Shown here in pieces: positions 1 through 64,000 of a stretch of 64,000 nt of DNA. The notes below the pieces were generated by a model. The model made no database searches, was not told the DNA's origin, and saw nothing but the letters and a program-made list of their open reading frames with translations. The position numbers and the translations under genes were made by a program. Positions within the stretch are counted from its first letter, which is position 1; every line of letters begins with the position of its first letter. The stretch spans positions 99,726 to 163,725 of the forward strand of contig CBINHN010000004.1 of the NCBI GenBank assembly GCA_966250485.1, written 5' to 3'. The DNA comes from an uncultured Sorangium sp. (GTDB lineage: Bacteria > Myxococcota_A > Polyangia > Polyangiales > Polyangiaceae).

Positions 1-900
1 CTCCTCCAGCAGCTCGTCCACCTGTCCGCTGTGTGACGCAACGTCCACCTTCACCAATCGGCAAAATATCCCCTCCTCCTCCAATCGTCCCTTCAGCTCC
101 TGTATCGCTTCACTCTCGCCCGATACCACCGTCGATCGCCGGCTGTTCGAGACTCCAATCGACACCGCTCCACCGTACTCCTTCAACCGCTCGCACAGCT
201 CCTCCGTCGTCTGCTCCACCACCGCCATGCTCCCTCGACCGCTCACTCGCTTCAGCAAGCGGCTCCTCACGCAGATCACTCGCGCACCATCCTCCAAACT
301 CAACTTCCCGCTCACCACTGCAGCCGCCACTTCCCCCATGCTGTGGCCAACTACACCTTCCGGCTCCACTCCATAGCTCCGCCAAACCTCCGTCAGGCTC
401 ACTCCCAGACCGAACAACACCGGCTGGATGACGTCGATACCCTCCCACTTCCCTCTCCTCAGCTCCTCACTCAGCGACCACTCCACGTACGGCCTAAACG
501 CCGCTTCACAACGCTCGATCGCCTCCCGAAATACTCCCTCTCTCTCGTACAACGTCCGCCCCATCCCGCCCCATTGCGACCCTTGTCCAGGGTACACGAA
601 CACCAACTTCCCGCTCTCCCCACTCTCCTCTCCTGCTCCTCCCTCTCGCCAACTCACTAGCTTCCCAAGCAGCTCCTCCCCCCTAAAGCCTACTACCGCC
701 TTCCGCTTCTCGTGCTGCGTCCGCCGTCGCGCCGACGTGTAACATACGTCCCTCACCTCTCGCTCGCTCAACCCTCCCCTCAACAGCTCCTCATAACACT
801 TCCCTAGCTCTCGCAGCGCTCCCTCGCTACGACCAGACATCAACAAGATCTGCGCTCTCCCTATCCGATCCTCTCCCTCAACACTCTCCTCAGGCGCCTC
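1..900. repeat. Copy A of a 900-bp or longer near-perfect direct repeat (KS-AT linker plus AT domain); partner 5529-6428
   Basis: The offset is 5528. Four pairs of track ORFs give identical translations (33..431 = 5561..5959; 110..448 = 5638..5976; 343..660 = 5871..6188; 428..742 = 5956..6270). By eye I found one mismatch (about 856 t vs 6384 a, Arg vs Ser). Identity stops at 900/6428. The left end is cut by the window edge. Confidence 0.93.
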
Positions 901-2283
901 TTCGACGACGACGTGGGCGTTGGTGCCGCTCAAGCCAAACGAGCTCAGGGCCGCCATCCGCGGCGCGTCGCCTGCCGGCCAAGGCACGAGCTCCGTCGGG
1001 AGGAAGAAGCGCGAGCCCTCCAGCGTGATGCGCGGATTCACCTGACGCAGATGTAGATTCGGCGGGATCGCTCCGTGGCGCAGCGCTAACAAGATCTTGA
1101 TGAGCCCAGCCATGCCAGCCGCCGACTCGAGGTGGCCAACGTTCGTCTTCACCGAGCCGAGCGCGCAGCGCGCAACGGCGTCGCTGCTACCGTAGACCTC
1201 CGAGAGCGCGGAGAACTCGATGGGATCGCCCAGCGGTGTGCCCGTGCCGTGTGTCTCGATGAACGATACGCGCGCTGGCGAAACGCCCGCGGCCGTGAGC
1301 GCCTGACGCAACACCGCCTGCTGCGCGAGCGCGTTCGGCGCCGTCAAACCGTTGGAGCGACCGTCCTGGTTCACGGCCGAGCCGCGGATCACGCCCCAGA
1401 TTGGATCTCCGTCCCGCTGCGCGTCCGAGAGACGCTTCAAAATGACGACGCCGCAGCCTTCGCCACGAACGAAGCCGTTCGCCTGCGCGTCGAAGCTCTT
1501 GCAGCGGCCGTCGGGCGCCAGCGCGTAGAGCTTGGAGATCACCAGGCTCGTCAGCGGGGAAATGATGGCGTTGGTACCCGCGGCGATCGCCAGCGTGCTC
1601 TCGCCGCGCCGCAAGCTCGCGCACGCGAGATGCAGCGCAACGAGCGACGAGGAACACACCGTGTCCACGACCATCGCGGGACCCTGCAGGTCCAACCAAT
1701 ACGCGATCCGCCCAGCCGCCAGGCTGTTGCTGTTGCCGGTGCAGGCGTACGCATCGGCGCTAGCCACGTCCGAGAACTGCAGCGCCGCGTAGTCTCCGTT
1801 GTAGATGCCGACGAACACCCCAACGGGCTTACCGGCGAGCTCGTACGGCCGCTGCCCCGCGTTCTCCAGGGCCTCCCAGGTAACCTCGAGCAGCAAGCGT
1901 TGTTGGGGATCCATCGCGCTCGCCTCGCGCGGTGAGATATTGAAAAAAGCCGCGTCGAAGCGATCGATGCCGTCGATGAATCCGCCCCAACGCGCGCTGG
2001 CGGCCACAGGATTGGCCGGATCGAGCCGGGCAAGGAGCTCCGGCTCCCAGCGCTCCTTCGGAGCTTCTCGAATGGCGTCGCGACCCTCCCGCAGCAGCTG
2101 CCAAAACGCGTCGGTATCCGGCGCCCCGGGAAAGCGGCAGCTCACGCCGACGACGGCGATCGGCTCGTTCCCGGCTTGCTCTAGGGCGCGCAGCTGTCCC
2201 TTCAGAGTTTGAATCGCGACAAGCGCGCGCTTGATGGGCGACAACTCGTCGTCGTGGGCGGGAGTGTTGGTCGGCGTTTCCAT
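1..2283 (-). CDS. Type I modular polyketide synthase, 5' part only (N-terminal docking helix, KS, KS-AT linker, start of AT); continues beyond the left edge
   Basis: Absent from the ORF track because it has no stop in the window. The ATG at 2283..2281 overlaps the TGA of the upstream PKS (TGATG). My reverse translation reads [61 protein letters not shown]. The KS active site is [15 protein letters not shown] (about nt 1640-1690). The frame appears open to nt 1 (761 codons). Nt 1-900 are in frame and near-identical to the linker plus AT of the next gene (5529-6428), including GHSMGE and VDVASHS. Confidence 0.9.
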
Positions 2284-5200
2284 CAGGCCAGCCCGTCCAC
2301 CGCCGCCAACTCGCGAAGCAGCAACGCCTCGGCGTCGGTCTCGGAGATGCCGCGCACGTCCACGCGCTCCGCCGCGCTCGAGGTAGGCGTGGCGATGGGC
2401 GCGCTGGGCTCAGCTTGGCGTGGCTCGAAATCCAGCTTGCCCAGCAGGTAGCTCGCCAGGTTGACGACGTTCGAGTAGCTCCACACGAGGATTGCGGGCA
2501 GGCTGAGGCCGAGCGAGCCCTCGAGGCGGTTTCGGATTTCGAGCCCCATCAGCGAATCCAGGCCGAGCGAGGAGAAGGGCGTCTTGCGGTCCAGGCGCGC
2601 GGCGTCGAGCCGCAACACCTCAGCGATTTGCCGGCGCAGATACGCTTCGAGCAGCGCCGGGCGTTGTTCGGGGTTCGCGGCTGCGAGCTGGCGCCGGAGC
2701 TCGCCGGCGCGCTCGCTGGACCGCGGCTTCGGCTTGCTCGCGTCCATGGCGCTCAGGAGCGGCGTGCGCGAAGCGCTCAAAAAGAATTCGCGCCACTGGC
2801 GCACATCGAGCGGCAGCACGGCGATCTGATGCTCGCTGCGACGAAGCAGGCGCCCGAAGACTTCGAGCGCCTGCGCGGGAGGCAGGCTTCGTACGCCCCG
2901 ATTGCCGAAGCGTTCGCCGGGTCCGCGGGTCGCGGCGCGGCCCACTTCGGACCACGGTCCCCAATTGACGCTCACGGCAGGCAAGCCAAGGTTACGGCGA
3001 TACGCCGCGAAAGAGTCGAGAAACGCGCTCGCAGCAGCGTAGTTGGCCTGCCCGGGCGAGCCGAGGACCGATACGGCAGACGAGAACAGCACGAAGAAGT
3101 CGAGCGGCAGCTCAGCCGTAAGCTCGTGCAGATTCCACGTGCCGCGCAGCTTGGCGCGGAACACGTGTTCGAAGCGGGCAGCGGTTTGCTGCAATAGAAT
3201 GCCGTCATCGAGCGACACCGCGGCGTGGACGACTCCGCGCAGCGGCGGCAAATCACGGGCGATTTCGGCGAGCGCGCCGCGGAGAGCTTCCGCGTCGCCG
3301 ACGTCGGCGCGCACGACGCGCACGCCGGGGATCTCCGCCAGCGCGGCGCGCGCCGCTGGCGACGGTTCGCCGCGTCCGAGCAGCACGAGGTGCTGTGCAC
3401 CGTTCTCATTCATCCAGCGCGCGAGCGTGAGCCCGAGGCCGCCGAGCCCACCGGTGATGAGGTACGTCGCGTCGGCGCGGAACGAGGCTCGCGGCGTCTG
3501 GCGGTCGCTGACCGGCGCGGGTACGAGGCGCGCTACCCATCGCCTCGAGCCGCGCAGCGCGACTTGGTCCTCCTCCGTGGCAGCCGAGAGTTCCGCGAAC
3601 AGCGCGGCGCGCTCCTGCTCGTCGGGGACGCGGCTCGTGTCGACACGCGTCACCTGGAATTCGGGGTGCTCGTGCAGCAGAGAGCGACAGAATCCCCAGA
3701 GCGGAGCGGACTCGATGGCGGGCGGCTCCGCGGCGTTCAGCGCTTGCGCACCGCACGTTACTACGATGAGGCGCGGTGGGTTTCGCAGCGCGAGTCGCGT
3801 CAGCGCTTGGACCAGGAACAGCAACGCGAGCACGCCTCGAGATTGGGCCCGCTCGACCGCTTCGAGCGTCAGCGACTCGGCGTTGCGCGCGCCCCACGCA
3901 AACACGATTGTGCTGCACGGCGCGTGTTGATCGGCAAAGACGCGCGCCAGGCACTCACCGTACTGCCGAGGATCTTCGGGATCGATGGTGAAGTGAGCGG
4001 GGTCTAGGATTTGGAAGCGGGATCCAGGGCTGACGATGCACGGCGCTGGACCGGCGCTGCCGAGCTCTTCGGCGAGCGCTGGAGCGAGCAGGTCGTCGGC
4101 GAAGAGCAGCCAGCGCCCGGGGCTCGGCGCGCTCGCCGCGCGAGGCCTCGGTCGCTCTTGCCACTCGAAGCGGTAAAGCCAGCTATCCAGCTCGTCACGC
4201 ACTCCGGGCAACGTACCGGCGCTCAGCCGCTTCAACGCCAGCCCTTGCACCTCCGCCATCACCTCGCCGGCGTCGTCCAGCAGTCGTACCGTCCCTTGCA
4301 CCACCTCGCCTTCGCTCACCGCCATTCGCACGTGCGCCCAGCACGACCCTCCTGCCGCCCGCGCAGCAATCACCTTCTCCACTTGCGCCGGCAGGCGCAG
4401 CTCGCCGCTGCTCTCCTGCTCCAGCGCCGCTCCTATTACTTGAAAGCTTGCGTCCAGAAGCGCTGGGTGCAGCACGTAGCGCTCCGCTGCGCCGGCCGCC
4501 TCCGGCAGCTGCACCCGGCCGAGCGCCTCGCGCTCTCCTCGATACAGCTCCTGCAGCCCGCGAAAGCTCACGCCGTACTCCAACCCCTGCTGCGACAGCC
4601 GCTCGTAATACTCTTCGACGTCCAGCGCCTCGGCGCAGCGCGCTCGCACCGCCGATAGCGGCTCGGCGCTCTCAGGCTGCGCCGCGCTCAGCTTCAGCTC
4701 GCCCTTCGCGTGCACGCTCCAGCTTCGCGCTTCACCCGCCTCTCGGCTCGCGACGCTGAAGCTCCCAGCGCTCTCGCTACGCCGCGTCACCACCACTTGC
4801 ACGCGCCGCCGCTCTCCTTCTTTCAGCACCAGCGCTTGCTCGAAGCTCACCTCGGCCAGCTCCACTGCTTCGCCGAATACTTCCCGTCCTGCCGCCAAAC
4901 CCAGCTCCAGGTACCCCGCTCCGGGCACCACCACCATGCCCTGCACTCGGTGATCCGAAAGGTACCTCACGCTCCCCGCGCTCAGCTCCCGCTCGAAAAA
5001 ACACGTCCCTTCCAGCGATGACTCCAGCTTCCCTCCCAATAACGGGTGCCCGCTCGCTGCTACGCCTGCTCCGCCCGCCGACTCCCAAGGCTTGCTCTCC
5101 GTCTCTACCCAGTACCGCTCGCGCTGAAACGGGTACCGCGGCAGCTCCACCACTCGCCCGCCACCGTAAACTCTCTCCCACTTTATCTCTCGCCCGGCTT

Positions 5201-7805
5201 CATACAGCGCTCCCAGACCCTCCAAAATCGTACTCTCCTCCTCCGCTTCTCGTCTCATCGACGCGACCACCACTGCTTTGCCACCTCGTTCCCTGATCAC
5301 CTCCTCGATCGCTCCCTGCAATATCGGGTGCCCGCTCACCTCCACGTAGCTCCCATATCCACCTTCCCACAGCCGCTCCACCGTCTGACCGAACATCACA
5401 GGCTCTCGAAGGTTTCTCACCCAGTACTTCCCTCCCAGCTCCTCTCCTCTCAACTCCCTCCCTTCTACCGTCGAGTAAAACGGCACCTGACCCGCTCTCC
5501 CTTCCACCCCCTTCAGCTCCGCTGCCAGCTCCTCCAGCAGCTCGTCCACCTGTCCGCTGTGTGACGCAACGTCCACCTTCACCAATCGGCAAAATATCCC
5601 CTCCTCCTCCAATCGTCCCTTCAGCTCCTGTATCGCTTCACTCTCGCCCGATACCACCGTCGATCGCCGGCTGTTCGAGACTCCAATCGACACCGCTCCA
5701 CCGTACTCCTTCAACCGCTCGCACAGCTCCTCCGTCGTCTGCTCCACCACCGCCATGCTCCCTCGACCGCTCACTCGCTTCAGCAAGCGGCTCCTCACGC
5801 AGATCACTCGCGCACCATCCTCCAAACTCAACTTCCCGCTCACCACTGCAGCCGCCACTTCCCCCATGCTGTGGCCAACTACACCTTCCGGCTCCACTCC
5901 ATAGCTCCGCCAAACCTCCGTCAGGCTCACTCCCAGACCGAACAACACCGGCTGGATGACGTCGATACCCTCCCACTTCCCTCTCCTCAGCTCCTCACTC
6001 AGCGACCACTCCACGTACGGCCTAAACGCCGCTTCACAACGCTCGATCGCCTCCCGAAATACTCCCTCTCTCTCGTACAACGTCCGCCCCATCCCGCCCC
6101 ATTGCGACCCTTGTCCAGGGTACACGAACACCAACTTCCCGCTCTCCCCACTCTCCTCTCCTGCTCCTCCCTCTCGCCAACTCACTAGCTTCCCAAGCAG
6201 CTCCTCCCCCCTAAAGCCTACTACCGCCTTCCGCTTCTCGTGCTGCGTCCGCCGTCGCGCCGACGTGTAACATACGTCCCTCACCTCTCGCTCGCTCAAC
6301 CCTCCCCTCAACAGCTCCTCATAACACTTCCCTAGCTCTCGCAGCGCTCCCTCGCTACGACCAGACATCAACAAGATCTGCGCACTCCCTATCCGATCCT
6401 CTCCCTCAACACTCTCCTCAGGCGCCTCCTGCAGGATCGCGTGGCCATTCGTCCCGCCCATCCCGAACGAGCTCACCGCCGCCAGCAAGGGTTGATCGCG
6501 AGGCTGCCAGTCTTCTGCGCTCGTCGGGATCGAGAACGGGACGCCACCTAGGCTGATATTGGGGTTGAGCTCGCGAAAATGCAGGTGGGGCGGGATCACA
6601 CGGTGGCGCAGCGCGAGCGCGACCTTCATCACGCCCGCGATGCCCGCTGCGGCCTCCAGGTGACCGACGTTCGTCTTCACCGAACCGAGCGCGCAGCGCT
6701 GCTCCGGGGTACGGCCGCGACCGTACTGATCGACCAGCGCCTCGACCTCGATGGGATCGCCCAACGAGGTGCCCGTGCCATGAGCTTCGATGTACGAGAT
6801 CTGCGACGGCGCGACGTGCGCGCGCTCGATCGCCTGCCGTATCACGGCCTTCTGCGCCAAGACATTGGGCGCGGACAGGCCGTTGGAGCGGCCGTCTTGG
6901 TTGACGGCCGAGCCGCGGATCACCGCCCAGATTGGATCGCCGTCCCGCCGCGCGTCCGACAGCCGCTTCAAAACGACGACGCCGCAGCCCTCACTCCGGA
7001 CGTATCCGTCCGCCCGCGCGTCGAAGGTCTTGCAGCGCCCGTCGGGCGCCATCAGGCGTGATTTGCAGACCGCGACCATCGGCTGCGGCATTAGAATGAC
7101 GTTCACGCCGCCGGCCAGCGCTGCGTCGCACTCGCCCGCGCGCAAACTCTGACAGGCGAGGTGCAACGCGACCATCGACGACGAGCACGCGGTGTCCACG
7201 GCGAGGCTCGGGCCGCGTAGATCGAGCAGGTAAGAGAGCCGGTTCGCCACGATGCTGAACGCGCTGCCGGCGGTGGCGTAGACGTCGATTTTTTCGAGAT
7301 CTCCCAGCTGAAACCAAGCGTAGTCGCTGGTGCAGATGCCGACGAACACACCCGTGCGGCTGCCCGCCAGTCGCTCCGGCGGAAGCCCAGCGTTCTCGAG
7401 CGCGTGCCAGCTGACCTCGAGCAGCAAGCGTTGTTGCGGATCCATCGCGCTGGCCTCGCGCGGCGACACGCCGAAGAACGTCGCGTCGAAACGATCGATG
7501 TGATCCAAGAAGCCGCCCCAACGCGTGTACGTCTTGCCGGGCGCTTCGGGGTCCGGATCGAAGAGCGCCGCGGAATCCCAACGATCGCGCGGGATCTCGC
7601 CGATCGCGTCACGTCCGTCGCGGAGTGCCGCCCAGAACTCCTCTGGACCGTTGATGTTGCCGGGAAAGCGGCAGCCCATCCCGACGATAGCGATCGGCTC
7701 GGACTGCTGCCGCCTCAGCGCTTCGAGCTGGCTGTTGAGATCGAGAGCGAGCAACGCGACCCGCTTGGGCGGCAGCTTCGTTACCTGTTCGAGAAATGAT
7801 TCCAT
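2283..7805 (-). CDS. Type I PKS, one module: KS-AT-DH-KR-ACP
   Basis: Track ORF 2283..7940. I trimmed the start to the ATG at 7805 ([30 protein letters not shown]), because the upstream PKS ORF ends at 7813. Motifs: [27 protein letters not shown]; AT GHSMGE plus VDVASHS; [35 protein letters not shown]; [23 protein letters not shown]; [13 protein letters not shown]. Approximate nt spans: KS 6426-7697, AT 5166-6131, DH 4206-5051, KR 2946-3473, ACP 2436-2678. Confidence 0.95.
5529..6428. repeat. Copy B of the near-perfect linker plus AT repeat; partner 1-900
   Basis: Evidence as for copy A. The boundary at 6428 is the first base of the codon for Glu505 in [14 protein letters not shown], the last residues of the KS. 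Confidence 0.93.
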
Positions 7806-7812
7806 CAAAGGA

Positions 7813-10800
7813 TCAACCCTTCTGCCCGAAGTTCGCGAGAAAGAGCTGCTCGACCTGCTCGTCGCTGAGCTCGTTGATTCGCGCCAACGCCGCGTCAGCG
7901 CCCGCGGCCACCTCCACAGCGCTGGTCGCGGGCGCGTCATCCAGCACCGCTGCGACCTCCAAACCCAGCTTTTCCAGCAGGTGGCGAGCGAGCGCCGTCA
8001 CCGTCGGATGAGCCCACACCAGAGTTGCAGGCAAGCTGAGCGCCAGCCCGACCTCCAGGCGATTTCTAAGCTCCAGGGCCATTAGCGAGTCCAGCCCCAG
8101 CGTGTTGAACGGCGCGCTATTCGCGATGCGTGCCTCCGGCAAGCGCAGCACGCGCGCGAGCTCCTCGCGCAAGTAGCCCTCCAGCGCTGCGACGCGCTCC
8201 GTGGCCGCGCTGCTGCGTAGTCGATTGCGGACCTGCCCCTCGGATTCGGCGAGGCTGCCCCCCGCGACGTCGGCCAATAGAACTCGCAGAAAGGGCGTCT
8301 TGGCGAGCTTGGGAAAGAACTGACACCACTGCCGCGTATCGAAGGCCATGATGGCGAGGCCAGAACGCTCGCTGGCCAGCGCTCGCTCGAGCGCCGCGAG
8401 GCCCTGCGCCGCGCTCAGCGCCGCGAGTCCACGCGCCGCGAAGCGCTCGCTGCGGCTAGCATCAGCGACCAAACCAGTGTCCGAGAAGGGCCCCCAATTG
8501 ACGCTGAGCGCGGGCAATGCGCGCGCTCGGCGCTGCGCGGCCAGCGCATCGAGAAACGCGTTGGCTGCGGCGTAGTTGGCCTGCCCTGCCGAACCCAGCA
8601 GCGCAGCAGCGGAAGAGTACAGCACGAAAAAATCGAGCGGCGCTGCGCGCGTGACGCGAGCCAAGACGAAGGCGCCATTGAGCTTGGCGGTGTTGACCTT
8701 CTGAAAATGAGCGCGGCTCTGCTTGAGCAGCGTTGCGTCCGCGAGCACGCCCGCGGCGTGAATCACGCCGCGCAGTGAGCGACCGCTGTCTGCCAAGCCC
8801 CGTACCACGCGCGTGAGCTCCGGCTCCGACGCGACGTCGAAGCATTCGACGTCGACCCGAGCGCCTTCCGCTCTCAAGCTGGCGATGGCGGACTCCGCGC
8901 TGGCAGATGGCTGCCTGCGTCCGACCAGAACCAGGTGGCGAGCGCCGCGCCGCACCAGCCAGCGCGCGGCCGCCAAACCGAGCCCGCCCAGACCGCCCGT
9001 GATGAGGTAGCTCGCCTCCGAGGACAAGGCGGAGGCCGTCGATGGCCGCCGCAGGCGTGCCTCTGGATCGCGCACGTTCAGCACGATCTTTCCGATGTGC
9101 TGAGCGTTGGCCATGAACCGAAACGCGTCGCTGACACGGGAGATCGGGAAGCTCGTGGTGGGGAGCGGCTCGAAGCTCTCCTCCTCGAACAACGAGACTA
9201 CCTCGCGGAGCAACGCGCCCGCCGCGGCCGGCCGCTCCGCGGTGAGCGTCGCGATGTCGATGGCGACGTAAGACAGTCCACGCTTGAACGGCGCGAGGGG
9301 CAGCCGCGAGTTCTCGAAGATCTCCTTCTTTCCGATCTCGAGGAAGCGCCCGAACGGCGCGAGCAGCTCCAGGCTCTTGATCATCGCCGTATCCGTGAGC
9401 GCGTTCAACACGACGTCGACGCCCTGACCTGCGCTGTCGCGCAGCGTCTGCGCGACGAAATCGAGAGAGCGCGAATCCATGACGTGGCGCACGCCGAGCG
9501 CGCGCAGGTATTCACGCTTCTGCTCGGAGCCGGCGGTTGCAAAGACCTCCGCGCCCACGCGCTGCGCTAGGCGCAGCGCCGCGAGCCCAGTGCCGCCCGC
9601 GGCGGAGTGGATCAGGACGCGCTCTCCGGCGCCGAGACGCCCGGCTTGGCACAGCGCGGCGTACGCTGTCATGAAGCAGCCGGCCACACCGGCAGCCTGT
9701 TCCCACGTCAGCCGCGCTGGCTTGCGCACGACCAGCTCGCTGGACGTGATCACGTGGGAGGCGAAGGCGTGCTCCGCGACCGCGATGACCTCGTCGCCCA
9801 GGGCCAGCCCGCGCACTCCGTCTCCGAGGCGGACCACGCGTCCCGAACACTCGAACCCCAGCGGCAAACGATCGCCGCCGCCGGGTCGGAGTCCCATCGC
9901 CGACAGCACGTCCAGGAAGTTCAATCCGGCATACGCGACTTCAATCTCCACCTCTCCAGCCGCGAGACTCCGGGTTTCCGAGGGCGTGAGCTGCAGCCGC
10001 TCGAGCAAGCCCGGCTTGTCGATTTCCAAGCGAAAGCGATGCCCCAGAGCCGCTGTGGTCTCTACGCCGTCCTCCAGCTCGGCGCGCGTGAGCCGCGCCA
10101 CTCGGCGCTCACCGCGTCGCAGGGCAACTTGATCGTCGGCGCCGTCGGCGCAGAGCTCCTCGACCAGGGCGCTGACGTCGCGCGCATCGAGCGTGCCGTC
10201 CTCCACCGCTCCCAGATCGCAGCACGAGCAGCGAAACTCCGGGTGCTCTTGCACGATGACGCGAGCAAGTCCCCAAAGCGGCGCCTGCGCGAGCCCGCCA
10301 ACGCCATCGCCGTCCACGACGCCCATGGCGTCTTGCGTGCAAAGCCAGATCCGCGGCGGGTTGCGCAGTCCGGCCTTGGCCAAGGCCTGCACCATGTGAA
10401 CCACACCGACGCTCCCCACGTCCTGCGCTCGCTCGAGCCCTGGACAATCGAGAGCATCCCCGCGCGGCGCATCCACGCTGGCACAGTGCAGAACGACGCG
10501 CAGCGGCCCGAACGACTGAACGTCCTGCAGCAGCCGACGATGATGTTCCGGATTGAGCGGATCGATCTCGAACTGCCCTGGCTCGATTTGGCGATAATTC
10601 TCCCCGGCCCAGGCCAACACGGGCGACCCGCCGCGAGCCTCTAGCGTGCGCGCCAGACCCCGCGCCAGGCCGCGCCTGTCGGCCAGGAGCAACCAAGCAC
10701 CTTCGATGCCGCCGCTCGCCGGCGAAGCGCTGCCTGCTTCGGAGCGCTGCGCCTGGAGCATCGAAAGCGGCTCCGCCTGCCACGCCCGCTCGAACAGCCA

Positions 10801-13800
10801 ACGGGAGATCGTGTCCGCAGCCTTGGCGCGCTCCAAACGATCGGCACGCAGCTCCCTGGCTTCCAGCAGGAGCTCCCCGTCGTCGTTCATCAGGCGGAGG
10901 TCGACGAGCACCGAACCTTCGCGCGGCGCTCCGACGCGCTCCGCGAGCGCCCAGAGCCGACGATCGCGCTCGGGCGCGAACGGTCGCACGATGCGCAGAC
11001 GACCCACCTCTGTCGGCAAAAACGTGTCGTCTGCGCGCGCTTCGGGGCCGGCGAACAAACCGCCCAGGGCCTGGAACGCGGCGTCGGCGAGCGCCGGGTG
11101 CAGGCGGTACCCAGCGCGCTCCGGGATTCCCGCGGGCACGTGAATTTCCGCGAGCGCCGCGGGTTCGCTACGCCACAGCGAGTGAATGCCTTGGAAAGCG
11201 GGACCGTAGCTTAGACCTTGGCCGACCAGCGCGGCGTAGTACTCTGCGCCGGAGACCACCTCGGCGAAGGCCTCGCTCGGCGGGCGACGCATCGGCTCGG
11301 GGACGGCATCCGGGTCCGCTTCGGCCAGTAGCAACGTACCTTCCGCGTGCAGCGTCCAGCTCGGCGCGCTCTGCGCAGCGGTTTCGCGGCTGAAGAATCG
11401 GACGCTGGCGCGGCCCGCGCCCGCGCTCTCCAACACGAGCTCCAGAGTCCGACTCGTGGCGTCGTCCAACACCAGGGCGCGCCGAAAGGAGAACGAGTGA
11501 ATAGCGTGCACGCCCGCGCCGAACACGTCTTCCGCGGCAGCGAGCGCCATCTCGAGATAAGCGGTGGCCGGGAGCAGCGCCAGGCCCTGCACGCGGTGGT
11601 CATTCAGATAGGGAAAGCTTGCCAGGCTGAGCTCGGACTTCCACAGCACCGTGCCTGGCTGAGCGGCGTGATCCACGCGAATCCCGAGCAACGGATGGCC
11701 GCTGAAGGTGGCGTTATCGACGCTGGCCGCCGACGGAGCAGCGCGTCCGCCTTCTACCCAATGGCGCTCGCGCTGCCACGGATAGCGCGGCAGCGGCAGC
11801 AGGTCTCCGGGCGGATGAAGCTTTTCCCAGGCGATCGTGCGACCGCGCACGTAAAGCTCGGCGAGCACCGTCAGCACGGCTCTCGTCTGCGCCTCGCCGC
11901 GGCGCAGCGACGCTAGGACATGCCCGGAACGCCCGGCACGCCGCAGGCCGTCTTCGAGCGCGGGCGCGAGCACCGGATGCGGAGCGAGCTCGAGGAACAG
12001 CTCGTGCTCGCTCTCGAGCAAGCGCTCGACGGCGAGTGAAAAGAGCACCGGTTCGTTGAGGTGCTTGACCCAGTACTCGCTCGTCAGCTCGCTGCCCTCG
12101 CAGCGACCGCCGAGCACGCTCGAGTACAACGGCAACGTCGCGGGTCGCGGCCGCAGCTCGGCCAGCTCGCCCGCGAGCCGTGCGGCGACCTCGCGCATCT
12201 GCGGGCTGTGCGACGCCACGTTCGCCACGCCCCAACCGCAGAACACGCCTTTTTCGCTGAGCTCGTCGAGCAACGCCTCGAGGCTCGCCGGATCACCCGA
12301 CAATACTGTCGAACGCGGGCCGTTGCTGACGGCGATGAACACGCGATCGGCGCGGGATTGGATCGCCTCGCGCGCCTGCGCGAGCGACAGCTCGACGACT
12401 GCCATGGCACCCTCGCCGCTCGCCCCCGCCAGCAGCGCCGATCGCCGGCAAACCAGCCGTGCGCCCTCCGCGCGCGTCAGCGCACCCGCGAAGCACGCCG
12501 CCGCGATCTCTCCCATACTATGACCCACCACGGCATCGGGTTCGACGCCCAAGCTACGCAGATACTCGGCCACGGAGAGCTGCAACGCGAACAGCACGGG
12601 TTGGAAGATCTCGATGCGCTCGAGCCAGTCCGCGTCGGAGCGATGAATCATGTCGAGCAGCGACCAGCTGACGTGCGGGGCGATGGCCTGCGCGCAGGCT
12701 TCGAACGTGCCGCGAAAGAGCGGCTCGTCGAGCAGCTCACGGCCCATGCCGAGCCATTGGGACCCGTGCGGTGAGAACACGAACACCAACTTCGGACGCG
12801 CCGCTGCGTTCAGCGCGCCGCTGAGTATGCCCGGACGGCCTTGACCGCCCGCGTACTGCTCGAGCTCATGAGCGAGCTCCGCCGCGCTCGAGCCGATGAC
12901 GACGAGGCGCTGATCGTGGTGACTGCGCCGCACGCTCGCGCTGTAACAAAAGTCGCGTAAGGAGACGCCGGACGACAGCGCTGCAGCGTAAGCGCCGGCC
13001 AAGCTCTTCAGCGCCGCCTGCGTGTGGGCAGAGAGCGGCAGTAGATGAGTCGAGCCGGACGACTCCGTCGGATCGCGCTCCGGCTCACGCGACGGCTCGA
13101 GCATCGCCTCGAGCACCGCGTGGGCATTGGTGCCGCCGAAGCCGAACGAGCTGACGCCGGCGATTCGCCGGCCCGCGATGGGAGACCACGCCGTGAGCTC
13201 GGTCGGAACACGGAGCGGGAGCTGATCCCACGCGATGAAGGGGCTCGGCTGCTCGAAATGGAGGTGGGCAGGCAGCGCGCCGTGCTGCAGCGCCAGGGCG
13301 GTCTTGATCACGCTGGCGACGCCCGCAGCAGCCTCTAGGTGCCCCAGGTTCGTCTTCACGGATCCCAGCCAGAACGGCTGATCCGCGGGGCGGCCTTGCG
13401 CGAGCACGCGCCCGAGCGCCCCGACTTCGATGGGATCACCGAGCGCTGTGCCCGTGCCGTGCGCCTCGACGTAACCGACGAGCCCGGGCTCTACGCGCGC
13501 GTTGGCGAGCGCCTGGCGAATCACGGCCTCCTGAGCGACGCCGTTCGGCGCGGTGAGCCCGTTCGAGCGCCCGTCGTGGTTGGTCGCGGAGCCGCGCACC
13601 AAGCAGTAAATCTTGTCACGATCGCGCTGCGCGTCACTGAGGCGCTTCAGCACGAGCACGCCGCAGCCTTCCCCGCGCGCATAGCCGTCGGCGCGCGCGT
13701 CGAACGTCTTGCAGCGACCGTCGGGAGCCAGCGCCTTCACGGTCGAGAAGTAGACGAACGACTCGGGGCTGAGGATCAGGTTTACGCCCGCGACGATGGC

Positions 13801-14487
13801 CAGCGCGCACTCCTGACTGCGCAAGCTCTGGCAGGCGAGGTGGAGCGCAACCAGCGAGGACGAGCACGCCGTATCGATCGCGATCGATGGCCCCTGCAGG
13901 CCCAGGACGTACGACAGACGACCGGCCGCGACGCTCGCGGCGGTCCCCGTGCCGAAGTAGGCATCCATCTCTTTCGGGTCGTTCGGCAAGAGCTCGAGGT
14001 AGTCATTCGAGCTCATGCCGACGAACACTCCGCTCGCGCTGCCGCCGAGCTGATCCTTGCGTATCCCCGCGTCCTCCAGCGCTTCCCAGGTGACTTCCAG
14101 CAGCAGGCGTTGCTGCGGATCCAGACTCTGCGCCTCGCGCGGGGCGATACCGAAAAACTCCGCGTCGAACTGCGACACATCGCCCAAGAAGCCGCCGCGC
14201 TCCGTGTAGGTCTTACCGGGCGTGCCCGGGCTGGCGTCGTAGAAGGCGGCGCTGTCCCAACGACCCGCCGGGACATCCGCGGTGGCGTCGACCCCAGCGC
14301 ACAGCAGGCGCCAGAAGGCCTCGGGGTCCGTCGCGCCGCCCGGGAAACGGCAGCTCATCCCGACGAGGGCGAGCGGCTCGGCGTCGCGGCCGCGCAGCGC
14401 GTCGAGCTGGGCGCGCAGCTCCTTCAGCGCCAGGACGGAGCGCTGCAGCGGCGAAAGGTCCTGAAGTTCTCGTGAAGGCTCGGTCAT
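7813..14487 (-). CDS. Type I PKS, one fully reducing module: KS-AT-DH-ER-KR-ACP
   Basis: Track ORF 7813..14673. I trimmed the start to the ATG at 14487 (MTEPSRELQDLSPLQRSVLALKELRAQLDAL), because the upstream PKS ends at 14531. Motifs: [27 protein letters not shown]; AT GHSMGE plus ANVASHS, with an atypical FSPHGSQW in place of PGQGSQW; DH HPLLGIRV, LNDHRVQGLALLPATAY, LSYGPAF, HPALADAAFQ; ER LIHSAAGGTGLAALRLAQ; [13 protein letters not shown] with LAD in place of LDD; ACP LGLDSLMALE. Approximate nt spans: KS 13108-14379, AT 11824-12792, DH 10819-11700, ER 9076-10041, KR 8479-9012, ACP 7969-8196. Confidence 0.95.
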   Translation of the reverse strand: MTEPSRELQDLSPLQRSVLALKELRAQLDALRGRDAEPLALVGMSCRFPGGATDPEAFWRLLCAGVDATADVPAGRWDSAAFYDASPGTPGKTYTERGGFLGDVSQFDAEFFGIAPREAQSLDPQQRLLLEVTWEALEDAGIRKDQLGGSASGVFVGMSSNDYLELLPNDPKEMDAYFGTGTAASVAAGRLSYVLGLQGPSIAIDTACSSSLVALHLACQSLRSQECALAIVAGVNLILSPESFVYFSTVKALAPDGRCKTFDARADGYARGEGCGVLVLKRLSDAQRDRDKIYCLVRGSATNHDGRSNGLTAPNGVAQEAVIRQALANARVEPGLVGYVEAHGTGTALGDPIEVGALGRVLAQGRPADQPFWLGSVKTNLGHLEAAAGVASVIKTALALQHGALPAHLHFEQPSPFIAWDQLPLRVPTELTAWSPIAGRRIAGVSSFGFGGTNAHAVLEAMLEPSREPERDPTESSGSTHLLPLSAHTQAALKSLAGAYAAALSSGVSLRDFCYSASVRRSHHDQRLVVIGSSAAELAHELEQYAGGQGRPGILSGALNAAARPKLVFVFSPHGSQWLGMGRELLDEPLFRGTFEACAQAIAPHVSWSLLDMIHRSDADWLERIEIFQPVLFALQLSVAEYLRSLGVEPDAVVGHSMGEIAAACFAGALTRAEGARLVCRRSALLAGASGEGAMAVVELSLAQAREAIQSRADRVFIAVSNGPRSTVLSGDPASLEALLDELSEKGVFCGWGVANVASHSPQMREVAARLAGELAELRPRPATLPLYSSVLGGRCEGSELTSEYWVKHLNEPVLFSLAVERLLESEHELFLELAPHPVLAPALEDGLRRAGRSGHVLASLRRGEAQTRAVLTVLAELYVRGRTIAWEKLHPPGDLLPLPRYPWQRERHWVEGGRAAPSAASVDNATFSGHPLLGIRVDHAAQPGTVLWKSELSLASFPYLNDHRVQGLALLPATAYLEMALAAAEDVFGAGVHAIHSFSFRRALVLDDATSRTLELVLESAGAGRASVRFFSRETAAQSAPSWTLHAEGTLLLAEADPDAVPEPMRRPPSEAFAEVVSGAEYYAALVGQGLSYGPAFQGIHSLWRSEPAALAEIHVPAGIPERAGYRLHPALADAAFQALGGLFAGPEARADDTFLPTEVGRLRIVRPFAPERDRRLWALAERVGAPREGSVLVDLRLMNDDGELLLEARELRADRLERAKAADTISRWLFERAWQAEPLSMLQAQRSEAGSASPASGGIEGAWLLLADRRGLARGLARTLEARGGSPVLAWAGENYRQIEPGQFEIDPLNPEHHRRLLQDVQSFGPLRVVLHCASVDAPRGDALDCPGLERAQDVGSVGVVHMVQALAKAGLRNPPRIWLCTQDAMGVVDGDGVGGLAQAPLWGLARVIVQEHPEFRCSCCDLGAVEDGTLDARDVSALVEELCADGADDQVALRRGERRVARLTRAELEDGVETTAALGHRFRLEIDKPGLLERLQLTPSETRSLAAGEVEIEVAYAGLNFLDVLSAMGLRPGGGDRLPLGFECSGRVVRLGDGVRGLALGDEVIAVAEHAFASHVITSSELVVRKPARLTWEQAAGVAGCFMTAYAALCQAGRLGAGERVLIHSAAGGTGLAALRLAQRVGAEVFATAGSEQKREYLRALGVRHVMDSRSLDFVAQTLRDSAGQGVDVVLNALTDTAMIKSLELLAPFGRFLEIGKKEIFENSRLPLAPFKRGLSYVAIDIATLTAERPAAAGALLREVVSLFEEESFEPLPTTSFPISRVSDAFRFMANAQHIGKIVLNVRDPEARLRRPSTASALSSEASYLITGGLGGLGLAAARWLVRRGARHLVLVGRRQPSASAESAIASLRAEGARVDVECFDVASEPELTRVVRGLADSGRSLRGVIHAAGVLADATLLKQSRAHFQKVNTAKLNGAFVLARVTRAAPLDFFVLYSSAAALLGSAGQANYAAANAFLDALAAQRRARALPALSVNWGPFSDTGLVADASRSERFAARGLAALSAAQGLAALERALASERSGLAIMAFDTRQWCQFFPKLAKTPFLRVLLADVAGGSLAESEGQVRNRLRSSAATERVAALEGYLREELARVLRLPEARIANSAPFNTLGLDSLMALELRNRLEVGLALSLPATLVWAHPTVTALARHLLEKLGLEVAAVLDDAPATSAVEVAAGADAALARINELSDEQVEQLFLANFGQKG

Positions 14488-14530
14488 GGTTGGGCTCGCT
14501 TTATCGTCACCGCTTCGGCGAAGCGCATCA

Positions 14531-17500
14531 TCACGTGCCGCGCGCGAGACGCGCGATCTCTTCGTCGACGGCCGCGCCGAGCTCTTGCTCGGAGAGCCGT
14601 GTAATCTCGGCGAGCGAGATGCCTGACACCACCGCTGGCGCCGAGGCCGGCGCCGAGGTCGATGTCGGGCCATCGCACGCGAGCTGGTTCAGCAGGTAAT
14701 CGCTGACCTCCTCGATGCTCGGATAATTGAACAGCAACGCCGGTGGCAAGGCGCGCCCGACGCCGCGCGCGAGCGCCTTCGAGAGGCTCAGCGCCATCAA
14801 CGAGTCGAGGCCGAAGTTGCGCAGCGGCACACGCGGATCGAGCTGCCCTGCTTCGGCATGACCGAGCACCAGCGCGGACTGCTCTTGCACGAAGCGCCGC
14901 ACGATATCGCGACGCTCGGCGCCGCGCGCACTCTGCAAACGATCGAGCAAGAGCGATGACTCGTCTGCGGCTTCGCTGAGACGGGCGCGCGGCCACTCGC
15001 CGTGCAGGATCGCGACCTCAGGGCTCGGCTGCTCGGGGTCGAGAGCACCCGCGAGCGCGGCGAGCGCACTGTCTTTCTGCATCGCGCGCAGGCCGAGCGC
15101 CGAGAGCCGCTCGCCGTCGCGGGCGCTCAAGCGGGCGGTCATCCCGAGCTGCGCGAACGGGCCAAAATTCACGGACAACGCCGGCAAGCCGCGGGCTCGC
15201 CGTACGAACGCAAAGGCGTCGAGGAACGCGTTGGCTGCTGCGTAGTTGCTCTGCCCAACCGAGCCCAGGACGGACGCTATGGACGAGCACATGACGAAGA
15301 AATCGAGCGCTAGGCCCTCACTCTCCGCGTGCAGCCAGCGAGCGCCGAGGGCCTTCGCCGCAAATACCCGCTCGAACCGCTGCATCGTTTGCTGCGCGAT
15401 GACGCCGTCGTCGAGCGCGCCGGCGGCGTGCACGATGCCGCGCAGCGGCGGCAACTTCGACTTGAGGCTGAGCATCAGCGCGGCGACCTGGTCGCGCTGC
15501 GCGACATCAACGCTGAACGTCGAGATTTCTGCGCCGAGCGCGGACAACGCGCGGAGCTGCTCGCGTACCGCCGGGGAGGGCTCACTGCGCTGCACGAGCG
15601 CGATGTGCCGCGCACCTCGCTCCGCCAGCCAGCGCGCCAGCGCGATGCCCACGCCACCAAGGCCGCCCGTGATCAGATAGCCGCCATCGGCACGGATCAG
15701 AGCGCGTACCTCGGGCGCTTCCGCTTGGACGCGCTGCCACGTGAGCGACAGGCATTGGCCGCCGCGCAAGGCGAGCTCGCTCTGCGGCTGGCCGGCGAGC
15801 AGCACGCGCGCCAAGCGCGCCGCATCCACCGGCGAGCGGGGATCCAGGTCAATCAGGCCGCCCCACGAGTTCGGATATTCGAGCGCCGCGCTGCGCGCGA
15901 AGCCCCACAGCGGAGCCTGGGCCAACAGGCCAGCAGCGTCGCCGACGTCGCCCACCTCGAGCGCTTGTCCGCCTCGCGTTACGACCCAGAAGCGCGCGTC
16001 CGGCAACAGCTCGCTCGCGCAGCGAAACTGCGTCAGCAGCGTGGCAAGCTGCTGCCTGGCTCCGTCCTCCTCGTCCGTCGCATCCTCCGGCTCCGCTAGA
16101 TGAACGACGCCGCGCCAGGCTGCGGAGCGCGCCGCCGCCGTGGCTTCGCGCAGCCCCTCGCGCGCTTCGACTTCGTCGCTCGCGCTCAGCAACCAGGCGC
16201 GCTGGCCGCTAGCTTCCAGCGCCTGTACGAGGCTCCGGCCGAAGCCCGTAGCGCGAGCGCAGATCAACCAAGCGCCCGGCGCTGCAGCGGGTAGGCGTGG
16301 CTCTGCCGCGGGGCGCCAAACGGGTACGTAGCGCTGCGCCGCGCGCTCGACCGTCGCGAGCGTGCGCCGCACGCATAGGCCCTCCATGGCGATGACGAGC
16401 TCCCCCGCTTCGTCGCAGAGCTCGACGTCCCCGGTGAAGACCTCGCCAGCCTCGGCCGCGGAGGAGGACCGCAGCCGCGCACGGCACGTTCGCGGCGTGC
16501 CGCGGCCCGGATAAAAGCAAAAGCGCTCGATCCCGAGCGGCACGTACAGCGAATCCGCTTTCGCGAAGCGCTCCCATGCCACTCCGAACAGCTGAAAACA
16601 AGCATCGATGAGACCCGGGTGCAGCACGTAGCTTTCGGCGACGTCTCGCGCGCGTGGCGCGCGCACGACGCCAAGGGCCTCGCAGTCGCCTCGCGTCACT
16701 GAAGCGAGCCATTGAAAGCTCGGACCGAGCTCGTAGCCGCGCTCGCGCATGTCGGCGTAGAAGCTGTCGCCGCTCAGCGGCTGCGGCGCGTCGCCGCTCT
16801 GCGTCGAAAGCTGCCCCGCGGGAGCACGCGCCTCCGCCCGCTCGGCACGCGTCGCCTCCATGTGCGCGTACCACGGTGTATCGGCGTCGCTCGTCAGCGG
16901 CTGGCTGGCGATGAGCACCGTCGGTTCCTCGGCGACGCGGCGTTCTAGCGTTTGAACGACGTAAGCGTCCGTCCCCGTCAAGATCAGCGGCTCGCGAAAC
17001 ACGATATTTAGCAGCGCGCTCTGCTCACGCCCCGTGGCGCGCGCGGCGAGCAGCCACATCGCCAGGTACCCTGCGGCGGGGAAGATCACCTGGCCGCGCA
17101 GGACGTGCTCACGGATGGGTTCACTGCCGGCGCTGAGCTCCGATTCGAAGATGCAGTCTCCCGCTGCCGAACGTCGGCGTTCACCGAGCAGCGCGTGCTG
17201 GCGCTCCTTGGCGGGCGGTGTGCGCGCGGCTATCACCCGCGAGGTCCTGCGCCGCAGGCTCGTGCCCTGAAACGGATACGCCGGCAAGCTCACACGTCGG
17301 CGCTGACGTTCCGCGTCGATGCGGCTCCAATCGAGCTCTGCGCCGCGAACGAAGAGCGCGCCCAGGCTTTGAAACAGCTGACGGCAGTCGCTGTGCCCGC
17401 GCCGCAGCGACGGCAACCAATCCAGCCCTGCGCTGCCGAGCGCCCGTTGACCCAGGCTCGTCAGCACCGGCTGCGGACCGAGCTCGATGAATGCGTTGCA

Positions 17501-19945
17501 GCCCAGCTCCTTCAGCGTCGCCAGCCCCGCTCCGAATCGCACCGTCTCCCGAGCCTGCCGCCGCCAGTACTTCCCGTCCGGCGCGTCTCCCTTCACGCGA
17601 CCGCTCACGTTCGAGACCAGCGCCAGCCGCGGCGCCCGCGACTCCACCCCACCACACGCTCGCTCGAACTCGTCCAGTATCTCGTCCAGCGCCGCCGAAT
17701 GGAACGCATGCGACGTCTTCACCTTCCGCGTCTTCAAACCTCGCTCCGCGCAGCGCTCACCAAGCAGCCCGAGCGCAGCCTCCGGTCCCGAGTACACCCA
17801 CTCCCCTCCCCCGTTCTCCGCTGCCACGCTCAGCCCCCATTCCTCCACGCACAGCTCCCTCACTTCCTCCTCTTCCCCGAACACCGCCAGCATCCCGCCG
17901 CCGCTCTTCGCTCGCTGCATCAGCCTCCCTCGCTCACTCACCAGCCGCATCGCCGCTTCCGGCTCCAAGCACCCAGCAACCGTCGCCGCAACGTATTCAC
18001 CCACGCTGTGCCCGAGCACCGCCGCCGGCTCTACTCCCCACGACTGCCATAACTTGCTCAGCGCGTACCCGATCGCGAACAACGCCGGCTGCGCGTGCTC
18101 CGTACGCTCTAGCTCCTCCTCTCCTCCTTCGCCGTTCATCACTCGCCACAGCGCTCCACCGTCTCCTAGCTCCCCCAAGCACCGCTCCAGCTCCCGACGA
18201 AAAACTCCCTCCGCTTCGTACAGCTCACGCCCCATCCTCACGTACTGCGATCCCTGTCCCGTGCACAAAAATCCGACCTTCAGCGCGTCACACCCGCTGG
18301 GCGGGGAATGCTCCGGCTGCGCGGCGCTCGCGCGCTCCAGCGCCGCCCGAGCTTCCCGCTCGGAGCTCGCGACGATGGCCAGCCGCGTCGGGAACGCGGT
18401 CCTCGTGGTGTTGGAGGTGAAACAAACGTCGGCAAGTGAGCTCTCTGGGTGCTCCGCGAGGTACTTCGCGTAGCGCTGAGCGAGCGCGCTCAGCGTCCGC
18501 GGGTTGCGCGCGGAGAGCAGCAGCAACGAAGCGGAACGATCCGCGCTGGCGGGCGCCGCAGCCTCCACGGCGGGGGCCTGCTCCACGATGACGTGCGCGT
18601 TCGTACCGCCGAACCCGAACGAGCTCACGGCGGCGCAGCGCCGGGAGCCTGCTGGCCATTGCGCAGCTTCGAGCGGAACGAAGAAACGGCAACCATCCAG
18701 CGCGAGGCTCGGGTTGAGTCGCTGAAAATGTAGATGCGGGAAGATCCTCGCGTGCTCCACGGAAAGGACGGCTTTGAGCAGCCCCGCAATACCCGCAGCG
18801 CCCTCCAGGTGACCGAAGTTCGTCTTCACCGAGCCGAGCGCACAAGGCAGCGACCCCCGACCGTAGACCTCGCGCAACGCGTCGACCTCGATGGGATCGC
18901 CGAGCACCGTGCCCGTGCCGTGCGCCTCGATGTACGCCACCTGGTCTGCGTCGAGACCGGCGTTCTCGAGCGCGCCGCGGATCAGCGCCACTTGCGCCAA
19001 AAGGTTCGGAGCCGTCAAGCCATTGGAGCGGCCATCCTGGTTCACGGCGGAGCCGCGGATCACCGCATGGATGATGTCGCGATCACGCAGCGCGTCCGCG
19101 AGCCGCTTGAGCACGACGACCCCGCAGCCCTCGCCGCGAACATAGCCGTCGGCGCGCGCGTCGAACGTCTTGCAGCGCCCGTCGGCAGCCATCATGCGAG
19201 CCTTGGAAAGCGCGATGTTGCCCTCGGGCTCCAGCACCACGTTGACGCCCGCGGCGATGGCGAGATCGACCTCCCCGCTGCGCAGGCTCTGGCAAGCGAG
19301 GTGCACGGCGACGAGCGAGGAGGAACACGCCGTATCCACCGTCAGACTCGGACCACGCAGGTCGAGCAGATACGAAAAGCGGTTCGCGATGATGCTGTGT
19401 GCCGCGCCCGAGCTCGAGTACGCCTCGATGCTGGTCGGGTCCTGGAACTCGGTCACGGTGTGGTCGTTCGCGCAAGCGCCGACGAACACGCCGCTGGAGC
19501 TCCCCGCAAGGCTGGACGGCAATATGGCCGCGTCTTCCAGCGCTGACCAGGCGGTCTCCAGCAGCAACCGTTGCTGCGGGTCCATGCGCTGCGCCTCGCG
19601 CGGCGCGATGCCGAAGAACTCCGCGTCGAAGCGATAGGGATCGGCGAGCAGCGCCGCGTGACGGCTGTACATCTTGCCCGGGGCGTCAGGGTCGGCATCG
19701 TAGTAGGCGCCGAGATCCCAACGCGCCTCGGGGATCAACGAGACCGCGTCGCGGCCCTCGGAGAGCAGATGCAAGAAGCCGTCGAGACCATCGGCCTCGC
19801 CGGGAAAGCGACACGCCGCGCCGACGATCGCGATCGGCTCACGGCCGAGCCACTCCACGCCCTCGATGCGCGAGCGCAGCTGCTTGATCATCAGCGCGAC
19901 GCGGACGGGCGACAGGTTCGTGGGTCGATCCATCTCTCCAGCCAT
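14531..19945 (-). CDS. Type I PKS, one module: KS-AT(malonyl-type)-DH-KR-ACP
   Basis: Track ORF, ATG at 19945 (MAGEMDRPTNLSPVRVALMIKQLRSRIEG), 10 nt after the upstream stop. Motifs: [27 protein letters not shown]; AT GHSVGE plus KTSHAFHS; DH HALLGER, REHVLRGQVIFPAAGY, YELGPSF, HPGLIDACFQ; [16 protein letters not shown]; ACP FGLDSLMALS. Approximate nt spans: KS 18575-19840, AT 17327-18286, DH 16361-17197, KR 15146-15688, ACP 14681-14908. Confidence 0.95.
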   Translation of the reverse strand: MAGEMDRPTNLSPVRVALMIKQLRSRIEGVEWLGREPIAIVGAACRFPGEADGLDGFLHLLSEGRDAVSLIPEARWDLGAYYDADPDAPGKMYSRHAALLADPYRFDAEFFGIAPREAQRMDPQQRLLLETAWSALEDAAILPSSLAGSSSGVFVGACANDHTVTEFQDPTSIEAYSSSGAAHSIIANRFSYLLDLRGPSLTVDTACSSSLVAVHLACQSLRSGEVDLAIAAGVNVVLEPEGNIALSKARMMAADGRCKTFDARADGYVRGEGCGVVVLKRLADALRDRDIIHAVIRGSAVNQDGRSNGLTAPNLLAQVALIRGALENAGLDADQVAYIEAHGTGTVLGDPIEVDALREVYGRGSLPCALGSVKTNFGHLEGAAGIAGLLKAVLSVEHARIFPHLHFQRLNPSLALDGCRFFVPLEAAQWPAGSRRCAAVSSFGFGGTNAHVIVEQAPAVEAAAPASADRSASLLLLSARNPRTLSALAQRYAKYLAEHPESSLADVCFTSNTTRTAFPTRLAIVASSEREARAALERASAAQPEHSPPSGCDALKVGFLCTGQGSQYVRMGRELYEAEGVFRRELERCLGELGDGGALWRVMNGEGGEEELERTEHAQPALFAIGYALSKLWQSWGVEPAAVLGHSVGEYVAATVAGCLEPEAAMRLVSERGRLMQRAKSGGGMLAVFGEEEEVRELCVEEWGLSVAAENGGGEWVYSGPEAALGLLGERCAERGLKTRKVKTSHAFHSAALDEILDEFERACGGVESRAPRLALVSNVSGRVKGDAPDGKYWRRQARETVRFGAGLATLKELGCNAFIELGPQPVLTSLGQRALGSAGLDWLPSLRRGHSDCRQLFQSLGALFVRGAELDWSRIDAERQRRRVSLPAYPFQGTSLRRRTSRVIAARTPPAKERQHALLGERRRSAAGDCIFESELSAGSEPIREHVLRGQVIFPAAGYLAMWLLAARATGREQSALLNIVFREPLILTGTDAYVVQTLERRVAEEPTVLIASQPLTSDADTPWYAHMEATRAERAEARAPAGQLSTQSGDAPQPLSGDSFYADMRERGYELGPSFQWLASVTRGDCEALGVVRAPRARDVAESYVLHPGLIDACFQLFGVAWERFAKADSLYVPLGIERFCFYPGRGTPRTCRARLRSSSAAEAGEVFTGDVELCDEAGELVIAMEGLCVRRTLATVERAAQRYVPVWRPAAEPRLPAAAPGAWLICARATGFGRSLVQALEASGQRAWLLSASDEVEAREGLREATAAARSAAWRGVVHLAEPEDATDEEDGARQQLATLLTQFRCASELLPDARFWVVTRGGQALEVGDVGDAAGLLAQAPLWGFARSAALEYPNSWGGLIDLDPRSPVDAARLARVLLAGQPQSELALRGGQCLSLTWQRVQAEAPEVRALIRADGGYLITGGLGGVGIALARWLAERGARHIALVQRSEPSPAVREQLRALSALGAEISTFSVDVAQRDQVAALMLSLKSKLPPLRGIVHAAGALDDGVIAQQTMQRFERVFAAKALGARWLHAESEGLALDFFVMCSSIASVLGSVGQSNYAAANAFLDAFAFVRRARGLPALSVNFGPFAQLGMTARLSARDGERLSALGLRAMQKDSALAALAGALDPEQPSPEVAILHGEWPRARLSEAADESSLLLDRLQSARGAERRDIVRRFVQEQSALVLGHAEAGQLDPRVPLRNFGLDSLMALSLSKALARGVGRALPPALLFNYPSIEEVSDYLLNQLACDGPTSTSAPASAPAVVSGISLAEITRLSEQELGAAVDEEIARLARGT
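17327..18286. repeat. Copy A of a 960-bp perfect direct repeat (exactly one malonyl-type AT domain, 320 codons); partner 35034-35993
   Basis: The offset is 17707. The two PKS proteins are identical from ALKVGFLCTGQGSQ to FVRGAELDW and unrelated immediately outside. Shadow ORFs agree (17997..18182 = 35704..35889; most of 17491..18420 = 35198..36007). I saw no mismatch by eye. Confidence 0.93.
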
Positions 19946-19955
19946 GAGCTTCCCG

Positions 19956-22900
19956 TCAGGCGTTCAGCAGCGCCGTGAGCGCATCTTGTTCCGAGAGGTT
20001 TGCGACCGACTCCAGCGCGCCACGAAGCGCAGCGGCATCTTCCAGCCGGGCTGCTTCCGCGCGCTCGGGCGGCGCCGTGCGCGGCGCTGTCGTCTCTGCA
20101 AGCTCCAGCCCCAGACGTCCCGCCAGGCTCGCGGCGAGCAGCGCTACGCTGGGGTGCGCCCAGACGAGCGTCGCCGGTAAAGTCAGCCCGAGGCTCGCCT
20201 CGATGCGATTGCGCAGCTCGAGCGCCATCAGCGAATCGAGCCCCAAGCTCGCGAACGGCGTGTCGCGCTCCACGCGGCCGCGCGCAAGGCGAAGCACCTG
20301 CGAGAGCTGAGCGATGAGGTGGCTCTCCAGTAACCCGCGGCGCGCCCCCGGCGCCGCCGCGCGCAGCGTCTTTTCGAACGCCGGCTCGACGACCGCCGCG
20401 CCCTCCGCCTGCTCCGGTAGCGCCGCGAAGATCGGGAGCTGCGCCGACTTCGGATAAAACTGCCGCCATTGTCGCAAGTTCAGCGGCAGCACGCCGAGCT
20501 GCGCAGCGCCGTGATCGAGCGCCCGCTCGAGAGCCTCTAAACCCTGCTCTGGAGTGATGCTGGCGAGCCCGCGATAGGCGAGCCGCTCGCCACGCCGCGC
20601 GCTGGCGGCGGCGAGGCCCACCTCGGCCCAGGGTCCCCAGTTGATGCTGAGCCCCGGTAGTCCCAGCCGCTGACGGTGATGAGCGAGCGCATCGAGAAAG
20701 GCGTTGGCTGCAGCATAGTTGGCCTGACCCGGTGAGCCCAATAGCGAGGCGCCCGATGAGAACAGGACGAACCAGTCGAGCGGGTCCTGCTGCGTCGCGA
20801 CGTGCAGGTTCCACGCGCCGTCGATTTTCGGGGTCATGACCTTGGAGAGCCGCTCCTCTCCTTGTTCCAGCAAAGTGGCGTCATCCAAAACCACGGCGCA
20901 GTGAAAGATGGCGCGCAGTGGCGGCAGCTCGCGACGAACGAGGCTCAGAGCGCGCTCGAGCTCGGCGCCGTTCGCTACGTCCACCATCAGCGTGCGCACG
21001 TCCGCTCCGCGCGCGCGCAGCGCTTCTACGCTGGCGCGCTGCTCGGCGTTCGGTTCGCGCCGGCCCAGCAACACTAGGCTGCGTGCTCCGCGCTCGACCA
21101 GCCAACCCGCTAGCGTGAGACCGAGCCCGCCCAGCCCGCCGCTCACGAGGTAGCTGCCGTCGGCGCACACCCGAACGCCGGCTTTGGCAGCAGCGAGCGA
21201 AGTGGTGCGGCGCTCGGCGAACGAGAGCACGACCTTTCCGATGTGCTTGGCTTGGGCCATGAAATGCAGCGCGTCCGCCGCTCGTTCGACGGGGAACACC
21301 CGTGTCGGCAGCGGCGCGAGTTGCGCCTCCGCGAGCCGACCGACGACCTCGCTCAACGCTTCGCGCAGCAGCGCGGGGCGCTCCCGCGCGACGGCCAAAA
21401 GGTCCACGAGCGTGAAGCTCAGGTTCCTGAGGAACGGGCGTAGACCGAGCGATCGATCTTCGTAGTAGTCGCGCTTGCCGATCTCGACGAACCGGCCATA
21501 GCTGCGCAATAGCGCGAGGCTCGCCGCGATGAACGGACCGGAGAGCGAGTTTAGTACAACGTCGACACCCTCGCCTCGACTCTCGGCCAAGACCTCGTCC
21601 GCGAAATCGAGCGAGCGCGAGCTCACGACGTGCGCCACGCCGCGTTCGCGTAAAAACGCTCGCTTCTCTTCGCTGCCCGCGCTCGCGAAAACTTCCGCGC
21701 CGATGATCTGCGCCAACGCCACGGCCGCTAGCCCCACGCCGCCAGTCGCAGCGTGAATCAGCACGCGCTCGCCCGCGGCTAGGCGCGCTACGCGATGCAA
21801 CGCATGATACGCGGTGGTGAAGGCGATCGGCACGCCGGCTGCCTCGAGCAGCGAGAGGCGCGCCGGCTTGCGCACCACGAGCTGGGCGCTGGCGATGACG
21901 TGCGTCGAGAACGCAGCCGGCGCGATGGCCATGACCTCGTCGCCCAGCGAGAGCTCGCTCACTCCGGCACCCAAAGCGACGATCCGGCCAGCGCACTCGC
22001 CGCCCAACGCGATCGGCTTCTGCTCGGACGGCCCCGACGGATCGGGGATCGCACCGAGCGCGACGAGCACGTCGACGAAGTTCAGGCCTGCGGCCTCGAC
22101 CTCGATCTCGACCTCCCCGGCAGCCGGTGACCGGCGTTCGATGGCCGAACAGACCAGGCCTTCCAGCGTGCCCGGTCGCTCCAGCGTCACGCGGAATGGT
22201 GCGTCGCCCGCGCTCGCGGGCGCGCGCGCCGGACGTTCCGCCGGGCGAGCCAGACGCGCCACGTAGCGGCGCTCATCGCGCAGCGCGACTTGGTCCTCGG
22301 GGCTCGACTCGAGCAGCTCGCGGCAGAGGGCGGAGAGCTCCCTCTGCGGCTCGGCGCTGAGATCGATACGTGCGCAAGCGAGCTCGGGATGCTCGAGCGC
22401 CACCGTTCGACCGAGACCCCACAATGGCGCCTGAGCGAGGGCAAGCGGCGCGGAGTCCGTAGCGATCGGCTGAGCGCCAGCTGTCACCAGCCACAGTCGA
22501 GGCGGCTCGGCGCTGTTGCGCACTAGCGCCTGAACCAACTGGACGGCGCTCCGCATCGCGCCGAGCTGCAGCCGCGTCGGTGCGGCGTCGGGCGCCAAGG
22601 CAGCGCCGAGATCGATGCTCGGCAGGTGAACGACACCGCGAAACGCGCGGCCCTGCACGACCCGGCGCAGCTCCGCCGCGTTATCGCTCGCGTCGCTGGC
22701 CGCGAGCTCGACACGAACCACTCGGGCGCCGTTGGACTCGAGCTGTTCCGCGAGCTGCGTGCCCAAGCCACCCCGATCCAGCAGCACGAGCCAGTCGCCG
22801 GCCGCGCTCTGCTCGGGGGCGCTCAGCTGCAGCGCCTGCGGCTGCCAAGCGAGCTCGTAGAACCAACCGCTCACCACGTCGCGCTGAGCCGTGGCTGCCG

Positions 22901-25900
22901 ACTCTAGTCGGCGCGTGCGCAGCCCAGAGACCTCAGCGACGCGCTCGCCCGCTGCGTTCAGGAGCCGGATGTCGCAACGGACCTCGTCCGATCGCTGCTC
23001 GTCGGCCACGAGCGTGACATGGCTGAACAGCTCACGCCCCGGAGTTTTCAGCAGCTCGAAGCGGTCGAACCCGACGGGCACCCAGGTGTCACTGGCCCCG
23101 ACGCCGTCTCGCGAGCGAGCGGCGCTGAGAGCTTGAAAGCACGCGTCGAGCAGCGCGGGATGGATCGCGTGGACGAGCGCGTCCGACGCGGCGTCAGGCA
23201 GCGCCGCCTCCGCCAGGGCCTCCCCATCACGCCGCAACAGCGTCCGAACTCCCTTGAATGCCGGGCCGTAATCGACGCCGTGCTCAGCGAGAAAGGCGTA
23301 GTGCTGCTCGGGCGTCAGCGAGTCGTGCAAGCGCGTTCGCACTCGATCGAGCGCTTCCGGCGCCTCACGCGTCGCAGCGCCCGTCCGGATGCGTCCGGTC
23401 ACGTGCTCGGTCCAAGCGCCGCTCTGCGCGCCGTCGCCGAGCCGTCGGCTGCAGATGCGGAAGCTCGCAGCGCCGCCGCCTTCTACGGCGACCACACATT
23501 GCAAATGCATCCGCGCTCCAGCGTCGAGCGCCAGGAGCCGTTGGAACGCCACGCGTTCGAGGCGCAGCTCGGACGCCGCGAGCGCCCGACGACCCGCCGC
23601 GAGCGCCATGTCGATGTACGCGGCTGCCGGCAGCACGAACGCGCCGCCGACGCGATGGTCGCGCACGATGTCGAGCTTCGTCGCGTCGATGGCGCTTTGC
23701 CAGACGACGGTGTCCCGCGCCGTCGCAGGCTCCACACGCAGACCGAGCAGCGGATGTTCTTCGCTCTCGGCGTGCGACGAGGTCTCGCCGGCCGGAATCC
23801 GCGGCGGCGAGGCTTCGAATGCCGAGTAGTCTTCGCGCTGCCAGGGGTAGGTCGGCAGCCGAAGCGGCTGGCGTTCCCCGGGCACCGGCGCCAAGAGCGC
23901 GAGCCAATCCGGCCTCACGCCGAGGCTGTACAGCGCGCCCATCGCCACGAGCAGCGTCTCGCGTTCAGGCTCTTCACGGCGCAGCGACGCTACCGCGCGC
24001 GCGTGCGAATTGCATTCACTCGCGCCTTGCTCGATCGCGGGCAGCAAGATCGGATGCGGGCTCACCTCGACGAACACTTCGTGGCCCTCTTCGAGCAGCC
24101 GGCGCACCGCGCTAGCGAGCAGCACCGGCGCGCGCAGGTTGCGCACCCAGTACTCGGCATCCAAGCTCGCGCCTTGCGCCAACTCGGCGCTCACCGTGGA
24201 AAACATCGGGAGTTCGCAAGACCGGGGCGTGACGGACGAGAGCTCGGCCAGCAGCTCGGCGCGCAGAGGGTCGACCTGCGGGCTGTGAGATGCGACGTCC
24301 ACCTTGATCCAGCGGCAGAATACCTCGTGCTGCTCGAGCGCTCGCACGACGTCGCTGAGCGCCTCGCGATCACCCGAGAGTACCGTCGACCGCGCGCTGT
24401 TGCTCACAGCGACGGAGATCCGATGTTCCAGACCGCTGATGGCTCGTTGCGCGGCGTCCAGGCCGAGATCGACCAGCACCATCGCGCCTTGACCACTGAT
24501 GCGCCGCAGCAGCCGGCTGCGCACACAAATGATGCGCGCCGCGTCCTGCAACGTGAGCGCCCCAGCTGCGTGCGCCGCCGCGACCTCGCCCATGCTATGA
24601 CCGACGACGACGTCCGGACGAACGCCCCACCTGCTCCAGAGCTCCGTCAGCGCGACTTGGATCGCGAACAGACAGGGCTGGATGAAGTCGATTTGCTCGA
24701 AGCGTGCGCTGGCCGGGTGGGACAGCTCCTCGAGCAAGGACCAGCTGACGTACGGTCGAAACGCGCGCTCGCAGCGCTCGAGCGCCTCGCGAAAGCTGGG
24801 CTCGTCTGCGGCGAGCTCGCGCGCCATCCCGAGCCACTGCGAGCCTTGACCGGGATAGACGAACACCACCTTCGGTCGTCGGTCGCGGGCGCAGGCGACG
24901 CGAAGGCGGGCGTGCGACTCGCCGGCGACGTGCGCGTTCAACGCCTGCGCGAGCTCGAGCGCGCTGGTGCCCACCGCGGCGAGCCGATGGTCGTGATGCG
25001 TGCGCCGCGTGGCCGCGGTAAAACACAGATCCGCAAGCGGTAGCGCGCCGTCCGCCTGCAACAACTCGGCGAATTGTCGGGCCCGCGCGACGAGGCCGGA
25101 CTCGCTGGCCGCCGACAGCGGCAGCAAGTACGCGGGCGGCCGCTCGAGCTTCCTGTCGACCGGAACCCGCGCCGTCTGCCCTGCTGGCCGCGCTGGCGCG
25201 GGCGCCTCTTGCAGCACGACGTGCGCGTTGGTGCCGGACCACCCGAACGAGCTGACGCCCGCGAAGCGGGGCTTGCCGTTCGCCGGCCACGGCAGCGGCG
25301 TGGTCGGGATCACGAAGCGCGTATCGTCGAGACGAATATGGGGATTTAGAGTCTCGAAGTTGACATTCGGGGGGATCACTTCGTGATGGAGCGCGAGGAT
25401 CGCCTTGATCAATCCCGCGACGCCCGCCGCGCCCTCGAGGTGTCCGATGTTGCTCTTCACTGCGCCCAGCGCGCAGCGCGCGTCGCCCTCTGCGCCCAAC
25501 ACCCGCGTGAGCGCCTCGACCTCCATGGGATCTCCGAGGACAGTGCCCGTGCCGTGCGTCTCGACGAACCCGATCTCCGCCGGCGCGACGCCCGCGCGCC
25601 GCAACGCTTCACGCAAAACGGCTTCCTGCGCCTGCACGTTGGGCGCCGTCAGCCCGGCAGAAGTGCCGTCTTGGTTCACGGCCGAGCCGCGGATCAGTGC
25701 CCAGATCGCGTCACGGTCGCGCAGGGCGTCCGAGAGCCGCTTCAAGATCAGGACTCCGCAGCCTTCCCCGGTGACGACGCCATCGGCACGGGCGTCGAAC
25801 ACGCGACAGGCGCCGCTCCCCGAGCCCGTTCCCATGCGCGAGGTGGCGAGGAAGAACGCTGGCGAGAGCCGCAGGTTCACGCCTCCGGCGATCGCGAGCT

Positions 25901-26579
25901 CACTCTCTTTCGCGCGTAGGCTCGCGCAGGCCAGGTGCGCGGCGACGAGAGACGCCGAGCAGGCCGTGTCCACCGCCACGCTCGGACCGCGCAGATCGAA
26001 GCAATAAGAGATGCGCCCAGCCAGGACGCTGTGGGCGGTACCGGTCCCGGAGTAAGCGTCGAGCGAGCTCGGATCCGAGACCTGCATCAAGAAATAGTCG
26101 CTGCTTTGGCTGTGCACACCCGCGAACACGGCCGTGCGGCTCCCAGACAGTGACTCCGCGGGCAGCCCGGCGTCCTCGAGCGCTTCCCAGGTCACCTCCA
26201 GCATCAATCGCTGCTGCGGGTCCATGCAGGCCGCTTCACGCGGCGAGATACCGAAGAAGGTCGGGTCGAAGGCGGAGCAGCGCTCGAGAAATCCGCCGCG
26301 CACTCGCGTCGGCCCGAGCGGCTGGATGCGCCGCAAGGTCGCCTCGAAGTGCGCAAGATCCCAGCGATCCGCCGGCAAATCACGGACTGCGTCGCGGCCG
26401 TCGTGGAGCAAACTCCAAAACTCATCCGGGCCCTCCCCCCCGCCGGGCATGCGGCATCCCAGACCAATTACGGCGATCGGCTCGCCTTGGCTCGCGTCGA
26501 GCTCGGCCCTGAGCTGCTTCAACTCTACGAATGCGCGCTGCAACAGCGCGCGCTGATCCGGCTTTTCCTGCGTCGTCAT
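19956..26579 (-). CDS. Type I PKS, one fully reducing module: KS-AT-DH-ER-KR-ACP
   Basis: Track ORF. The ATG at 26579 overlaps the upstream stop (ATGA). N-terminus: MTTQEKPDQRALLQRAFVELKQLRAELDAS. Motifs: KS VDTACSAS, ETHGTGT, NIGHLEGAAG; AT GHSMGE plus VDVASHS; DH HPLLGLRV, VRDHRVGGAFVLPAAAY, VDYGPAF, HPALLDACFQ; ER LIHAATGGVGLAAVALAQ; [16 protein letters not shown]; ACP LGLDSLMALE. Approximate nt spans: KS 25206-26483, AT 23910-24869, DH 22890-23756, ER 21219-22196, KR 20625-21158, ACP 20115-20342. Confidence 0.95.
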   Translation of the reverse strand: MTTQEKPDQRALLQRAFVELKQLRAELDASQGEPIAVIGLGCRMPGGGEGPDEFWSLLHDGRDAVRDLPADRWDLAHFEATLRRIQPLGPTRVRGGFLERCSAFDPTFFGISPREAACMDPQQRLMLEVTWEALEDAGLPAESLSGSRTAVFAGVHSQSSDYFLMQVSDPSSLDAYSGTGTAHSVLAGRISYCFDLRGPSVAVDTACSASLVAAHLACASLRAKESELAIAGGVNLRLSPAFFLATSRMGTGSGSGACRVFDARADGVVTGEGCGVLILKRLSDALRDRDAIWALIRGSAVNQDGTSAGLTAPNVQAQEAVLREALRRAGVAPAEIGFVETHGTGTVLGDPMEVEALTRVLGAEGDARCALGAVKSNIGHLEGAAGVAGLIKAILALHHEVIPPNVNFETLNPHIRLDDTRFVIPTTPLPWPANGKPRFAGVSSFGWSGTNAHVVLQEAPAPARPAGQTARVPVDRKLERPPAYLLPLSAASESGLVARARQFAELLQADGALPLADLCFTAATRRTHHDHRLAAVGTSALELAQALNAHVAGESHARLRVACARDRRPKVVFVYPGQGSQWLGMARELAADEPSFREALERCERAFRPYVSWSLLEELSHPASARFEQIDFIQPCLFAIQVALTELWSRWGVRPDVVVGHSMGEVAAAHAAGALTLQDAARIICVRSRLLRRISGQGAMVLVDLGLDAAQRAISGLEHRISVAVSNSARSTVLSGDREALSDVVRALEQHEVFCRWIKVDVASHSPQVDPLRAELLAELSSVTPRSCELPMFSTVSAELAQGASLDAEYWVRNLRAPVLLASAVRRLLEEGHEVFVEVSPHPILLPAIEQGASECNSHARAVASLRREEPERETLLVAMGALYSLGVRPDWLALLAPVPGERQPLRLPTYPWQREDYSAFEASPPRIPAGETSSHAESEEHPLLGLRVEPATARDTVVWQSAIDATKLDIVRDHRVGGAFVLPAAAYIDMALAAGRRALAASELRLERVAFQRLLALDAGARMHLQCVVAVEGGGAASFRICSRRLGDGAQSGAWTEHVTGRIRTGAATREAPEALDRVRTRLHDSLTPEQHYAFLAEHGVDYGPAFKGVRTLLRRDGEALAEAALPDAASDALVHAIHPALLDACFQALSAARSRDGVGASDTWVPVGFDRFELLKTPGRELFSHVTLVADEQRSDEVRCDIRLLNAAGERVAEVSGLRTRRLESAATAQRDVVSGWFYELAWQPQALQLSAPEQSAAGDWLVLLDRGGLGTQLAEQLESNGARVVRVELAASDASDNAAELRRVVQGRAFRGVVHLPSIDLGAALAPDAAPTRLQLGAMRSAVQLVQALVRNSAEPPRLWLVTAGAQPIATDSAPLALAQAPLWGLGRTVALEHPELACARIDLSAEPQRELSALCRELLESSPEDQVALRDERRYVARLARPAERPARAPASAGDAPFRVTLERPGTLEGLVCSAIERRSPAAGEVEIEVEAAGLNFVDVLVALGAIPDPSGPSEQKPIALGGECAGRIVALGAGVSELSLGDEVMAIAPAAFSTHVIASAQLVVRKPARLSLLEAAGVPIAFTTAYHALHRVARLAAGERVLIHAATGGVGLAAVALAQIIGAEVFASAGSEEKRAFLRERGVAHVVSSRSLDFADEVLAESRGEGVDVVLNSLSGPFIAASLALLRSYGRFVEIGKRDYYEDRSLGLRPFLRNLSFTLVDLLAVARERPALLREALSEVVGRLAEAQLAPLPTRVFPVERAADALHFMAQAKHIGKVVLSFAERRTTSLAAAKAGVRVCADGSYLVSGGLGGLGLTLAGWLVERGARSLVLLGRREPNAEQRASVEALRARGADVRTLMVDVANGAELERALSLVRRELPPLRAIFHCAVVLDDATLLEQGEERLSKVMTPKIDGAWNLHVATQQDPLDWFVLFSSGASLLGSPGQANYAAANAFLDALAHHRQRLGLPGLSINWGPWAEVGLAAASARRGERLAYRGLASITPEQGLEALERALDHGAAQLGVLPLNLRQWRQFYPKSAQLPIFAALPEQAEGAAVVEPAFEKTLRAAAPGARRGLLESHLIAQLSQVLRLARGRVERDTPFASLGLDSLMALELRNRIEASLGLTLPATLVWAHPSVALLAASLAGRLGLELAETTAPRTAPPERAEAARLEDAAALRGALESVANLSEQDALTALLNA

Positions 26580-29500
26580 ACTCGCCTGCGATCCTCGAGC
26601 TGCTTCAGCTCGTCAGCCAGCAACAGCGCCAAGTCGGCTTCCGACAGCGCGCCGAGCTCGAGCTCGGCGGGCGCCGGCGATACCGAAGCGAGCTCGGCGC
26701 GCTCGGACACCTGCAACAGTCCAAGTTCGTTGGCGAGATGCGTGGCGAGCTGCGCGACCGTGGGGTGAGTCCAGACCACCGTCGCCGGCAACGTCAAACC
26801 CAAGCCGCTCTCCAGGCGATTTCTGAGCTCGAGCGCCATCAACGAGTCGAGCCCCAGGCTGCCGAGGGGTTTCCTGACGTCCAGCCGCGCGCTCGATAGC
26901 CGCAGGACGCGCGCGACCAGCTCTCGCAACCCGCTCTCCAGCGCTTCCAAGCGAGTCGGACCGGCGGGCAACGCCAGGAGCGACGCGCGCCAGGAGCCCG
27001 CTTCGCGCGGAGACCCCTCGCGCGAGTCCTGCGTGTGCGCCACGAGCTCACTCAACAGAGCGCGTGTGGCAGAGCCTTGCGCGGCGAGCCAGCGGCTCGC
27101 GTCGAGCTCCATGACCCCGACCTGCCCCGCTCGAATCGCCAGCAGCTCGAACAGCACGCGTATGCCCTGTTCGGGACGCAGGCTCTTCATGCCGAGTCTG
27201 GTCAAGCGCTCACCGCGGTTCGACTGTGCCGCAGCGAGCCCCACTTCCGCCCAAGGCCCCCAGCTGATGCTGAGCGCCGGCAAGCCGCGCGCGCGGCGCT
27301 GCTGCGCGAAGGCGTCCAGGAAGCGATTCGCTGCGGCGTACGCAGCTTGCGCCTGCGCGCCGAGCCACGCCGCCGTGGACGAGAACAGAACGAAGAAATC
27401 CAGCTCGAGGCCACGGCTCGCCAGCTCCAAATTGCAGACGCCCTCCACCTTCGGCGCGAGCACGCGTTGGAAGCGCTCGCGGCTTTGCTCGAGCAGGATG
27501 CCGTCGTCCAACACGGCAGCCGCATGGAAGATGCCGCGCACCGGCGGCGCCGTGGCGGCCTGCTCCTCGAACAAGGCCTCGATTTCGGCCCGCTGCGTGA
27601 CGTCCGCCCGTCGCACGCGCACGTCCGCGCCAGAGTCTTGCAGCTCGCTGACTACGCGCGCAGCGTCATCGTTCAACCCGCTACGCCCGATCAACGTCAG
27701 GTGACGTGCGCCACGCGCGACGAGCTCCCTCGCAAGGAGTAGGCCGATCGCGCCGCACCCGCCCGTGATCAAATAACTCGCGTCGGCTCGGATCGGCGCT
27801 GCTGCGGCAGCGCTGAGCTCGGCGCGCAACGGCACCACGCGCTCGCCTCGCAGCCCGTCGGCGCGCAGCAGTAGACGCGGTTCCGCTGAACCGCGTGTCA
27901 CCACGTCCCAGACCTGCCGCGCTTCGCCCGTCATCGGCAGCGCCGGCAGGTCGAGCAGCGCGACGCGGAACTCCGGGTGCTCGAGCGCGAGCGTCGCAGC
28001 GATGCCCCACGAGAGCGCGCCCGCGGGGCGCACCGGCTCGTCCGCCATCCCGTACGCCGCGCGCGTGACGATGACGAGACGGACGCTGGCGTCCGCGCGG
28101 TGACGCGCCAGCGCTTGCACGAGGCTCAGCAGGGCGAAGGCTGCGCCGTCGCTCAGCTCTCGCCCCGCTACGCCGCCCGCTAGATCCCACAGAAAGAGAA
28201 CGCCCCGCAGCGGGACGTCGCTGCTTTCGGCGCGCTGCGAGAGCAGTTGCTCGAAGGCCTGCGGAACGTCCGGGTCGAGCTGCCAGCCGCTCGACGTGCG
28301 CTCGAACGACCGCCCAGCGCGTACCATGGCGACCTCGCCAGCAGCGCGCGCCTGCTCGGCGACTTCGGCGGTGAGCGCGTCATCGCCGCCGAACACGAGC
28401 CAGCCGCCGGGCTCCACGCTCGTCGACGACGCCGCAGCAAGCTCGACCCTGCGCCACTCGACCTCGAACAACGAATCGCGTGACGGCGCGCGCGCCGAGA
28501 AGCGCTCCTCGCCCGCGGCCTGAGCTCTCAATCCGCTCAGCTCTGCGAGCACTCTCCCGTCGCTGTCCAGCAGCCGTACGTCGACGAGCGGCACGGATTC
28601 GTCGCTGTCAGCGCGCAGCTCGGCGTGGGCGAACAGCGTGCCGTCGGGCAGCGGCTCCGACCAGCGCAGCCGCTCGAAGGCTACGGGGACCAGCGTGGTC
28701 GCGAAGCGACCGCTCGGGAAGGCCGCCGCCGGCAGCTGCAGCAAGATATCGAGCAAGCTAACCCGAGCTTGCGAAGCGCTCGCGGCGGGCGGACGCCGCA
28801 CTTCGCAGAGAACTTCGCCGTCACGGCGACGCAGCGACGCGACCGTTCGGAAACTATCTCCGAAAAGATAACCCCGGCGGCGCATCGCTTCATAAAACGC
28901 TTCCCCGCTCTGCTCTTCCACGCAGCGCTGACGAACGGCGGCGAGCGCGGCGCTGGCGGAGCGCGGCGCGAGGTCAGCGCGTGAGAGCCTGCCGTCGAAA
29001 TGTTGGCGCCAGCCCTCGCCTGTCGCACCGTCGGCGGGCGCGGAGTACACCCGGGCCTTGGCGCCCGCGGCGTCCGCGCTCTCCAGCACGACGTGCGCTC
29101 GGCGTTCCTCGCCGGCCGCCAAAACGCAGGGCTCGGGAAAGAACGCATCGACGAGCTGCCAGTGTTCTGCTGCAAGCGCCTGCTCTGCGGCGGCCAGCAC
29201 CGCGGCGGCGTGAAAAGCACCCGGAACGACCACGTTGCCGTGCAGTTGGTGGTCGTCCAGGAACGGGGCACGCGTGGAGCTGACGAACGTCTCGAAGATG
29301 CGATCGCGCAGCGGCGTCTCCAAGGCGCGCCCCGGGATCAACTCGCGGCCGTACTCGCGTGCGGGCGCTGCTGGCGCTTCGGCGCTGAGCTCGAGCCAGT
29401 AGCGTTCGCGCGTCCACGGATAGCTCGGCAGAGAAACCGGAGCGCCAGCGGGCGCCAGCTTCGGCCACTCCAAAGGATGACCGAGCGTGAACAGCGCGCC

Positions 29501-32128
29501 CACGGACTCGAGCATCGTCGCGCGCTCGTCCTCGTCACGGCGCAAGGACGGCAACGCGTGACCGCCGCGACCCGCGGCCTGAATGCCGTCTCGCAGCGCC
29601 GGCAACAATATCGGGTGAGGGCTGATCTCTACGAACACCTCGTGATCCGCCGCGAGCAGCCGCTCGACGGCGGGCCAGAACAGCACCGGCTCACGCAGGT
29701 TCCGCACCCAGTACCGCGCGTCGAGCTCGCTGCCCGAGAGCGGCCCTTCATCCACGGTCGAATGAAAGCGAATGGTACTCGCGCGCGGCGCGGTGGCCGC
29801 GAGCGCGTCCAACAGCGCGCCGCGCAGCGGATCGACCTGCGGGCTGTGCGACGCCACGTCGACCTTGACCCAACGGTAAAACACGCCGCTGCGCTCGAGC
29901 TGCTCCACGACCTCCGAGAGCGCGCTCTGCTCACCGGACAGGACGATCGCGCGCGGCCCGTTGCAGGCGGCGACGGACACGCGCCCCTCCTGATTGCGAA
30001 TCGCGCTGCGCGCGTCGTCGAGCGAAAGCTCCACGGCGAGCATCGCTCCGCGGCCGCTGATGCCAGCGAGCAGCCGGCTACGTTGGCAGATGATTCGCGC
30101 TGCGTCGTCCAGCGTCAACGCGCCCGCGAAGCAAGCGGCGGCCACCTCACCCATGCTGTGGCCGATCACCACGTCTGGCTCTACTCCATAGGCGCGCCAG
30201 GTCTCCGCGATCGCGAGCTCCACCGCCAAGAGCAGCGGCTGCAAAGCGTCGATACGCTCGAATGCGTTCGCGGCAGAAGACGTTAGCTCGGCGCGCAGCG
30301 ACCAGTCGACGTAGGGGGCGAAGGCCCGCTCGCAACGAGCGATGGTGTCCGCGAACGCCGGCTCACTCTCGAGCAAGGCTCTTCCCATACCGCGCCACTG
30401 CGAGCCCTGGCCGGGGAATACGAACACGACCTTGCGGCGTAGACCGGGCACGCGGGTGCCGACGGCCACGCCCGCCCCAGAACCATTGGACAGGTAGTCG
30501 TCGAGCCGTTCGGCGAGCTCCGCGGGCGAGCGCGCGACGAGGGCCAAGCGCTCGTCCAGGTGAGCGCGGCGGCGAGCCGCCGTGTGCACCACGTCGGGCC
30601 ACGCTTCGTCCGAAAGCACCGGCACGAAGGCCCGCCAGCGCCGCGCCAGGGCCTCGAGCGCGCGCGAGTCCTGTGCAGACAGCGGGACCAGCCACGGCCG
30701 CTCCGCCGCCGGTCTGTCAGCGCGGTCCGCGCGCGGCGGCGCTTCGACGATGACATGGGCGTTGGTGCCGCTGAAGCCGAACGAATTGACGCCTGCGCGC
30801 CGTGGCGCTCCTGCGGGCCAGCTCGTAAGCTGGGTGGGCACGGCGATCGGCAGCTCGTTCCAGCGAATGTTCGGGCTTGGGTTCGCCAGGTGCAGGTGCG
30901 GGGGAATCGCGTCGTGATGCAGGGCGAGCACGGCCTTGATGAAGCCCGCGATGCCCGCCGCTGCCTCGGTGTGGCCGAAGTTGGTCTTCACGGAGCCAAC
31001 GAGCAGCGTGCGCTCTACAGGACGCCCGTCGCCGTAGGCGCTGCCGAGAGCGTGCAGCTCGATCGGATCACCGAGCGGAGTTCCGGAGCCGTGCGCTTCG
31101 ACGTAAGTGACGTCCGCCGGCGACAGGCGAGCGTTGGCGAGCGCGCGGCGAATCACGGCCTCCTGCGCCGGGCCGTTCGGCGCCGTGAGCCCGTTACTCC
31201 GCCCGTCCTGGTTGCACGCCGAACCGCGGACGAGCGCCAAGATGCGATCCCCGTCACGCAACGCGTCCGAGTAGCGCTTCAGCACGGCGACGCCGCAGCC
31301 TTCGCCGCGCACGTAGCCGTCCGCCGCAGCGTCGAAGGCCTTGCAGCGCCCGTCAGCGGCCATGGCCTTCAGCTTGCAAAAATAAACCGTGCGATCCGGC
31401 GTCAGAATGAGGTTCACGCCGCCGACCAGCGCTAGGTCCGACTCTCTCGAGCGCAGACTTTGGCAAGCGAGGTGCACCGCGACGAGCGACGACGAGCACG
31501 CACTGTCCACGGCAATGCTGGGTCCCTGCAAGCCGAGCACGTACGAAACGCGCCCCGCGGCCACGCTCGCGGTGTTCCCCGTCCCCGTGTAAGCGTCAAT
31601 CAACTTCTCGGCGCCGGCTTTGACCTGGCGGTTGTAGTAGTCGAACGAGAAGAAGCCGAAGAACACGCCGGTCTTGCTGCCGCCGAGCTCGTCCGGGCGT
31701 TGCCCGGCATCCTCCAATGCTTCCCAGCTGACCTCCAAGAGCAGCCGCTGCTGCGGGTCCATGCTGACCGCTTCACGCGGCGAGATGCCGAAGAACTCCG
31801 CGTCGAAATCGCGGACCTGATCGAGAAATCCGCCGCGTCGCGTGTACATCTTGCCCACGGCGTTCGGATCAGGATCGTAAAAGGCGTCCACGTCCCAGCG
31901 ATCGCTCGGCACCGCGGTGATGGGGTCCCGGCCGTCTCGGAGCAGCGCCCAAAACGAATCGGCGTCTTCGACGCCTCCGGGAAAGCGGCACCCGATGCCG
32001 ATGACGGCGATCGGTTCGCGCTCCACGGCGTCCAATCGCTGGCCCATCTTCTCGAGCGCAACCAGAGCTCGCTTGAGCCGTGCGGTCACGTCGGGCGCGC
32101 CGTTCGTATCATGGTCGAGCTTCGTCAT
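26576..32128 (-). CDS. Type I PKS, one module: KS-AT-DH-KR-ACP
   Basis: Track ORF 26576..32194. I trimmed the start to the ATG at 32128 (MTKLDHDTNGAPDVTARLKRALVALEKMGQRLDAV), 1 nt after the upstream stop at 32130-32132. Motifs: KS VDSACSSS, EAHGSGT, NFGHTEAAAG; AT GHSMGE plus VDVASHS; DH LDDHQLHGNVVVPGAFH, YLFGDSF, LLDILLQ (no N-terminal HPLL); KR YLITGGCGAIG, LDD; ACP LGLDSLMALE. Approximate nt spans: KS 30740-32017, AT 29459-30433, DH 28490-29347, KR 27245-27781, ACP 26720-26947. Confidence 0.95.
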   Translation of the reverse strand: MTKLDHDTNGAPDVTARLKRALVALEKMGQRLDAVEREPIAVIGIGCRFPGGVEDADSFWALLRDGRDPITAVPSDRWDVDAFYDPDPNAVGKMYTRRGGFLDQVRDFDAEFFGISPREAVSMDPQQRLLLEVSWEALEDAGQRPDELGGSKTGVFFGFFSFDYYNRQVKAGAEKLIDAYTGTGNTASVAAGRVSYVLGLQGPSIAVDSACSSSLVAVHLACQSLRSRESDLALVGGVNLILTPDRTVYFCKLKAMAADGRCKAFDAAADGYVRGEGCGVAVLKRYSDALRDGDRILALVRGSACNQDGRSNGLTAPNGPAQEAVIRRALANARLSPADVTYVEAHGSGTPLGDPIELHALGSAYGDGRPVERTLLVGSVKTNFGHTEAAAGIAGFIKAVLALHHDAIPPHLHLANPSPNIRWNELPIAVPTQLTSWPAGAPRRAGVNSFGFSGTNAHVIVEAPPRADRADRPAAERPWLVPLSAQDSRALEALARRWRAFVPVLSDEAWPDVVHTAARRRAHLDERLALVARSPAELAERLDDYLSNGSGAGVAVGTRVPGLRRKVVFVFPGQGSQWRGMGRALLESEPAFADTIARCERAFAPYVDWSLRAELTSSAANAFERIDALQPLLLAVELAIAETWRAYGVEPDVVIGHSMGEVAAACFAGALTLDDAARIICQRSRLLAGISGRGAMLAVELSLDDARSAIRNQEGRVSVAACNGPRAIVLSGEQSALSEVVEQLERSGVFYRWVKVDVASHSPQVDPLRGALLDALAATAPRASTIRFHSTVDEGPLSGSELDARYWVRNLREPVLFWPAVERLLAADHEVFVEISPHPILLPALRDGIQAAGRGGHALPSLRRDEDERATMLESVGALFTLGHPLEWPKLAPAGAPVSLPSYPWTRERYWLELSAEAPAAPAREYGRELIPGRALETPLRDRIFETFVSSTRAPFLDDHQLHGNVVVPGAFHAAAVLAAAEQALAAEHWQLVDAFFPEPCVLAAGEERRAHVVLESADAAGAKARVYSAPADGATGEGWRQHFDGRLSRADLAPRSASAALAAVRQRCVEEQSGEAFYEAMRRRGYLFGDSFRTVASLRRRDGEVLCEVRRPPAASASQARVSLLDILLQLPAAAFPSGRFATTLVPVAFERLRWSEPLPDGTLFAHAELRADSDESVPLVDVRLLDSDGRVLAELSGLRAQAAGEERFSARAPSRDSLFEVEWRRVELAAASSTSVEPGGWLVFGGDDALTAEVAEQARAAGEVAMVRAGRSFERTSSGWQLDPDVPQAFEQLLSQRAESSDVPLRGVLFLWDLAGGVAGRELSDGAAFALLSLVQALARHRADASVRLVIVTRAAYGMADEPVRPAGALSWGIAATLALEHPEFRVALLDLPALPMTGEARQVWDVVTRGSAEPRLLLRADGLRGERVVPLRAELSAAAAAPIRADASYLITGGCGAIGLLLARELVARGARHLTLIGRSGLNDDAARVVSELQDSGADVRVRRADVTQRAEIEALFEEQAATAPPVRGIFHAAAVLDDGILLEQSRERFQRVLAPKVEGVCNLELASRGLELDFFVLFSSTAAWLGAQAQAAYAAANRFLDAFAQQRRARGLPALSISWGPWAEVGLAAAQSNRGERLTRLGMKSLRPEQGIRVLFELLAIRAGQVGVMELDASRWLAAQGSATRALLSELVAHTQDSREGSPREAGSWRASLLALPAGPTRLEALESGLRELVARVLRLSSARLDVRKPLGSLGLDSLMALELRNRLESGLGLTLPATVVWTHPTVAQLATHLANELGLLQVSERAELASVSPAPAELELGALSEADLALLLADELKQLEDRRRV

Positions 32129-32129
32129 T

Positions 32130-35100
32130 TCAAGAGGTCTCCAGCAGCGCGTCGATGGACGCGAGCTTCTGGTCGAGCAGGGCTTCGAGCTCACCTTGAG
32201 ATAGGTCAGAGATATCGGACGGCAGCGGCTCGGGAGGCGACTCCGGTTCCGCGGGCGCGGGCGCTCGCGCCGGACTCGACTCGGTATCCAAAATTTTGAT
32301 CAGGTAGTCCTGCAGTCCTGCTAGCGACGGGTAATCGAAGAGCAACGAAGCGGGCAGCGAGCGGCCGAGCAGCGCGCCGAGGGCGTTCCTGAGCTCCACC
32401 GCCATGAGCGAATCCAGCCCGAGCTCGCCCAGCGGCTGCCGTGGGTCGATCGGCGCCGAGGGCGCGAGACCAATCACGCGGGCGGCCTGCTCGCGCAATT
32501 GCTCACCGAGCAGCTCGCGCCGCTCGCGGGCGGAGGCGGCCCGCCAACGCTCGAGGAACTCTGCCGATCGCGTCGCAGGGTTCGCTGTCGGACGCTCGTC
32601 TGCGAGTGCGAAAAGCAGGGACCGCGCCGTGGGGGATGACGACGCCATGCGATTCCAATCGACGCGCGCCACCACGGCGTGGCCGCCGTCGCCCCAGAGC
32701 AGCGCTTCGAGCTCGAGCAGCGCCTCACGCGGTTCCAGCTCCGAAATGCCGCGCTCGTCTCGAAACCGCCGCGCACGTTCACCGCCGTTAGCCGCCATAC
32801 CGGTCGCGCGCCACGGCCCGAAGGCGACGCACAGCGCGGGCAGGCCGCGCGCCCGCCGCGCGTGCGTCACAGCCTCCAGCGCAGCATTCGCCGCAGCGTA
32901 GCCCGCTTGCGCAGGCGCGCCGATGATCGCGGATAGCGAGGAGAAGGAGACGAAATAATCGAGCGGCACGTCGCGCGTATGGCAATCGAGCAGCACGGCG
33001 CCGACGAGCTTCGGGCGAACGACGGCGTTCAAGCGCTCCGCGCTCTGCTGCAACAGCACACCGTCGTCGAGCACGCCCGCGGCGTGGAACACTCCGCGCA
33101 GGTTGCCATCACGCTTCAGGCTCTCCAGGAGCGGCAGCAGGCGGCCTTCGTCGCTCACGTCGATGGCTTCGACGCGCACGTTCACGCCGAGCTCCGCGAG
33201 GCCGGCGAGCTCTGCCTTCGCCGCTTCATTCGCGCGTCGTCCGATCAAGCAAAGCCGGCGCGCGCCGCGCTCCACCAAAAATCGAGCAAGGTTCGAGCCT
33301 ACGCCGCCGAGCCCTCCCGTAATCAGATACGTCGCGCTCGGATCCAGCGCGAGGGTGCCGCTCGCGCGAACCGGCTGGGCGCGTCGCAGGCGCAGTGTGT
33401 GGCGCGCGCCGTTGCGCAGCGAGACTTCGCTCGACGCCTGGCCCTCGACGAGGCTGTCGAGCAGTAGCTTCGAGCCTACCCGGTCGAGCGTCATATCGAG
33501 ATCCACGCTGCTGACGAACAGCTCCGGGTGCTCGACCCCGAGCCCGCGAGCAAGGCCCCAGAGCGCGGCCGGGCCCGGGCTCGGCTGCTCCTCGGCGCTC
33601 ACCGCCTGAGCAGAACGCGTGACGAGCCAAAGCCGGGGCGTCGGGCCGCCGGAGTAACGGGCCAGCGCCTGACCGCACGCCAGCAGTTCGGCGAGACCGG
33701 GTTCTTCGTAGTCGCCGCGTTCTTCGCGTCCGACTGCGGCGTTCTCCAACGCCGACGCGTGAAGGTACAGAACACGCTCGATCGGTGCGCTGGCGCTGCT
33801 CTCTTCCAGCACGCGCAAGATGTCGTCGGCCTGGGCGCGGGTGCGGTACTGGCCCGGCCCAAGCGCCGCGAAACTACTCCCAAGTGTTACCAGGATTGCA
33901 CGGCCTGCGCGTGCCTCGAGCTCCGCAACCAACGCGTTCGCGGGAGCTCGGCAGAGCACGAGCGTCGTACCCCAGCTCGGCCGCGTGCTGGTGGCGCTCG
34001 CCTCGGGCTCCCAATGAAGCTCGTGGCGCAGGCCGCCGTGCACGACAGAGCGCGTCTGCAGGGTCTCACGGTTCACGCGCTGGAAGCGAACGCCACTCAG
34101 CTCGGCGGCGAGCAGCCCGTCACCATCGACGAGCTCGGCATCACCCGAGAAGCCGGCGCCCGAGGCGGGCGAGCCGGCTTGCACGCGAGCGTGCGCCCGG
34201 TAGGGGCCGGCGGCGCCGCGGCGAAACCAGAAGCGCTCAATGGCAAGGGGCACGCGTATATCGACCGCGCCCTCATCCATGAAGTCTGGGTTCGCGGCTG
34301 CGCTCAAGGCCTGCAGGCAGGCTTCGCAAAGCCCGGGCAGCAGCTCCTCCGCGCTAGGCCGGAAGTCTCGCGCCGGGGCCAGCTCGACGCCGCTCTGCCC
34401 ATCCGCGATGTGCAGGCGATCGATCCATTGGAAGCGCGGACCGAACTCGACCTCACTCTGTCGCAATCGACCATAGAATTCAGCGCGAGTGATGGTGCGC
34501 TGCGCTCCACTCGACGCGAAGCTCGGGCCCGCGCGACCGACCCCGGACACATGTCGGGCAGAGCACGTGGCGTGAACCGTGAAGCTTGGCTCTTCGGGAG
34601 CGCGGCTGGCCACACGGATCGCGGCGCCGCCGCCCGCTGCTACGGACACGACCGTTTGCACCACGCGCTCCTCGTCGTCCGCGAGCGTCAATGGTCGCAG
34701 GAACGTGATGTCGATCAACTCAGCGGCGTTCCCTGGAAACACGCCCTCGGCCGCCGCCAGCATGAGCGCCAAGTAGCCGACCGCGGGCATGGTGATCCGC
34801 CCGAAGTAGCGGTGATCCGCGAGCAGCTCGAGCTCGTCGCCCCGATAGCGCGCTTCGTAAACCGTCTCCTCGAGCGCCAGGTCGAGCCGCGTCCCGAGCA
34901 GGCGCTGGCCCGCTGATGGCGTCGCGGCCTGGTGCTCACGGCGAGCAACGGGCTCCAAGAAATGGCGGGTGCGCTCGAAGGGATAGCTCGGCAATGAGCT
35001 TCGCCGCCGGCCGTTGCCGCCCGAAACCGCGCGCCAATCGAGCTCTGCGCCGCGAACGAAGAGCGCGCCCAGGCTTTGAAACAGCTGACGGCAGTCGCTG

Positions 35101-37592
35101 TGCCCGCGCCGCAGCGACGGCAACCAATCCAGCCCTGCGCTGCCGAGCGCCCGTTGACCCAGGCTCGTCAGCACCGGCTGCGGACCGAGCTCGATGAATG
35201 CGTTGCAGCCCAGCTCCTTCAGCGTCGCCAGCCCCGCTCCGAATCGCACCGTCTCCCGAGCCTGCCGCCGCCAGTACTTCCCGTCCGGCGCGTCTCCCTT
35301 CACGCGACCGCTCACGTTCGAGACCAGCGCCAGCCGCGGCGCCCGCGACTCCACCCCACCACACGCTCGCTCGAACTCGTCCAGTATCTCGTCCAGCGCC
35401 GCCGAATGGAACGCATGCGACGTCTTCACCTTCCGCGTCTTCAAACCTCGCTCCGCGCAGCGCTCACCAAGCAGCCCGAGCGCAGCCTCCGGTCCCGAGT
35501 ACACCCACTCCCCTCCCCCGTTCTCCGCTGCCACGCTCAGCCCCCATTCCTCCACGCACAGCTCCCTCACTTCCTCCTCTTCCCCGAACACCGCCAGCAT
35601 CCCGCCGCCGCTCTTCGCTCGCTGCATCAGCCTCCCTCGCTCACTCACCAGCCGCATCGCCGCTTCCGGCTCCAAGCACCCAGCAACCGTCGCCGCAACG
35701 TATTCACCCACGCTGTGCCCGAGCACCGCCGCCGGCTCTACTCCCCACGACTGCCATAACTTGCTCAGCGCGTACCCGATCGCGAACAACGCCGGCTGCG
35801 CGTGCTCCGTACGCTCTAGCTCCTCCTCTCCTCCTTCGCCGTTCATCACTCGCCACAGCGCTCCACCGTCTCCTAGCTCCCCCAAGCACCGCTCCAGCTC
35901 CCGACGAAAAACTCCCTCCGCTTCGTACAGCTCACGCCCCATCCTCACGTACTGCGATCCCTGTCCCGTGCACAAAAATCCGACCTTCAGCGCCGAACCG
36001 CTGTTAGGCGGCGCGCTCACGGCGCTCTCGCTCGTCAGCCAGCGCGTGAGCTCATCGCTCGCGTGCTCGCGCGAGGAGGCCACAATGGAGGCGCGGAATG
36101 CAAAACGGGCGCGGCTCACGTTCGCCGTCCAACACACATCGCTGAGCGGCGGCGCCTCCGGGTCGCGCAAGAAGCTGGCGTACCGGCTGACCAGCTCTGT
36201 CAACGCCGTTCGAGAGCGCGCAGAGAGCGTCAGAATCTCGAACGGCCGCGCGGCGGGCGCAGCCGGCAGCGCTGGACGCGGCGCTTCCTCCAGAACCAAG
36301 TGAGCGTTGGTCCCGCCGATGCCAAACGCGCTCACGCCGGCGCGGCGCGGCGCGCGCGTGCGCGGCCAGGGCCGCAGCGCGTCGACCACGAAGAACGGGC
36401 TGTCTTCGAAGCGGATGCGCGCGCCGGCGGTCTTGAAATGCAGCGTCGGAGGCAGCTGCTCGTGCTCGAGCGCGAGCACGACCTTGATCAAGCTGGCGAT
36501 ACCCGCGGCGGCATCGAGGTGACCGATGTTGCTCTTGACGGATCCAATGCCACAGAACTGTTGCCGCGAGCTCGCGCCGAACGCACGCGAGAGCGCCGCG
36601 ATTTCGATCGGATCCCCAACCGGCGTACCGGTCCCGTGCGCCTCGACGTAGCTCACGGACTCCGGCTCCACGCCCGCCAACGCTTGCGCTTGAGCGATGA
36701 CCTCGAGCTGTCCGTCTGGGCTCGGCGCCGTGTAGCCGGCCTTCGCGGCGCCGTCATTGTTCACGGCCACGCCGCGAATCACAGCGCGAATGTCGTCGCC
36801 GTCGCGCAGCGCGTCTGCGAGACGCTTCAGCACCACCACGCCCGCGCCGTTCCCGAGCACGGTGCCCGCCGCGTGCTCGTCGAACGGCCGGCAGTGACCA
36901 TCGCCGGACAAGATCATGCCGTCCTGGAACAGGTACCCGGCGCGATGCGGAAACCCGATGGCGACGCCGCCCGCCAACGCGGCATCGCACTGATAGGCGA
37001 GGAGCGCTTGGCAAGCGGTCGCCACTGCGACGAGCGACGTGGAACACGCGGTCTGCACGGTGAGACTCGGGCCACGCAGATCGAGCTTGTAAGAGACGCG
37101 CGTCGCCAAGAAATCCTTGTCGTTGGCGACGAACGCTTGATACGACGCCGCGCCGCCGAGCTCGAAGCCCAAACGCGGCACGACGTTGTTGAGCAAGTAG
37201 CTGTTCAGGCCCGCTCCCGCGTACACGCCGACGGAGCTCGGCTGCCGGCTGGGAAAATAGCCAGCGTCCTCCAGAGCCTCCCAGGCGCACTCGAGGAAGA
37301 CGCGCTGCTGCGGATCGAGCAGCTCCGCCTCGCGCGGACCGAAGCCGAAGAATGCTGCGTCGAAGCACTCGCAGTCGGCCAGCACCCCCTTGGCCTTGAC
37401 GTAATTCGGGCGTGATATCAGCTCCGCGTCCAGGCCGCTGGCGAGCAGCTCGGTGTCCGTGAGCCGCGCGATGGATTCGACGCCGTCGCGCAGGTTGTTC
37501 CAGTAATCCCGCAAGTTCCGCGCGCCGGGGAAGCGGCCGGCCATGCCGACGATCGCGATGCTACCGAGCTCGCCTTCAGCGTCCATCTTCAT
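32130..37592 (-). CDS. Type I PKS, one module: KS(hybrid/NRPS-accepting type)-AT(malonyl-type)-DH-KR-ACP
   Basis: Track ORF, ATG at 37592. Only 10 residues precede the KS (MKMDAEGELGSIAIVGMAGRFPGARNLRDYWNNLRDGVESI). Motifs: KS VQTACSTS, EAHGTGT, NIGHLDAAAG; AT GHSVGE plus KTSHAFHS, identical to the AT at 17327-18286; DH LADHRYFGRITMPAVGY, VEFGPRF, LCEACLQ (Glu where Asp is expected); [16 protein letters not shown]; ACP LGLDSLMAVE. Approximate nt spans: KS 36288-37562, AT 35034-35993, DH 34053-34910, KR 32793-33335, ACP 32298-32525. Confidence 0.95.
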   Translation of the reverse strand: MKMDAEGELGSIAIVGMAGRFPGARNLRDYWNNLRDGVESIARLTDTELLASGLDAELISRPNYVKAKGVLADCECFDAAFFGFGPREAELLDPQQRVFLECAWEALEDAGYFPSRQPSSVGVYAGAGLNSYLLNNVVPRLGFELGGAASYQAFVANDKDFLATRVSYKLDLRGPSLTVQTACSTSLVAVATACQALLAYQCDAALAGGVAIGFPHRAGYLFQDGMILSGDGHCRPFDEHAAGTVLGNGAGVVVLKRLADALRDGDDIRAVIRGVAVNNDGAAKAGYTAPSPDGQLEVIAQAQALAGVEPESVSYVEAHGTGTPVGDPIEIAALSRAFGASSRQQFCGIGSVKSNIGHLDAAAGIASLIKVVLALEHEQLPPTLHFKTAGARIRFEDSPFFVVDALRPWPRTRAPRRAGVSAFGIGGTNAHLVLEEAPRPALPAAPAARPFEILTLSARSRTALTELVSRYASFLRDPEAPPLSDVCWTANVSRARFAFRASIVASSREHASDELTRWLTSESAVSAPPNSGSALKVGFLCTGQGSQYVRMGRELYEAEGVFRRELERCLGELGDGGALWRVMNGEGGEEELERTEHAQPALFAIGYALSKLWQSWGVEPAAVLGHSVGEYVAATVAGCLEPEAAMRLVSERGRLMQRAKSGGGMLAVFGEEEEVRELCVEEWGLSVAAENGGGEWVYSGPEAALGLLGERCAERGLKTRKVKTSHAFHSAALDEILDEFERACGGVESRAPRLALVSNVSGRVKGDAPDGKYWRRQARETVRFGAGLATLKELGCNAFIELGPQPVLTSLGQRALGSAGLDWLPSLRRGHSDCRQLFQSLGALFVRGAELDWRAVSGGNGRRRSSLPSYPFERTRHFLEPVARREHQAATPSAGQRLLGTRLDLALEETVYEARYRGDELELLADHRYFGRITMPAVGYLALMLAAAEGVFPGNAAELIDITFLRPLTLADDEERVVQTVVSVAAGGGAAIRVASRAPEEPSFTVHATCSARHVSGVGRAGPSFASSGAQRTITRAEFYGRLRQSEVEFGPRFQWIDRLHIADGQSGVELAPARDFRPSAEELLPGLCEACLQALSAAANPDFMDEGAVDIRVPLAIERFWFRRGAAGPYRAHARVQAGSPASGAGFSGDAELVDGDGLLAAELSGVRFQRVNRETLQTRSVVHGGLRHELHWEPEASATSTRPSWGTTLVLCRAPANALVAELEARAGRAILVTLGSSFAALGPGQYRTRAQADDILRVLEESSASAPIERVLYLHASALENAAVGREERGDYEEPGLAELLACGQALARYSGGPTPRLWLVTRSAQAVSAEEQPSPGPAALWGLARGLGVEHPELFVSSVDLDMTLDRVGSKLLLDSLVEGQASSEVSLRNGARHTLRLRRAQPVRASGTLALDPSATYLITGGLGGVGSNLARFLVERGARRLCLIGRRANEAAKAELAGLAELGVNVRVEAIDVSDEGRLLPLLESLKRDGNLRGVFHAAGVLDDGVLLQQSAERLNAVVRPKLVGAVLLDCHTRDVPLDYFVSFSSLSAIIGAPAQAGYAAANAALEAVTHARRARGLPALCVAFGPWRATGMAANGGERARRFRDERGISELEPREALLELEALLWGDGGHAVVARVDWNRMASSSPTARSLLFALADERPTANPATRSAEFLERWRAASARERRELLGEQLREQAARVIGLAPSAPIDPRQPLGELGLDSLMAVELRNALGALLGRSLPASLLFDYPSLAGLQDYLIKILDTESSPARAPAPAEPESPPEPLPSDISDLSQGELEALLDQKLASIDALLETS
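35034..35993. repeat. Copy B of the 960-bp perfect AT repeat; partner 17327-18286
   Basis: Evidence as for copy A. It corresponds to codons 534-853 of the PKS at 32130..37592. Confidence 0.93.
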
Positions 37593-37607
37593 ACCTCGTC
37601 GCGCGGG

Positions 37608-38399
37608 TCATGTGCCGAGCGCGGGCGCGCTGGTGACTTCCAGGCCAGCGAAGGCAACGTCGTCGAGCAGGGCGCGCACGACCGGACGAGGGCGCTCCAA
37701 CGCAAAGAAATGGCCGCCGGCGAAGGAGCGCAACGAGCTCGCTTCGCGCGCTTCCTGCTGCCACGGCAGTACCAGATCGAGCGGCGCCTCTTCGTCCTCC
37801 TGTCCGCGGAAGATGGATAGCGGCACATCGAGCGGCGGACGCCGAACGTACTCGTACGTTTCGATCACTTTGAAGTCAGCGCGCAGCACGCCTATGAACA
37901 GCGCGCGCAGCTCGGGGTCATCGAGCAACACGCTGGGAGTGCCGCCGAAGCGGCGAATCCTGGCCTCGACTTGCTCGTCCGGTAAGAGGTGCAACACGCG
38001 GCCGCCGACACCAGTGGAGGGTGCTCGACGGCCCGAGACGACCAACCGCAGCGGCGGGCGCTGTCCCTCGCCGCGGATGCGGTGAGCGAGCTCGAACGCG
38101 AGCAGCGCGCCGAAGCTGTGGCCGAACAGCACATAAGGCGTCTCGAGCAGCGGCGCGATGTTCGTGTACACGGCTTCGACGAGCGGCATCATGGACTCGA
38201 TGGCGGGCTCGTTCAGACGCTCGCCGCGCCCCGGCAACTGCAACGCGCAAGCGTCCACCCCTGCGGGTAGGTGCTCGGCCCAGGATCGGAACGAGGTGGC
38301 GCTCCCCCCAGCGTGCGGAAGTAAGAATAGGCGAAGCTTGGCGTCGTTCTCCGGCCGCAACCGGAAGAGCCACTTCTTCGCCACCGTCGAGCTCATCAT
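37608..38399 (-). CDS. Type II (discrete, editing-type) thioesterase, alpha/beta hydrolase
   Basis: Track ORF 37608..38813. I trimmed the start to the ATG at 38399 (MMSSTVAKKWLFRLRPENDAKLRLFLLPHAGGSATSFRSW), which overlaps the TGA of the upstream PKS-NRPS (ATGA). The product is 263 aa. Motifs: PHAGG, nucleophile elbow GHSFG, C-terminal GGHFF. The longer N-terminal extension in the track lies inside the upstream gene. Confidence 0.88.
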   Translation of the reverse strand: MMSSTVAKKWLFRLRPENDAKLRLFLLPHAGGSATSFRSWAEHLPAGVDACALQLPGRGERLNEPAIESMMPLVEAVYTNIAPLLETPYVLFGHSFGALLAFELAHRIRGEGQRPPLRLVVSGRRAPSTGVGGRVLHLLPDEQVEARIRRFGGTPSVLLDDPELRALFIGVLRADFKVIETYEYVRRPPLDVPLSIFRGQEDEEAPLDLVLPWQQEAREASSLRSFAGGHFFALERPRPVVRALLDDVAFAGLEVTSAPALGT

Positions 38400-41300
38400 G
38401 ACTGCCTCCTTGAAGCGGACGCCAGCGCCGCCCGCTGTGCCTCGGCGCGTCGCCGCGCCTGCGCCGCGCGTTCGTTGCGCGCCGGCTCGGCGAGCAACCG
38501 AGCCAAGCCCTGCACGGTCGTATGTTGGTACATGTCCACCAGGGGAAGCTCCTTGCCGCTCCGCTCCGCGATCAGCGCGCGAGCCCGAGCAATCAGGAAC
38601 GAGCTGCCACCCACGTCGAAGAAGTTGGAGTGCAGGTCGAATGAGCGCCGGCCGAGGAGCTCCGCCCAAACGTCGGCCACGAGCCGTTCCGCGTCGGAGC
38701 GAGGCTCGCGCTCGACGTCGCTGGTACGTCCAGCGTGGCTGGGGGCCGGCAAGGCCCGACGATCGATCTTGTTGTTCGGCGTGCGCGGTAGCGCTGGCAA
38801 CTGCTCGAACCAACCCGGGATCATGTAATCGGGCAGCGAGCGGCGAAGGTGGCTGCGCAGCGCTGGCTCGTCCACCGCAACATCGCTCACGACGTAGGCG
38901 ACCAGCTCCGGAACGCCGCCGGGCCGCTCGTGCAGCACGGTGACACTCTCCCGCAACGCGGGATACGTGCCGAGCGCCGCGTCAATTTCTCCGAGCTCCA
39001 CGCGATAGCCGCGAATCTTGACCTGCGTGTCCGCGCGACCGAGAAACTCCAGCACGCCGTCGCCGCGCAGCCGCACGCGGTCCCCTGTGCGATACGCGCG
39101 CTCGCCAGCCAGCCAGTGCGGGCGGACGAAGCGCTCCCGCGTCAGCTCCGGGCGACCATGATAGCCCTCCGCGACGCCGTCCCCAGCGATGAGCAGCTCC
39201 CCGATTGCGCCCAACGGAACCGGCCGCAGCTCAGCGTCGACGACGTAGACGCGGGTATTCGCGACGGGTCGACCGATCGGGATGGACTGCCCGAGATCGC
39301 TTCGGGTCAGCGGGTGCACCAGCGACCAGATGGTGGTCTCCGTGGGACCGTACAGGTTGAAGACACGACCGCGGTCGAGCAGCGCGGCCGCGAGCTCCGG
39401 CGGGAGAGCTTCTCCGCCACACAAGATCTTGAAGTCGTGGTGGCCGCGCCAGCCTGCATCGACCAGCATGCGGAACGTGATGGGAGTGGCCTGCAGCACC
39501 GTCGCGCGAGTGTCGGCGAGGAGCCCGGCGAGCGCGACGCCGTCGAGCGTCGTGGCCCGTGACGCCAGCACCAGCGTCGCACCGACGATCAACGGTAAGA
39601 ACAACTCCAACGCCGCAATATCGAAGGACACGGTCGTGACCGCCACCCACACGTCCGCGTGCGTGGCGCCGGGCGTCGCCTTCATCGACCACAACAGGTT
39701 GGTCAGCGAGCGGTGCGCGACGCGCACGCCCTTCGGGCGCCCCGTGGAGCCCGAAGTGTAGAGCAAGTATGCGCCAGCCTCGAAATCGATCGCCTCCGGC
39801 TCGTCGCAGCGCGCGCAGTCCTCGTAGAGCTGCTCCATTTGCAGCACTTGTCCGCGGAAACCAGCGAATTGATCCGCGAGCGCGCCGCTCGTAAGCGCGA
39901 ATGCTGCGCCGGAGTCCTGTAAGATGAAGGCGCTGCGTTCTTGCGGGTAAATGGGATCCAGCGGGACATATACGGCGCCCGCGCGCAGCAGCGCGAGCAA
40001 CGTCACCACGAGATCGCGCGAGCGCTCGAGCAGAACGCCCACGTGAGCGCCGCTAGCGATCCCACGCGCGCGCAGCTGAGCGGACACATTACTCACGGCT
40101 GCCGCGAGCTCGCGGTAGCTCATCGCGCCTTGCGCATCGACGAGGGCCGTCTTCGAGGCGAACTCCTGCGCGGCGGCAGAGAACAGCTGGGGCACCGTGG
40201 CGCGCGGATACTCCGCCTGCGTCGCGTTGAGCTCCCGCTCCGCAGCAGCCCAATCGGTCGCGCCGATCACCGGCAAGGCCGCGAGCTCTACCTCCGCTTG
40301 CGCGGCGATGGCTTCGAGCAGCGTGAAGTACGTGCCTACCAGCCGCTCCACGCTGCGCGCGTCGAACAAGTCGCTGTTGTACTGAGCCAGCGCCGAGTAC
40401 CGCCCTGACGCTTCCGCCAGCACCATCAGCTCGAGGTCGAATCGCGCCTTGTACTGCGGCACCTCGATCGATTCGAGCTCCAGCGGTCCCAGCCGCAGCC
40501 TACCCCCCGCGCGGCCGTCGGTGAACGGGTGCAGCGCGGGCATGCTGCTCGCCTGCTGCAACACGAACACGGTTTGGAAAAGAGGCGAGCGGCTCGCGTC
40601 GCGCGGCAGGCGCAGGGCGTCGATCATGAGCGGCAGCGGATAGTCCGCGTGCTCCAGCGCCCCCAGCATCGCCTCGCGCACGCGCGCGAGCAGCGCCCGA
40701 AACGAAGCGATGTCGCTGAACTGCACCCGAATCGGAAGCGGGTTCACCAGGTCGCCCACGGTGCGTTCGAACCGGCCCTGCGAGCGCCCCGACGAATACG
40801 TCCCGACGACGATGTCGGATTGTGCCGAGTGACGGTGCAGGGCCGCCAAGAAGCCGGCCAGCAACACGGTGTGCAAGGTCGTCGCCGACTCCTGTGCCAG
40901 TTGCTGCAGCGCCGCCACGAGCTCCGCCGGCAGCGGACGAAAATGCGTGTCGCCGCGGTAGGTCTGGAGCGCCGGACGCGGACGGTCGCTCGCCAGATCG
41001 AGCGGCACCGTGCCGGCCAGCGTAGCGACCCAGTACTCCCGTGACCGCGCTCCTTCGGCGCTGCTGAGCCAGCGTTGCTGCCATGCCACGAACTCGGGGT
41101 AGTCCGCGGTGACCGCGGGCAGCCGGGGCGGCTCGCCCGTGGCGGCCGCGGCGTAGGCGTGAGCAAGCTCTTCCAGCACGACCACTAGCGACGCAAAGTC
41201 GATGATGATGTGGTGCAGAGTGATAGAAATGACGTCGCCAGTACTCGCGCCGCTGAACACGCTCACGCGCAACGGAGGCTCACGCAGCGAGAACGGCTCG

Positions 41301-44300
41301 TGAAACTCGCGCGCCAGCGCCTCTCGCAGCGCGGACTCGCTCCAGCCCTGCGCGTCAGTGAGCCGCCACTCGAAGGTCCAGCTCGACCTGCCAACGGCGC
41401 TCATTTCGCCGCCCTCCACGACGAACGCGCTGTGCAACGCCGAGTGCCGCGCCGTGACCACCCCTACCGCGGCGCGGAACGCCGTGACATCGAGCTTGCC
41501 GCACACGCGCGCGGTAAACCCGTAGTGGTAAGCGGCGCTCGCGGGCGCGAGCTCGTGAATGAACGCCAGCGCTCGTTGATTCCACGACAGCGCGCCGTGC
41601 GGCACAGGCGCCGCCTCGGCGAGCGCCGGCTCCGACGCCGCTCGCGCGTCACGCTGCTCGTCGCGTTCCATGCTCTCCAGCAGCCAGGCGCCGAGCTGCA
41701 CGACGGTTGGTCCTTGCAGCAATTTGACCGTGGAAATTGCCATCGCAGCCTCGCGCTCCAGTCGACGCCGCAGCTCCACGGCCATCAGCGAATCGAGCCC
41801 GAGACGGTTGAGCGGCACGTCCAGGGGGAGCTCGGAGCGCCGCTGCCCGAGCACCTGCGCCACCATGTCCGCAAGCCGCTCACGCGCCAAATCCGCCCGC
41901 TGTTCTGGCGCGGCAGCGAGCACCGCCGCGCGGCACTCGAGGCCGCCAGGCGCGGGCCTCGGCTCGGCCGCTCGCAGTCGCGTCAAGCGCAGCCCTTGCA
42001 CGCGCAGAACGGCGCGCCCGGCGGCGTCGAACGCCGAGAGCTGCACGCAAGCGACGTCTCCTTCGATCTGCGCAGTGGCGACGACGCGCTCGCTGCCGCT
42101 CAGCGCCGCATCGATGGCCAGCTCCTCGATGCCGCTCGCCAACCACACCGCGTCGGAGTCCGGCAGCGCGTGCGCTGAGACCTGAAAACAGGCGTCGAGG
42201 AGCGCGGGATGAACGACGAAGCGAGAAGCCTGCGCGCGCGTCTCCTCACAGGGCGCGAGCTCGCCGATCGATGTCCCAGGCGCGCCCCAGACGCGCGCCA
42301 CGGCGCGGTAAGCGCCCGTCAGCTCTAGGCCGCGCGCGGCGAGCCGCGCATAGTGCTCGGCCTCGCTGATTTCCTGCATCGCGTCGCTCACGGCGTCCAC
42401 TGGACACGCTGGGGTCGCCCGCGCACCGCGAGCCAGCGACAGCTCGGCGTGCAATGTCCACTCCGCGTCGGGCTCGGGCAGCGCGCTGTACACCTGCACC
42501 TGCGCTCGTTGCCCGCCGGCGCGGAACAGCACCTGCACCCGCCGTGGCTCGTCTCCCAACACCAACGGCGATGGCAGGCTCAGGCCGCGGATGGTACTCA
42601 CCTCCCCGAGCAGCTCGCGTCCCGCGGCCAGAGCCATCTCGACGTACGCGGAGCTCGAGAGCAGCACGTCGCCCTGGAAGCGATGCCCCTCCAGAAACGC
42701 GGGTGAGGTGCTCGTGAGCAAGGACTCGAACACCTGGACCGGCTGCGCGCCCGCGAGCGGCACGCGCTCGCCGAGCAGGCTATCGGAGGTGAGCTGGCGC
42801 GCAGACTTCGAGGTTTGCGCGCCTTGCGGCCAGAACGACCGCCCCTCGAACGGATACGCCGGCAAGCTCACCACGCGGCTCTCAGCGGGCACGAGCGCGC
42901 CCCAATCGGCGTCGTGCCCGCTCGTGTACAGCGCCGCCAGGGTACGGCGCATGGACACGCGCTCGTCCTGCTCGCGCACCAGAGAGCCGAACGTGACCAC
43001 GTCGCGGCCGCTCTGCGCAAAGCCCTGGCGCAAGGAGGTGAGCGTGATGGGGTGCGGGCTAATCTCCAGAAACGACGTGGCACCCTCGTCGCAAGCGCGC
43101 GAGATCGCGGTCCAGAAGCGTACCGGGTCGACCACGTTTCGAATCCAGTACTCCGTGTCCAGTCGCTCGGGCGCGATGCGCTCTGCCATCACCGCCGAGT
43201 AGTAGGGCACGGCTTGCGAACGCGGAGTGATCCCGGCGAGCGCCTCGCGCATCTCCGGAATGACAGCGCGAAGCTGCGGCGAGTGACCGGCGACGTCCAC
43301 GTTCACGTAGCGGCAGAACACGCCGCGTTCGCGCAGCGGCACCAAGAACGCTTCGATGAGCGCGCGATCTCCCGAGAGCACGCACGACTCCGGGCCGCTC
43401 TCCACCGCGACGGCCACGCGATCGGCGAATGACGCGACCGCCTCGCGCGCCGCTGCGAACGGCAGATCCACGACCGCCATGGCCGTGTCGCCCGGCGCAC
43501 GCCGCATGATCGCGCTGCGCAAGCTGATGACGCGCGCCGCGTCCTCGAGCGACAACGCGCCCGCGACGTGCGCCGCCGCCACCTCTCCCATGCTGTGGCC
43601 CACGACGGCTCGCGGCAGCACGCCCCAGGCGCGCCACAGCGCCGCGCACGCCACCTGCAGGGAGAAGATCGCGGGCTGTACGAAATCTAGCTTGTCGTTG
43701 CGGAAGCCGGGCCCCGGCCGCGCGAGCTCATCGAGCAAGGACCAGCCGACGTGCGGGCGCAGCGCTCGATCGCAGGCGAGCAGCGCTTCCCGACTGGCGG
43801 GCTCGAGGAGCAGCTGCTGACCCATGCCCTTCCATTGCGAGCCGTGACCGGAGAACACGAAGACGGCCTGGCGGCTGTCGCCTGCTTGGCCGACGTGCAA
43901 CGCATGGCTAGCTTCGCCGGCCAGGTGCGCCGCGAGCTCTCGCGCGGCTTCCGCGGCGGAGCTCGCGCAAAGCGCTAAACGATGGCGGTAGTGACGCCGG
44001 CGCGCGCTCGCAGTGTAACAAACGTCCGACCACGGCGAGCGCTCGCAAGCGAGCTCGTGAACGAAGCGCTCCGCCGTCGTCCGCAGAGCTTGCGGGCTAG
44101 CGGCAGACAAAGTGAGAACGCAAGCTCCTTCCTCGCCCTCGGCCGTCAGCGCCCCTGGTGCCGGCGCCGCGCCGGCTAGCACCACGTGCGCGTTGCCGCC
44201 GGATAGCCCGTAGGAGCTCACTCCTGCGATGCGACGCTGCCCCGGCCAGTCCTCGGTCCGGGTCTGAACCCGCACTGGCAACGTGTCCCAGGGCACGGCG

Positions 44301-45439
44301 CGGTTGGGGGTCGAGAAATGCAAACTCGCGGGCAACACACCGTGATGCAGCGCTAGCGCCACCTTCATCAAACCGGCGATCCCGGACGCGGCCTCGGTGT
44401 GGCCGATGTTGGTCTTGACGCTGCCGAGCGCGCACCGCCGAGCGCTTCCCGTCGCGGCGATGGCCTCGCCCACCGCCTGAATTTCCAGCGGATCGCCCAC
44501 GCGCGTGGCGGCGCCGTGCACCTCGACGTACTCGACGTCCCCCGCCGCTACCTGGGCGTCCTCGAACGCTCGCGCCAGGAGCTCACGATAGGCGTCCACG
44601 CTCGGTGTCATCAGCGTCGCGCTGCGCGCGCCGTTGGAGCTCAGCGCCGAACCCCGCACGACGGCATAGATGCGATCGCGATCCGCGAGCGCATCGGCTA
44701 GTGGCTTGAGCACGACCACGCCAGCGCCTTCGCTGCGCACGAAGCCGTCCGCTGAATCGTCCGCGAATTTGCAGCGACCGTCGGCGGCCAAAATGCCGCC
44801 CTGGCACAGCGAGATGAAGCCGCGCGGACGCAGCAGCAGATTGACGCCGGCAGCGAGCGCCAACCGGCACTCCCCCGAACGGAGACTCTGCAACGCGAGG
44901 TGCACCGCGCTGAGCGACGAAGCGCACGCCGCATCCAGCGTGAGGCAGGGCCCCTCGAAGCCGAATGCGAACGCCACCCTGCCGGCCAGGAAGCTGCGGT
45001 CGCCGCCGGTCGTCGCGTAGACGTCGAGCAAATCGGGCGTGAGCAGCACCTCGGCGTAGTCGTTGGCGTGCGCGCCCACGAAGACGCCCGTACGGCGAGC
45101 CTCCGTCGTGCTGCCGCGCCAGCCTGCGTCGTCCAGGGCTTCCCACGTCAGCTGCAGCAGCAGCCGCTGCTGCGGGTCCATGCGCAGCGCCTCCCGCGGG
45201 GACACGTTGAACAGCGCGTTGTCGAACGAGGCGATGTCGTCGATGAAACCGCCGCGACGCGTGTAGATTTTTCCGCTCACGCCCGGACGCCGATCGAACA
45301 GCGCGTCCGCGTCGAAGCGCGAGCGCGGGATCTCGCCCACCGTTTCGCGGCCTTCCGCGAGGAGCGACCAGAACTCTGCCAGGCTGTTCGCCCCCGGCAG
45401 GCGACACGCCATACCCACGATCGCGACCGCGCGTTCCAT
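38396..45439 (-). CDS. Hybrid PKS-NRPS megasynthase: KS-AT-DH(degenerate)-ACP-C-A(Gly)-PCP; probable first assembly-line protein
   Basis: Track ORF, 2347 aa, ATG at 45439. The KS starts at residue 3 (MERAVAIVGMACRLPGA) with no N-terminal docking region. Domain motifs and coordinates are given in the seven domain features that follow. Confidence 0.95.
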   Translation of the reverse strand: MERAVAIVGMACRLPGANSLAEFWSLLAEGRETVGEIPRSRFDADALFDRRPGVSGKIYTRRGGFIDDIASFDNALFNVSPREALRMDPQQRLLLQLTWEALDDAGWRGSTTEARRTGVFVGAHANDYAEVLLTPDLLDVYATTGGDRSFLAGRVAFAFGFEGPCLTLDAACASSLSAVHLALQSLRSGECRLALAAGVNLLLRPRGFISLCQGGILAADGRCKFADDSADGFVRSEGAGVVVLKPLADALADRDRIYAVVRGSALSSNGARSATLMTPSVDAYRELLARAFEDAQVAAGDVEYVEVHGAATRVGDPLEIQAVGEAIAATGSARRCALGSVKTNIGHTEAASGIAGLMKVALALHHGVLPASLHFSTPNRAVPWDTLPVRVQTRTEDWPGQRRIAGVSSYGLSGGNAHVVLAGAAPAPGALTAEGEEGACVLTLSAASPQALRTTAERFVHELACERSPWSDVCYTASARRRHYRHRLALCASSAAEAARELAAHLAGEASHALHVGQAGDSRQAVFVFSGHGSQWKGMGQQLLLEPASREALLACDRALRPHVGWSLLDELARPGPGFRNDKLDFVQPAIFSLQVACAALWRAWGVLPRAVVGHSMGEVAAAHVAGALSLEDAARVISLRSAIMRRAPGDTAMAVVDLPFAAAREAVASFADRVAVAVESGPESCVLSGDRALIEAFLVPLRERGVFCRYVNVDVAGHSPQLRAVIPEMREALAGITPRSQAVPYYSAVMAERIAPERLDTEYWIRNVVDPVRFWTAISRACDEGATSFLEISPHPITLTSLRQGFAQSGRDVVTFGSLVREQDERVSMRRTLAALYTSGHDADWGALVPAESRVVSLPAYPFEGRSFWPQGAQTSKSARQLTSDSLLGERVPLAGAQPVQVFESLLTSTSPAFLEGHRFQGDVLLSSSAYVEMALAAGRELLGEVSTIRGLSLPSPLVLGDEPRRVQVLFRAGGQRAQVQVYSALPEPDAEWTLHAELSLARGARATPACPVDAVSDAMQEISEAEHYARLAARGLELTGAYRAVARVWGAPGTSIGELAPCEETRAQASRFVVHPALLDACFQVSAHALPDSDAVWLASGIEELAIDAALSGSERVVATAQIEGDVACVQLSAFDAAGRAVLRVQGLRLTRLRAAEPRPAPGGLECRAAVLAAAPEQRADLARERLADMVAQVLGQRRSELPLDVPLNRLGLDSLMAVELRRRLEREAAMAISTVKLLQGPTVVQLGAWLLESMERDEQRDARAASEPALAEAAPVPHGALSWNQRALAFIHELAPASAAYHYGFTARVCGKLDVTAFRAAVGVVTARHSALHSAFVVEGGEMSAVGRSSWTFEWRLTDAQGWSESALREALAREFHEPFSLREPPLRVSVFSGASTGDVISITLHHIIIDFASLVVVLEELAHAYAAAATGEPPRLPAVTADYPEFVAWQQRWLSSAEGARSREYWVATLAGTVPLDLASDRPRPALQTYRGDTHFRPLPAELVAALQQLAQESATTLHTVLLAGFLAALHRHSAQSDIVVGTYSSGRSQGRFERTVGDLVNPLPIRVQFSDIASFRALLARVREAMLGALEHADYPLPLMIDALRLPRDASRSPLFQTVFVLQQASSMPALHPFTDGRAGGRLRLGPLELESIEVPQYKARFDLELMVLAEASGRYSALAQYNSDLFDARSVERLVGTYFTLLEAIAAQAEVELAALPVIGATDWAAAERELNATQAEYPRATVPQLFSAAAQEFASKTALVDAQGAMSYRELAAAVSNVSAQLRARGIASGAHVGVLLERSRDLVVTLLALLRAGAVYVPLDPIYPQERSAFILQDSGAAFALTSGALADQFAGFRGQVLQMEQLYEDCARCDEPEAIDFEAGAYLLYTSGSTGRPKGVRVAHRSLTNLLWSMKATPGATHADVWVAVTTVSFDIAALELFLPLIVGATLVLASRATTLDGVALAGLLADTRATVLQATPITFRMLVDAGWRGHHDFKILCGGEALPPELAAALLDRGRVFNLYGPTETTIWSLVHPLTRSDLGQSIPIGRPVANTRVYVVDAELRPVPLGAIGELLIAGDGVAEGYHGRPELTRERFVRPHWLAGERAYRTGDRVRLRGDGVLEFLGRADTQVKIRGYRVELGEIDAALGTYPALRESVTVLHERPGGVPELVAYVVSDVAVDEPALRSHLRRSLPDYMIPGWFEQLPALPRTPNNKIDRRALPAPSHAGRTSDVEREPRSDAERLVADVWAELLGRRSFDLHSNFFDVGGSSFLIARARALIAERSGKELPLVDMYQHTTVQGLARLLAEPARNERAAQARRRAEAQRAALASASRRQS
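38495..38707 (-). other. PCP (thiolation) domain
   Basis: FFDVGGSSFLIARA (a GGxS core) at residues about 2273-2286, followed by a basic Arg/Ala-rich tail (ERAAQARRRAEAQRAALASASRRQS). Confidence 0.8.
38744..40207 (-). other. NRPS adenylation (A) domain, predicted glycine-specific
   Basis: Core motifs: LLYTSGSTGRPKG, FDIAALE, NLYGPTETT, GELLIAGDGVAEGY, YRTGDRVR, GRADTQVKIRGYRVELGEI, PNNKIDR. The 10-residue code read against GrsA positions is D-I-L-Q-L-G-L-I-W-K. Confidence 0.85.
40280..41593 (-). other. NRPS condensation (C) domain
   Basis: HHIIIDFAS (an HHxxxD core without the usual following Gly) at residues 1409-1417. The domain length and its position between ACP and A fit a C domain. Confidence 0.8.
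41675..41902 (-). other. ACP domain
   Basis: LGLDSLMAVELRRRLE, Ser at residue 1217 (about nt 41789-41791). Confidence 0.85.
41960..42787 (-). other. DH-like domain, partly degenerate, in a module without KR
   Basis: EGHRFQGDVLLSSSAY (His retained; Pro of HxxxGxxxxP is Ser), LELTGAYRAV in place of GYxYGPxF, HPALLDACFQ (Asp retained); residues about 885-1160. Confidence 0.6.
42920..43867 (-). other. AT domain with non-canonical specificity motif (VAGH)
   Basis: FVFSGHGSQW (His where Gln is usual), GHSMGE, VNVDVAGHSPQ; residues about 525-840. Confidence 0.8.
44165..45433 (-). other. KS domain of the hybrid protein (catalytic Cys/His/His retained)
   Basis: LDAACASSLSAVHLA (Cys retained, so not a KSQ/KSY), EVHGAATRVGDPLE, NIGHTEAASG; residues about 3-425. 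Confidence 0.85.
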
Positions 45440-45450
45440 CAGCCGTTCCT

Positions 45451-46071
45451 TCAGTAGTTGCTCGCGCTGCGCGCGACGCTGGCCTTGGCCTCAGCGGCCA
45501 GGTTCAAGAAGTTGCGCGCGATGAGCTTGCCCGACGGGGTACCGATGGACTCTGGGTGAAACTGCACGCCGAACATCGGCCAGTGCCGGTGACGGAAGGC
45601 CATGATGGTGCCGTCCCAAGTCTTCGCTGTAACCTCGAGCTCCGACGGGAGGCTCCCCGGATCCGCGATCAAGGAGTGATAGCGCATCGCCTCGAAGGCG
45701 CGCGGGACGTCCGCGAACAGCGGGTGACCATCGTGAAAGACGTAGCTCGTCTTGCCGTGCATGGTCTCCGCGGCTCGCACCACCTTGCCGCCCAGGACGT
45801 GCGCGATGCCTTGGTGACCCAAGCACACGCCCAAGATGGGAGTCGTGGCGCCCAGGAAGCGGATTACGTCGGCGCAGACGCCGAAGTAAGCCGCGTCGTC
45901 GGGGCGGCCCGGGCCCGGCGAAATGACGATGAAATCCGGATCGAGCTGGCGCACGCGCTCGAGTGAAATCGCGTCGTTGCGTACCACCGCGGGCGCGGCC
46001 GACAGGCTGCCGAACAGCTGATAGAGGTTGTGCGTGAAGGAGTCGTAGTTGTCGAGGATGAGACCGCTCAT
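45451..46071 (-). CDS. pabA: Glutamine amidotransferase, aminodeoxychorismate/anthranilate synthase component II (PabA-type)
   Basis: Track ORF 45451..46374. I trimmed the start to the ATG at 46071 (MSGLILDNYDSFTHNLYQL), which overlaps the pabB stop (ATGA). The product is 206 aa. Motifs: class-I GATase GVCLGHQ (nucleophile Cys) and FHPES. The stop lies 11 nt before the PKS-NRPS start. Confidence 0.88.
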   Translation of the reverse strand: MSGLILDNYDSFTHNLYQLFGSLSAAPAVVRNDAISLERVRQLDPDFIVISPGPGRPDDAAYFGVCADVIRFLGATTPILGVCLGHQGIAHVLGGKVVRAAETMHGKTSYVFHDGHPLFADVPRAFEAMRYHSLIADPGSLPSELEVTAKTWDGTIMAFRHRHWPMFGVQFHPESIGTPSGKLIARNFLNLAAEAKASVARSASNY

Positions 46072-47627
46072 GTTTCGGCTCCCAGACTGATGGCGTTGCG
46101 CAGCGCTCGCTCTAGGGCTGCCGCCTTGTCCAGCGTCTCGCGATACTCGCCGAGCGGGCTCGAGTCCGCGACCACGGCGCCGCCGACGCTGAAGTAGCAG
46201 CGCCCGTCTTTCACGAGGAAGCTGCGAATGACGATGTTCAGGTCGAGCAGGCCACGATCGTCCAGATAGCCGACCGCGCCGGAGTAGATGCCGCGCTTGT
46301 ACGGCTCGAGCGCGTCGATGATCTTCATGGCCTCGATCTTCGGCGCGCCCGTCATCGAGCCGCCTGGGAAGCAAGCCCGGATCAAATCGAATGCGTCGCG
46401 ATCGGCCCGCAGCTTGCCGCGGATCGTCGAGACCATCTGAAATACCGTCGCGTACTGCTCGATGACCATGAGCTCCGGCACGTGGACCGTATCGATCTCA
46501 CAGACGCGGCCGAGATCATTGCGCACCAAGTCGACGATCATCACGTTCTCGGCGCGATCCTTGACCGATCGGAACAGGTCCGCTCGCAGCTCCGCGTCCT
46601 GCTCCGGCGTAGCGCCGCGCGGACGCGTTCCCTTGATCGGCCGGCTCTCCGCGACGCGCTCCCCGTCCAGACGAATGAAGCGCTCCGGCGACGAGGACAC
46701 CAGCTGCCCCCACGGGAAATTGAGGTAGCACGCGAACGGAGCCGGGTTGATGCGCCGAAGCTCGCCGTAGAGTAGCCAGGGGTCACCGCCGTAGCGCGCC
46801 TCACGCCGATGCGTGGTGCAGACTTCGAAGATGTCGCCAGCGCGGATATGACGCTTGGCCTGCTCCACCGTCTCGATGTAGCTCGCCTCGCTCGCGTGAC
46901 CTTCGATGTCCCCGGCCGTACCCGAGGCTGCACGCGCTTCCCGGCTCACCGTGGATCGCGCCTCGAGCCCCGCGATCTGCGTGAGCACGCTCTGCCGGCG
47001 CATTTCGATCCGTCGTCGCGCGCTGGCTTCATCGGCCGCGAACGCGCTGACGCACAGGTACGAGCGGCTGCGGAGGTGGTCATGGCACCACACCACGTCA
47101 GCCATCATCATGGTCACGTCCGGCAGGTTGAGATCGTCGCGACCGAGATTCGGCAGCCGCTCGATCAGGTAGCCCGCCTCGTACGCGAAGTAGCCGACCA
47201 TGCCCGCGCAGAACGGCGCCGGCGCGTCCGTCCACGCGGGGGCGCGCCGCTCGTCCGCCGCACGCCGTAGAGCTTCGAACGGCTCGCAGCTGAGCTCCGC
47301 GCGCAGCGGCCGCTCGTAACGCGCGCCGCTCTCGTCGCGCAGCGTGATCCACGCTGCGTCCGCTGGCTCGCCCGGTGAAGCGCCGGGCCTGCGCCTGGCC
47401 TCGAAGACGCGCTCCGGCTCACCGATCAAGAACGAGTAGCGGCCGAGCGACTCGGCGTCCCGCGCGCTATCGAGCAGCGCAGCGTACGGCTCGGAGCGAT
47501 AGAGCTCGAAGTAACTCCAAAACTCACGCTGCAGCTTCAGCTCGAAGACGGCGTCGACACGCAGCCGACCGTTGGGAGCCTGAGTCGTTCGCTGGATGGT
47601 CATAGGCGAGCTCCGGGCAAACGTCAC
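46068..47627 (-). CDS. pabB: Chorismate-utilising enzyme, aminodeoxychorismate synthase component I (PabB-type)
   Basis: Track ORF, 519 aa. Motifs: SSPERFIRL, RPIKGTRPRG (Lys as in E. coli PabB PIKGT; TrpE has PIAGT), DRAENVMIVDLVRND, FPGGSMTGAPK. The start at 47627 is a GTG by my reading; an in-frame ATG at 47603 (MTIQR) is an alternative. Confidence 0.85.
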   Translation of the reverse strand: MTFARSSPMTIQRTTQAPNGRLRVDAVFELKLQREFWSYFELYRSEPYAALLDSARDAESLGRYSFLIGEPERVFEARRRPGASPGEPADAAWITLRDESGARYERPLRAELSCEPFEALRRAADERRAPAWTDAPAPFCAGMVGYFAYEAGYLIERLPNLGRDDLNLPDVTMMMADVVWCHDHLRSRSYLCVSAFAADEASARRRIEMRRQSVLTQIAGLEARSTVSREARAASGTAGDIEGHASEASYIETVEQAKRHIRAGDIFEVCTTHRREARYGGDPWLLYGELRRINPAPFACYLNFPWGQLVSSSPERFIRLDGERVAESRPIKGTRPRGATPEQDAELRADLFRSVKDRAENVMIVDLVRNDLGRVCEIDTVHVPELMVIEQYATVFQMVSTIRGKLRADRDAFDLIRACFPGGSMTGAPKIEAMKIIDALEPYKRGIYSGAVGYLDDRGLLDLNIVIRSFLVKDGRCYFSVGGAVVADSSPLGEYRETLDKAAALERALRNAISLGAET

Positions 47628-47631
47628 AGCC

Positions 47632-49059
47632 TCAAGTTCGTAGGTCGAAGAAGCGCTTGGCCTTGAATTCGGTGCGCGGAAGCGAGCCGAAGGGAACGAC
47701 CACCACCGTCACCTCGATGCCAAGCGCGCCTTTGAGCCGACGGGCCACCTGCTGACCGACCTCCGCGTAGTTACTCTTGGGAATTTCCGAGCGCGGTTCC
47801 ACGATCGCGCGCAAACGATCCATGTCGTTCTCTCGCACGAGCTCGACCTTGAAATCGTCTCCCAGCTCCTCCTGGCTGCGGATCGCGTCCTCGATGGCCG
47901 AGGGATAGAACGTCAGACCGCGCACCTTGATCAGCTGATCGCTGCGACCATGCAAGCCGCCAATGACTCGCGCGTGCGTGCGCCCACAGCCGCAGCGCTC
48001 CCGCGTGATGCTGGCCCAATCACCCATCACGTAACGAAGCACGGGCTGCGCCTCGCTGAATAAATTGCTGACCACGAGCACGCCGCGAACGCCGTCCTCG
48101 ACGGGTCGCCACGTCTCCGGGTGGACCACCTCCGCGTAGTAAGCGTCCTCCGTCAGGTGCGTGTCGACGCCGTCCTGCCGCTCGACTTGGTACTCGCAGG
48201 TGTAGCCCAGCGGAGACATCGCAACTTCGGTGCAACCGAAGTCGTCGTGCACCTTGGCTCCCCACAGCTGTTCGATGCGCGCCTTCGTTGCGGGCACGCA
48301 CGCGCCCGGCTCGCCCGCCGCCACGATCCGGCGAATCGACGAGGCCGCGGGATCCTGTCCCAGCTCCTGCATGACGCGCGCGAGGTAGCAGGCATAAGAT
48401 GGGGTGCACAACAGCAGCGTCGGCTTGTAATTTTCGATCATCGCGATGCGGCGCTCGGAGTTGCTGCCGCCGCCGGGGATCACTGGGACGCCCATCAGGT
48501 TGAGCGCGTAGTGCAGGCCCCAAAAGGCCACCGAGGTGCCATAGCCGAAGCAGTTGATGGCCACGTCACGGCCGCGCCGTACGCCCATGGCGTAGAGAGA
48601 GCGCGCGCCGTGCCAACTCCAGAGCTCGCGATCGAAATTCGTGTGGCGGAACGCGCGCGGCGTCTTCGCCGTGGTGCCGGACGTGGAAAACATCATCCAC
48701 CCGTCGTTCAGCCAAGCATCTTGCGTCAGCGGCGAGAAGGTGCCCCACGGCGGCGAGCGCTGCTGATCGATGAGCCACTCTTCGCGATGCGTGAGCGGCA
48801 CCTTCGCGAGATCAGCGATCCCGCGGACGCTATCCGGACCGAGGCCGGACATTTCGAATTTGTTTCGATAGAACGCGCTGCTGTCCCACAGATAACGATA
48901 CGCAAGCGCCACTCGCTCGCCCTGGAGCCGGCGGAGCTCGGCGGGGCTCGCGCACTCGTAACGCGGAGCCCAATAGCGCTCGTCGGCAGGCTCACCATAC
49001 GGCTTCGCGTGCTCGCGCCCGAAATCAAGCCACCTCTTTTTGCTCGACTCCATCTGCAA
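47632..49059 (-). CDS. Phenylacetate-CoA ligase (PaaK)/F390-synthetase family adenylate-forming enzyme; putative aryl-acid (PABA?) activating ligase
   Basis: Track ORF, 475 aa. Family-typical features: N-terminal YWAPRYECASPAELRRLQGERV, STSGTTAKTPRAF (the P-loop-like AMP-binding motif of the PaaK family), LLCTPSYA, VAAGEPG. The track start at 49059 reads as TTG by eye; the ATG two codons in (49053, MESSKK) is the likelier start. Confidence 0.75.
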   Translation of the reverse strand: MQMESSKKRWLDFGREHAKPYGEPADERYWAPRYECASPAELRRLQGERVALAYRYLWDSSAFYRNKFEMSGLGPDSVRGIADLAKVPLTHREEWLIDQQRSPPWGTFSPLTQDAWLNDGWMMFSTSGTTAKTPRAFRHTNFDRELWSWHGARSLYAMGVRRGRDVAINCFGYGTSVAFWGLHYALNLMGVPVIPGGGSNSERRIAMIENYKPTLLLCTPSYACYLARVMQELGQDPAASSIRRIVAAGEPGACVPATKARIEQLWGAKVHDDFGCTEVAMSPLGYTCEYQVERQDGVDTHLTEDAYYAEVVHPETWRPVEDGVRGVLVVSNLFSEAQPVLRYVMGDWASITRERCGCGRTHARVIGGLHGRSDQLIKVRGLTFYPSAIEDAIRSQEELGDDFKVELVRENDMDRLRAIVEPRSEIPKSNYAEVGQQVARRLKGALGIEVTVVVVPFGSLPRTEFKAKRFFDLRT

Positions 49060-49081
49060 AACTCCGATCCTAAATTTCCAC

Positions 49082-49993
49082 TCACATCGCGCCGGCTCGG
49101 CTGACCAAATCCATGAATGCTGCCGACAAACGTCGAAACACGGGCCCTGGCGCGCGGGCGGCGTACGCCCCTGCGACGCTTCGAATCGGCAGTAGCTCCA
49201 TCACCGTGCTCGTAAAAAACAGCTCGTCGGCCGCTAACATCGTCGGCACGTCGAGCGCGGTCTCGCGGGCCGTCACGCCGAGCTCTCGCGCGAGGCGAAG
49301 CACGACAGCGCGCGTCACTCCCGGTAATGCTCCGCACTCGAGCGCGGGCGTCACGACGTCTCCGCCGATCACTGCGAACAAATTGGACACGGTTCCGGAC
49401 ACGACTTCACCAGTCGGCGAAAGTTGGATTCCCTCACTGAACCCCTGCTCCTCGAGCTCACGACGCGCCAAAATTGTCGGCAAATAGTTGATTGATTTGA
49501 TGCTCGTATCCAGGCAGCACGCCGGAACACGACGCTTCGTCAGCAACGTCGAAGCAATTCCGTCGCTGTACGAGCCTGCAGAATAGCGGGGCAGTGGACG
49601 AGCGACGATCGACAGGGTCGGCGCGCCGGCGTGCGAAGTGGCGATGCCCGCACCGCCGACGCCACGCGTGAGAGTCACGCGCACGTAAACCTCGGGCTCA
49701 TTGGCGCGTTCCACGCATTCCTGCAGGGCCCGCAGCAACGCGTCACTGCTTAGAGGCAGCGGAATACCGGCCACCGCCGCCGAGTGAAGCAGGCGTTGAA
49801 CGTGCTCCGGCGCTGCAAACAGCCGCCCGCCGTAGCTGCGTAGCGTATCGAACACTCCATCGCCCAGTAAATGCCCGCGATCCAGGACGCTGATGCGCGC
49901 GGCGCTTGGCTCGACGAAGACACCATCGAGGTAAATCTGGCCGAGCACAGCGCCCGCAGGCGGAGCCCTCGAGCGGAGAGAGGCCGCCGTCAT
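49082..49993 (-). CDS. pabC: Class IV (fold type IV) PLP aminotransferase family; by context 4-amino-4-deoxychorismate lyase (PabC-type)
   Basis: Track ORF 49082..50266. I trimmed the start to the ATG at 49993 (MTAASLRSRAPPAGAVLGQIYLDG), which is preceded by GGGAG. Motifs: VLDRGHLLGDGVFDT, SIKSINYL (PLP Lys context), GTVSNLF, GALPGVTR. The family alone cannot separate ADC lyase from BCAT/DAAT; I assign it from linkage to pabA and pabB. Confidence 0.7.
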   Translation of the reverse strand: MTAASLRSRAPPAGAVLGQIYLDGVFVEPSAARISVLDRGHLLGDGVFDTLRSYGGRLFAAPEHVQRLLHSAAVAGIPLPLSSDALLRALQECVERANEPEVYVRVTLTRGVGGAGIATSHAGAPTLSIVARPLPRYSAGSYSDGIASTLLTKRRVPACCLDTSIKSINYLPTILARRELEEQGFSEGIQLSPTGEVVSGTVSNLFAVIGGDVVTPALECGALPGVTRAVVLRLARELGVTARETALDVPTMLAADELFFTSTVMELLPIRSVAGAYAARAPGPVFRRLSAAFMDLVSRAGAM

Positions 49994-50306
49994 CTGTCGT
50001 CTCCCGTTCTTGCCATTACTCCCACGCGTACAACCGCTGCTTCGTAACGATATTCCCTCGAGCAGCTGCGCGCGTCGCCGCCTCGCAGCTGCCACAACCC
50101 GCGCGTCATCACCAATAGTAATTCGACGACCAAGATCGGTCGCGGCCACCAGTGGTTCGTTTTCTAAATGATCCGTGTGCTGTGTGTCAAGGCACCGTCC
50201 CGCAGTTGTCATGTCGCGATACGTCAGCTCACTGTGTCGATCGCGTTTTCCGTCGACGCGGGTCACCCAGCAGGCGTATGTAAACGAGTGCTGGCAGGGA
50301 GGTCCG
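49994..50306. promoter_or_regulatory. Divergent intergenic region; candidate bidirectional promoter for the long minus-strand operon and the plus-strand ACAD/FkbH pair
   Basis: This is the only sizeable non-coding gap in the left 52 kb (313 bp). It is visibly less GC-rich than its surroundings (runs such as ccaatagtaattcg, gttttctaaatgatcc, gtatgtaaacgag). GGGAG/GGGAGG Shine-Dalgarno-like boxes sit before both flanking ATGs. I could not assign a -35/-10 or sigma-54 box with confidence. Confidence 0.4.
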
Positions 50307-51461
50307 ATGGGAGTTCGATTGAACGCAGCACAGCGCGAACTGCAAAGACACTATCGCGAGTTCGCGGCGGAACACGTCACACCAGCCGCGAGCCGCTTCG
50401 ACTCCGAGCAGAAGCTAGCGCCCGAGCTCATCGTGGAGCTCGCGCGCGGCGGCTTCCTCGCGGCCTTGGTGCCCGCTGATTTCGGCGGAAAACCAGTGGA
50501 TTTCGTCAGCTACGGGTTGATGCACGAAGAGCTCGGGCGTGCCTGCTCCTCGACGCGCAGCTTGATCACCGTGCATTCCATGGTGTGCCTCGCGATCGAT
50601 CGCTGGGGCACGCGTGAGCAGCGGACGACGTGGCTGCCGGCGTTGGCACGAGGTGACAGCATCGCCGCGTTCGCGCTGACTGAGCCCAACGCCGGCAGCG
50701 ACACCAGCGCGATCGAAACGAATCTCACACGCACGAGTGGCGGTTTTCGCCTGAACGGGAAGAAGACCTGGATCACGTGCGGACAACTCGCCGGGGTGTT
50801 CCTCGTGTTCGCCAAGCTCGAGGGTGCTCCGTGCGCGCTGCTGGTTCCCGGCGACACTCCCGGCTTCTCACGACAGCCGATCTTCGGAATGCTCGGTTGC
50901 CGCGCCTCGATGTTGGCCGAGCTCACGTTTGATGATTGTGAGATCCCCGAGAGCGCGCTGCTCGGCCGGCCTGGCTTTGGATTGTCGCACGTCGCACAAA
51001 GCGCGCTGGACAACGGTCGCTACTCGATCGCCTGGGGCTGTGTTGGCCTGCTGCGCGCTTGCGTCGAGGCCAGCGTCGCGTATGCAAACGAACGCAGGCA
51101 ATCCGGCGCGGCAATCGTCGATCAGCCGCTCGTGCGCCGGCTGCTCACGAACATGGTGACGGAGCTCAAGGCGGCGCGCCTCCTGTGCTGGAGCGCGGCG
51201 CTGGCCCGCAGCGCCAAGCATCCGAACTCGCTGCTGGAGGTGGCGCTCGCCAAGTACTACGCGTCGACTGCGGCCGCGCGGGTCGCCGCCGACGCGGTTC
51301 AAGTCCACGGCGCACGAGGTTGCAGTGACCGCTACGCGGTGGAGCGCTGGTACCGCGACGCGAAGATCATGGAGATCATCGAAGGCTCGACGCAAATCCA
51401 ACAGTCGCTGATCGCGGCGCACGCCTCGGAGCTGCTCGACAGCGACGAGGAGTGGAGCTGA
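50307..51461 (+). CDS. Acyl-CoA/acyl-ACP dehydrogenase family flavoprotein (FkbI-like by context)
   Basis: Track ORF 50175..51461. I trimmed the start to the ATG at 50307 (MGVRLNAAQRELQRHYREFAAEHV), which is preceded by GGGAGG. Motifs: FALTEPNAGSD, GKKTWIT, RDAKIMEIIEGSTQIQ (catalytic Glu position retained). Confidence 0.85.
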   Translation: MGVRLNAAQRELQRHYREFAAEHVTPAASRFDSEQKLAPELIVELARGGFLAALVPADFGGKPVDFVSYGLMHEELGRACSSTRSLITVHSMVCLAIDRWGTREQRTTWLPALARGDSIAAFALTEPNAGSDTSAIETNLTRTSGGFRLNGKKTWITCGQLAGVFLVFAKLEGAPCALLVPGDTPGFSRQPIFGMLGCRASMLAELTFDDCEIPESALLGRPGFGLSHVAQSALDNGRYSIAWGCVGLLRACVEASVAYANERRQSGAAIVDQPLVRRLLTNMVTELKAARLLCWSAALARSAKHPNSLLEVALAKYYASTAAARVAADAVQVHGARGCSDRYAVERWYRDAKIMEIIEGSTQIQQSLIAAHASELLDSDEEWS

Positions 51462-51462
51462 C

Positions 51463-52542
51463 ATGAACCGGCCCGAGCTCGCTGATGCGGGCGTGGGGCG
51501 CGAAGAGCGCTCGCGCGTGAAGTGCCTGGTGTGGGATCTGGACGAAACGCTCTGGCACGGCGTGCTGCTGGAAGGCGGCGGGCGAGAGCTACGACCGGGA
51601 GCCGTCGCGCTGATCGAGGAGCTGGATCGGCGAGGCGTGCTGCAGTCGATTGCCAGCAAGAACGACGCGGATCTCGCCTGGCGCCGCCTGCAGGAGCTGA
51701 AGCTGCAGCAGTACTTTCTTCATCCGCAGATTCATTGGGGACCCAAGTCCGAATCGATGCGCACCATCGCGCGCGAGCTCAACATCGGCCTCGACACGCT
51801 CGCGCTGCTGGACGATCAGCCGTTCGAGCGCGACGAGGTCCGCTTCGCCCTGCCGGAGGTGCTTTGCTTGGACTCTGGCGACTTAGAACCGCTGTTCACG
51901 CACGCCGCGCTGAACCCCAAGTTCGTCACCGAGGAGTCACGGCTGCGCCGCCAAATGTACATCGGCGACGCCGCGCGCAAGAACGCGGAACAATCCTTCA
52001 CGGGTACCCCCGAGGAATTCTTGTCGTCGCTGCAAATGCGCTTCCGGGTGCACCGGGCAGTGGAGCAGGACCTCAGGCGCGCCGAAGAGCTCACGCTGCG
52101 CACCAATCAGCTCAACACGACCGGCTACACGTACAGCTATGACGAGCTCGTGCGCCTCCAGCACTCGGATGAGCACACCGTGCTCGTTGCTAGCCTCGAC
52201 GATCGCTACGGGAGCTACGGAAAGATCGGGCTCGGACTGATCGAGCGCCACGCCGGCATTTGGAAGATACGGCTTCTGCTGATGTCCTGCCGCGTGATGT
52301 CGCGCGGCGTAGGTACGATCATGCTGCGCCACATCATGGCGATGGCGCGTCGCTCGGGGGTGCGGCTGCAGGCGGAGTTCGTCGCCAACGATCGCAACCG
52401 CATGATGTACGTGACCTACAAGTTCGAGGGCTTTCGGGAAATCAAATCCGCACCGCCGTGGAGTCTGCTGGAGGCAGATCTCACGCGTGCGCCCTCGTTC
52501 CCCGGCTACGTCGAGTTAGACCTCGAGGCCTTCGGCCAGTAG
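51463..52542 (+). CDS. FkbH-like HAD-superfamily IIIC protein (candidate glyceryl-S-carrier loading enzyme)
   Basis: The ATG lies 1 nt after the ACAD stop. Motifs: HAD motif I VWDLDETLWHG, IASKND, LLDDQPFER, and the FkbH-type Cys motif LLLMSCRVMSRGVG. The 359-aa size fits stand-alone FkbH proteins. Confidence 0.75.
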   Translation: MNRPELADAGVGREERSRVKCLVWDLDETLWHGVLLEGGGRELRPGAVALIEELDRRGVLQSIASKNDADLAWRRLQELKLQQYFLHPQIHWGPKSESMRTIARELNIGLDTLALLDDQPFERDEVRFALPEVLCLDSGDLEPLFTHAALNPKFVTEESRLRRQMYIGDAARKNAEQSFTGTPEEFLSSLQMRFRVHRAVEQDLRRAEELTLRTNQLNTTGYTYSYDELVRLQHSDEHTVLVASLDDRYGSYGKIGLGLIERHAGIWKIRLLLMSCRVMSRGVGTIMLRHIMAMARRSGVRLQAEFVANDRNRMMYVTYKFEGFREIKSAPPWSLLEADLTRAPSFPGYVELDLEAFGQ

Positions 52543-53655
52543 ACCACTTTCGATGCTGGACTGGGCGCGCTCGAACGGGCTCCCGAGCCCGAGCGTCACC
52601 TGGCGCAGCACTGGCTCGAGCACGCTCGCGGGGGCGCCCGCCGCGCGACCTTCCAGCGCCGCAGCGTACGCCGCCAGCAAGCGGCCGCGCTGAACGAAGG
52701 CCTGCGCGAGGAGCGGCCACACCTGCTCGCCAGGTGCGCCGAGGTTCGCCGCGCGCCGCAGCGGTGCGATGGCCTCGCCCGCGCGACCGTCGAGCATCAT
52801 GGCGTCGCCGAGCCGGAAGTAAGCCGTCGCCGCGGCGTTGCCGTCGCCCGCGTATTGTACGGCGAGGCGCAGGACCTCTTCGCCCTTGCTGATCTCACCC
52901 AGCGATACGCAGGCGCTGCCCAGCAGCCCGAGCGCGTTGGCGATCAGCGCGCGAGTCTCCGGGGTGATGGTCTGCCCCTCGGGAGTCCGCAGAAAGATGG
53001 CGAGCGGAGCCGGCCAGCTGCCGAGCAGCTCGAGCACGCGCACGTGGTCGCCGCGCGCGGCCGCCTGTTCGGCCTCATTGAAACGTGTGAGGTCGATGGC
53101 GGAGCGGGACTGCGGCCGAGCGACGCGCTCGAGCTCCTCACGCACGTGCGTGCGCAACCGCGCGCGGAACGCGCCGAGCGAGTACAGCTCCTCGACTCCG
53201 TCGTGAAACAGCTTGATGCGCGAGCCTTCGTCGTCAACGCTGAGCTCGCGCAGCGCATAGCCGTACAGCGGCGCGAGCAGCAGGTAGCGCACTCCGATAT
53301 GAAATTGCACCGCTTCGATGTCGGTCTCGCGCCGCGGCGGCGGCCCGATGGGCTCCTCCGTGACGAGCGCGCTCACGAGACGCAGCCGAAACTCGGACAG
53401 CGAGAGGCGCTGCACGTCTGCAGTGTCGAGGTCCACGTCGTCCCCGCCCACCACGAACTCTACCAGGGTGTTGTCCGGGCTTCTGCGGTCGACCGTGAGC
53501 GAGGTGATGCGCGCGCCGGTGATCATCGCGTACGCGAAGAAGTGCGCGCCCACGATGTCGCACAGGGCTTGAAAGCTGCCGATGCCCTCGCCCATGCGCT
53601 CGAACCAGCCGTCGGTGCGGATCGCTTCGAGCGAGATGACCAGGGGCTTCTGCAT
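52516..53655 (-). CDS. Hypothetical protein, C-terminal half Ala/Leu-rich helical (TPR-like)
   Basis: Track ORF 52516..53811. I trimmed the start to the ATG at 53655 (MQKPLVISLEAIRTDGWFERMGEG). I recognised no catalytic motif. The C-terminal part (LGLLGSACVSLGEISKGEEVLRLAVQYAGDGNAAATAYFRLGDAMMLDGRAGEAIAPLRRAANL) resembles TPR helices. Confidence 0.5.
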   Translation of the reverse strand: MQKPLVISLEAIRTDGWFERMGEGIGSFQALCDIVGAHFFAYAMITGARITSLTVDRRSPDNTLVEFVVGGDDVDLDTADVQRLSLSEFRLRLVSALVTEEPIGPPPRRETDIEAVQFHIGVRYLLLAPLYGYALRELSVDDEGSRIKLFHDGVEELYSLGAFRARLRTHVREELERVARPQSRSAIDLTRFNEAEQAAARGDHVRVLELLGSWPAPLAIFLRTPEGQTITPETRALIANALGLLGSACVSLGEISKGEEVLRLAVQYAGDGNAAATAYFRLGDAMMLDGRAGEAIAPLRRAANLGAPGEQVWPLLAQAFVQRGRLLAAYAAALEGRAAGAPASVLEPVLRQVTLGLGSPFERAQSSIESGLLAEGLEV

Positions 53656-53849
53656 CACGTGGCGCCCATTTTCACACGGTTTGCGCGACGCCCACAACAA
53701 AAAGCCTCGCGCGCTGCGCGCCACTCGGCGAAGGTGGCGGACTTCGGTGCCCATAGTCGCGCGCGGGATTTGGTGCGCGAGCCGCACACACACCCCGCGC
53801 GAGCGACGCACCCGCGCGCGCTGGCGGCCAATCGCGGGGTCAAAAGGCC

Positions 53850-54944
53850 GTGAGCGGCGCCGCGGACGCGATCGCGAAGCCGCTGCTCGCCTGGTACGAC
53901 GCCGTCCGGCGTGATTTGCCGTTCCGCAAGACGCGCGATCCCTACGCCATCTGGATCAGCGAGATCATGCTGCAGCAAACGCAGGTCGCTACGATGCTGC
54001 CCTACTACGAGCGTTGGATGCAGCGCTTTCCGACGGTGCGCGACCTCGCCCGAGCCCACGAAGACGAGGTTCTGCACGCTTTCCAGGGGCTCGGGTACTA
54101 CTCGCGCGCCCGCAGCCTGCACCGCGCCGCGCAAGCGGTGATGGAACGCCACGCGGGCGCGCTGCCCGCCAGCGCCGAGGAGCTGTTGGGACTGCCCGGC
54201 ATCGGGCCTTATTCCGCCGGCGCGATCGCCAGCATCGCCTTCTCCGAACGCGTCCCGGTTGTCGACGGCAACGTCGTGCGCGTGCTGTGCCGCTATTTCG
54301 CGCTGTTCGGCGATCCCAGCCGCGCGCCGCTGAAGCAAACGCTGTGGTCCACCGCGCGCGAGCTGGTGCCGCGCAAACGTCCCGGTGACTTCAACCAGGC
54401 GCTGATGGAGCTCGGCGCCACGCTGTGCACCGTGAAGAGCCCCGCGTGCGCCGAGTGTCCGCTCAGCGGCGGCTGCCAGGCGCGCGAGCGGGGCCTGGTG
54501 GAGCGCCTCCCAGAGACGAAGAAGCCGCCCGCGCCCACCGCCGTCGCCATGGCTGCGGCGCTGATCGAGCGCGCGGGTCGCGTCGCCGTCGTGAAGCTGC
54601 CGCCCGCTGCGCCGCGCTGGGCCGGCATGTGGCAGTTCCCAGCGGTCGAGCTGCGCGACGGTGAGGCGCTCGCAGCGGGCGCAGCTCGCGCGGCGCGCGA
54701 GCTCGCCGCGCTGCGCGCGGAGGTGCGTGAGGAGCTCGCCACGGTGCGGCACAGCGTCACTCGCTACCGCATCACGCTCACCGCGTTCGCCTGCCGCAGC
54801 GAGCGGCGGGCGAACGCGCGCGCGGTTGAGGCGAAGCCGCAGCTCGTCGAGGCGCTGGCCTGGAGACGCGTGCACGAGCTCGACGCGCTGGCCATGCCCG
54901 CGGCGCATCGCCGGCTCGCGCAGGCGCTCGCCGCGCGGCGTTGA
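53850..54944 (+). CDS. mutY: A/G-specific adenine DNA glycosylase
   Basis: Motifs: DPYAIWISEIMLQQTQV, HhH-GPD LPGIGPYSAGAI, and an Fe-S cluster loop with C-x6-C-x2-C-x5-C spacing (CTVKSPACAECPLSGGC). A C-terminal NUDIX-like part follows. The start reads as GTG. Confidence 0.9.
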   Translation: MSGAADAIAKPLLAWYDAVRRDLPFRKTRDPYAIWISEIMLQQTQVATMLPYYERWMQRFPTVRDLARAHEDEVLHAFQGLGYYSRARSLHRAAQAVMERHAGALPASAEELLGLPGIGPYSAGAIASIAFSERVPVVDGNVVRVLCRYFALFGDPSRAPLKQTLWSTARELVPRKRPGDFNQALMELGATLCTVKSPACAECPLSGGCQARERGLVERLPETKKPPAPTAVAMAAALIERAGRVAVVKLPPAAPRWAGMWQFPAVELRDGEALAAGAARAARELAALRAEVREELATVRHSVTRYRITLTAFACRSERRANARAVEAKPQLVEALAWRRVHELDALAMPAAHRRLAQALAARR

Positions 54945-54977
54945 AGCTCGGCGCGCGCCGCTGCCGACGCCGCGCGC

Positions 54978-55970
54978 CTACGACGCCGGCGCTCTCGCGA
55001 AGCGCGCCGCGAGCCAGCTCGCGACGAACAACTGCAGCGAGTGATAGAGCAGGATGGGCAGCAAAATCACCCCGATCTGCGGCGAGCCGGGGAACAGCAG
55101 GCGCGCCAGCGGCACGCCCGAGGCGAGCGTCTTCTTCGAGCCGCAGAACATCACGGCGATGCGCTCCGGCAGAGCAAAGCCCAGCGCCCGCGTCACGGCC
55201 GCCGTCGCGAGCAACATCACGGCCAGCAACGCGACGTCGAGCAGCAACACCAACCCGAGCGTCTCCAAGCCGTAGCTCGACCACACGCGCGCCCGCACGG
55301 AGTCGCAAAACGAGGTGTAGACCAGCAGCAAAATCGCGAGCCGATCCACCAGCGATACGCGCGCGCGGTGCCGCTCCATGAACGCGCCGATCCAGCGCCG
55401 CAGCAGCTGACCCAGCGCGAGCGGCAACATCAACCAGCGCAGCAGATCCACGATCACGCCGGCCAGCGACAGCGAGCCGCCGCCCTGCCCTGCGAAGAGG
55501 CTCACCCACGCCGGCGTCACGAAGACGCCGAGCACGCTGGACAGCGTGGCGTTGAACAGCGCGGTCGGGACATTGCCGCGCGCCGCGGCGGTCAACGCGA
55601 CCGAGGAGGACACCGTGGACGGCAAGGCGCACAAAAAGAACACGCCGAGCGCGAGCGGCGCGCCGAGCCAGGCGCCGAGCGCCCAGCACACCAGCAGCCC
55701 CAGCGCTGGAAACACCAGGTACGTCGCCGCCTGGGTCACCAGGTGCGCGCGCCAGTTGAAGACCCCACGCCGCAAGGCGCTGGTCGACAGCAGCGCGCCG
55801 TGGAAGAAGAAGATCAGCGCGACGCTGAGCTTGTTCGTGAGCTCTGGATGCAAGAACCCGCCCGCCGCGCCCGGCCCTGGCGCGAGCCAGGCGAGCGCAG
55901 CGGCGAGCGCGAGCGCGGGCGGGAACCAATCGCGACGCTGCCGGCCGTCGCGCGGCGGCTCGCCGCTCAC
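54978..55970 (-). CDS. Bile acid:sodium symporter (BASS/SBF-like) family membrane transporter
   Basis: 330 aa and highly hydrophobic, with multiple predicted TM helices. Family-like motifs: ALPSTVSSSVALT and FCGSKKTLASGVP. The GTG start overlaps the aceE stop by 4 nt. Confidence 0.7.
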   Translation of the reverse strand: MSGEPPRDGRQRRDWFPPALALAAALAWLAPGPGAAGGFLHPELTNKLSVALIFFFHGALLSTSALRRGVFNWRAHLVTQAATYLVFPALGLLVCWALGAWLGAPLALGVFFLCALPSTVSSSVALTAAARGNVPTALFNATLSSVLGVFVTPAWVSLFAGQGGGSLSLAGVIVDLLRWLMLPLALGQLLRRWIGAFMERHRARVSLVDRLAILLLVYTSFCDSVRARVWSSYGLETLGLVLLLDVALLAVMLLATAAVTRALGFALPERIAVMFCGSKKTLASGVPLARLLFPGSPQIGVILLPILLYHSLQLFVASWLAARFARAPAS

Positions 55971-58645
55971 ACCGACAGGGGCTCGACCTTACCGGCGTCG
56001 ACGCCGAGGTCGTGGATGGCCTTGGCCAGCTCGGAGGAGCTGATTTTGCCTTCCTGGCGCAGCGCGTCGAGCGCGCCGATCACGATGTTCTCGGCGTCTA
56101 CCTCGAAATGCCGGCGCAATGCCTCGCGCGAGTCGCTCATGCCGAAGCCGTCAGTGCCCATCGGCACGAGCCGCCCCGGGAGCCAACGCCCGATCAGATC
56201 CGCCGTGGCCTTGACGTAGTCGGAGGCCGTGATGAACGGCCCCTTCACGCCCTCGAGCGCGCGCGTAATGTACGGGACGCGCGGCTCCGCGTCGGGGTGC
56301 AGGCGGTTCCAGCGCTCGCACGAGAGCGCGTCGCTGCGCAGCTGCTGATAGCTGGTGACGCTCCACACGTCCGACGAGATCTGGAAACGCTCCTCGAGCA
56401 GCGCCTGCGCGCGCAGCACCTCGCGCAAGATCGAGCCGCTGCCGAACAGCTCTACGTGGCGTTCGCGCCGCTTCTCGGCGGGCTTGAAGCGATACAGCCC
56501 CTGGAGCACGCCCGCCTTCGCCCCTTCGGGCATGGGCGGCATCTGGTAATTCTCGTTCTGCAGCGTGATGTAATAGTAGACGTTCTCGTCCTTGTTGATC
56601 ATGCGGTCGAGGCCGTCCTCGATGATCGCGGCGAGCTCGAAGGCGAACGCGACATCATAAGAGCGGCACGACGGCACCGTCATGGCGTGCAGCAGGCTGT
56701 GCCCGTCCTCGTGCTGCAGACCCTCACCGTTCAGGGTGGTGCGGCCGGCGGTGGCGCCGAGCACGAAGCCGCGCGCCATCTGATCCCCCGCCGCCCACAG
56801 CTGGTCACCGGTGCGCTGAAACCCGAACATCGAATAGAAGATGTAAAACGGGATCATCGTCTGCCCATGCGTCGCGTAGGACGTCGCGGCAGCGATGAAC
56901 GACGCCATCGAGCCGGCCTCGGTGATGCCCTCTTCCAGCACCTGGCCGTCCTTGGTCTCGCGGTAATAGAGCAGCTTGCCCTTATCGATGGGCTCGTACA
57001 GCTGGCCCTGCGCGGCGTAGATGCCCACCTGGCTGAAGAGCGCGTCCAGGCCGAAGGTGCGCGCTTCGTCGGGCACGATGGGCACGATGCGCTTGCCGAT
57101 CTGCTTGTCGCGGATGAGCTTGGAGAGCAGGCGCGCGAACACCATCGTGGTGGACGCTTCGCCCTTGCCCATGCCCTTGTAGAACTCTTCGTACAGATCC
57201 GGCTTGGGCAGCTCGAGCTTGACGTCCACCGAGACGCGGCGCTCTGGCAGGCAGCCGCCGAGCGCGCGGCGGCGCTCCATCAGGTAGCGCACCTCGGGGC
57301 TGTCCTTGCCGGGGTGATAATAGGGCGGATCCTCGAGCTCGGAGTCGGCGATGGGCAGCTCCAGAATGTCGCGGAACGCGCGCAGCTCGTTGCTCTCGAA
57401 CTTCTTGCGCTGGTGCGTGACGTTGCTGCCCTCGAAGCCCTCGCCCAGCATCCAACCCTTCACGGTGTGCGCCAGGATCGCGACCGGGCGGCCCTGACCG
57501 AGCAGCTGCGCGGCGCGGTGATACGCGGCGTAGACCTTCGTCTGGCTGTGACCGCCGCGGCGCAGCTTGCCGATCTGCTCGTCCGTGAGATGGCTGACGG
57601 TCGCGAGCATGCGCGGATCCTTCGCGAAGAACTGCTCGCGCACGACCTGGCCGCTCGCCGTCGTGAAGCGCTGCCACTGACCATCGACGACGGTGTTCAG
57701 GTGATCGCGTAGCACCCCTTCGCTGTCGCGCGCGAAGATGGCGTCCCACTCCGGGCCCCAGATCACCTTGATGACGTGCCAGCCGGCGCCGCGGAACACG
57801 GCCTCGAGATCTTGGATGATCTTACCGTTGCCGCGCACCGGACCGTCCAGGCGCTGCAGGTTGCAGTTGACGACCCAGCACAGGTTGTCGAGCCGCTCGC
57901 GCGCCGCGATGCTGAGCGCGCCGAGGGTCTCCGGCTCGTCACTCTCGCCGTCGCCGACGAAGCACCACACGCGCTGCTCGGAGGTGTCCTTGATGCCGCG
58001 CGCGTGCAGGTAGCGGTTGAAGCGCGCCTGATAAATCGAGCCGATCGGGCCGAGGCCCATGCTGACCGTGGGAAACTCCCAATAGTCAGGCATCAAGCGC
58101 GGGTGCGGATAGGACGAGAGCCCCTTGCCACGCTCCGCCTCGCGCCTGAAGCGCTCCAGCTGCTCCATGCTCAGGCGGCCTTCCAGGTACGAGCGCGCGT
58201 AAATGCCCGGCACGGCGTGGCCCTGGAAATAAATCTGATCGCCGCGGCCTGGGGCGTCCTTGCCACGGAAGAAATGATTGAAGCCCACTTCGTACAGCGT
58301 CGCGCTCGACGCGTACGTCGAGATGTGACCACCGATGCCCGAGGAGTGATGGTTCGCGCGGTGCACCATCACGGCCGCGTTCCAGCGCAGGATGCGACGG
58401 ATGCGGCGCTCGAGCTGCTCGTCACCGGGGAACTGCGGCTCCTGCTCGACAGGGATCGTGTTCACGTAATCCGTGTTGAGCGGCAGCAGCGGCTCCACGC
58501 CGCGGCGGCGGCCGGCGTCGATCACCTTCTCGAGCAGAAATCGCGCGCGTTCGCGGCCTTCGTGCTCGACGACGGCGTCCAGCGACTCGACCCACTCCCG
58601 GGTCTCCTGTGGGTCTCGATCGGAATCAGGCCTGTAGCTGTCCAC
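55967..58645 (-). CDS. aceE: Pyruvate dehydrogenase E1 component, homodimeric type
   Basis: 892 aa. N-terminus: DPQETREWVESLDAVVEHEG. Motifs: GGHISTYASSATLYEVGFNHFFRG, GDGESDEPE, GPTHQ-like HEDGHS. The length and motifs are typical of AceE. The start reads as GTG. Confidence 0.92.
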   Translation of the reverse strand: MDSYRPDSDRDPQETREWVESLDAVVEHEGRERARFLLEKVIDAGRRRGVEPLLPLNTDYVNTIPVEQEPQFPGDEQLERRIRRILRWNAAVMVHRANHHSSGIGGHISTYASSATLYEVGFNHFFRGKDAPGRGDQIYFQGHAVPGIYARSYLEGRLSMEQLERFRREAERGKGLSSYPHPRLMPDYWEFPTVSMGLGPIGSIYQARFNRYLHARGIKDTSEQRVWCFVGDGESDEPETLGALSIAARERLDNLCWVVNCNLQRLDGPVRGNGKIIQDLEAVFRGAGWHVIKVIWGPEWDAIFARDSEGVLRDHLNTVVDGQWQRFTTASGQVVREQFFAKDPRMLATVSHLTDEQIGKLRRGGHSQTKVYAAYHRAAQLLGQGRPVAILAHTVKGWMLGEGFEGSNVTHQRKKFESNELRAFRDILELPIADSELEDPPYYHPGKDSPEVRYLMERRRALGGCLPERRVSVDVKLELPKPDLYEEFYKGMGKGEASTTMVFARLLSKLIRDKQIGKRIVPIVPDEARTFGLDALFSQVGIYAAQGQLYEPIDKGKLLYYRETKDGQVLEEGITEAGSMASFIAAATSYATHGQTMIPFYIFYSMFGFQRTGDQLWAAGDQMARGFVLGATAGRTTLNGEGLQHEDGHSLLHAMTVPSCRSYDVAFAFELAAIIEDGLDRMINKDENVYYYITLQNENYQMPPMPEGAKAGVLQGLYRFKPAEKRRERHVELFGSGSILREVLRAQALLEERFQISSDVWSVTSYQQLRSDALSCERWNRLHPDAEPRVPYITRALEGVKGPFITASDYVKATADLIGRWLPGRLVPMGTDGFGMSDSREALRRHFEVDAENIVIGALDALRQEGKISSSELAKAIHDLGVDAGKVEPLSV

Positions 58646-58676
58646 TCTGCGGTCCTCTCGGGGGGGCCGAATACCT

Positions 58677-60017
58677 ATGCCGGACCGCGCGTGTATTCAA
58701 GGTCGACGGCTGATTTGGTGCAGGGTGTCGGGTGGCGTGTGGCGGCTCACTACAACGCCGCGCAGTTCCGCCGCGCTCGGCCGGGCTTGCGGTCGGTGCG
58801 CGCGGGCCCACTATTCGCTCCGCGTGCCCCGTCCCCTCGCTTTCGCGCTCTTTTTTACGACCGCCCTCAGCTTGGTAGCGGGAGTGCATTACTTCATTTG
58901 GGTGCGATTAATCCGGGATCCGGGCTTTTCGCCGCTGACGCAGCGCTGGCTGACGCTGTTGCTCTGGTCGCTGTTCGCGAGCGTTCCTGGCGGCTTGATC
59001 CTGTCGCGAATCCTGGAAAACGCCGTCGGTCGCGCGCTGAGCTGGGTGGCGTTCATCTGGCTGGGCATGGTGCTGATCCTGCTCGTCGTGCTGGGCGGGC
59101 TCGAATTGTTTCGGGCAGGAGTCGAGCTCGCGCTGCGCGCGACGAACCCTGCGGCGGCCGCAGATCCGGAGCGGCGTCGCTTCCTCGCTCGCGCGCTGGC
59201 GCTGGGCGGCAGCGTCGTGGCGGCGGCGCTCGGGTTGAGCGCGCTGCGTTCCGGCCTGTCGCGCGTGCTCGCTCGTGAAGTGCGGGTGCGCCTCGAGCGG
59301 CTGCCGAGCGAGCTCGACGGCTTCACCATCGTTCAGCTCACGGACGTTCACATCGGGCCCACGCTGCGCGGCGAATTTCTCAGCGAGGTCGTGCGCACCG
59401 CGAATGCGTTGAAGCCCGACGTGATCGCCATCACCGGCGACCTCGTCGACGGCTCCGTGGAAGAGCTGCGCGAGCACGTCGCGCCGCTCGCCGAGCTGCG
59501 CGCTCGCTACGGCGTGTTCTTCGTGACCGGCAATCACGAGTACTACTCGGGCGTCGAGGAGTGGTGCGCGGAGCTCGGTAGGCTCGGCGTTCGCGTCTTG
59601 CGCAACGAACGCGTCGCCATCGGTACGCCCAGCGCGAGCTTCGACCTGGCCGGCGTCGACGACTATCAGGGCGCACGGTTCGGCGACGGGCACGGCGCCG
59701 ATCTGGCGCGCGCGACGCGGGGCCGCGACGCGACGCGGGAGCTGGTCCTGCTCGCTCATCAGCCGAAGGCGGTGTTCGAAGCGGTCGAGCGCGGCGTCGG
59801 TCTGCAATTATCGGGGCACACCCACGGAGGACAAATCTGGCCCTGGAATCTGCTGGTTCGCCTGCAGCAACCGGTGGTCTCCGGGCTGGCGCGCTTCGGG
59901 CGCACGCTGGTGTACGTGAGCAACGGCACCGGCTATTGGGGGCCTCCGATGCGGCTCGGCGCGCCCGCGGAGGTGACCAAGGTGGTGCTGCTCGCGCCGC
60001 CCGAAGTCGCCGTCTAG
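58677..60017 (+). CDS. Membrane-anchored metallophosphoesterase (calcineurin-like)
   Basis: N-terminal TM helices (FALFFTTALSLVAGVHYFIW and others). Phosphoesterase motifs: LTDVHIG, GDLVDG, GNHEYY, GHTHGG. The true start is probably downstream of 58677 (for example the in-frame GTG near 58824), because the first 49 residues are Arg/Cys-rich and the annotated start is only 31 nt from the divergent aceE start. Confidence 0.75.
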   Translation: MPDRACIQGRRLIWCRVSGGVWRLTTTPRSSAALGRACGRCARAHYSLRVPRPLAFALFFTTALSLVAGVHYFIWVRLIRDPGFSPLTQRWLTLLLWSLFASVPGGLILSRILENAVGRALSWVAFIWLGMVLILLVVLGGLELFRAGVELALRATNPAAAADPERRRFLARALALGGSVVAAALGLSALRSGLSRVLAREVRVRLERLPSELDGFTIVQLTDVHIGPTLRGEFLSEVVRTANALKPDVIAITGDLVDGSVEELREHVAPLAELRARYGVFFVTGNHEYYSGVEEWCAELGRLGVRVLRNERVAIGTPSASFDLAGVDDYQGARFGDGHGADLARATRGRDATRELVLLAHQPKAVFEAVERGVGLQLSGHTHGGQIWPWNLLVRLQQPVVSGLARFGRTLVYVSNGTGYWGPPMRLGAPAEVTKVVLLAPPEVAV

Positions 60018-61615
60018 AGCGCGGCTCCGGTTCCGGCCCGCTGAAAAGCGGGCTTCGCGAGGATGGCGCGAGCGACGCGCACGCCGTCGAGCGCAGCGCT
60101 CACGATGCCGCCCGCGTAGCCCGCGCCCTCGCCCGTCGGGTAAAAATCGCGCAGGCCGCGCGCCTGCAGCGAGCTCGCGTCGCGCACGACGCGCACGGGC
60201 GCGCTGGTGCGGGACTCGACGCCGATCAACACCGCTTCGTCCGTGAGATAGCCGGGCATGCGCCGCGCGAACACCTGCAGCGCCGCGGCCAAGCGCGCGG
60301 CGATGGGCACGCGCGCGGCGTCGAGGACGGCCCACAGCTCTGCCGCTACTACGCCGGGGATATAGCTCGACTCCGGCACCGTCGACGACGCGCGGCGGCG
60401 TACGAAATCACCGGGGCGCGCCGCGGGCGCGCGCAGCTCACCGCCGCCCGCCTCGAACGCCGCGCGCTCGATGACGCGCTGAAACTCCACGCCGCCGAGC
60501 GGGCCGCTGAAGCCGGCGCGTTCCCAGTCGCCGGGCTCCACGGCGACGACGAGCCCGGAGTTTGCGTGCGGCGAGCTGCGGCGCGACAAGCTCATGCCGT
60601 TCACGACCAACGCGCCGGGCTCGGTCGCGGCCGGAACGACCCAACCCCCCGGGCACATACAAAAGCTGAACACACCGCGCCCGTTGACCTCATGAGCGAT
60701 GCGATAGGCGGCGTTGGGGAGCCGCGGGTGGTCGGCCACGGCGCCGTATTGAATGCGATTGATCAGCGGCTGCGGATGTTCGATGCGCACGCCCAGGGCG
60801 AAGGCCTTGGGCTCGAGCGTGAGCCCGTTCGCGAGCAGCAGCTCGAGCACGTCGCGCGCGGAGTGACCCGTCGCGCAAACCACGGCGTCTCCCAGCACCT
60901 CGCTGCCGTCCGCGAGCCGCACGCCGAGCACGCGGCGCTCCGCGCCCTGCCCTTCGCTGAGCAGCCCCGTCACGCGCGCGCCGAAGCGGAACTCGCTGCC
61001 CGCGCGCAGCAGCTCCTCGCGCAACGCGCTGACGACCTTCGGCAAGCGGTTGCTGCCGATGTGCGGTCGAGCGTCGACGAGCACCTCATTGGGCGCGCCG
61101 TGCTCGGCCAACACCAACAACACGTCGCGCACGCTGCCGCGCTTGTGGGCGCGCGTGTAGAGCTTGCCATCGCTGTACGTCCCAGCTCCGCCCTCCCCGA
61201 AGCAGTAGTTGCTGTCGGGATCGACGTGTCCGCGGCTGTTCAGCGCCTTCAAATCGTGACGGCGCGGCTGGACCAGCTTGCCGCGGTCGAGCACGATGCT
61301 GCGCACACCGCAGCAGGCCAGCTCATGCGCGCAGAATAGCCCGGCCGGGCCATCGCCGATGATGATCACGCGCTGCGCGCCGCTCACCGGCCGCGGGCGG
61401 CGCACGGTCTCCGGAGCCTCGTCGCCGATGGAGAGCAACAGCTGGAAGCGCACCGCGCCACGCCGCGCGTCGATGCTGCGGCGACGCACGCTGACGTTGG
61501 GAAGCTCACTCGCGGGGCGCCCCAAGCGGCGCGCCGCCAGCCGTCTCAGGCTCTCGGCGTCGTCGGCCTCGTCGAGGCCGAGCTCCAGCTCGAGCTCTGC
61601 GGGCGGCACAGTCAT
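60014..61615 (-). CDS. FAD/NAD(P)-dependent oxidoreductase (uncharacterised FAD-dependent dehydrogenase family)
   Basis: 533 aa. Rossmann motif VIIIGDGPAGLFCA, then FGEGGAGTYSDGKL and a C-terminal GEGAGYAGGI. Confidence 0.75.
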   Translation of the reverse strand: MTVPPAELELELGLDEADDAESLRRLAARRLGRPASELPNVSVRRRSIDARRGAVRFQLLLSIGDEAPETVRRPRPVSGAQRVIIIGDGPAGLFCAHELACCGVRSIVLDRGKLVQPRRHDLKALNSRGHVDPDSNYCFGEGGAGTYSDGKLYTRAHKRGSVRDVLLVLAEHGAPNEVLVDARPHIGSNRLPKVVSALREELLRAGSEFRFGARVTGLLSEGQGAERRVLGVRLADGSEVLGDAVVCATGHSARDVLELLLANGLTLEPKAFALGVRIEHPQPLINRIQYGAVADHPRLPNAAYRIAHEVNGRGVFSFCMCPGGWVVPAATEPGALVVNGMSLSRRSSPHANSGLVVAVEPGDWERAGFSGPLGGVEFQRVIERAAFEAGGGELRAPAARPGDFVRRRASSTVPESSYIPGVVAAELWAVLDAARVPIAARLAAALQVFARRMPGYLTDEAVLIGVESRTSAPVRVVRDASSLQARGLRDFYPTGEGAGYAGGIVSAALDGVRVARAILAKPAFQRAGTGAAL

Positions 61616-61686
61616 GCGCGGGCGATATCACACAGCCGCGCGGAAGGCCTTCCGAATGTGGTCTCGCGCGGCTATCGTCCGGCGGC

Positions 61687-62256
61687 GTGGAGCCGCGGAA
61701 CCCCCCGCAGAACGAGCCCGACGACGTGGCGCTGGTGCGCGCCATGGCTCGCGGTGACGCGAGCGCGCTCGGCGTGCTCTACGACCGACACGCGCCCGTG
61801 CTCCTCGCCTTGGCCCAGCGCATCGTCGGAGCGCGCGCCGAAGCCGAGGATTTGGTGCACGAGGTGTTCTTGGAGACGTGGCAGAAGGCCGCTTCTTATG
61901 ACGCGGAGCGCGCCAGCGTACGAGCCTGGCTGCTGCTGCGCGCTCGCAGCCGCTGCCTAGATCTCAAGAAGTCGGCTCGCGTCGCGCGCCGCTCTCCGGT
62001 GGACGCCAGCGCGCTCGACGAGCTGAGCGACCCCAGCGCGCTGGCTGCAATTTCCCCTGATCGTGGCAGAATACGAGCCGTGATGCTGAGCCTGCCGCGA
62101 GAACAGCAGAGCGTGCTGCTGCTCGGCTATTTCGAGGGCTTGAGCTCGAGCGAAATCGCGAGCGCGCTCTCGATCCCCATCGGGACGGTGAAGAGCCGGA
62201 CCGCGGCGGCGCTCGCCGCGCTGCGCAGCGCGCTGGCCAGCGAGGGTGCGCCATGA
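61687..62256 (+). CDS. ECF-type (sigma-70 family) RNA polymerase sigma factor
   Basis: Region 2: DLVHEVFLETWQKAASYD. Region 4 HTH: LSSSEIASALSIPIGTVKSRTAAAL. 189 aa. The start reads as GTG. Confidence 0.85.
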   Translation: MEPRNPPQNEPDDVALVRAMARGDASALGVLYDRHAPVLLALAQRIVGARAEAEDLVHEVFLETWQKAASYDAERASVRAWLLLRARSRCLDLKKSARVARRSPVDASALDELSDPSALAAISPDRGRIRAVMLSLPREQQSVLLLGYFEGLSSSEIASALSIPIGTVKSRTAAALAALRSALASEGAP

Positions 62257-62822
62257 CGCGCGACGAACTGTTCGCCGAGCTCGTCTGCACGGAGGAGGAT
62301 CACGCGGCGCTCGCCGAGCTCGCGACGCTGCTCGAGCCGCTGCCCGTCAGCGCCAGCGCGCGGGCGCGCCTGCTCGCGGCCGTCGCCGCGCCCGCGCTGC
62401 GCTGGGCGCCGCTGTTCGAGAAGCTCGCGCGCTTCTTCGATTTGCCGCGAGCGGCGCTGACAGCGCTGAGTGAGCGCGCAGCGAAGGACGAAGAGTGGGA
62501 GAGCGCGCCGCTCGACGGCGTGCGGCTGTTGCATCTGAGCGGCGGCCCGGCGCTGGGCGGCGCGGACGCGGGCCTAGTGTGGCTGAAGCCCGGTCTGCAC
62601 TTTCCCGAGCATCGCCACCTCGGCGAAGAGCGCACGCTGATTTTGGAAGGCAGCGTCCGCTACGATAGCGGCCAAATCCAAGGCCCCGGGGACACGCTGC
62701 GGATGCCGGCGGGCTCGCGGCACAGCTTCGCGGTCACCTCCGAGCAGCCGCTCATCTATGCGTTGATTTTGCACGACGCAGTCGAGATCGCTGGCCAACG
62801 CTTCCCGCCGATCACTGGCTAG
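62253..62822 (+). CDS. Cupin-domain protein, ChrR-like putative anti-sigma factor partner
   Basis: The ATG overlaps the sigma-factor stop (ATGA). The C-terminal cupin has FPEHRHLGEERTLILEG and PAGSRHSF. I saw no HxxxCxxC zinc motif in the N-terminal part, so the anti-sigma role rests on context. Confidence 0.55.
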   Translation: MTRDELFAELVCTEEDHAALAELATLLEPLPVSASARARLLAAVAAPALRWAPLFEKLARFFDLPRAALTALSERAAKDEEWESAPLDGVRLLHLSGGPALGGADAGLVWLKPGLHFPEHRHLGEERTLILEGSVRYDSGQIQGPGDTLRMPAGSRHSFAVTSEQPLIYALILHDAVEIAGQRFPPITG

Positions 62823-62956
62823 GTATCGCAAGTTTCTTTAAGACAACACTCCACGCCTGAAGTTTTCTGCGCGCTACGCCGGTATCAGGTGACTTTCCTC
62901 CACTCGCACGCCACAGCGCGCACGCCACTTTCGAGATAGAGTCCGGGGCCGCCAGG

Positions 62957-63847
62957 GTGCGTGTCGCGCGAATGAATGCGCGGCCGCCGGCGGCGCATCG
63001 AACAGCATATCTCGACTCGGCCATGGCTCCTCACGTCCACGATCTGGCGTCGTTCTCTGCCTTCCCCGCGCTGAGCCGGCTCGCACGAGCAGCGCCCTCG
63101 CTCGCGTTGCTTCTGCCTCTGTTCAGCGGCTGCGCGCAATCGCAGAGCGCGAACGAGCGGACGCCGACGGGAGCGCGCAGCGGCGGTTCCGGGAGCCTCG
63201 CGCTTGGCGGCAGCGCCGGGGTGGCGACAGAGCCGAGCAGCAGCGGCGGGACGCCCTCGGGCCATGAAGTCGGTGACAGCTGCCGAGCTTCGGCCGAGTG
63301 CGGACCGCCGACTCCGTATTGCCTCACGAAGTTGGGGCATTGTGTGGAGTGCCTGTCGCACGTCAATTGCCAGAACAGCGGCTCTCGCTTCTGCAATACG
63401 ACGACGAACACCTGCGTCCAGTGCGTCACCGACGTCGACTGCCCCTCGGACGTACCGTATTGCTCGCCCGCGGGCGCTTGCGTGCAGTGTCTCTCGACCA
63501 GAAATTGCGGGACCGGCGACGTCGTCTGTGATCCCTTGGTGTTCCGCTGCGTGCCGACCTGCCTGAGCGAAGACGATTGCCAGAACAGCGTCGCGCGGCC
63601 GTACTGTGACGTGAAGCGCAACGTGTGCGTGGAGTGCGACTCCGACGAGCAGTGCCCGGCCGCTTCCCCGCATTGCGAAGGCGCCACAGGGACCTGCGAG
63701 AAGTGCCTCGTCGATGACGACTGCCCGGCGAGCGAGCCGCACTGTGACGAAGCGAGCCCGCACCGCTGCGTGGAGTGTCGGACCTCGGCGGACTGCGTCG
63801 ATCACGTGCCGTGCACCGCCGGCCAGTGCGCGAAGAAGCCGACCTGA
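62957..63847 (+). CDS. Secreted lipoprotein made of tandem cysteine-rich repeats (Myxococcus cysteine-rich repeat type)
   Basis: Lipobox LLLPLFSGC (Cys about nt 63131) after a basic/hydrophobic leader. The likelier start is the ATG at 63023 (MAPHVHDL). A Gly/Ser linker is followed by about 8 repeats of C-x5-C-x6/7-C-x5/7-C-x2-C (for example CVQCVTDVDCPSDVPYCSPAGACVQC). Confidence 0.75.
   Translation: MRVARMNARPPAAHRTAYLDSAMAPHVHDLASFSAFPALSRLARAAPSLALLLPLFSGCAQSQSANERTPTGARSGGSGSLALGGSAGVATEPSSSGGTPSGHEVGDSCRASAECGPPTPYCLTKLGHCVECLSHVNCQNSGSRFCNTTTNTCVQCVTDVDCPSDVPYCSPAGACVQCLSTRNCGTGDVVCDPLVFRCVPTCLSEDDCQNSVARPYCDVKRNVCVECDSDEQCPAASPHCEGATGTCEKCLVDDDCPASEPHCDEASPHRCVECRTSADCVDHVPCTAGQCAKKPT
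63281..63829 (+). repeat. Tandem coding repeats (about 8 units of 23-27 codons) of a Cys-rich module
   Basis: The spacing C-x5-C-x6/7-C-x5/7-C-x2-C recurs from Cys109 to Cys291 of the track ORF. The units are diverged at nucleotide level. Confidence 0.7.
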
Positions 63848-63863
63848 GCCGGTCAGCGCCCGC

Positions 63864-64000
63864 TCAACGTGAGCTCACGCCGAAGACGACGTAGACGCGG
63901 CCGGCACCGTCATCGGCGGTCGCGTCGCCGAACGCGAGATCGGCGATGCGGTCGCCGTTGACGTCGCCGACGATAGCGGCAGAGCTGATCTCGCCGCCCG
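63864..64000 (-). CDS. C-terminal fragment of an FG-GAP/VCBS-repeat protein (runs off the right edge)
   Basis: My reverse translation of 64000..63864 gives GGEISSAAIVGDVNGDRIADLAFGDATADDGAGRVYVVFGVSSR-stop. The xGDVNGDxxxDL and GxVYVVFG patterns are typical FG-GAP repeat signatures. Only about 45 codons are visible. Confidence 0.45.
   Translation of the reverse strand, partial: GGEISSAAIVGDVNGDRIADLAFGDATADDGAGRVYVVFGVSSR

Follow-up and report, generated by a model that had tools for sequence, protein, structure and literature searches.

GRINS, as described by Nivina et al. (2021), are repeats of more than 500 bp with more than 80% identity that are commonest in AT domains and combine a strand skew strongest at codon position 3, an altered amino-acid composition and gene conversion (PMC8256042). 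They are delimited by a mean |GC skew| and a mean |TA skew| each above 0.15, in 150-nt windows with a step of 30; the two skews show a positive correlation in the majority of GRINS, with some anticorrelated cases, and in tylactone synthase the sign of the skew flips abruptly (PMC8256042). According to that paper, GRINS are rare in Proteobacteria, and a transition or tautomer model is put forward for the skew. Concerted evolution of PKS ATs likewise yields identical ATs in diverged modules (PMC8256042, its refs 6 and 7).

The window analysed here, a 64,000-nt stretch of DNA, comes from a PABA-primed, cis-AT PKS–NRPS cluster of an uncultured Polyangiaceae-like myxobacterium. Searching with its PDH E1 returned MAGs of Polyangiaceae/Myxococcota at 75–82% identity. 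The cassettes repeated within it are probably GRINS-type elements: domain-sized, strand-skewed and recently copied between modules by gene conversion.

Repeated cassettes and their skew islands

Two cassette families are present. Family 1, a 2,450-nt linker–AT–DH cassette, is common to ORFs A and B with 2 mismatches (99.9% identity); family 2, a 963-nt malonyl-type AT, is common to ORFs D and G, also at 99.9% identity (about 1 mismatch). The ORF A copy extends approximately 1,549 nt past the left edge of the window, where the remaining AT and the DH lie (contig C4:98176-100625). Part of the KS–AT linker, the AT, the DH and an unskewed post-DH tail of about 200 nt make up the ORF B copy, with the Pfam AT domain at aa 604–907 and the DH domain at aa 965–1243 of ORF 2283–7940. 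Four islands have a plus-strand GC skew of −0.42 to −0.52, where the PKS genes are otherwise at −0.035 to −0.038; the island edges are maximum-likelihood change-points on G versus C. The features are as follows.

1–900, minus strand: family-1 cassette, ORF A copy (KS–AT linker and AT); aligns to 5529–6428 with a sole mismatch at 6384
1–893, minus strand: skewed part of the ORF A copy (change-point 893); G/(G+C) 0.24, GC skew −0.52
2283–7940, minus strand: host gene ORF B, KS-AT-DH-KR-ACP; composition normal in KS, KR and ACP
3979–6428, minus strand: family-1 cassette, ORF B copy; mismatches to the ORF A copy at 4014 and 6384, perfect run 4015–6383
4179–6465, minus strand: skewed core of the ORF B copy (change-points, LRT 190)
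14531–19945, minus strand: host gene ORF D, KS-AT-DH-KR-ACP; skew in the AT only, Pfam AT at aa 559–868
17324–18286, minus strand: family-2 cassette, ORF D copy, one malonyl-type AT (GHSVGE, HAFH); 99.9% identical to 35031–35993
17502–18296, minus strand: skewed core of the ORF D copy (change-points, LRT 73); GC skew −0.43
32130–37592, minus strand: host gene ORF G, KS-AT-DH-KR-ACP; skew in the AT only
35031–35993, minus strand: family-2 cassette, ORF G copy; AT protein 100% identical to the ORF D AT
35209–36000, minus strand: skewed core of the ORF G copy (change-points, LRT 71); GC skew −0.42

Within the ORF B core, the linker and AT (5100–6465) have a skew of −0.50 and the DH (4179–5099) one of −0.32. 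At the KS-proximal end, skew and repeat stop within 10–40 nt of each other (6465/6428, 18296/18286 and 36000/35993), and at the distal end the repeat outruns the skew by about 180–200 nt (repeat to 3979 and 17324, skew to 4179 and 17502). A preliminary description of this DNA had placed the ends of the skew at 4190 and 6428. Both lie near change-points, at 4179 and 6465, but 6428 is not the end of the KS, as had been proposed: the boundary at 6428–6465 falls about 40–50 aa past the KS Pfam end, within the KS–AT linker. The base counts given there are exact (25 C and 6 G in 5581–5640, 21 C and 19 G in 7441–7500, 33 C and 6 G in 17821–17880), and the skew reported for 1–900 and for both AT cassettes is borne out by the change-points and by island z values of −8 to −10, in units of the genome-wide robust SD of GC skew (0.050 in 600-nt windows) relative to the genome mean.

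Such skew is rare in this genome. About nine islands in 7.5 Mb exceed |skew| 0.3, the largest four being those of the window, and the four skewed AT domains among the genome's 21 all lie in them. The remaining 17 ATs are unskewed, which rules out the possibility, raised in the same description, that AT domains genome-wide share the skew. No skew island was found in approximately 160 kb of PKS DNA from three relatives. Island G+C (0.61–0.67) can be compared with 0.68 for the host, the asymmetry being confined to G versus C.

The flanks of the cassettes bear on how the copies became identical. Around the A/B pair, the KS side carries 11–42 mismatches per 100 nt (about 70% identity) and the KR side is 67% identical; a near-identical cassette between flanks of only about 67–70% identity supports the spread within the cluster by gene conversion that had been suggested earlier. 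Outside the cassette, ORFs D and G have nothing similar enough for megablast. Across about five near-identical assemblies, ORFs D and G show 14 variable residues, with 0 in the cassette against 2.5 expected, numbers too small to tell. The linker–AT–DH would have been copied recently between A and B, and the malonyl AT between D and G, by gene conversion, which may homogenise the copies and so fix, for two module pairs together, the choice of extender unit and dehydration. That an assembly or polishing artefact lies behind the identical copies or the skew is scarcely conceivable. Identical repeats of kilobase length pose difficulties for assembly and can be made uniform by polishing, and this assembly has 150 contigs; all copies, however, are in frame, with complete Pfam domains, in long intact ORFs whose flanks differ, about five assemblies contain the same proteins, and repeat collapse cannot generate a skew.

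Judged by its VASH motif, the family-1 AT (ORF B copy) appears methylmalonyl-like. Motifs are intact in ORF B (ten protein letters, not shown here, and HxxxGxxxxP and DxxxQ in the DH) and in the ORF D AT (GHSVGE and HAFH). With the catalytic motifs kept, the enzymes encoded by the cassettes most likely still work.

A purine-directed codon and amino-acid signature

The skew reflects a pressure at the level of nucleotides: it is most pronounced at synonymous four-fold sites and extends into the protein. G3 is 0.57–0.60 and C3 0.15–0.20 in the cassettes, compared with about 0.42 for each elsewhere, so that G- and A-ending codons do replace C-ending ones, as first noted from inspection: GGC falls from 0.54 to 0.08–0.18, CGC from 0.55 to 0.09–0.11 and CTC from 0.36 to 0.01–0.07, and ACC and TCC fall to 0. 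At four-fold sites, C is 0.05–0.09 versus 0.40 and purines are about 0.80 versus 0.52 (G 0.64, C 0.05, A 0.19 and T 0.12 in the ORF B AT; G 0.66 and C 0.09 in the ORF D AT). All three codon positions are shifted, positions 1 and 2 less than position 3. In NNY codons, by comparison, the fraction of C is 0.72–0.82 in skewed and 0.69–0.83 in unskewed ATs. Because C gives way to G or A at four-fold sites while NNY codons keep it, the pressure is one of purine over pyrimidine on the coding strand, replacing C by G or A where the code permits, and not of the G+T type or a C-to-T decay.

The encoded proteins are altered accordingly in composition. E/(D+E) is 0.84–0.92 versus 0.56–0.77 and K/(N+K) 0.67–0.82 versus 0.20–0.40; Gly rises to 13–14% (from 5–8%), Glu to 12–15% (from 6–10%) and Lys to about 3% (from 0.3–0.6%). 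Ala, Pro, Asp and Leu are reduced, and Thr and His are unchanged in ATs. Of the enrichment in Glu, Gly and Arg initially described, the first two hold, with Lys in addition, but Arg stands at about 9% in both. Selection on the protein, for AT and DH surfaces rich in Glu, Gly and Lys, could account for these gains, with codon bias as a secondary effect; the largest shift, however, is at synonymous four-fold sites, and synonymous choice also moves within Gly, Ala, Arg, Val, Leu and Thr. Protein-level selection cannot be the cause of these synonymous-site shifts, and as the driver of the composition it is very improbable.

Stop trinucleotides on the plus strand number 3.8–10.5 per kb, versus 16.8 in control PKS DNA. 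The long shadow ORFs that had been described as rich in Pro, Ser and Thr are real opposite both ORF D and ORF G, where they are rich in Pro, Ala, Ser and Arg (Thr 8%), but the one at 5046–5564 is rich in Leu, Arg, Pro and Ser.

The coding strand of the cassettes is 65–67% purine, against 50% elsewhere, in keeping with the purine loading first proposed. This raises the alternative that selection acts on the nucleic acid itself and that the skew is no by-product of mutation: either mRNA purine loading or a non-template strand rich in G (R-loops, G4) might be favoured for promoting recombination between modules or for an effect on expression. GGG runs occur at 31–36 per kb on the coding strand and 0–3 per kb on the template, each cassette copy has one canonical G4 motif, compared with zero in about 37 kb of PKS DNA elsewhere, and the retention of C in NNY codons fits a purine preference better than a decay of C. 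Against this, the G4 count equals the expectation from codon shuffles (0.8–1.2; P 0.58–0.72) and the longest purine runs are no longer than in the shuffles, so nothing is detectable beyond bulk composition. G4 or polypurine structure as a special feature of the cassettes is rejected on the same grounds, and we consider selection of this kind distinctly unlikely.

Search for a donor

The preliminary description had attributed the cassettes to a PKS donor that was foreign or of a different lineage; they would have kept the donor's codon usage and later been copied within the cluster by conversion. Their host-atypical composition and abrupt boundaries at domain edges are what such an origin would leave. 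Searches for the donor, however, lend this no support. Among 5.8 billion proteins, the best non-self hit reaches 49% (B) and 50% (D) identity when the whole cassette is compared, and 57–58% over the B-type AT alone, for which the nearest named relatives are myxobacterial PKSs. At the DNA level, 400 genomes of the phylum gave no match to either cassette, and a peptide-pattern search of species-representative genomes gave no close relative. Over the whole genome and 30 relatives, the best protein match of the B cassette is the unskewed AT–DH of ORF E in the same cluster (44%; 53–57% over the AT alone). We know of no genome with G3 of about 0.6 and C3 of about 0.1–0.2 throughout.

The phylogeny is compatible with an origin inside the cluster. 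Free trees give no robust grouping of either cassette with ATs from its own cluster, and the D-type AT has as its sister (SH-aLRT 94) a metagenomic protein of unassigned taxon and about 50% identity, both of which are points in favour of a donor. In an AU test on the B-type AT (26-row set), a clade with the C, E and F ATs of the cluster is nevertheless not rejected (p-AU 0.65), and the tree constrained to unite B with C/E/F has the higher likelihood; the test leaves room for the skewed B-type AT being paralogous to ATs of its own cluster. Terminal branches of the skewed ATs measure 0.54–0.62, inside the span of 0.32–0.85 covered by unskewed ATs of this genome, so that an accelerated in-place ‘recoding’ is not demonstrated.

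Comparable skewed ATs elsewhere have both flanks clearly less skewed in about 10 of 13 cases. As these ATs sit mostly between unskewed flanks, the skew belongs to the cassettes and not to the codon usage of a donor genome. Classical G+T GRINS ATs were found in Solirubrobacterales MAGs (for example, L041/L042, L036/L037 and L018/L020). Like the cassettes, these are duplicated ATs; on the coding strand their GC skew is +0.38 to +0.56, their C3 is 0.05–0.12, and the DNA on either side has far less skew or none, but their TA skew is +0.48 to +0.55, compared with about −0.04 to −0.10 here (coding strand), and at 30–48% identity to the B-type AT they are ruled out as donors.

Horizontally acquired islands share the sharp compositional change-points against the host genome. 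The islands described here, by contrast, are sub-genic, in frame, bounded by domain edges and of near-host G+C, with no closer foreign homolog: our searches gave none in another lineage closer than those of the host or its own cluster, and for the B-type AT the phylogeny does not reject a common origin with the cluster's domains. With protein identity of at most 58%, no DNA match in the genomes searched and in-cluster paralogy allowed, a foreign donor is unlikely.

Relation to GRINS and implications

GRINS criteria were applied with 150-nt windows and a step of 30, taking the cluster itself as background. The repeats measure 2,490 and 990 nt in the scan (2,450 and 963 in exact alignments), are identical at 0.99–1.00 (99.9% by alignment) and have a mean |GC skew| of 0.41 and 0.37, where the background is 0.068, all beyond the published thresholds. 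The skew is most marked at third positions and is accompanied by an amino-acid shift (Gly up; Pro and Ala down). Mean |TA skew|, however, is 0.12 for family 1 and 0.09–0.10 for family 2 (background 0.131); these values, below both 0.15 and the background, leave the cassettes outside the formal GRINS definition. The cassettes are probably a variant of GRINS rather than foreign-donor DNA, differing formally in having no meaningful TA skew.

What they share with GRINS is near-identical repeats of more than 500 bp in one cis-AT PKS cluster, centred on ATs (one including a DH), intense local GC skew with a maximum at position 3, an effect on amino acids, sharp mosaic edges and conserved catalytic motifs. 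Ordinary AT conversion tracts need not be compositionally odd, whereas those here are the most skewed DNA of the genome. The differences from GRINS lie in the kind of skew. It is purine/pyrimidine (G, with some A) instead of the usual keto/amino (G+T against C+A), GC and TA skews are anticorrelated within the repeats (r = −0.25 to −0.66), which is unusual but not without parallel among GRINS, and one sign is kept throughout, unlike the flips of tylactone synthase. The retention of C in NNY codons is at odds with the transition or tautomer model, and the host belongs to a group in which GRINS are reported to be rare (PMC8256042).

The skew would then have arisen inside the cassette lineage, by a strand-asymmetric transversion-type (Y→R) process or by selection, and would not be imported codon usage. 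With NNY codons untouched, cytosine deamination and transition-type errors are excluded as its cause here. A separate, purine-loading (R/Y) class of GRINS is a tentative proposal. It would be shaped by a strand-asymmetric, transversion-type change of coding-strand C to G or A, or by selection that favours a non-template strand rich in G, in place of the transition or tautomer route put forward for the common G+T class. If it is true, at least two processes make skewed, conversion-prone PKS cassettes, one of them in Myxococcota.

GRINS are thought to speed polyketide diversification, with AT specificity and reductive domains swapped in several modules together. The present cassettes provide an example from outside Actinobacteria with a purely G-over-C, purine-directed skew. 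They also show where recombination has occurred naturally and been tolerated: about 45 aa into the KS–AT linker, just upstream of the AT, and immediately behind the DH or AT. Such junctions could serve to engineer the PABA-primed PKS–NRPS. As a GRINS threshold that demands both skews misses such elements, they may be more frequent in myxobacterial and other clusters than current estimates suggest.

Repeated AT cassettes and their strand skew

Eight PKS/NRPS ORFs, all on the minus strand, lie in positions 1-45439 of the window (contig C4:99726-163725), and a PABA-type starter cassette lies upstream of them; the genome that carries them comprises 7.5 Mb in 150 contigs, with 68% G+C. Its pyruvate dehydrogenase E1 has its closest named homologs, at 75-82% identity, in Polyangiaceae/Myxococcota MAGs, which makes an uncultured Polyangiaceae-like myxobacterium the most likely host.

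Genes of the cluster (window coordinates, strand, type)
ORF A, 1-2283, minus strand, PKS/NRPS, continuing past the window edge
ORF B, 2283-7940, minus strand, PKS/NRPS
ORF C, 7813-14673, minus strand, PKS/NRPS
ORF D, 14531-19945, minus strand, PKS/NRPS
ORF E, 19956-26579, minus strand, PKS/NRPS
ORF F, 26576-32194, minus strand, PKS/NRPS
ORF G, 32130-37592, minus strand, PKS/NRPS
ORF H, 38396-45439, minus strand, PKS/NRPS

Variants of the ORF B, D and G proteins, different at only 1-8 residues, were seen in some five public assemblies, on contigs 120,885 to 221,832 bases long, so closely related strains or samples also carry the cluster.

Four islands in this locus have a plus-strand GC skew of -0.42 to -0.52, compared with -0.035 to -0.038 in the other PKS DNA, which places them 8-10 SD out (genome-wide robust SD 0.050, 600-nt windows). 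Their edges, taken as maximum-likelihood change-points in G versus C, are 893, 4179/6465, 17502/18296 and 35209/36000. Two families of repeats coincide with the islands. In family 1 (2,450 nt), a VASH-type AT and the DH are preceded by part of the KS-AT linker and followed by a short post-DH tail, and family 2 (963 nt) is a single HAFH/GHSVGE malonyl-type AT; catalytic motifs are intact in both ATs and in the DH.

Repeat copies (window coordinates, strand, evidence)
Family 1, ORF A copy, -1549 to 900, minus strand, repeat alignment
Family 1, ORF B copy, 3979-6428, minus strand, repeat alignment
Family 2, ORF D copy, 17324-18286, minus strand, 99.9% identical to the ORF G copy
Family 2, ORF G copy, 35031-35993, minus strand, 99.9% identical to the ORF D copy

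The three base counts in the preliminary description were reproduced exactly, and the change-points and skew values confirm its reading that C>>G skew coincides with the repeated AT cassettes. Genome-wide, |GC skew| exceeds 0.3 at only about nine places, and the four biggest are the cassette islands. Just 4 of the 21 AT domains found by tblastn are skewed, with coding-strand values of +0.36 to +0.50 versus -0.05 to +0.15 in the other 17, which refutes the alternative of a skew shared by AT domains throughout the genome. In three relatives, approximately 160 kb of PKS DNA contains no island above |0.25|.

The other islands of the genome, with |GC skew| of about 0.3, are short (C6:75201-76000, C37:32901-33800, C64:10701-11300, C134:3401-4200 and C117:1-600, named by contig). 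Those on C6, C37, C64 and C134 are non-PKS; they overlap or adjoin a 690-aa ORF that has no Pfam match, the gene for a PIG-L deacetylase, a VWA / Y-family-polymerase (IMS_C) gene pair and the gene for an aminotransferase. The most purine-asymmetric 600-nt window of the genome, C21:62101-62700 (purine fraction 0.31), owes this to A/T asymmetry, as its GC skew is only weak (-0.11). Elsewhere in the genome, a single-copy AT of a different PKS cluster (C79:16946-17893) has a mild coding-strand skew of +0.15, with G3 0.47 and C3 0.33; a skewed region could be arising or decaying there.

Copying between modules

The two family 1 copies differ at only two positions, 4014 and 6384. Past 6428, on the KS side, identity drops sharply to about 70% (11-42 mismatches per 100 nt), and in the KR region it is about 67%. 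This mosaic identity pattern shows recent non-reciprocal copying between modules, lending good support to the earlier proposal that the cassettes spread within the cluster by conversion. At the KS-proximal end, repeat and skew boundaries lie 10-40 nt apart. The distal 180-200 nt of the repeats (3979-4179, 17324-17502 and 35031-35209) are the same in both copies yet unskewed; conversion tracts therefore reach past the core of skewed sequence, and do so only on its 3′ side in gene sense. Within family 1, skew is stronger in the linker and AT (-0.50) than in the DH (-0.32).

A purine pressure on the coding strand

All three codon positions are shifted in the cassettes, the third most strongly (G3 0.57-0.60 and C3 0.15-0.20, versus about 0.42 for each elsewhere), and the coding strand is 65-67% purine versus 50% elsewhere.

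Composition of skewed and unskewed ATs
Four-fold sites, G: skewed 0.64-0.66; unskewed 0.44-0.48
Four-fold sites, C: skewed 0.05-0.09; unskewed 0.39-0.41
Four-fold sites, A: skewed 0.13-0.19; unskewed 0.05-0.06
Four-fold sites, T: skewed 0.11-0.12; unskewed 0.06-0.10
NNY codons, fraction C: skewed 0.72-0.82; unskewed 0.69-0.83
E/(D+E): skewed 0.84-0.92; unskewed 0.56-0.77
K/(N+K): skewed 0.67-0.82; unskewed 0.20-0.40

Two-fold NNY codons are rarer in the skewed ATs but keep a normal C fraction, and NNR codons are commoner. The composition therefore reflects a nucleotide-level, strand-specific pressure that favours purines over pyrimidines in the coding strand, and neither C-to-T decay nor a keto/amino bias. 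Codon counts bear out the replacement of C-ending by G/A-ending codons noted previously: usage of GGC drops from 0.54 to 0.08-0.18 and that of CGC from 0.55 to 0.09-0.11, GGG+GGA increases from 0.27 to 0.65-0.76, a collapse is seen in GTC, CTC and GCC, and neither ACC nor TCC remains. The encoded proteins had been described as rich in Glu, Gly and Arg; Gly and Glu are indeed elevated, together with Lys, but Arg is unchanged, and Ala, Pro, Asp and Leu are depleted. The plus-strand shadow ORFs are, as suggested, a by-product of the skew, because the pyrimidine-rich strand has few stop trinucleotides.

On the coding strand, every cassette copy contains a single canonical G4 motif, defined by four G3+ runs, as opposed to zero in approximately 37 kb of other PKS DNA.

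G4 motifs (window coordinates, strand, definition)
Family 1, 559-582 = 6087-6110, minus strand, four G3+ runs
Family 2, 17787-17812 = 35494-35519, minus strand, four G3+ runs

Codon shuffles of the cassettes give about one motif per cassette, with no excess in the real sequence (P 0.58-0.72), so the motif is probably a by-product of composition. Polypurine runs in the cassettes are no longer than expected. For special structure-forming motifs on the G-rich non-template strand, only bulk composition is demonstrable.

Origin of the cassettes and relation to GRINS

The preliminary description attributed the cassettes to a foreign or different-lineage PKS donor. In the genome and 30 relatives, the best matches to the family 1 AT-DH are the cluster's own unskewed ORFs E (44%), F (42%) and C (41%), and the best foreign match is 42%. 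A search of 5.8 billion proteins with the whole cassettes gave top non-self identities of 49% (family 1) and 50% (family 2), reaching 57-58% over the B-type AT (that of ORFs A and B) alone; family 1 matches are mostly proteins of Myxococcus, Archangium and Sorangium and proteins of MxaF type. No donor DNA was found in 400 genomes of the phylum, which yielded only the cassettes' own copies and short stretches (about 120 nt, 73-78% identity) over conserved motifs. A 90-sequence AT tree places the B-type AT no more precisely than inside the methylmalonyl-type clade, and the D-type AT (that of ORFs D and G) in the malonyl clade, adjoining a metagenomic protein of about 50% identity. The tree analysis flagged both for an aberrant amino-acid composition; with terminal branches of 0.62 (B-type) and 0.54 (D-type), they do not stand out from the unskewed ATs of this genome, which span 0.32-0.85. 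A clade uniting the B-type AT with the ATs of ORFs C, E and F is not rejected by the AU test (p 0.65), and the higher likelihood belongs to the constrained tree. With no donor match and an AU test that allows an in-cluster clade for the B-type AT, a foreign donor is unsupported, with a low probability left for an unsampled one. The earlier interpretation is thus partly supported, for conversion and not for the donor, and the observation itself is confirmed.

The cassettes resemble GRINS, the skewed repeats described in PKS genes by Nivina et al. 2021 (PMC8256042). Under the GRINS definition, applied with the window settings of that study, they are longer than 500 bp (2,450 and 963 nt), exceed 80% identity in the same PKS (99.9%) and have a mean absolute GC skew above 0.15 (0.41 and 0.37). 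However, their mean absolute TA skew, 0.12 and 0.09-0.10, lies below the 0.15 threshold, with a cluster background of 0.13. GC and TA skew are anticorrelated inside the repeats (r -0.25 to -0.66). GRINS are reported to be rare in Proteobacteria (PMC8256042), and our literature search found no paper naming them together with myxobacteria.

A peptide-pattern search recovered textbook GRINS ATs in Solirubrobacterales MAGs (contigs L018/L020/L043, L036/L037, L041/L042, L023 and L025), several of them duplicated within a contig; across these ATs, GC skew spans +0.38 to +0.56, TA skew +0.43 to +0.55 and C3 0.05-0.17. Their flanks are mostly much less skewed, except for a strongly skewed 3′ flank in L025 and L043. 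These ATs confirm that the GRINS phenomenon exists and show how the window cassettes differ: GC and TA skew occur together in the former, whereas the latter carry GC skew only. The mechanism proposed in PMC8256042, transition-type errors via tautomers that would yield G+T, does not fit the cassettes, since NNY codons retain C and the four-fold change is from C to G/A.

The cassettes are most likely GC-only, purine-directed GRINS-like elements in a myxobacterial PKS-NRPS cluster, and their skew is probably intrinsic to the cassette lineage. Conversion would set extender-unit choice and dehydration in pairs of modules, malonyl in ORFs D and G and VASH-type in ORFs A and B. The GRINS phenomenon in general has already been published; the codon-level signature observed here adds a constraint on how such skews arise.

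What the first reader, a model, noticed from the sequence alone, without database searches (positions are those of the whole stretch)
5529..6428. A second near-perfect repeat (at least 900 bp, one mismatch) copies the KS-AT linker plus AT between adjacent PKS genes, with its junction at the end of the KS
Seen in sequence: nt 1-900 equal 5529-6428 except for one base (about 856/6384, changing Arg to Ser). Identity begins at the codon for the first Glu of EAPEESVEG, immediately after the KS C-terminus (GTNAHVVVE vs GTNGHAILQ). It continues through GHSMGE and VDVASHS to the window edge, so its true length is unknown. Inference: this is an exchange event independent of the 960-bp repeat. It uses a different junction (KS end rather than AT start) and a different AT type. 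Two separate recent AT homogenisations in one cluster suggest active concerted evolution of this assembly line.
Basis: seen in the sequence. Interest (0 to 1): 0.65.

Follow-up and report, generated by a model that had tools for sequence, protein, structure and literature searches.

The report
G-skewed AT-DH cassette shared by two PKS modules
Two neighbouring modules of a myxobacterial polyketide synthase carry an almost identical 2.45-kb stretch of unusually G-rich DNA encoding their acyltransferase and dehydratase domains; this is a clear but ordinary case of the gene-conversion repeats (GRINS-type) already known in such enzymes.

Summary
Window 1-900 equals 5529-6428 except for one base (856/6384, Arg/Ser).

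All the genes are on the minus strand. Four further assemblies of the same population extend the sequence past the window edge. They show the repeat is 2,450 bp, with two paralogous mismatches.

The repeat starts at the first codon after the KS domain. It runs through the KS-AT linker, AT, post-AT linker and DH, and ends about 45 residues into the structural KR subdomain. The flanking KS, KR and ACP DNA is only 46-70% identical. It is therefore a cassette, not a module duplication.

Coding-strand GC skew jumps from about 0.03 to about 0.4-0.55 exactly at the 5' repeat boundary. The skew is strongest at synonymous sites. The unrelated 963-bp AT repeat in the same cluster shows the same pattern.

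This matches GRINS (Nivina 2021) on length, identity and GC skew. It does not reach the TA-skew threshold.

The best explanation is concerted evolution by gene conversion of a G-skewed cassette in an uncultured Polyangiaceae PKS-NRPS.

One caveat remains. The assemblies look like short-read graphs, so exact identity in the repeat interior cannot be verified.

The parts
3979..6428 (-). Cassette A, copy in module M6 (gene 2283-7805). It is 2,450 bp and encodes the KS-AT linker, AT, post-AT linker, DH and the first ~45 aa of the psiKR.
   Evidence: Near-identical to the M7 copy, with mismatches only at offsets 45 and 2415. Domain limits come from Pfam and the boundary alignment.
1..900 (-). Cassette A, copy in module M7. 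This is the first 900 bp in gene sense; the remaining 1,550 bp lie beyond the left edge of the window (L001 16906-19355).
   Evidence: The M7 gene is a 3,325-aa bimodule, KS-AT-DH-KR-ACP-KS-AT-KR-ACP.
4178..6420 (-). G-skewed block inside cassette A (M6 copy). Coding-strand GC skew is +0.3 to +0.55 and GC content 0.59-0.65.
   Evidence: The likelihood change points sit 8 nt inside the 5' repeat boundary and ~200 nt before the 3' boundary. The segment mean skew is 0.374 against 0.034 +/- 0.022 for other 2,450-nt PKS segments, z = 15.7.
6384..6384 (-). Paralogous mismatch 1 (offset 45; partner at window 856). AGT Ser in M6 versus AGA Arg in M7.
   Evidence: In assembly L047 the M7 copy carries the M6 base, so the mismatch is absent there.
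4014..4014 (-). Paralogous mismatch 2 (offset 2415). Phe in M6 versus Leu in M7; the partner base lies outside the window.
6429..7700 (-). KS domain of M6, the diverged 5' flank. It ends in GTNGHAILQ.
   Evidence: Pfam. KS plus N-terminal docking region (1,371 aligned nt) is 66.5% identical to the M7 counterpart, the longest exact run is 23 nt, and the last 100 nt are 60% identical.
901..2283 (-). Docking region and KS domain of M7, the diverged 5' flank. It ends in GTNAHVVVE.
2283..3978 (-). Remainder of M6 (psiKR, KR, ACP, C-terminal docking), the diverged 3' flank.
   Evidence: 61% identical to the M7 counterpart overall, and 46-51% in the first 200 nt after the cassette. Domains from Pfam.
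5220..6131 (-). AT domain within cassette A, with GQGSQ, GHSMGE and VASH motifs.
4212..5048 (-). DH domain within cassette A, with an HxxxGxxxxP motif ([10 protein letters not shown]).
17324..18286 (-). Cassette B copy in M4 (AT domain only, HAFH type). This is the second G-skewed repeat family of the cluster.
35031..35993 (-). Cassette B copy in M1.

Best explanation
The repeat is one copy of a 2,450-bp cassette: KS-AT linker, AT, post-AT linker, DH and the start of the psiKR. It is present in two consecutive modules, M6 and M7, which lie in adjacent co-directional genes of a cis-AT PKS-NRPS assembly line from an uncultured Polyangiaceae (Myxococcota).

The two copies are kept essentially identical by intrachromosomal, non-reciprocal homologous recombination, that is gene conversion or concerted evolution. 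The surrounding KS, KR and ACP DNA has diverged to about 50-70%.

The cassette is also a block of intense G-over-C skew on the coding strand. The skew is imposed mainly at synonymous sites and shifts the amino-acid composition. The cluster's other repeat, cassette B, shows the same thing. This combination of repeat and skew is the GRINS phenomenon of Nivina et al. 2021, here in a purine-rich, GC-skew-only form.

The functional consequence is inferred. M6 and M7 would select the same (VASH-type, probably methylmalonyl) extender and apply the same dehydratase. The 2.45-kb direct repeats, 5,528 bp apart and in the same codon phase, are also a ready substrate for in-frame loss or gain of a module.

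Shown: the repeat, its boundaries, the diverged flanks, the skew and its codon-position pattern, and recurrence in five assemblies. Inferred: gene conversion as the process, its being ongoing, and any causal link between skew and recombination.
For: The repeat is 2,450 bp with two mismatches in L001, L048 and L049, and one in L047. The window part has one mismatch in 900.

The boundaries are sharp. Identity is 100% inside the tract, and 60% and 46% in the first 100 nt outside it. No exact run longer than 23 nt occurs in the flanks. All other paralogous domain pairs are 36-70% identical. Both differences between copies are nonsynonymous and there are no synonymous differences. Protein-level selection therefore cannot explain the identity.

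Skew: mean |GC skew| in 150/30-nt windows is 0.41 for cassette A and 0.38 for B, against a background of 0.067. Segment-level z scores are 15.7 and 9.9. Skew change points lie within 9 nt of the 5' repeat boundary in all four copies.

GC skew is +0.46 at codon position 3, against -0.07 in the rest of the gene. At four-fold sites C falls from 0.41 to 0.13 (A) and 0.11 (B), while G rises from 0.43 to 0.58 and 0.65. Gly, Glu, Lys and Val are enriched; Pro, Thr, His, Ala and Asp are depleted.

The GRINS definition and properties were read in PMC8256042. A 100%-identical conversion tract starting at GTNAH is documented in the cinnamomycin PKS (PMC12391348).

Catalytic motifs are intact in both copies and the ORFs are uninterrupted. 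Both cassette starts sit at codon phase 0: offset 1377 in M6 and 1383 in M7.

Taxon: the PDH E1 protein in the window is 75-82% identical to Polyangiaceae MAG proteins.
Against: The strict published GRINS criterion also asks for mean |TA skew| > 0.15. Here it is 0.118 for A and 0.092 for B, no higher than the background of 0.131. GC and TA skews are not positively correlated (r = -0.2 and -0.6).

No orthologous cluster was found in the genome or metagenome collections; the best relatives are <= 59% identical. Donor, recipient and non-reciprocity therefore could not be demonstrated.

The flanks are too diverged to have served as homology for installing the cassette. The first transfer is unexplained.

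All three paralogous mismatches in the two repeat families lie <= 45 nt from a repeat end. Every interior SNP between assemblies (offsets 219 and 2037) appears in both copies at once. Ongoing conversion would produce that pattern, but so would a short-read assembler traversing one collapsed graph edge twice. 'Near-perfect' is therefore an upper bound on the true identity.
Confidence: 0.78

Rival explanations
1. This is plain recent domain-cassette replacement or gene conversion with no special element. The G-skew is merely the composition of whatever donor DNA was copied, for example a horizontally acquired AT-DH segment, and has nothing to do with the repeat's behaviour.
For: GC content of the cassette is lower than the rest of the cluster (0.59-0.65 versus ~0.69). 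The cassette protein has no close relative anywhere: <= 47% identity over the whole cassette and 48-57% over the AT alone. The Planctomycetota locus L033 shows that a 2.8-kb, 98.7%-identical PKS repeat can exist without skew.
Against: Two unrelated cassettes in the same cluster, with different AT clades and no DNA similarity, carry the same C-depleted synonymous-site signature. In both, the skew starts within 9 nt of the 5' repeat boundary. No single-copy PKS segment reaches even a quarter of the skew: the maximum is 0.089 for 2,450-nt segments. Acidobacteriota loci L020 and L025 show the same pairing of repeat and G-skew.
Confidence: 0.13
2. This is an assembly artefact. The two copies are really more different, or one copy does not exist, and a de Bruijn-graph assembler collapsed or duplicated the region.
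For: The contig names and coverages are SPAdes-style short-read metagenome assemblies at 7-13x. Mismatches occur only within ~45 nt of the repeat ends, the part that k-mers can phase. Interior inter-assembly SNPs always occur in both copies.
Against: The same structure, with all four junctions (KS6|cassette, cassette|psiKR6, KS7|cassette, cassette|psiKR7) and intact reading frames, is recovered in five assemblies from different samples. Copies differing by more than ~1-2% could not share k-mers over 2.4 kb and would assemble separately. If hidden differences were resolved at random per assembly, most would show up as inter-assembly 'SNPs in both copies'. Only two such sites are seen, which bounds the true identity at about >= 99.8% (inference).
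Confidence: 0.06
3. This is a whole-module (or whole-gene) tandem duplication, after which the KS, KR and ACP diverged.
For: M6 and M7 are adjacent and have the same domain order, KS-AT-DH-KR-ACP. Their KS, KR and ACP are marginally the most similar pair in the cluster: 68, 65 and 70%.
Against: A single duplication cannot give 99.9% identity, with zero synonymous changes, over 2,450 bp next to 46-70% identity in the same module, with step-like boundaries.
Confidence: 0.03

Closest known systems
[quoted passage not shown]
   Same: A repeat longer than 500 bp and more than 80% identical within one cis-AT PKS(-NRPS). It covers AT and reductive-loop domains. The nucleotide skew is confined to the repeat, strongest at third codon positions, and shifts amino-acid use (Gly and Val up; Pro, Thr and His down). 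Two independent repeat families occur in one cluster, each with its own AT specificity.
   Different: Only G-over-C is skewed. TA skew stays at background (0.09-0.12, below 0.15) and is not positively correlated with GC skew. The skew has one sign throughout instead of switching abruptly. The synonymous-site change is loss of C with gain of G and A and no gain of T, which the transition/tautomer model proposed for GRINS does not predict. The host is a myxobacterium, whereas GRINS are reported as rare in (then) proteobacterial PKSs. Copy identity (~99.9%) is above the 75-95% typical of the published examples.
Identical AT gene-conversion tracts in Streptomyces PKSs, e.g. cinnamomycin cmm modules 2/6/7 (PMC12391348); recombination and gene conversion among S. 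avermitilis PKS domains (Jenke-Kodama et al. 2006, PMC1592344)
   Same: 100% DNA identity between non-orthologous modules, starting at the KS C-terminus (GTNAH). It is interpreted as gene conversion that homogenises extender-unit choice.
   Different: The cinnamomycin tract ends in the post-AT linker, as cassette B does here. Cassette A continues through the whole DH and ~45 residues into the psiKR.
Recombination between repeated PKS module segments giving module loss or gain (rapamycin/tylosin 'accelerated evolution', Wlodek et al. 2017, as cited in PMC8256042 Discussion)
   Same: Long direct repeats in the same codon phase in successive modules. These are the substrate for in-frame module deletion or expansion.
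   Different: No deletion or expansion variant was seen in any of the five assemblies. This outcome is potential only, not observed.

Membership tests
GRINS (operational definition of PMC8256042) | Duplicated region longer than 500 bp | tested here: met
   2,450 bp; 900 bp of it lies inside the window copy at 1-900.
GRINS (operational definition of PMC8256042) | More than 80% DNA identity to another region of the same PKS | tested here: met
   2,448 of 2,450 bases identical. Short-read collapse of the interior cannot be excluded, but that itself requires about >= 98-99% identity.
GRINS (operational definition of PMC8256042) | Mean absolute GC skew > 0.15 (150-nt windows, 30-nt step) | tested here: met
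   0.41 for cassette A and 0.38 for cassette B; background 0.067.
GRINS (operational definition of PMC8256042) | Mean absolute TA skew > 0.15 (same windows) | tested here: not met
   0.118 (A) and 0.092 (B) against a background of 0.131. The published pipeline, if it requires both thresholds, would not flag these repeats.
GRINS (descriptive properties) | GC and TA skews strongly correlated (typically positive, r ~0.7; anticorrelation also reported) | tested here: not met
   r = -0.20 (A) and -0.63 (B). The sign of TA skew flips weakly to A>T, so the strand is purine-rich (0.64 purine).
GRINS (descriptive properties) | Skew most marked at third codon positions, with GGN/GTN amino acids enriched and CCN/ACN/CAY depleted | tested here: met
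   GC skew at codon positions 1/2/3 is +0.36/+0.27/+0.46, against +0.12/-0.10/-0.07 outside. Ratios to other modules: Gly 1.74, Val 1.32, Pro 0.54, Thr 0.60, His 0.43.
PKS gene-conversion tract | Identity at synonymous sites with step-like boundaries against diverged paralogous flanks | tested here: met
PKS gene-conversion tract | Non-reciprocal transfer shown by comparison with orthologous clusters (paralogues group together, orthologues do not) | not testable with these tools
   No orthologous cluster was found. The best relatives are <= 59% identical in genome contigs and metagenome contigs. Only near-identical strains are available.
Whole-module duplication | Similar level of identity across KS, AT, DH, KR and ACP of the two modules | tested here: not met
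   KS 68%, cassette 99-100%, psiKR 50%, KR 65%, ACP 70%.
Assembly artefact (collapsed or duplicated repeat) | Structure not reproducible in independent assemblies, or copies that cannot be told apart at all | tested here: inconclusive
   The structure is reproduced in five assemblies, and the copies are distinguishable at offsets 45 and 2415. Interior identity cannot be verified without reads.

The most novel reading that the evidence does not exclude
The two cassettes here, together with the similar 860-bp AT repeats in Acidobacteriota loci L020 and L025, may represent a mechanistically distinct, purine-rich class of PKS repeat. Its features would be skew in G over C only, depletion of C at synonymous sites without gain of T, a skew that starts exactly at the 5' repeat boundary, and a ~180-200-bp unskewed 3' tail. 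The published two-threshold GRINS criterion would miss such repeats, which could help explain why GRINS look rare outside Actinobacteria. The polarity and the 5'-to-3' decline of skew would then point to a directional, recombination- or transcription-coupled (R-loop or G-run) mutational process, rather than the tautomer/transition model.
Probability: 0.25. Interest if true: 0.6.

Novelty: new member of a known kind. Interest (0 to 1): 0.35.

Why it matters
For this cluster, modules M6 and M7 should install two chemically equivalent units, with the same extender and the same dehydration. The assembly line also carries a built-in 2.45-kb recombination substrate for losing or gaining a module. 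The natural exchange unit runs from directly after GTNAH to ~45 residues into the psiKR, which is a ready-made boundary for AT-DH swaps in myxobacterial PKS engineering.

More generally, this is a clean example of the repeat-plus-skew association outside Streptomyces. It shows only G/C skew and a synonymous-site signature that the proposed GRINS mechanism does not predict. That may help constrain how these elements arise.

It is not a new kind of system. Gene conversion of AT cassettes and GRINS are both already described.

Tried and rejected
1. A look-up of the 1,885-aa ORF starting at ATG 7940 found nothing. The annotated start is ATG 7805, giving 1,840 aa.

2. I searched for orthologous clusters to identify donor and recipient. 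Both genome contigs and metagenome contigs returned only distant PKSs (<= 59% identity), so no comparative test of non-reciprocity was possible.

3. I tried to fetch sequence downstream of the M7-M8 gene to look for a third cassette copy. Further copies beyond L001 position 25,523 are not excluded.

4. A homology search with the cassette protein found nothing closer than 47% identity. In-cluster ATs are no closer: M3 53%, M2 49%. The cassette's origin, in situ or foreign, stays open.

5. The two cassette families are not related to each other; no blastn hit was found between them.

6. Whole-module duplication is rejected.

7. Protein-level purifying selection as the cause of identity is rejected, because synonymous sites are identical and the only two differences are nonsynonymous.

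8. Canonical G-quadruplex motifs: 5 occur on the coding strand of the 53-kb PKS span and 4 of these lie in the four cassette copies, with none on the template strand. This follows almost automatically from the G-richness, so I treat it as a hint only.

9. All KS domains carry the Cys/His/His triad, so no inactive modules complicate the picture.
Full report
**Observation.** Window 1-900 and 5529-6428 are identical except at 856 (T) versus 6384 (A). The repeat finder lists the same pair. Identity ends abruptly to the right of 900/6428.

All the large genes are on the minus strand. In gene sense the repeat therefore starts at 6428/900 and runs towards lower coordinates. Translation shows the shared text begins with EAPEESVEG, directly after the KS C-termini GTNGHAILQ (gene 2283-7805, here M6) and GTNAHVVVE (the gene that begins at 2283 and runs off the left edge, here M7). 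The single mismatch gives Ser in M6 and Arg in M7.

**Context.** Pfam scans show a cis-AT PKS-NRPS assembly line built mostly from one-module proteins:
- M0: KS-AT-DH-ACP-C-A-PCP (38396-45439)
- M1: KS-AT-DH-KR-ACP (32130-37592)
- M2: KS-AT-DH-KR-ACP (26576-32194)
- M3: KS-AT-DH-ER-KR-ACP (19956-26579)
- M4: KS-AT-DH-KR-ACP (14531-19945)
- M5: KS-AT-DH-ER-KR-ACP (7813-14673)
- M6: KS-AT-DH-KR-ACP (2283-7805; the recorded start is ATG 7805)
- M7-M8: a 3,325-aa bimodule

Upstream genes look like aminodeoxychorismate synthase and lyase plus an AMP-ligase. The pyruvate dehydrogenase E1 encoded in the window is 75-82% identical to proteins from Polyangiaceae MAGs. The host is therefore an uncultured myxobacterium.

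**True extent.** An exact-protein look-up of M6 returned locus L001 from an ENA metagenome assembly. Cluster members then led to L047, L048 and L049 from three further samples.

These loci are collinear with the window and differ by only 6-14 SNPs per 17.8-25.5 kb. They are independent assemblies of one population. In all of them the repeat continues past the window edge to 2,450 bp. Paralogous mismatches occur only at offsets 45 and 2415, and L047 lacks the first.

In protein terms the tract covers residues 460-1276 of M6: KS-AT linker, AT, post-AT linker, the whole DH, and about 45 residues of the structural KR subdomain.

A codon-aligned comparison of all nine modules shows 99-100% identity for M6/M7 over exactly these segments. 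Every other domain pair gives 36-70%. The sole exception is the AT of M1/M4, which is the 963-bp repeat.

Just outside the tract, identity falls to 60% upstream and 46% downstream within 100 nt. The longest exact run in either flank is 23 nt. Both differences between the copies are nonsynonymous and all synonymous sites are identical, so protein-level selection is also ruled out.

On the coding strand, GC skew rises from about 0.03 to +0.4 to +0.55 inside the repeat, and GC content falls from about 0.69 to about 0.60.

I used the windowing of the GRINS paper (150 nt, step 30). Mean |GC skew| is 0.41 for this cassette and 0.38 for the 963-bp cassette, against 0.067 for the rest of the PKS DNA. 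As whole segments they lie 15.7 and 9.9 standard deviations above all other segments of equal length. No single-copy segment comes close.

A likelihood change-point analysis places the onset of skew within 9 nt of the 5' repeat boundary in all four copies. The end of skew falls about 200 nt (cassette A) and about 177 nt (cassette B) before the 3' boundary.

The skew is strongest at third codon positions: +0.46 against -0.07. At four-fold degenerate sites:

| Base | Background | Cassette A | Cassette B |
|---|---|---|---|
| C | 0.41 | 0.13 | 0.11 |
| G | 0.43 | 0.58 | 0.65 |
| A | 0.07 | 0.19 | 0.14 |
| T | about 0.10 | about 0.10 | about 0.10 |

(All values.)

Amino-acid use shifts accordingly. 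Gly, Glu, Lys and Val rise; Pro, Thr, His, Ala and Asp fall. Catalytic motifs remain intact.

**Comparison with what is known.** Nivina et al. 2021 (PMC8256042) define GRINS by three criteria:
- a region longer than 500 bp;
- more than 80% identity to another region of the same PKS;
- mean absolute GC and TA skews above 0.15.

They report third-position enrichment, the same Gly/Val versus Pro/Thr/His shift, preferential location in AT and reductive-loop domains, several independent families per cluster, and rarity in proteobacterial PKSs (also PMC10394414).

The present repeats meet the length, identity and GC-skew criteria and the codon and amino-acid properties. Their TA skew (0.12 and 0.09) is no higher than background (0.13). 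It is not positively correlated with GC skew. I therefore file them as GRINS-like in behaviour, and as failing one operational criterion.

The junction directly after GTNAH is also documented. The cinnamomycin PKS has 100%-identical conversion tracts from the KS C-terminus to the post-AT linker (PMC12391348). Cassette A differs by also carrying the DH.

Among about 60 unrelated PKS loci fetched in passing, two Acidobacteriota loci have 860-bp AT repeats (97% identical) with the same purine-rich skew. One Planctomycetota locus has a 2.8-kb repeat without skew.

**Mechanism.** The best-supported reading is concerted evolution by intrachromosomal gene conversion of a skewed cassette shared by two consecutive modules.

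The flanks are too diverged to provide homology, so two things follow. The cassette limits probably mark where homology ends. How the cassette was first installed is unknown.

One phaseable site hints that conversion is still active. In L047 the M7 copy carries the M6 base at offset 45.

The C-depletion signature, with no gain of T, does not fit the C>T/A>G tautomer model suggested for GRINS. The 5'-anchored, declining skew profile is also unexplained.

G-runs are about twice as frequent as in the rest of the PKS DNA (29-34 versus 13.6 GGG runs per kb). Four of the five canonical G-quadruplex motifs in the PKS span lie in the cassettes. This is largely a by-product of composition.

**Caveat on 'near-perfect'.** The contigs have SPAdes-style names and 7-13x coverage. 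Three observations fit a collapsed repeat edge being traversed twice:
- All paralogous mismatches lie within 45 nt of a repeat end.
- The interior 2,369 nt are identical in every assembly.
- Interior inter-assembly SNPs (offsets 219 and 2037) always appear in both copies.

Ongoing conversion would produce the same pattern. Collapse itself requires very high identity. The small number of such variable sites across five assemblies suggests at most a handful of hidden differences (inference). The existence of two copies is secure: all four junctions and both reading frames recur in every assembly.

**Verdict.** I extend it in two ways: the cassette is a 2.45-kb linker-AT-DH unit, and it shows a GRINS-type G-skew. 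It is a new example of a known kind of element, in an under-sampled lineage and with an atypical skew signature. Interest is modest.

Noticed in passing
window 17324-18286 and 35031-35993 (minus strand; AT domains of M4 and M1): The cluster's other repeat is 963 bp with one mismatch, 3 nt from an end. It is a malonyl-type (HAFH) AT only, unrelated in DNA to cassette A. It shows the same coding-strand G-skew (mean 0.38), the same C-depleted four-fold sites, a skew onset at the 5' boundary, and a ~177-nt unskewed 3' tail.
   Followed up: partly
window 45451-50266 (minus strand): Directly upstream of the first PKS gene lie a class-I glutamine amidotransferase, a chorismate-binding enzyme, an AMP-binding ligase and a class-IV aminotransferase. 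This is a PabA/PabB/PabC-like set plus an activating enzyme, which suggests a p-aminobenzoate-type starter unit (functional reading is inference).
   Followed up: no
window 50175-52539 (plus strand): An acyl-CoA dehydrogenase and a weak HAD-like hydrolase hit sit side by side. This resembles the FkbI/FkbH pair used to make hydroxy- or methoxymalonyl-ACP extender units (resemblance recalled from knowledge, not tested).
   Followed up: no
L020 7706-8563 / 12140-12997 and L025 7748-8608 / 12174-13034 (Acidobacteriota MAG contigs): These are 860-bp HAFH-type AT repeats, 97% identical within each locus, with GC skew +0.27 and TA skew about -0.1. In L020, four-fold sites are G 0.61 and T 0.03 inside the repeat, against 0.32 and 0.19 outside. 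This is the same purine-rich repeat type in another phylum.
   Followed up: partly
L033 9554-12328 / 17432-20204 (Planctomycetota MAG contig): A 2.8-kb PKS repeat at 98.7% identity with no nucleotide skew (|GC| 0.10). Long near-identical PKS repeats therefore do not have to be skewed.
   Followed up: no
L047 position 16950 (= offset 45 of the M7 cassette copy; window 856 equivalent): In this one assembly the M7 copy carries the M6 base, which removes the Arg/Ser difference. The site is close enough to unique flank to be phased. It may be a real population polymorphism in the extent of the conversion tract.
   Followed up: partly
window 559-582 and 6087-6110 (minus strand); also inside both cassette B copies: One canonical G-quadruplex motif (four G3+ runs, loops <= 7) lies in each cassette copy. 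That accounts for 4 of the 5 such motifs on the coding strand of the 53-kb PKS span; there are none on the template strand.
   Followed up: no

Follow-up and report, generated by a model that had tools for sequence, protein, structure and literature searches.

The gene cluster and its repeats

The window analysed here is a stretch of 64,000 nucleotides from an uncultured Polyangiaceae bacterium, and it carries a PKS/NRPS hybrid gene cluster of the cis-AT type. The genes and repeats that are relevant in this context are compiled in Table 1, together with their domain composition. M8, which is reached at the very start of the window, is a bimodular gene whose first module holds one of the repeat copies. 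The M5 protein is identical to a database protein (P0361) that is encoded on a contig of 221,832 nt. Proteins of the cluster that come from other samples differ in single residues.

Table 1. Positions of PKS genes and repeat copies in the window
Feature	Position	Strand	Description
M1, first megasynthase gene (PKS/NRPS hybrid)	38396..45439	-	KS-AT-DH-ACP-C-A-PCP; without skew
M2 PKS gene	32130..37592	-	1,820 aa; KS-AT-DH-KR-ACP; single module, first after the NRPS module
M5 PKS gene	14531..19945	-	1,804 aa; KS-AT-DH-KR-ACP; single module
M7 PKS gene	2283..7805	-	1,840 aa as called; KS-AT-DH-KR-ACP
Family 1 copy A, complete malonyl-type AT	17327..18286	-	aa 554-873 of M5; exact match to copy B; Pfam AT
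Family 1 copy B, identical AT domain	35034..35993	-	aa 534-853 of M2; exact match to copy A; Pfam AT
Family 2 copy in M7	4015..6428	-	ORF aa 505-1309: end of KS-AT linker, VASH-motif AT, post-AT linker, whole DH
Family 2 copy in first module of M8	1..900	-	cut by the window start; about 1.5 kb more beyond the window

Family 1 comprises two copies of an AT domain, one in M5 and one in M2, which agree base for base: there is no mismatch over exactly 960 bp, which correspond to 320 codons that are in frame in both ORFs, and the match cannot be extended by even one base on either side. A sequence-only reading of the same DNA had equated this repeat with one AT domain, and this could be substantiated, as the Pfam Acyl_transf_1 match covers aa 559-868 of M5 and aa 539-848 of M2 and ends on each side within 5 residues of the tract borders. 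Also the peptides that had been quoted for the ends and flanks are all present in the translations; the tract runs from ALKVGFLCTGQGSQ to GAELDW, with EHSPPSGCD and SAPPNSGS upstream and SRIDAERQRR and RAVSGGNGRR downstream in the two genes.

Directly beside the tract, the ungapped identity falls to 17-45%, and the 300-nt flanks of the two copies share 54-59% gapped DNA identity. The flanks had been described as unrelated, but they are rather diverged homologues, since the KS-AT and post-AT linkers are of equal length and 37-40% identical at the amino acid level. The AT domains of M2 and M5 are 100% identical, whereas the identity is 48% for KS, 34% for DH and 47% for KR, and all domains other than AT range from 32 to 48%. 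The view that the AT of one module was replaced by the other copy, with break-points at the AT borders, is borne out by this difference between the AT on the one side and the KS and linkers on the other. Ordinary paralogy, with an AT identity that is held by purifying selection, hardly deserves credit as an explanation. An intact, presumably functional AT is all that speaks for it; all 320 of the 320 codons match at synonymous sites too, and the remaining ATs of the cluster are 33-58% identical among themselves. A chance identity was rejected on the same synonymous sites and on the low identity of the other domains.

Family 2 is a second exact repeat that is shared by M7 and the first module of M8. 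In the window, positions 1-855 are exactly identical to positions 5529-6383, and the M8 copy then shows a single mismatch at position 856, after which it is identical up to the border near 900. The full length of this repeat is 2,414 bp in overlapping contigs, where the copies in M7 and M8 agree at 2,414 of 2,414 positions in one case (L090) and at 2,413 of 2,414 in another (L093), i.e. they are 99.96-100% identical.

Support from other assemblies

The structure, with its unique flanks in the same order, recurs in five independent assemblies. The exact 960 bp occur in both contexts in contigs from other samples (L085, L086, L090 and L092), and no polymorphism of family 1 was seen across the contigs compared. 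Low-coverage contigs (L087-L089 and L091) end within the repeat, at 30-55 nt from its borders, which is the expected behaviour of a true repeat in a de Bruijn graph.

It has to be considered that similar paralogues, or different strains, could have been collapsed onto one edge of the assembly graph. The four other assemblies with records have SPAdes-style NODE names and 7-13x coverage, and because of this short-read appearance a perfect identity is unprovable from their graphs. In family 2, variants deep within the tract are always common to both copies; at positions 6210 and 682, for example, the two copies of the window carry G and those of L090 carry T, and a collapsed assembly graph would look alike. 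The lone copy-specific difference lies 45 nt from the border, where it is still phasable. The exact identity may in part reflect such a collapse, by which rare differences between the copies would be hidden. As an explanation of the repeats themselves, an assembly artefact nevertheless appears quite improbable to us. A collapse presupposes near-identity, whereas the neighbouring domains are so strongly diverged, and the order of unique flanks is the same in five assemblies from different samples. Moreover, the four low-coverage contigs break at both borders, and the skew profile that is described below is independent of copy number.

Base composition of the repeated tracts

Skewed duplicated PKS tracts that are associated with AT gene conversion have been described as GRINS, and they are defined as duplicates of more than 500 bp with a mean absolute GC skew and a mean absolute TA skew each above 0.15 (Nivina et al. 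2021, PMC8256042). Both families are above this length, with 960 bp for family 1 and 2,414 bp for family 2. The skews were determined here in 150-nt windows with a step of 30, and the same cut-off of 0.15 was applied to GC and TA skew. The mean absolute GC skew is 0.37-0.38 in family 1 and 0.43-0.51 in family 2, as compared to 0.068 (maximum 0.29) in the non-repeat PKS sequence. The coding strand is the G-rich one in all four copies, with a mean GC skew of +0.38 in family 1 and of +0.51 in that part of the M8 copy of family 2 that lies in the window, and with values from +0.27 to +0.55 across most of the M7 copy. On this strand, the fraction of C decreases from 0.33 outside to 0.20-0.215 inside the tracts, and that of G increases from 0.36 to 0.45-0.46.

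The bias is particularly evident at third codon positions, where the GC skew is +0.50 and +0.48 in the two families versus 0.00 in the control. The ratio G3:C3 amounts to 191:63 for family 1 and to 445:156 for family 2, as opposed to 5266:5284 for the remaining PKS sequence (p = 5e-16 and 8e-32), and A3:T3 is shifted towards A in both families (p = 0.015 for family 1 and 5e-9 for family 2). None of the 54 codons from the four-fold boxes of Ala, Pro, Thr and Ser ends in C in family 1. Also the amino acid content is altered in the tracts: Gly, Glu and Lys are more frequent, while Ala, Pro, Thr, Asp and His are less frequent, with 12-14% versus 8% for Gly, 2.8-3.4% versus 5.5% for Pro, and 1.9-2.5% versus 3.7% for Thr.

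TA skew behaves differently from GC skew. Its mean absolute value is 0.087-0.103 in family 1 and 0.107-0.127 in family 2, which is below the GRINS threshold and compares to a background of 0.13. The two skews are anticorrelated, with r = -0.65 and -0.59 in the copies of family 1 and r from -0.19 to -0.32 in family 2, and the small TA shift in the tracts has the opposite sign (A>T), resulting in a purine loading with G>C and A>T. Skew and duplication are not strictly coextensive, as each tract has 200-300 nt at its 3' end that are duplicated yet unskewed. No further skewed stretch was found in the window or in the adjoining 7.7 kb, together about 72 kb of cluster sequence.

As the skew is present in both duplicated blocks and absent elsewhere, the data point to a GRINS-type process that recurs and is linked to base composition, not to a single accident. 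We think it likely that this cluster contains two families of GRINS-like gene-conversion tracts and that the 960-bp repeat belongs to them. Both families would represent a variant of GRINS in that their GC skew lies above the cut-off and their TA skew below. The sequence-only reading had assumed a simple one-off swap, and of this proposal the exchange itself stands; its character as a single accident does not agree with the C-depleted coding strand and the second skewed repeat of 2,414 bp. One could still argue for a plain single gene conversion or domain swap, to which the odd composition would be incidental as a property of the AT lineage. Identical copies with borders at domain edges would be expected from this, 200 nt at the 3' end of the tract are duplicated without skew, and for the nearest relative, P0264, the amino acid sequence of the AT already points to a slightly higher skew at the first two codon positions. 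We regard this as improbable, because a second, unrelated duplicated block is equally skewed and nothing unduplicated is skewed in about 72 kb, and because the association of skew with duplication is known from hundreds of PKS clusters (PMC8256042).

A locus from Opitutaceae (L068) was considered as a parallel and dismissed, since its GC skew is raised locus-wide and without repeats, which points to a property of the strand or genome. The density of G-quadruplex motifs was considered as a driver; each tract has one canonical motif, and 37 kb outside the tracts have none, which is a suggestive difference, but with too few motifs to serve as evidence.

Relatives and predicted function of the family 1 AT

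The AT of family 1 matches PF00698 with E = 3e-54 over profile positions 2-316 of 319, and it aligns end to end with the closest solved structure, the CurL KS-AT (PDB 4mz0; E = 1.7e-74), with which it shares GHSVGE and HAFH. CurL is a homologue at about 50% identity, and unlike the AT studied here its sequence has no enrichment of Gly and Glu. The catalytic motifs GQGSQ and GHSVGE, the arginine of RGRLMQ, and HAFH are all retained. By established motif rules, HAFH denotes malonyl specificity, and M2 and M5 are predicted from this motif to load one common extender unit, malonyl-CoA.

No relative of this AT with more than 50% identity was found among 5.8 billion proteins searched, and none with more than 49% in 185,579 species-representative genomes; a metagenome scan gave matches at 37-52% identity only. 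The nearest relative is P0264, encoded by a contig of the JGI metagenome 3300041965, with 80% identity to the KS of M5, 48% to the KS of M2 and 58% to the AT of family 1. The incongruence between KS and AT that had been suggested as a check is hence seen both within the cluster, where the M2 and M5 ATs are identical at a KS identity of 48%, and in the comparison with this relative. The gene neighbourhood of P0264 is unlike that of M5. Its skew was judged from amino acid composition alone; the AT sequence implies a skew of 0.106 at codon positions 1 and 2, versus 0.05-0.08 for other ATs of the cluster. With P0264 as the single relative on which this rests, M5 is probably the native or donor site of the AT and M2 the recipient.

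The isolation of this AT could also suggest that a foreign AT cassette was acquired horizontally, separately in both modules, and that the skew reflects the codon usage of the donor; the identity to ATs found elsewhere does not exceed 58%. We consider this very improbable. The closest relative occurs in an M5-like module with a KS that is 80% identical, which argues for vertical descent at that site, and two independent insertions with identical borders would be unparsimonious. Moreover, a G3:C3 ratio of 3:1 without C-ending Ala, Pro, Thr and Ser codons is found in none of 80 related loci examined, and the skew of L068 is a locus-wide one. The GC skew of 80 related AT domains from other genomes is 0.04 +/- 0.06 and reaches 0.27 at most.

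Relation to GRINS and other known systems

GRINS were first described in 2021 and regarded as essentially confined to Streptomyces; they were reported mainly from that genus and as rare in proteobacteria, including the group of the present host (PMC8256042). Duplicated ATs are by themselves a frequent feature of PKS clusters, and 93% of the clusters surveyed in 2021 had internal duplicates with an identity above 80% (PMC8256042). The present repeats share with GRINS that tracts of more than 500 bp, which cover a whole AT or AT-DH, are duplicated in one assembly-line PKS. They further share an intense skew that is confined to the duplicates, is strongest at third positions and recodes the amino acid content, as well as the cis-AT PKS/NRPS hybrid type of the host cluster and the occurrence of two families in one cluster.

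The differences concern mainly the kind of skew. GC and TA skews of GRINS are mostly positively correlated, and an anticorrelation is seen in a minority (PMC8256042); the negative r values of the present tracts would agree with this minority only, and their amplitude is low. Here, TA skew is below 0.15 and not above background, and the bias is one of purines versus pyrimidines (G+A), whereas GRINS show a keto versus amino bias (G+T). The enrichment of Glu and Lys is not predicted by the G+T type. All four copies have one sign of skew, unlike typical GRINS, in which the sign flips abruptly within the element, and the copies are 100% identical, compared to 75-97% in published examples. Also the myxobacterial host differs. 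This locus represents a clean myxobacterial case with two families, perfect identity and a skew that is uniform in sign and nearly free of a TA component, and this makes the GC part of the skew separable from the TA part, which constrains mechanistic models.

Concerted evolution of AT domains by gene conversion was reportedly described by Jenke-Kodama et al. in 2006, for example in Streptomyces avermitilis. In common with this classical form, the ATs within the cluster are closer to each other than to orthologues, AT and KS are incongruent, and the borders lie near domain edges. In contrast to the present case, it is not known to involve a compositional skew, and its copies are usually near-identical and not perfect.

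The way in which modular PKS clusters change their choice of extender units is a key issue for the evolution of natural products as well as for PKS engineering, and engineered AT swaps in modular PKSs provide a comparison for the natural junctions. As in such swaps, the junctions lie just before the first AT strand, which contains GQGSQ, and after the last helix, and the KS-AT and post-AT linkers of the recipient are retained. Unlike them, the exchange seen here is a natural event, and the activity of its product is putative. The junctions, ALKVGF...GAELDW, appear to be tolerated in nature.

Possible mechanism and consequences for the assembly line

A mechanism is proposed in which the skewed sequence first arose in one of the modules by a mutational or repair bias at the nucleotide level. 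In the case of family 1, this module would probably be M5, because its nearest relative elsewhere has the same AT lineage. By non-reciprocal homologous recombination, the skewed AT would then have been copied over the AT of M2. Further conversion would since have kept the tract homogeneous, and a spread into the diverged flanks would be blocked. The event had been called very recent, which is conceivable but not required, since a continued homogenisation of the copies yields the same picture. A link between skew and recombination is proposed here from their co-occurrence in two families. As the non-template strand is G-rich in all copies, R-loops or G-rich single strands might be favoured and might drive the recombination, which is speculative.

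More tentatively, and with considerable doubt on our side, the repeats could stand for a separate class of GRINS-like elements of Myxococcota that is characterised by purine loading. In this class, a strand-specific process would remove C from the non-template strand, with G>C and A>T at synonymous sites and one sign in all copies, and the resulting tract would be prone to R-loops or G-rich single strands and hence to repeated conversion between PKS modules. If this applied, the keto/enol-tautomer account of GRINS, which predicts a coupled enrichment of G and T, would not be general, and elements with one sign and one skew would offer a cleaner system for the search of the mechanism.

The direct repeats are predicted to serve as substrates for the in-frame loss or gain of modules, and an unequal crossover between the family 1 copies would create an in-frame hybrid module. 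That the repeat could act as a recombination substrate had been recognised before, but with four modules as the unit of loss or gain; the distance of 17,707 bp between the copies corresponds to three module-equivalents. For family 2, the predicted unit is one module.

Two modules share one acyltransferase sequence

The window carries a cis-AT PKS/NRPS cluster that is transcribed on the minus strand, as are all large ORFs of its PKS part. Two of its genes, M5 and M2, share a repeat (family 1, copies A and B), and the base-for-base identity over 960 bp that a sequence-only reading had claimed is confirmed: 960 of 960 positions are identical, and the exact match extends by 0 bases on either side. 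The peptides quoted in that reading are likewise all present in the M5 and M2 translations. The repeat lies in frame in both genes, and comparison of its limits with those of the Pfam match shows that the tract comprises the AT domain plus five residues per side. Ungapped identity drops at once to 17-45% in the adjoining 60-nt windows, and gapped alignment of 300 nt of flank gives 54-59% DNA identity. The flanks, described before as unrelated, are instead diverged homologues of equal length, with 37% amino acid identity in the KS-AT linker and 40% in the post-AT linker. The AT is 100% identical, and with 48% in the KS, 34% in the DH and 47% in the KR, all other domains of M2 and M5 are at ordinary paralogue level. 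Purifying selection as the force that keeps the AT copies identical is excluded, as they are identical at synonymous sites too.

Genes of the PKS/NRPS cluster and copies of the two repeat families
Feature	Position	Strand	Content
M1	38396-45439	minus	KS-AT-DH-ACP-C-A-PCP
Thioesterase-like gene	between M1 and M2	minus	Thioesterase
M2	32130-37592	minus	KS-AT-DH-KR-ACP
M3	26576-32128	minus	KS-AT-DH-KR-ACP
M4	19956-26579	minus	KS-AT-DH-ER-KR-ACP
M5	14531-19945	minus	KS-AT-DH-KR-ACP
M6	7813-14487	minus	KS-AT-DH-ER-KR-ACP
M7	2283-7805	minus	KS-AT-DH-KR-ACP
M8	start 2187, continues past window edge	minus	bimodular, 3,325 aa
Family 1, copy A	17327-18286	minus	aa 554-873 of M5; Pfam acyltransferase aa 559-868
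Family 1, copy B	35034-35993	minus	aa 534-853 of M2; Pfam acyltransferase aa 539-848
Family 2, M7 copy	4015-6428	minus	ORF aa 505-1309: KS-AT linker end, AT, post-AT linker, whole DH
Family 2, M8 copy		minus	same linker-AT-DH block, first module of M8 (overlapping contigs)

Directly upstream of M1, the minus strand at 45451-50000 carries GATase, chorismate-binding, AMP-ligase and class IV aminotransferase genes, that is, a pabA/pabB/pabC-like set plus an aryl-acid ligase, which suggests a p-aminobenzoate-like starter unit. A linked pyruvate dehydrogenase E1 gene (55967-58645) encodes a protein sharing 81-82% identity with 'Polyangiaceae bacterium' MAG proteins, which makes the host an uncultured Polyangiaceae (Myxococcota) bacterium.

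A second repeat and the base composition of both

A second repeat (family 2), absent from the earlier reading, is truncated by the start of the window, where 1-855 equals 5529-6383 exactly. In overlapping contigs from other samples it has a full length of 2,414 bp, with exact copies in L090 (18060-20473 and 23588-26001) and one mismatch in L093.

Both families stand out by their coding-strand GC skew, which, as a mean over 150-nt windows, amounts to +0.37 to +0.38 in both 960-bp copies of family 1 and +0.51 in the portions of family 2 inside the window, versus +0.03 in the remaining PKS genes (mean absolute 0.068, maximum 0.29). In family 2 the skew is +0.27 to +0.55 across most of its length. 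The four skewed stretches coincide exactly with the four repeat copies, and a profile of the entire window and 7.7 kb past its start revealed no further ones. A plain one-off swap, with the composition being incidental, is weakened by these observations, as the second family carries the same skew and the skew is absent everywhere else. Among 80 related AT domains from other genomes, the coding-strand GC skew is 0.04 +/- 0.06 and reaches at most 0.27, and the repeats fall outside that range by more than 5 SD.

Relative to background, the coding-strand fraction of C falls from 0.33 to 0.20-0.215, while G rises from 0.36 to 0.45-0.46 and A from 0.14 to 0.165-0.19; T is essentially unchanged (0.17 and 0.16), and the purine share is 62-64% vs 50%. 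The skew is strongest at synonymous sites, where G3:C3 is 191:63 in family 1 (p = 5e-16) and 445:156 in family 2 (p = 8e-32) versus 5266:5284 in the control, and A3:T3 is 37:29 (p = 0.015) and 126:77 (p = 5e-9) versus 907:1326. All four-fold codon boxes move from C-ending to G-ending codons; the G/(G+C) fraction of glycine codons rises from 0.24 to 0.71, and no C-ending codon is among the 54 in the Ala, Pro, Thr and Ser boxes of family 1. The bias extends to codon positions 1 and 2 and thereby alters the protein, with Gly at 12-14% vs 8%, Glu at 12-14% vs 7% and Lys at 2.7-2.8% vs 1.1%, and with Ala, Pro, Thr and Asp reduced. In both families the onset of the skew at the 5' border (coding sense) is abrupt, and it has faded to background 200-300 nt ahead of the 3' border, leaving an unskewed 3' tail of the duplicated tract at 17327-17520 (family 1) and 4015-4300 (family 2).

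Elsewhere, strong AT skew without GC skew occurs at 55000-55900 and 58600-59200 (+0.44 to +0.49 and -0.39, plus strand), overlapping an SBF-like membrane transporter gene (54978-55970, minus) and the hydrophobic N-terminal part of a Metallophos protein (58677-60017, plus), respectively. Membrane segments usually have a T-rich coding strand, and this AT skew looks ordinary. A PKS locus of an Opitutaceae MAG (L068 1-20334, JABIRI010000337.1), which has no internal repeats, shows a raised GC skew of 0.1-0.36 throughout; its locus-wide skew is a strand or genome-wide property, and the locus was rejected as a counterpart of the localised skew and used as a contrast to it.

Comparison with GRINS

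GRINS are intra-cluster duplicates whose nucleotide composition is intensely skewed, most of all at third codon positions, and whose amino-acid content is recoded (PMC8256042), a description that the whole-AT duplicate with its third-position skew and recoded amino acids matches. By the published definition, GRINS exceed 500 bp, share more than 80% identity within the same PKS and show GC and TA skews whose mean absolute values are each above 0.15. Both repeats surpass the length and identity limits, and their GC skew is 2.5-3.4 times the threshold, but their TA skew of 0.087-0.127 stays below it and does not exceed the local background of 0.13. The GC skew is anticorrelated with the TA skew (r about -0.6 in family 1) and the third-position shift toward A is small but significant, which indicates purine loading of the coding strand and not the G+T vs C+A bias typical of GRINS. 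Furthermore, all four copies have one and the same sign, in contrast to published GRINS, in which it flips within an element. We therefore do not class the repeats as strict GRINS and treat them as a GRINS-like variant.

As internal duplicates of >80% identity were found in 93% of clusters in the 2021 survey, a duplicated AT as such is ordinary. GRINS are reported to be rare in proteobacterial PKSs and to be tied to biosynthetic clusters essentially only in Streptomyces (PMC8256042). Noteworthy is an apparently perfectly homogenised GRINS-like element in a myxobacterium with a skew restricted to GC or purine content, which is of moderate interest for the GRINS mechanism.

Function of the AT and direction of copying

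The family 1 AT is intact: it has a Pfam match of full length, can be aligned from end to end to the CurL KS-AT structure 4mz0 (E = 1.7e-74) and retains GQGSQ, GHSVGE, the RGRLMQ arginine and HAFH. Under the established rules for such motifs, this set points to malonyl-CoA as the predicted extender, and M2 and M5 would be expected to load the same unit. The ATs of M1, M3, M4, M6 and M7 all (5/5) have GHSMGE, combined with VASH in M3, M4, M6 and M7 and VAGH in M1. With the unskewed ATs of M1, M3, M4 and M6 the AT of family 1 shares 33-35% identity, and with the skewed AT of M7 (family 2) it shares 40%.

No relatives more than 50% identical to the isolated family 1 AT were found in a 5.8-billion-sequence protein collection and 185,579 representative genomes. 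A search with whole M5 recovered P0264, a JGI metagenome protein (1,834 aa) with the domain order of M5, whose KS is 80% identical to M5 and 48% to M2, and whose AT is 58% identical to that of family 1. This ties the AT lineage to an M5-type module, making M5 the likely donor and M2 the likely recipient, as judged from this one relative, which has different neighbouring genes. The acquisition of a foreign AT cassette is contradicted by the existence of this M5-like relative and by a codon bias unseen in any compared locus. Relative to the P0264 AT, family 1 has 12 more Gly, 5 more Glu and 8 fewer Thr, and Val, Met, Pro and Gln show smaller net decreases, consistent with a recoding later than the divergence from the P0264 lineage.

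Repeats in other assemblies

Several ENA and Logan assemblies contain this population at 99.9% identity. L085 and L086 have the exact 960-bp sequence in its M2 surroundings, L090 and L092 in those of M5, and the five database variants of the M5 protein are alike across the AT. L085 also carries a 6-nt CGCGCG insertion polymorphism at 32249, in the C-terminal tail of M2, adding two residues. Three Logan contigs stop 30-42 nt inside copy B, and the low-coverage, SPAdes-style L091 begins within copy A, 55 nt short of its 3' border, and stops 55 nt into the M7 copy of family 2, as expected of de Bruijn graphs at the borders of true repeats.

In such a graph a repeat is one edge traversed twice, in which rare copy-specific differences collapse, so that 100% identity holds at the assembly level. 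Indeed, the sole copy-specific difference seen (856 vs 6384, family 2, in the window haplotype and absent from L090) lies 45 nt from the border, where it is still phasable, and an internal family 2 polymorphism (6210 and 682) is G in both window copies and T in both L090 copies, as predicted by ongoing conversion and equally by graph collapse. Collapse can only exaggerate identity and cannot create the structure, a single sequence with two distinct left and two distinct right contexts, which the contigs described above show to be solid.

Mechanism and consequences

Identical domain blocks thus sit in diverged paralogous modules, the family 1 AT is intact, and the C depletion of the blocks is strand-specific, dominated by synonymous sites and restricted to them. 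We infer that a nucleotide-level bias produces the skewed sequence, which non-reciprocal homologous recombination would write over a paralogous domain; continued conversion would then hold the copies identical and, blocked by the flanks of ~55% identity, leave sharp borders. The earlier interpretation, a very recent gene conversion or domain swap, is supported in part: replacement by non-reciprocal recombination stands, but one very recent event is not required, as further conversion also gives perfect identity. Speculatively, the G-rich non-template strand could favour R-loops or structured single strands that initiate recombination; canonical G4 motifs number one per tract versus zero across 37 kb of PKS sequence elsewhere, too few to weigh.

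If copies A and B of family 1 recombined unequally, 17,707 bp would be lost or duplicated, which corresponds to three module-equivalents instead of the four modules proposed before, and an in-frame hybrid module would be left. In family 2, whose copies lie 5,528 bp apart, one module could be lost or gained.

Follow-up and report, generated by a model that had tools for sequence, protein, structure and literature searches.

Polyene polyketide synthases (PKSs) of the candicidin/FR-008 type use as their starter p-aminobenzoate (PABA) made by cluster-encoded PabAB/PabC. He and Hertweck (2003) reportedly found that the aureothin PKS lacks a loading domain. For the aureothin and neoaureothin PKSs the starter is CoA-activated p-nitrobenzoate (PMC6718629), and in a review aureothin priming is ascribed to a CoA ligase that works in trans on a loading ACP (PMC5655351). 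The myxobacterial locus considered here, contained in a 64-kb window (the whole stretch of DNA analysed), combines a PABA/ligase cassette with a megasynthase, gene A, that opens directly with a KS. With moderate confidence, we propose that gene A provides the opening extension module in a long, antibiotic-type cis-AT PKS/NRPS line of an uncultivated, probably Polyangiaceae-like myxobacterium and that p-aminobenzoyl-CoA primes its KS directly, with one extension, a retained β-keto group and the joining of glycine before the chain passes to gene B.

Gene A (38396..45439; coordinates are those of the window, on the minus strand unless marked otherwise) encodes the 2347-residue first module of the line, KS-AT-DH-ACP-C-A(Gly)-PCP; its domain limits are taken from Pfam, except for the span of the PCP, which comes from an in-window carrier-domain HMM. 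The preliminary description had the protein begin at the KS, with no loading AT/ACP, CoA-ligase, GNAT or docking helix. This was borne out: the Pfam KS match starts at residue 3 and the N-terminus, MERAVAIVGMACRLPG, is the KS itself, whereas docking helices of about 30 residues precede the KS in genes C, D, E, F, G and H. The start codon is ATG, with AAGGAA 7 nt ahead of it. The same description judged a true start further upstream, with extra domains, to be unlikely, and pointed to a stop 11 nt upstream. That stop (TGA) is indeed present, but it lies in a different frame and terminates the upstream amidotransferase gene. The nearest in-frame stop is 17 codons 5' of the ATG (45491-45493), and no ATG, GTG or TTG occurs between the two. 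This rules out additional domains on a longer N-terminus, and the judgement itself stands. In the protein collection the gene A protein corresponds to an ENA cluster with two member sequences on one contig, and the same gene cluster, reached through gene G, occurs in a second ENA assembly.

The KS (residues 3-375, 44315..45433) retains Cys172 (DAAC172ASS), His308 (EVH308GAAT, with HGAAT where HGTGT is usual) and His347 (NIGH347), as had been noted before. A KSQ or other decarboxylating loading module, in which the Cys is replaced by Gln (or by Tyr or Ser), was rejected because gene A has DAAC172ASS, in agreement with the earlier reading. The domain is 44-51% identical to the modular KS domains in the window, and its best single-domain PDB matches are CurL, PikA1, MAS and DEBS. 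Judged by its sequence, it belongs with the ordinary KS domains of modular cis-AT systems and has a full Cys-His-His triad, and its motifs predict that it is competent for condensation; the altered first His motif is a point against the proposed priming. The AT (residues 526-842, 42914..43864) has the features of an extender-type domain, namely the GHSxG serine (GHS616MGE) and the carboxylate-binding arginine (R641). It is closest to methylmalonyl-type ATs (243 bits for DEBS AT3 vs 139 for CurL and 117 for ZmaA), and its specificity motif, VAGH (716-719), is unusual.

Gene A lies in an operon with the order PabC-like, ligase, PabB, PabA, A, TE, B, in which neighbouring genes are separated by at most 28 nt or overlap by 4 nt. 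The first gene (49082..49993) encodes a PabC-like protein of the class IV aminotransferase fold, a probable aminodeoxychorismate (ADC) lyase (Pfam Aminotran_4, E 1e-55), which scores under every NCBIfam cutoff, its matches being BCAT and ADC-lyase models. It is followed by a PaaK-family aryl-CoA ligase (47632..49053; Pfam AMP-binding and AMP-binding_C_2), which we propose to be a p-aminobenzoate-CoA ligase. Its NCBIfam matches are PaaK models, with scores under their cutoffs, and also FlxY and BagE/FevW. Among proteins of solved structure it is closest to phenylacetate-CoA ligases and 2-hydroxyisobutyryl-CoA synthetase, and thus to authentic CoA ligases. PabB, aminodeoxychorismate synthase component I (46068..47603; Pfam Chorismate_bind), scores above the cutoff of the NCBIfam pabB model TIGR00553 (358.8 vs 328.4 bits) and below that of trpE_most (384.5 vs 517.7 bits). 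The PabA/TrpG-type glutamine amidotransferase (45451..46071; Pfam GATase, E 1.6e-52), whose stop codon is the one 11 nt ahead of the gene A ATG, passes TIGR00566 (trpG_papA). At the level of protein families, then, the operon of gene A encodes enzymes that supply an aryl acid as well as a separate CoA ligase. The adjacent ligase had already been suggested as the source of the primer, and it is the likely one. Since PabB, PabA and the PabC-like lyase form a conserved cassette with it in this operon, the aryl-CoA is most likely p-aminobenzoyl-CoA. We infer that PabA, PabB and the PabC-like lyase would convert chorismate to p-aminobenzoate, that the ligase would activate the latter to p-aminobenzoyl-CoA, and that this thioester would acylate Cys172 of the KS directly.

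The cassette is by no means confined to this locus. Ligase, PabB, PabA and in some cases PabC recur together across phyla: ligase homologues with 46-77% identity adjoin PabB-like genes in most loci examined, and a ligase, a PabB-like gene and a GATase, with or without a class IV aminotransferase, stand side by side in Stigmatella erecta, in two loci from JGI and in the majority of 20 genome loci. The direct neighbour of the cassette is a KAS III-like protein in the S. erecta locus and a stand-alone C-like protein in the JGI loci L003 and L004. Proteins of both kinds typically use acyl-CoA donors. In these three loci an identical four-gene cassette thus stands directly beside a partner from an enzyme type for which acyl-CoA is the typical donor; there, however, the acceptor is a small discrete enzyme, whereas gene A is a type I PKS module.

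The occurrence of the cassette with non-PKS partners marks it as a portable supply module, which leaves some room for a different role of its product. The KS of gene A might decarboxylate its own AT-loaded extender to give a short alkyl starter, and p-aminobenzoyl-CoA might enter at another point, perhaps late, as an acyl or amine building block; modular PKSs deprived of their loading domains can indeed prime themselves by decarboxylation. The orthologues of gene A bear on this idea as well. There are two, a full-length protein of Chondromyces apiculatus (P0305) and a partial one from a Polyangiaceae MAG, which covers AT-DH-ACP-C only. P0305 has the same architecture, including the absence of a docking helix, and opens its operon, followed by orthologues of genes B and C with the same types of N-terminus as here, yet no PABA or ligase genes are found within 10 kb on either side. 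Either the C. apiculatus starter differs or its starter genes lie elsewhere. Against self-priming, the cassette of our locus lies directly 5' of gene A with spacing typical of translational coupling, and the readable 74 kb contain no other obvious PABA-accepting domain, with neither a second A domain nor a free C domain. We therefore regard self-priming as unlikely.

Priming might also involve a carrier. A separate ACP or loading protein, with its gene beyond the window, could take p-aminobenzoate from the ligase and deliver it to the gene A KS, much as the review treats aureothin, with a trans-acting ligase and a loading ACP (PMC5655351). Besides genes A-G of the window, the line has at least two further genes, H and I, outside it, and the rest of the cluster, more than 20 kb past the left end of the window, may encode such a protein. 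In addition, in one distant locus (L021) a weak ACP-like region opens the PKS that adjoins the cassette, but this region scores under the Pfam cutoff and has GVTA instead of GxDS. A search with an HMM derived from the ACPs and PCPs encoded here revealed no free-standing carrier protein in the 64-kb window, gene A is devoid of a docking element, and the ligase is of the PaaK type, nearest to true CoA ligases. We regard a carrier-mediated route as unlikely, though one to be reckoned with.

If p-aminobenzoyl-CoA does prime the KS directly, the AT would load an α-substituted malonyl extender onto the ACP (residues 1187-1253, 41681..41881; Ser1217), and one decarboxylative condensation would give a 3-(4-aminophenyl)-3-oxo-acyl-S-ACP. 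Its β-keto group would stay in place because the module has no KR: Pfam gives no KR or SDR match in gene A at E<=0.01, and the gap between DH and ACP is only about 26 residues. The pairing of a DH with a KR, usual in modular cis-AT modules, is missing from gene A and from both orthologues, so the preliminary description was right about a DH-like domain without a KR. It was equally accurate about the DH motifs. The DH (residues 888-1161, 41957..42778) keeps His919 (H919RFQGDVLLS928, with Ser928 for the motif Pro) and Asp1082 (D1082ACFQ), whereas GLELTGAY replaces GYxYGP, with loss of the Tyr of YGP. The suggestion that the domain is a relic fared less well. An AlphaFold model, a check proposed at the time, shows a complete fold (pLDDT 84.5, pTM 0.86), with the DH domains of CurF and CurK as top Foldseek matches (TM 0.80-0.87); the DH/KS identity ratio is normal; and the KR-less DH with its His and Asp is kept in three orthologues (gene A and its two relatives). 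Since the orthologues share a KR-less DH with these residues intact, it is probably not a decaying relic. Rather, the model and the conservation point to an intact DH that would receive no β-hydroxy substrate from its own module, and that the proposed scheme gives this conserved domain no task counts against it.

One way to provide such a substrate had been raised speculatively, namely a glycerate-derived unit. A divergent gene pair on the plus strand (together 50307..52542) encodes an acyl-CoA/ACP dehydrogenase (ACAD; 50307-51461) and an FkbH-family protein (51463-52542) that passes TIGR01686, and it may belong to the cluster. FkbH-DH loading modules have been proposed to dehydrate glyceryl to (enol)pyruvoyl. 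Here, FkbH would charge the module 1 ACP with a glyceryl unit, which the DH would turn into (enol)pyruvoyl-S-ACP; on chemical grounds, glyceryl-S-ACP already bears a β-hydroxyl, so a KR would not be needed. The idea draws on a bona fide FkbH-family gene 5 kb away that has no partner ACP in the window, and on the conservation of the DH His and Asp in the three orthologues. Synteny, however, speaks against it: in the sister contig a hemerythrin gene takes the place of ACAD/FkbH upstream of the PabC-like gene, and neither FkbH nor ACAD is found within 10 kb of the C. apiculatus orthologue. Moreover, the ACAD is not specifically FkbI-like, and the intact KS and AT of module 1 would be left without a role, which makes a glycerate route decidedly improbable. 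Barely credible is an iterative synthase that would supply an aryl acid of the orsellinate type for coupling with glycine, since, although the KS-AT-DH-ACP order without KR matches that of the iterative orsellinic acid synthases AviM and CalO5, the KS and the AT of the methylmalonyl-type clade are typical of modular cis-AT systems, as the 44-51% identity of the KS to neighbouring modules and the matches to CurL, Pik and DEBS indicate, and gene A is fused to C-A-PCP within a collinear multi-gene line.

Returning to direct priming by p-aminobenzoyl-CoA, it is a reasonable inference that the β-keto acyl-ACP is handed to the C domain (residues 1284-1721, 40277..41590), which would couple the acyl chain with glycyl-S-PCP. 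The features of a glycine NRPS elongation module are all in place. The C domain has the HHIIID motif at residue 1409. The A domain (residues 1754-2224, 38768..40180) has the code DILQLGLIWK, taken at the standard A4-A10 anchors (FDIAAL, VLQATP, ILCGGE, NLYGPTETTIWS and NNK); read as D-I-L-Q-L-G-L-I-W-K, it specifies glycine, the substrate named in the preliminary description. The PCP (residues ~2244-2324, 38468..38710) carries Ser2280 in GGSS2280 and is followed by a basic tail of ~25 residues (~2325-2347). Conservation extends to the relatives, with an identical A-domain code in the C. apiculatus orthologue and a VAGH motif in the ATs of both. Downstream lies a free-standing type II thioesterase (37608..38399; Pfam Thioesterase, E 3.6e-48), whose ATG overlaps the gene A stop; it is absent between the C. 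apiculatus orthologues. The next acceptor of the β-ketoacyl-glycyl chain would be the KS, of hybrid type, in gene B (32130..37592; KS-AT(HAFH)-DH-KR-ACP), the N-terminus of which, IAIVGMAGRFPGA, is of the type found after NRPS modules and has no docking helix.

KS-first priming had been singled out as uncommon and mechanistically interesting. Uncommon it is, but it has a direct precedent in the aureothin and neoaureothin PKSs; the priming logic is thus rare but already known, and the cluster itself is an orphan. The other systems are more distant. Membership in the FkbH-DH glycerate loading systems was rejected, because FkbH is discrete, divergent and absent from the flanks of the two related loci that could be read. 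The FkbH-DH(-KR)-ACP loading modules of bryostatin (BryA) and FR901464 share with our locus the presence of an FkbH-family enzyme and of a DH for which no preceding KR would be needed; here, however, FkbH is encoded separately, on the opposite strand, and the DH sits within a full KS-AT-DH-ACP module. The candicidin/FR-008 systems share the cluster-encoded PABA genes and, if our reading holds, PABA as the polyketide starter, but they have a loading didomain in cis, made up of a CoA-ligase-type domain and an ACP, both of which gene A lacks. On the analogy drawn here, the closest precedent is aureothin/neoaureothin from Streptomyces (AurA/NorA, with the AurE ligase and the AurG PABA synthase). 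Common to these systems and ours are cluster-borne PABA supply genes with a separate CoA ligase, a first PKS protein that opens with an active KS and no loading domain (reportedly so for aureothin), and, putatively here, a CoA-activated para-substituted benzoate as the starter. They differ in that aureothin biosynthesis includes an AurF-type N-oxygenase, whereas none was found among the window ORFs scanned, so that the starter is presumably an amine and not a nitro compound. The ligase here is of the PaaK family and the host is a myxobacterium instead of an actinomycete. Finally, AurA has a KR and acts iteratively, whereas the PKS module of gene A is KR-less and continues into an NRPS module for glycine on the same protein.

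Gene A (window 38396-45439, minus strand) is an ORF of 2347 amino acids with an ATG start, and the Pfam domains and active-site motifs found in it agree with its preliminary description. Pfam assigns a KS (aa 3-375), an AT (aa 526-842), both halves of a DH (aa 888-1161), an ACP (aa 1187-1253), a C domain (aa 1284-1721) and an A domain (aa 1754-2224), after which comes a second carrier domain, the PCP (aa ~2244-2324). KR/SDR families gave zero Pfam matches in the protein, and the linker from DH to ACP is only about 26 residues long. The KS has Cys172 (DAACASS), His308 (EVHGAAT) and His347 (NIGH), the AT has the active-site residues Ser616 and Arg641, and the carrier serines are Ser1217 (ACP) and Ser2280 (PCP). 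The C-domain motif is HHIIID. Reading the A domain at the usual anchors gives the code DILQLGLIWK, which corresponds to glycine. At the first His motif of the KS (residues 306-312, window 44516-44524), EVHGAAT stands in place of the usual HGTGT, which is also the form in the Chondromyces apiculatus orthologue. A hidden N-terminal domain had been thought unlikely because of an upstream stop, and this holds, since there is an in-frame stop 17 codons upstream and no ATG, GTG or TTG between it and the ATG start; the TGA 11 nt upstream, originally cited, is in another frame and terminates the preceding gene. The window is part of an ENA metagenome contig, and the cluster is also present in a second assembly, found through gene G.

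In the products of genes C, D, E, F, G and H, a docking helix of about 30 residues precedes the KS at the N-terminus, whereas gene A starts at the KS itself and has none. This internal control supports gene A as the first module. Gene B likewise has no docking helix; its KS has the type of N-terminus (IAIVGMAGRFPGA...) that KS domains have downstream of NRPS modules, in keeping with a hand-over from the gene A PCP. Among 5.8 billion proteins, the only full-length homologue of gene A is that of C. apiculatus DSM 436, 45% identical and with the same domain set. In its RefSeq form (P0305) this protein starts MNLADTRSRADSIAVLGMAVRLPG, has no docking helix and heads its operon, followed by orthologues of B and C with matching N-termini. 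The operon divergent from P0305 starts with a docking-helix KS, and thus with a mid-line protein. A homologue search with the DH-ACP-C region added a single orthologue, P0241, a partial protein (AT-DH-ACP-C only) from a Polyangiaceae MAG. In an exhaustive search of representatives with the same query, giant NRPSs dominated the ranking because the scores of their numerous carrier-C repeats add up, and only gene A itself and P0241 aligned through from DH to C. Both gene A (window 38396-38470) and P0305 have a basic, Arg-rich tail after the PCP, and protein B, which comes next in the line, lacks a docking element at its N-terminus; the combination may represent an undescribed mode of PCP-to-KS docking.

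Gene A is the fifth gene of one tightly packed minus-strand operon. Ahead of it, on the same strand, lie genes for a class IV aminotransferase-fold protein (49082-49993), a PaaK-family AMP-ligase (47632-49053), a chorismate-binding enzyme (46068-47603) and a glutamine amidotransferase (45451-46071). Genes A and B are separated by a type II thioesterase gene (37608-38399, minus strand), which has an ATGA overlap with the gene A stop and is followed on this strand, from position seven of the operon on, by the six single-module PKS genes B to G. No type II thioesterase gene lies between the A- and B-orthologues of C. apiculatus. The chorismate enzyme scores above the NCBI curated cutoff for pabB and below that for trpE. 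Judged by their sequences, this enzyme, the amidotransferase and the ADC-lyase-like protein constitute a p-aminobenzoate (PABA) pathway. The closest solved structures to the ligase are phenylacetate-CoA ligases and 2-hydroxyisobutyryl-CoA synthetase, both true CoA ligases.

Homologues of the ligase (46-77% identity) were found in Stigmatella, Polyangiaceae, Hyalangium, Planctomycetota, Gemmatimonadales and Scalindua. Two JGI loci, the Stigmatella erecta locus and most of 20 genome loci have the ligase gene next to PabB-like and amidotransferase genes, and a class IV aminotransferase gene is often beside them as well. By gene content, the ligase, PabB-like and amidotransferase set is a conserved and portable cassette, and for this reason the substrate of the ligase is almost certainly the cassette's own product. 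Most of the cassette loci (L003, L004, L005-L021, L025 and L027) are without any PKS, and the gene next to the cassette varies by genome. In S. erecta (L027) the partners of the cassette include a KAS III-like protein, an SRPBCC protein and a FAAL-ACP. In the JGI loci they include a stand-alone C-like protein and an MMPL transporter; at one of these loci, L003, the C-like protein is 449 aa long and a Shikimate_DH+Aminotran_3 fusion is also present. PKS proteins adjoin the cassette in two loci. In a distant cassette locus, the PKS divergent from the cassette (L021:2-4513, minus strand) has a weak carrier-like start (17.7 bits, below the Pfam cutoff) with GVTA for GxDS, and then KS-AT-KR. Acyl-CoA donors are typical for KAS III-like and free C-like enzymes, so that these partners fit a CoA thioester as the ligase product. 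Together with the conservation of the cassette, they favour a mechanism in which p-aminobenzoyl-CoA would acylate the gene A KS directly.

In the original description of the aureothin type by He and Hertweck in 2003, a loading domain was reportedly noted as missing. A precedent for direct priming is found in the PKSs of aureothin and neoaureothin, which take CoA-activated p-nitrobenzoate (PMC6718629). According to one review, however, aureothin priming uses a loading ACP that is served by a CoA ligase in trans (PMC5655351), and on this account we retain carrier-mediated priming of the gene A KS as a rival, if an unlikely one. When the six reading frames of the window were searched with an HMM made from its carrier domains, no free-standing carrier protein was found.

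The gene A AT is nearest to methylmalonyl-type ATs (DEBS AT3, 243 bits, versus 139 bits for CurL and 117 bits for ZmaA, a hydroxymalonyl-ACP-specific reference). Its specificity motif is VAGH, in contrast to HAFH or VASH in the line's other modules; both orthologues share VAGH, and in the literature it appears once, in the unassigned loading AT of Kid13. The nearest relatives and the motif suggest that the extender is probably an alpha-substituted malonyl-CoA. The DH reads H919RFQGDVLLS928, with Ser for Pro, D1082ACFQ, and GLELTGAY at the GYxYGP position. The three orthologues (gene A, P0241 and P0305) all have it fused straight to the ACP and lack a KR; each keeps the catalytic His and Asp but is without the Tyr of YGP, and Ser replaces the motif Pro in two of the three. 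The DH/KS identity ratio between gene A and its C. apiculatus orthologue, 0.59, is inside the range of other window module pairs (0.46-0.75) and thus gives no sign of accelerated decay. AlphaFold modelling, a step already suggested in the preliminary description, predicts a complete double-hotdog fold (pLDDT 84.5, pTM 0.86), nearest to the CurF and CurK DH structures (TM 0.80-0.87). Given this conservation, normal ratio and complete model, "relic", one of the two options first offered for this DH, is not the best word. The loss of Tyr settles activity neither way, because it is also seen in the KR-containing modules B, C and E. The DH of B has EACLQ for DxxxQ and FGP for YGP, that of C has FGD and that of E has LGP, and some of these three may be inactive.

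The His/Asp dyad and the VAGH-type AT have been kept together in three distant orthologues, and on this basis the KR-less DH could be a working enzyme with a non-canonical substrate, such as an FkbH-delivered glyceryl unit on its own ACP or an aryl beta-keto/enol intermediate. Either way, the first-module chemistry would be undescribed for a PABA-primed PKS/NRPS, but we consider this reading quite improbable. The glycerate route, speculated on earlier, is chemically attractive, as glyceryl-S-ACP has a beta-hydroxyl from the outset, but it finds no support in synteny: a sister contig has a hemerythrin gene at the place expected for the FkbH-family gene and its neighbour, which encodes an acyl-CoA-dehydrogenase-fold protein, and the 10 kb on either side of the C. 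apiculatus gene contain no FkbH. Nor is the dehydrogenase-fold protein specifically FkbI-like (1r2j ranks about 19th). The pair is divergently transcribed (window 50307-52542, plus strand), with housekeeping genes beyond, and a partner ACP, a 3-hydroxyacyl dehydrogenase and an O-methyltransferase for it are all absent anywhere in the window. Convergent with FkbH is a 412-aa ORF (52516-53754, minus strand) that matches no Pfam family and, in NCBIfam, gives just a faint TPR-like hit.

The gene A KS shares 44-51% identity with the window's other KS domains and 57% with that of the orthologue. Its best single-domain PDB matches are CurL, PikA1, MAS and DEBS, and in sequence it is a cis-AT KS of the ordinary modular kind. 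The KS-AT-DH-ACP order is also that of an AviM-type iterative aromatic synthase, but the similarities of the KS and the AT argue against such an enzyme. The top PDB match, 7zma (635 bits), is an outlier that owes its rank to the two KS domains in its chain, an artefact, and is not a special relative.

Past the window's left end the line continues with gene H (two modules) and then gene I; no chain-releasing domain was seen in the 74 kb read (the window and beyond its left end). Genes B and E have AT-coding regions (35031-35993 and 17324-18286) that are 99.9% identical over 963 nt and encode 100% identical AT proteins, which suggests a recent inter-module gene conversion or duplication. The window's first bases, belonging to gene H, are found again inside gene G. 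The gene A cluster is an orphan cluster, and its product is probably an aminophenyl beta-ketoacyl-glycine-initiated polyene.

We found no description of a PABA-primed myxobacterial PKS, or of the cassette, in the literature searched. Three known members make up a small module family, recognisable by its conserved KR-less DH and its VAGH-type AT. If direct priming by p-aminobenzoyl-CoA is true, it would represent carrier-free aryl-CoA priming of a modular PKS outside the aureothin family, and the portable four-gene "activated PABA" cassette, which occurs in several phyla, would prove pluggable into different acceptor enzymes. Pairs of cassette and KS would then be attractive tools with which to engineer polyketides that have aryl-amine starters. 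The proposed priming logic of the gene A system is that of the aureothin type; however, the ligase belongs to a different family, the window lacks an N-oxygenase, and gene A itself differs in having a KR-less DH, a VAGH-type AT and a fused glycine NRPS module.
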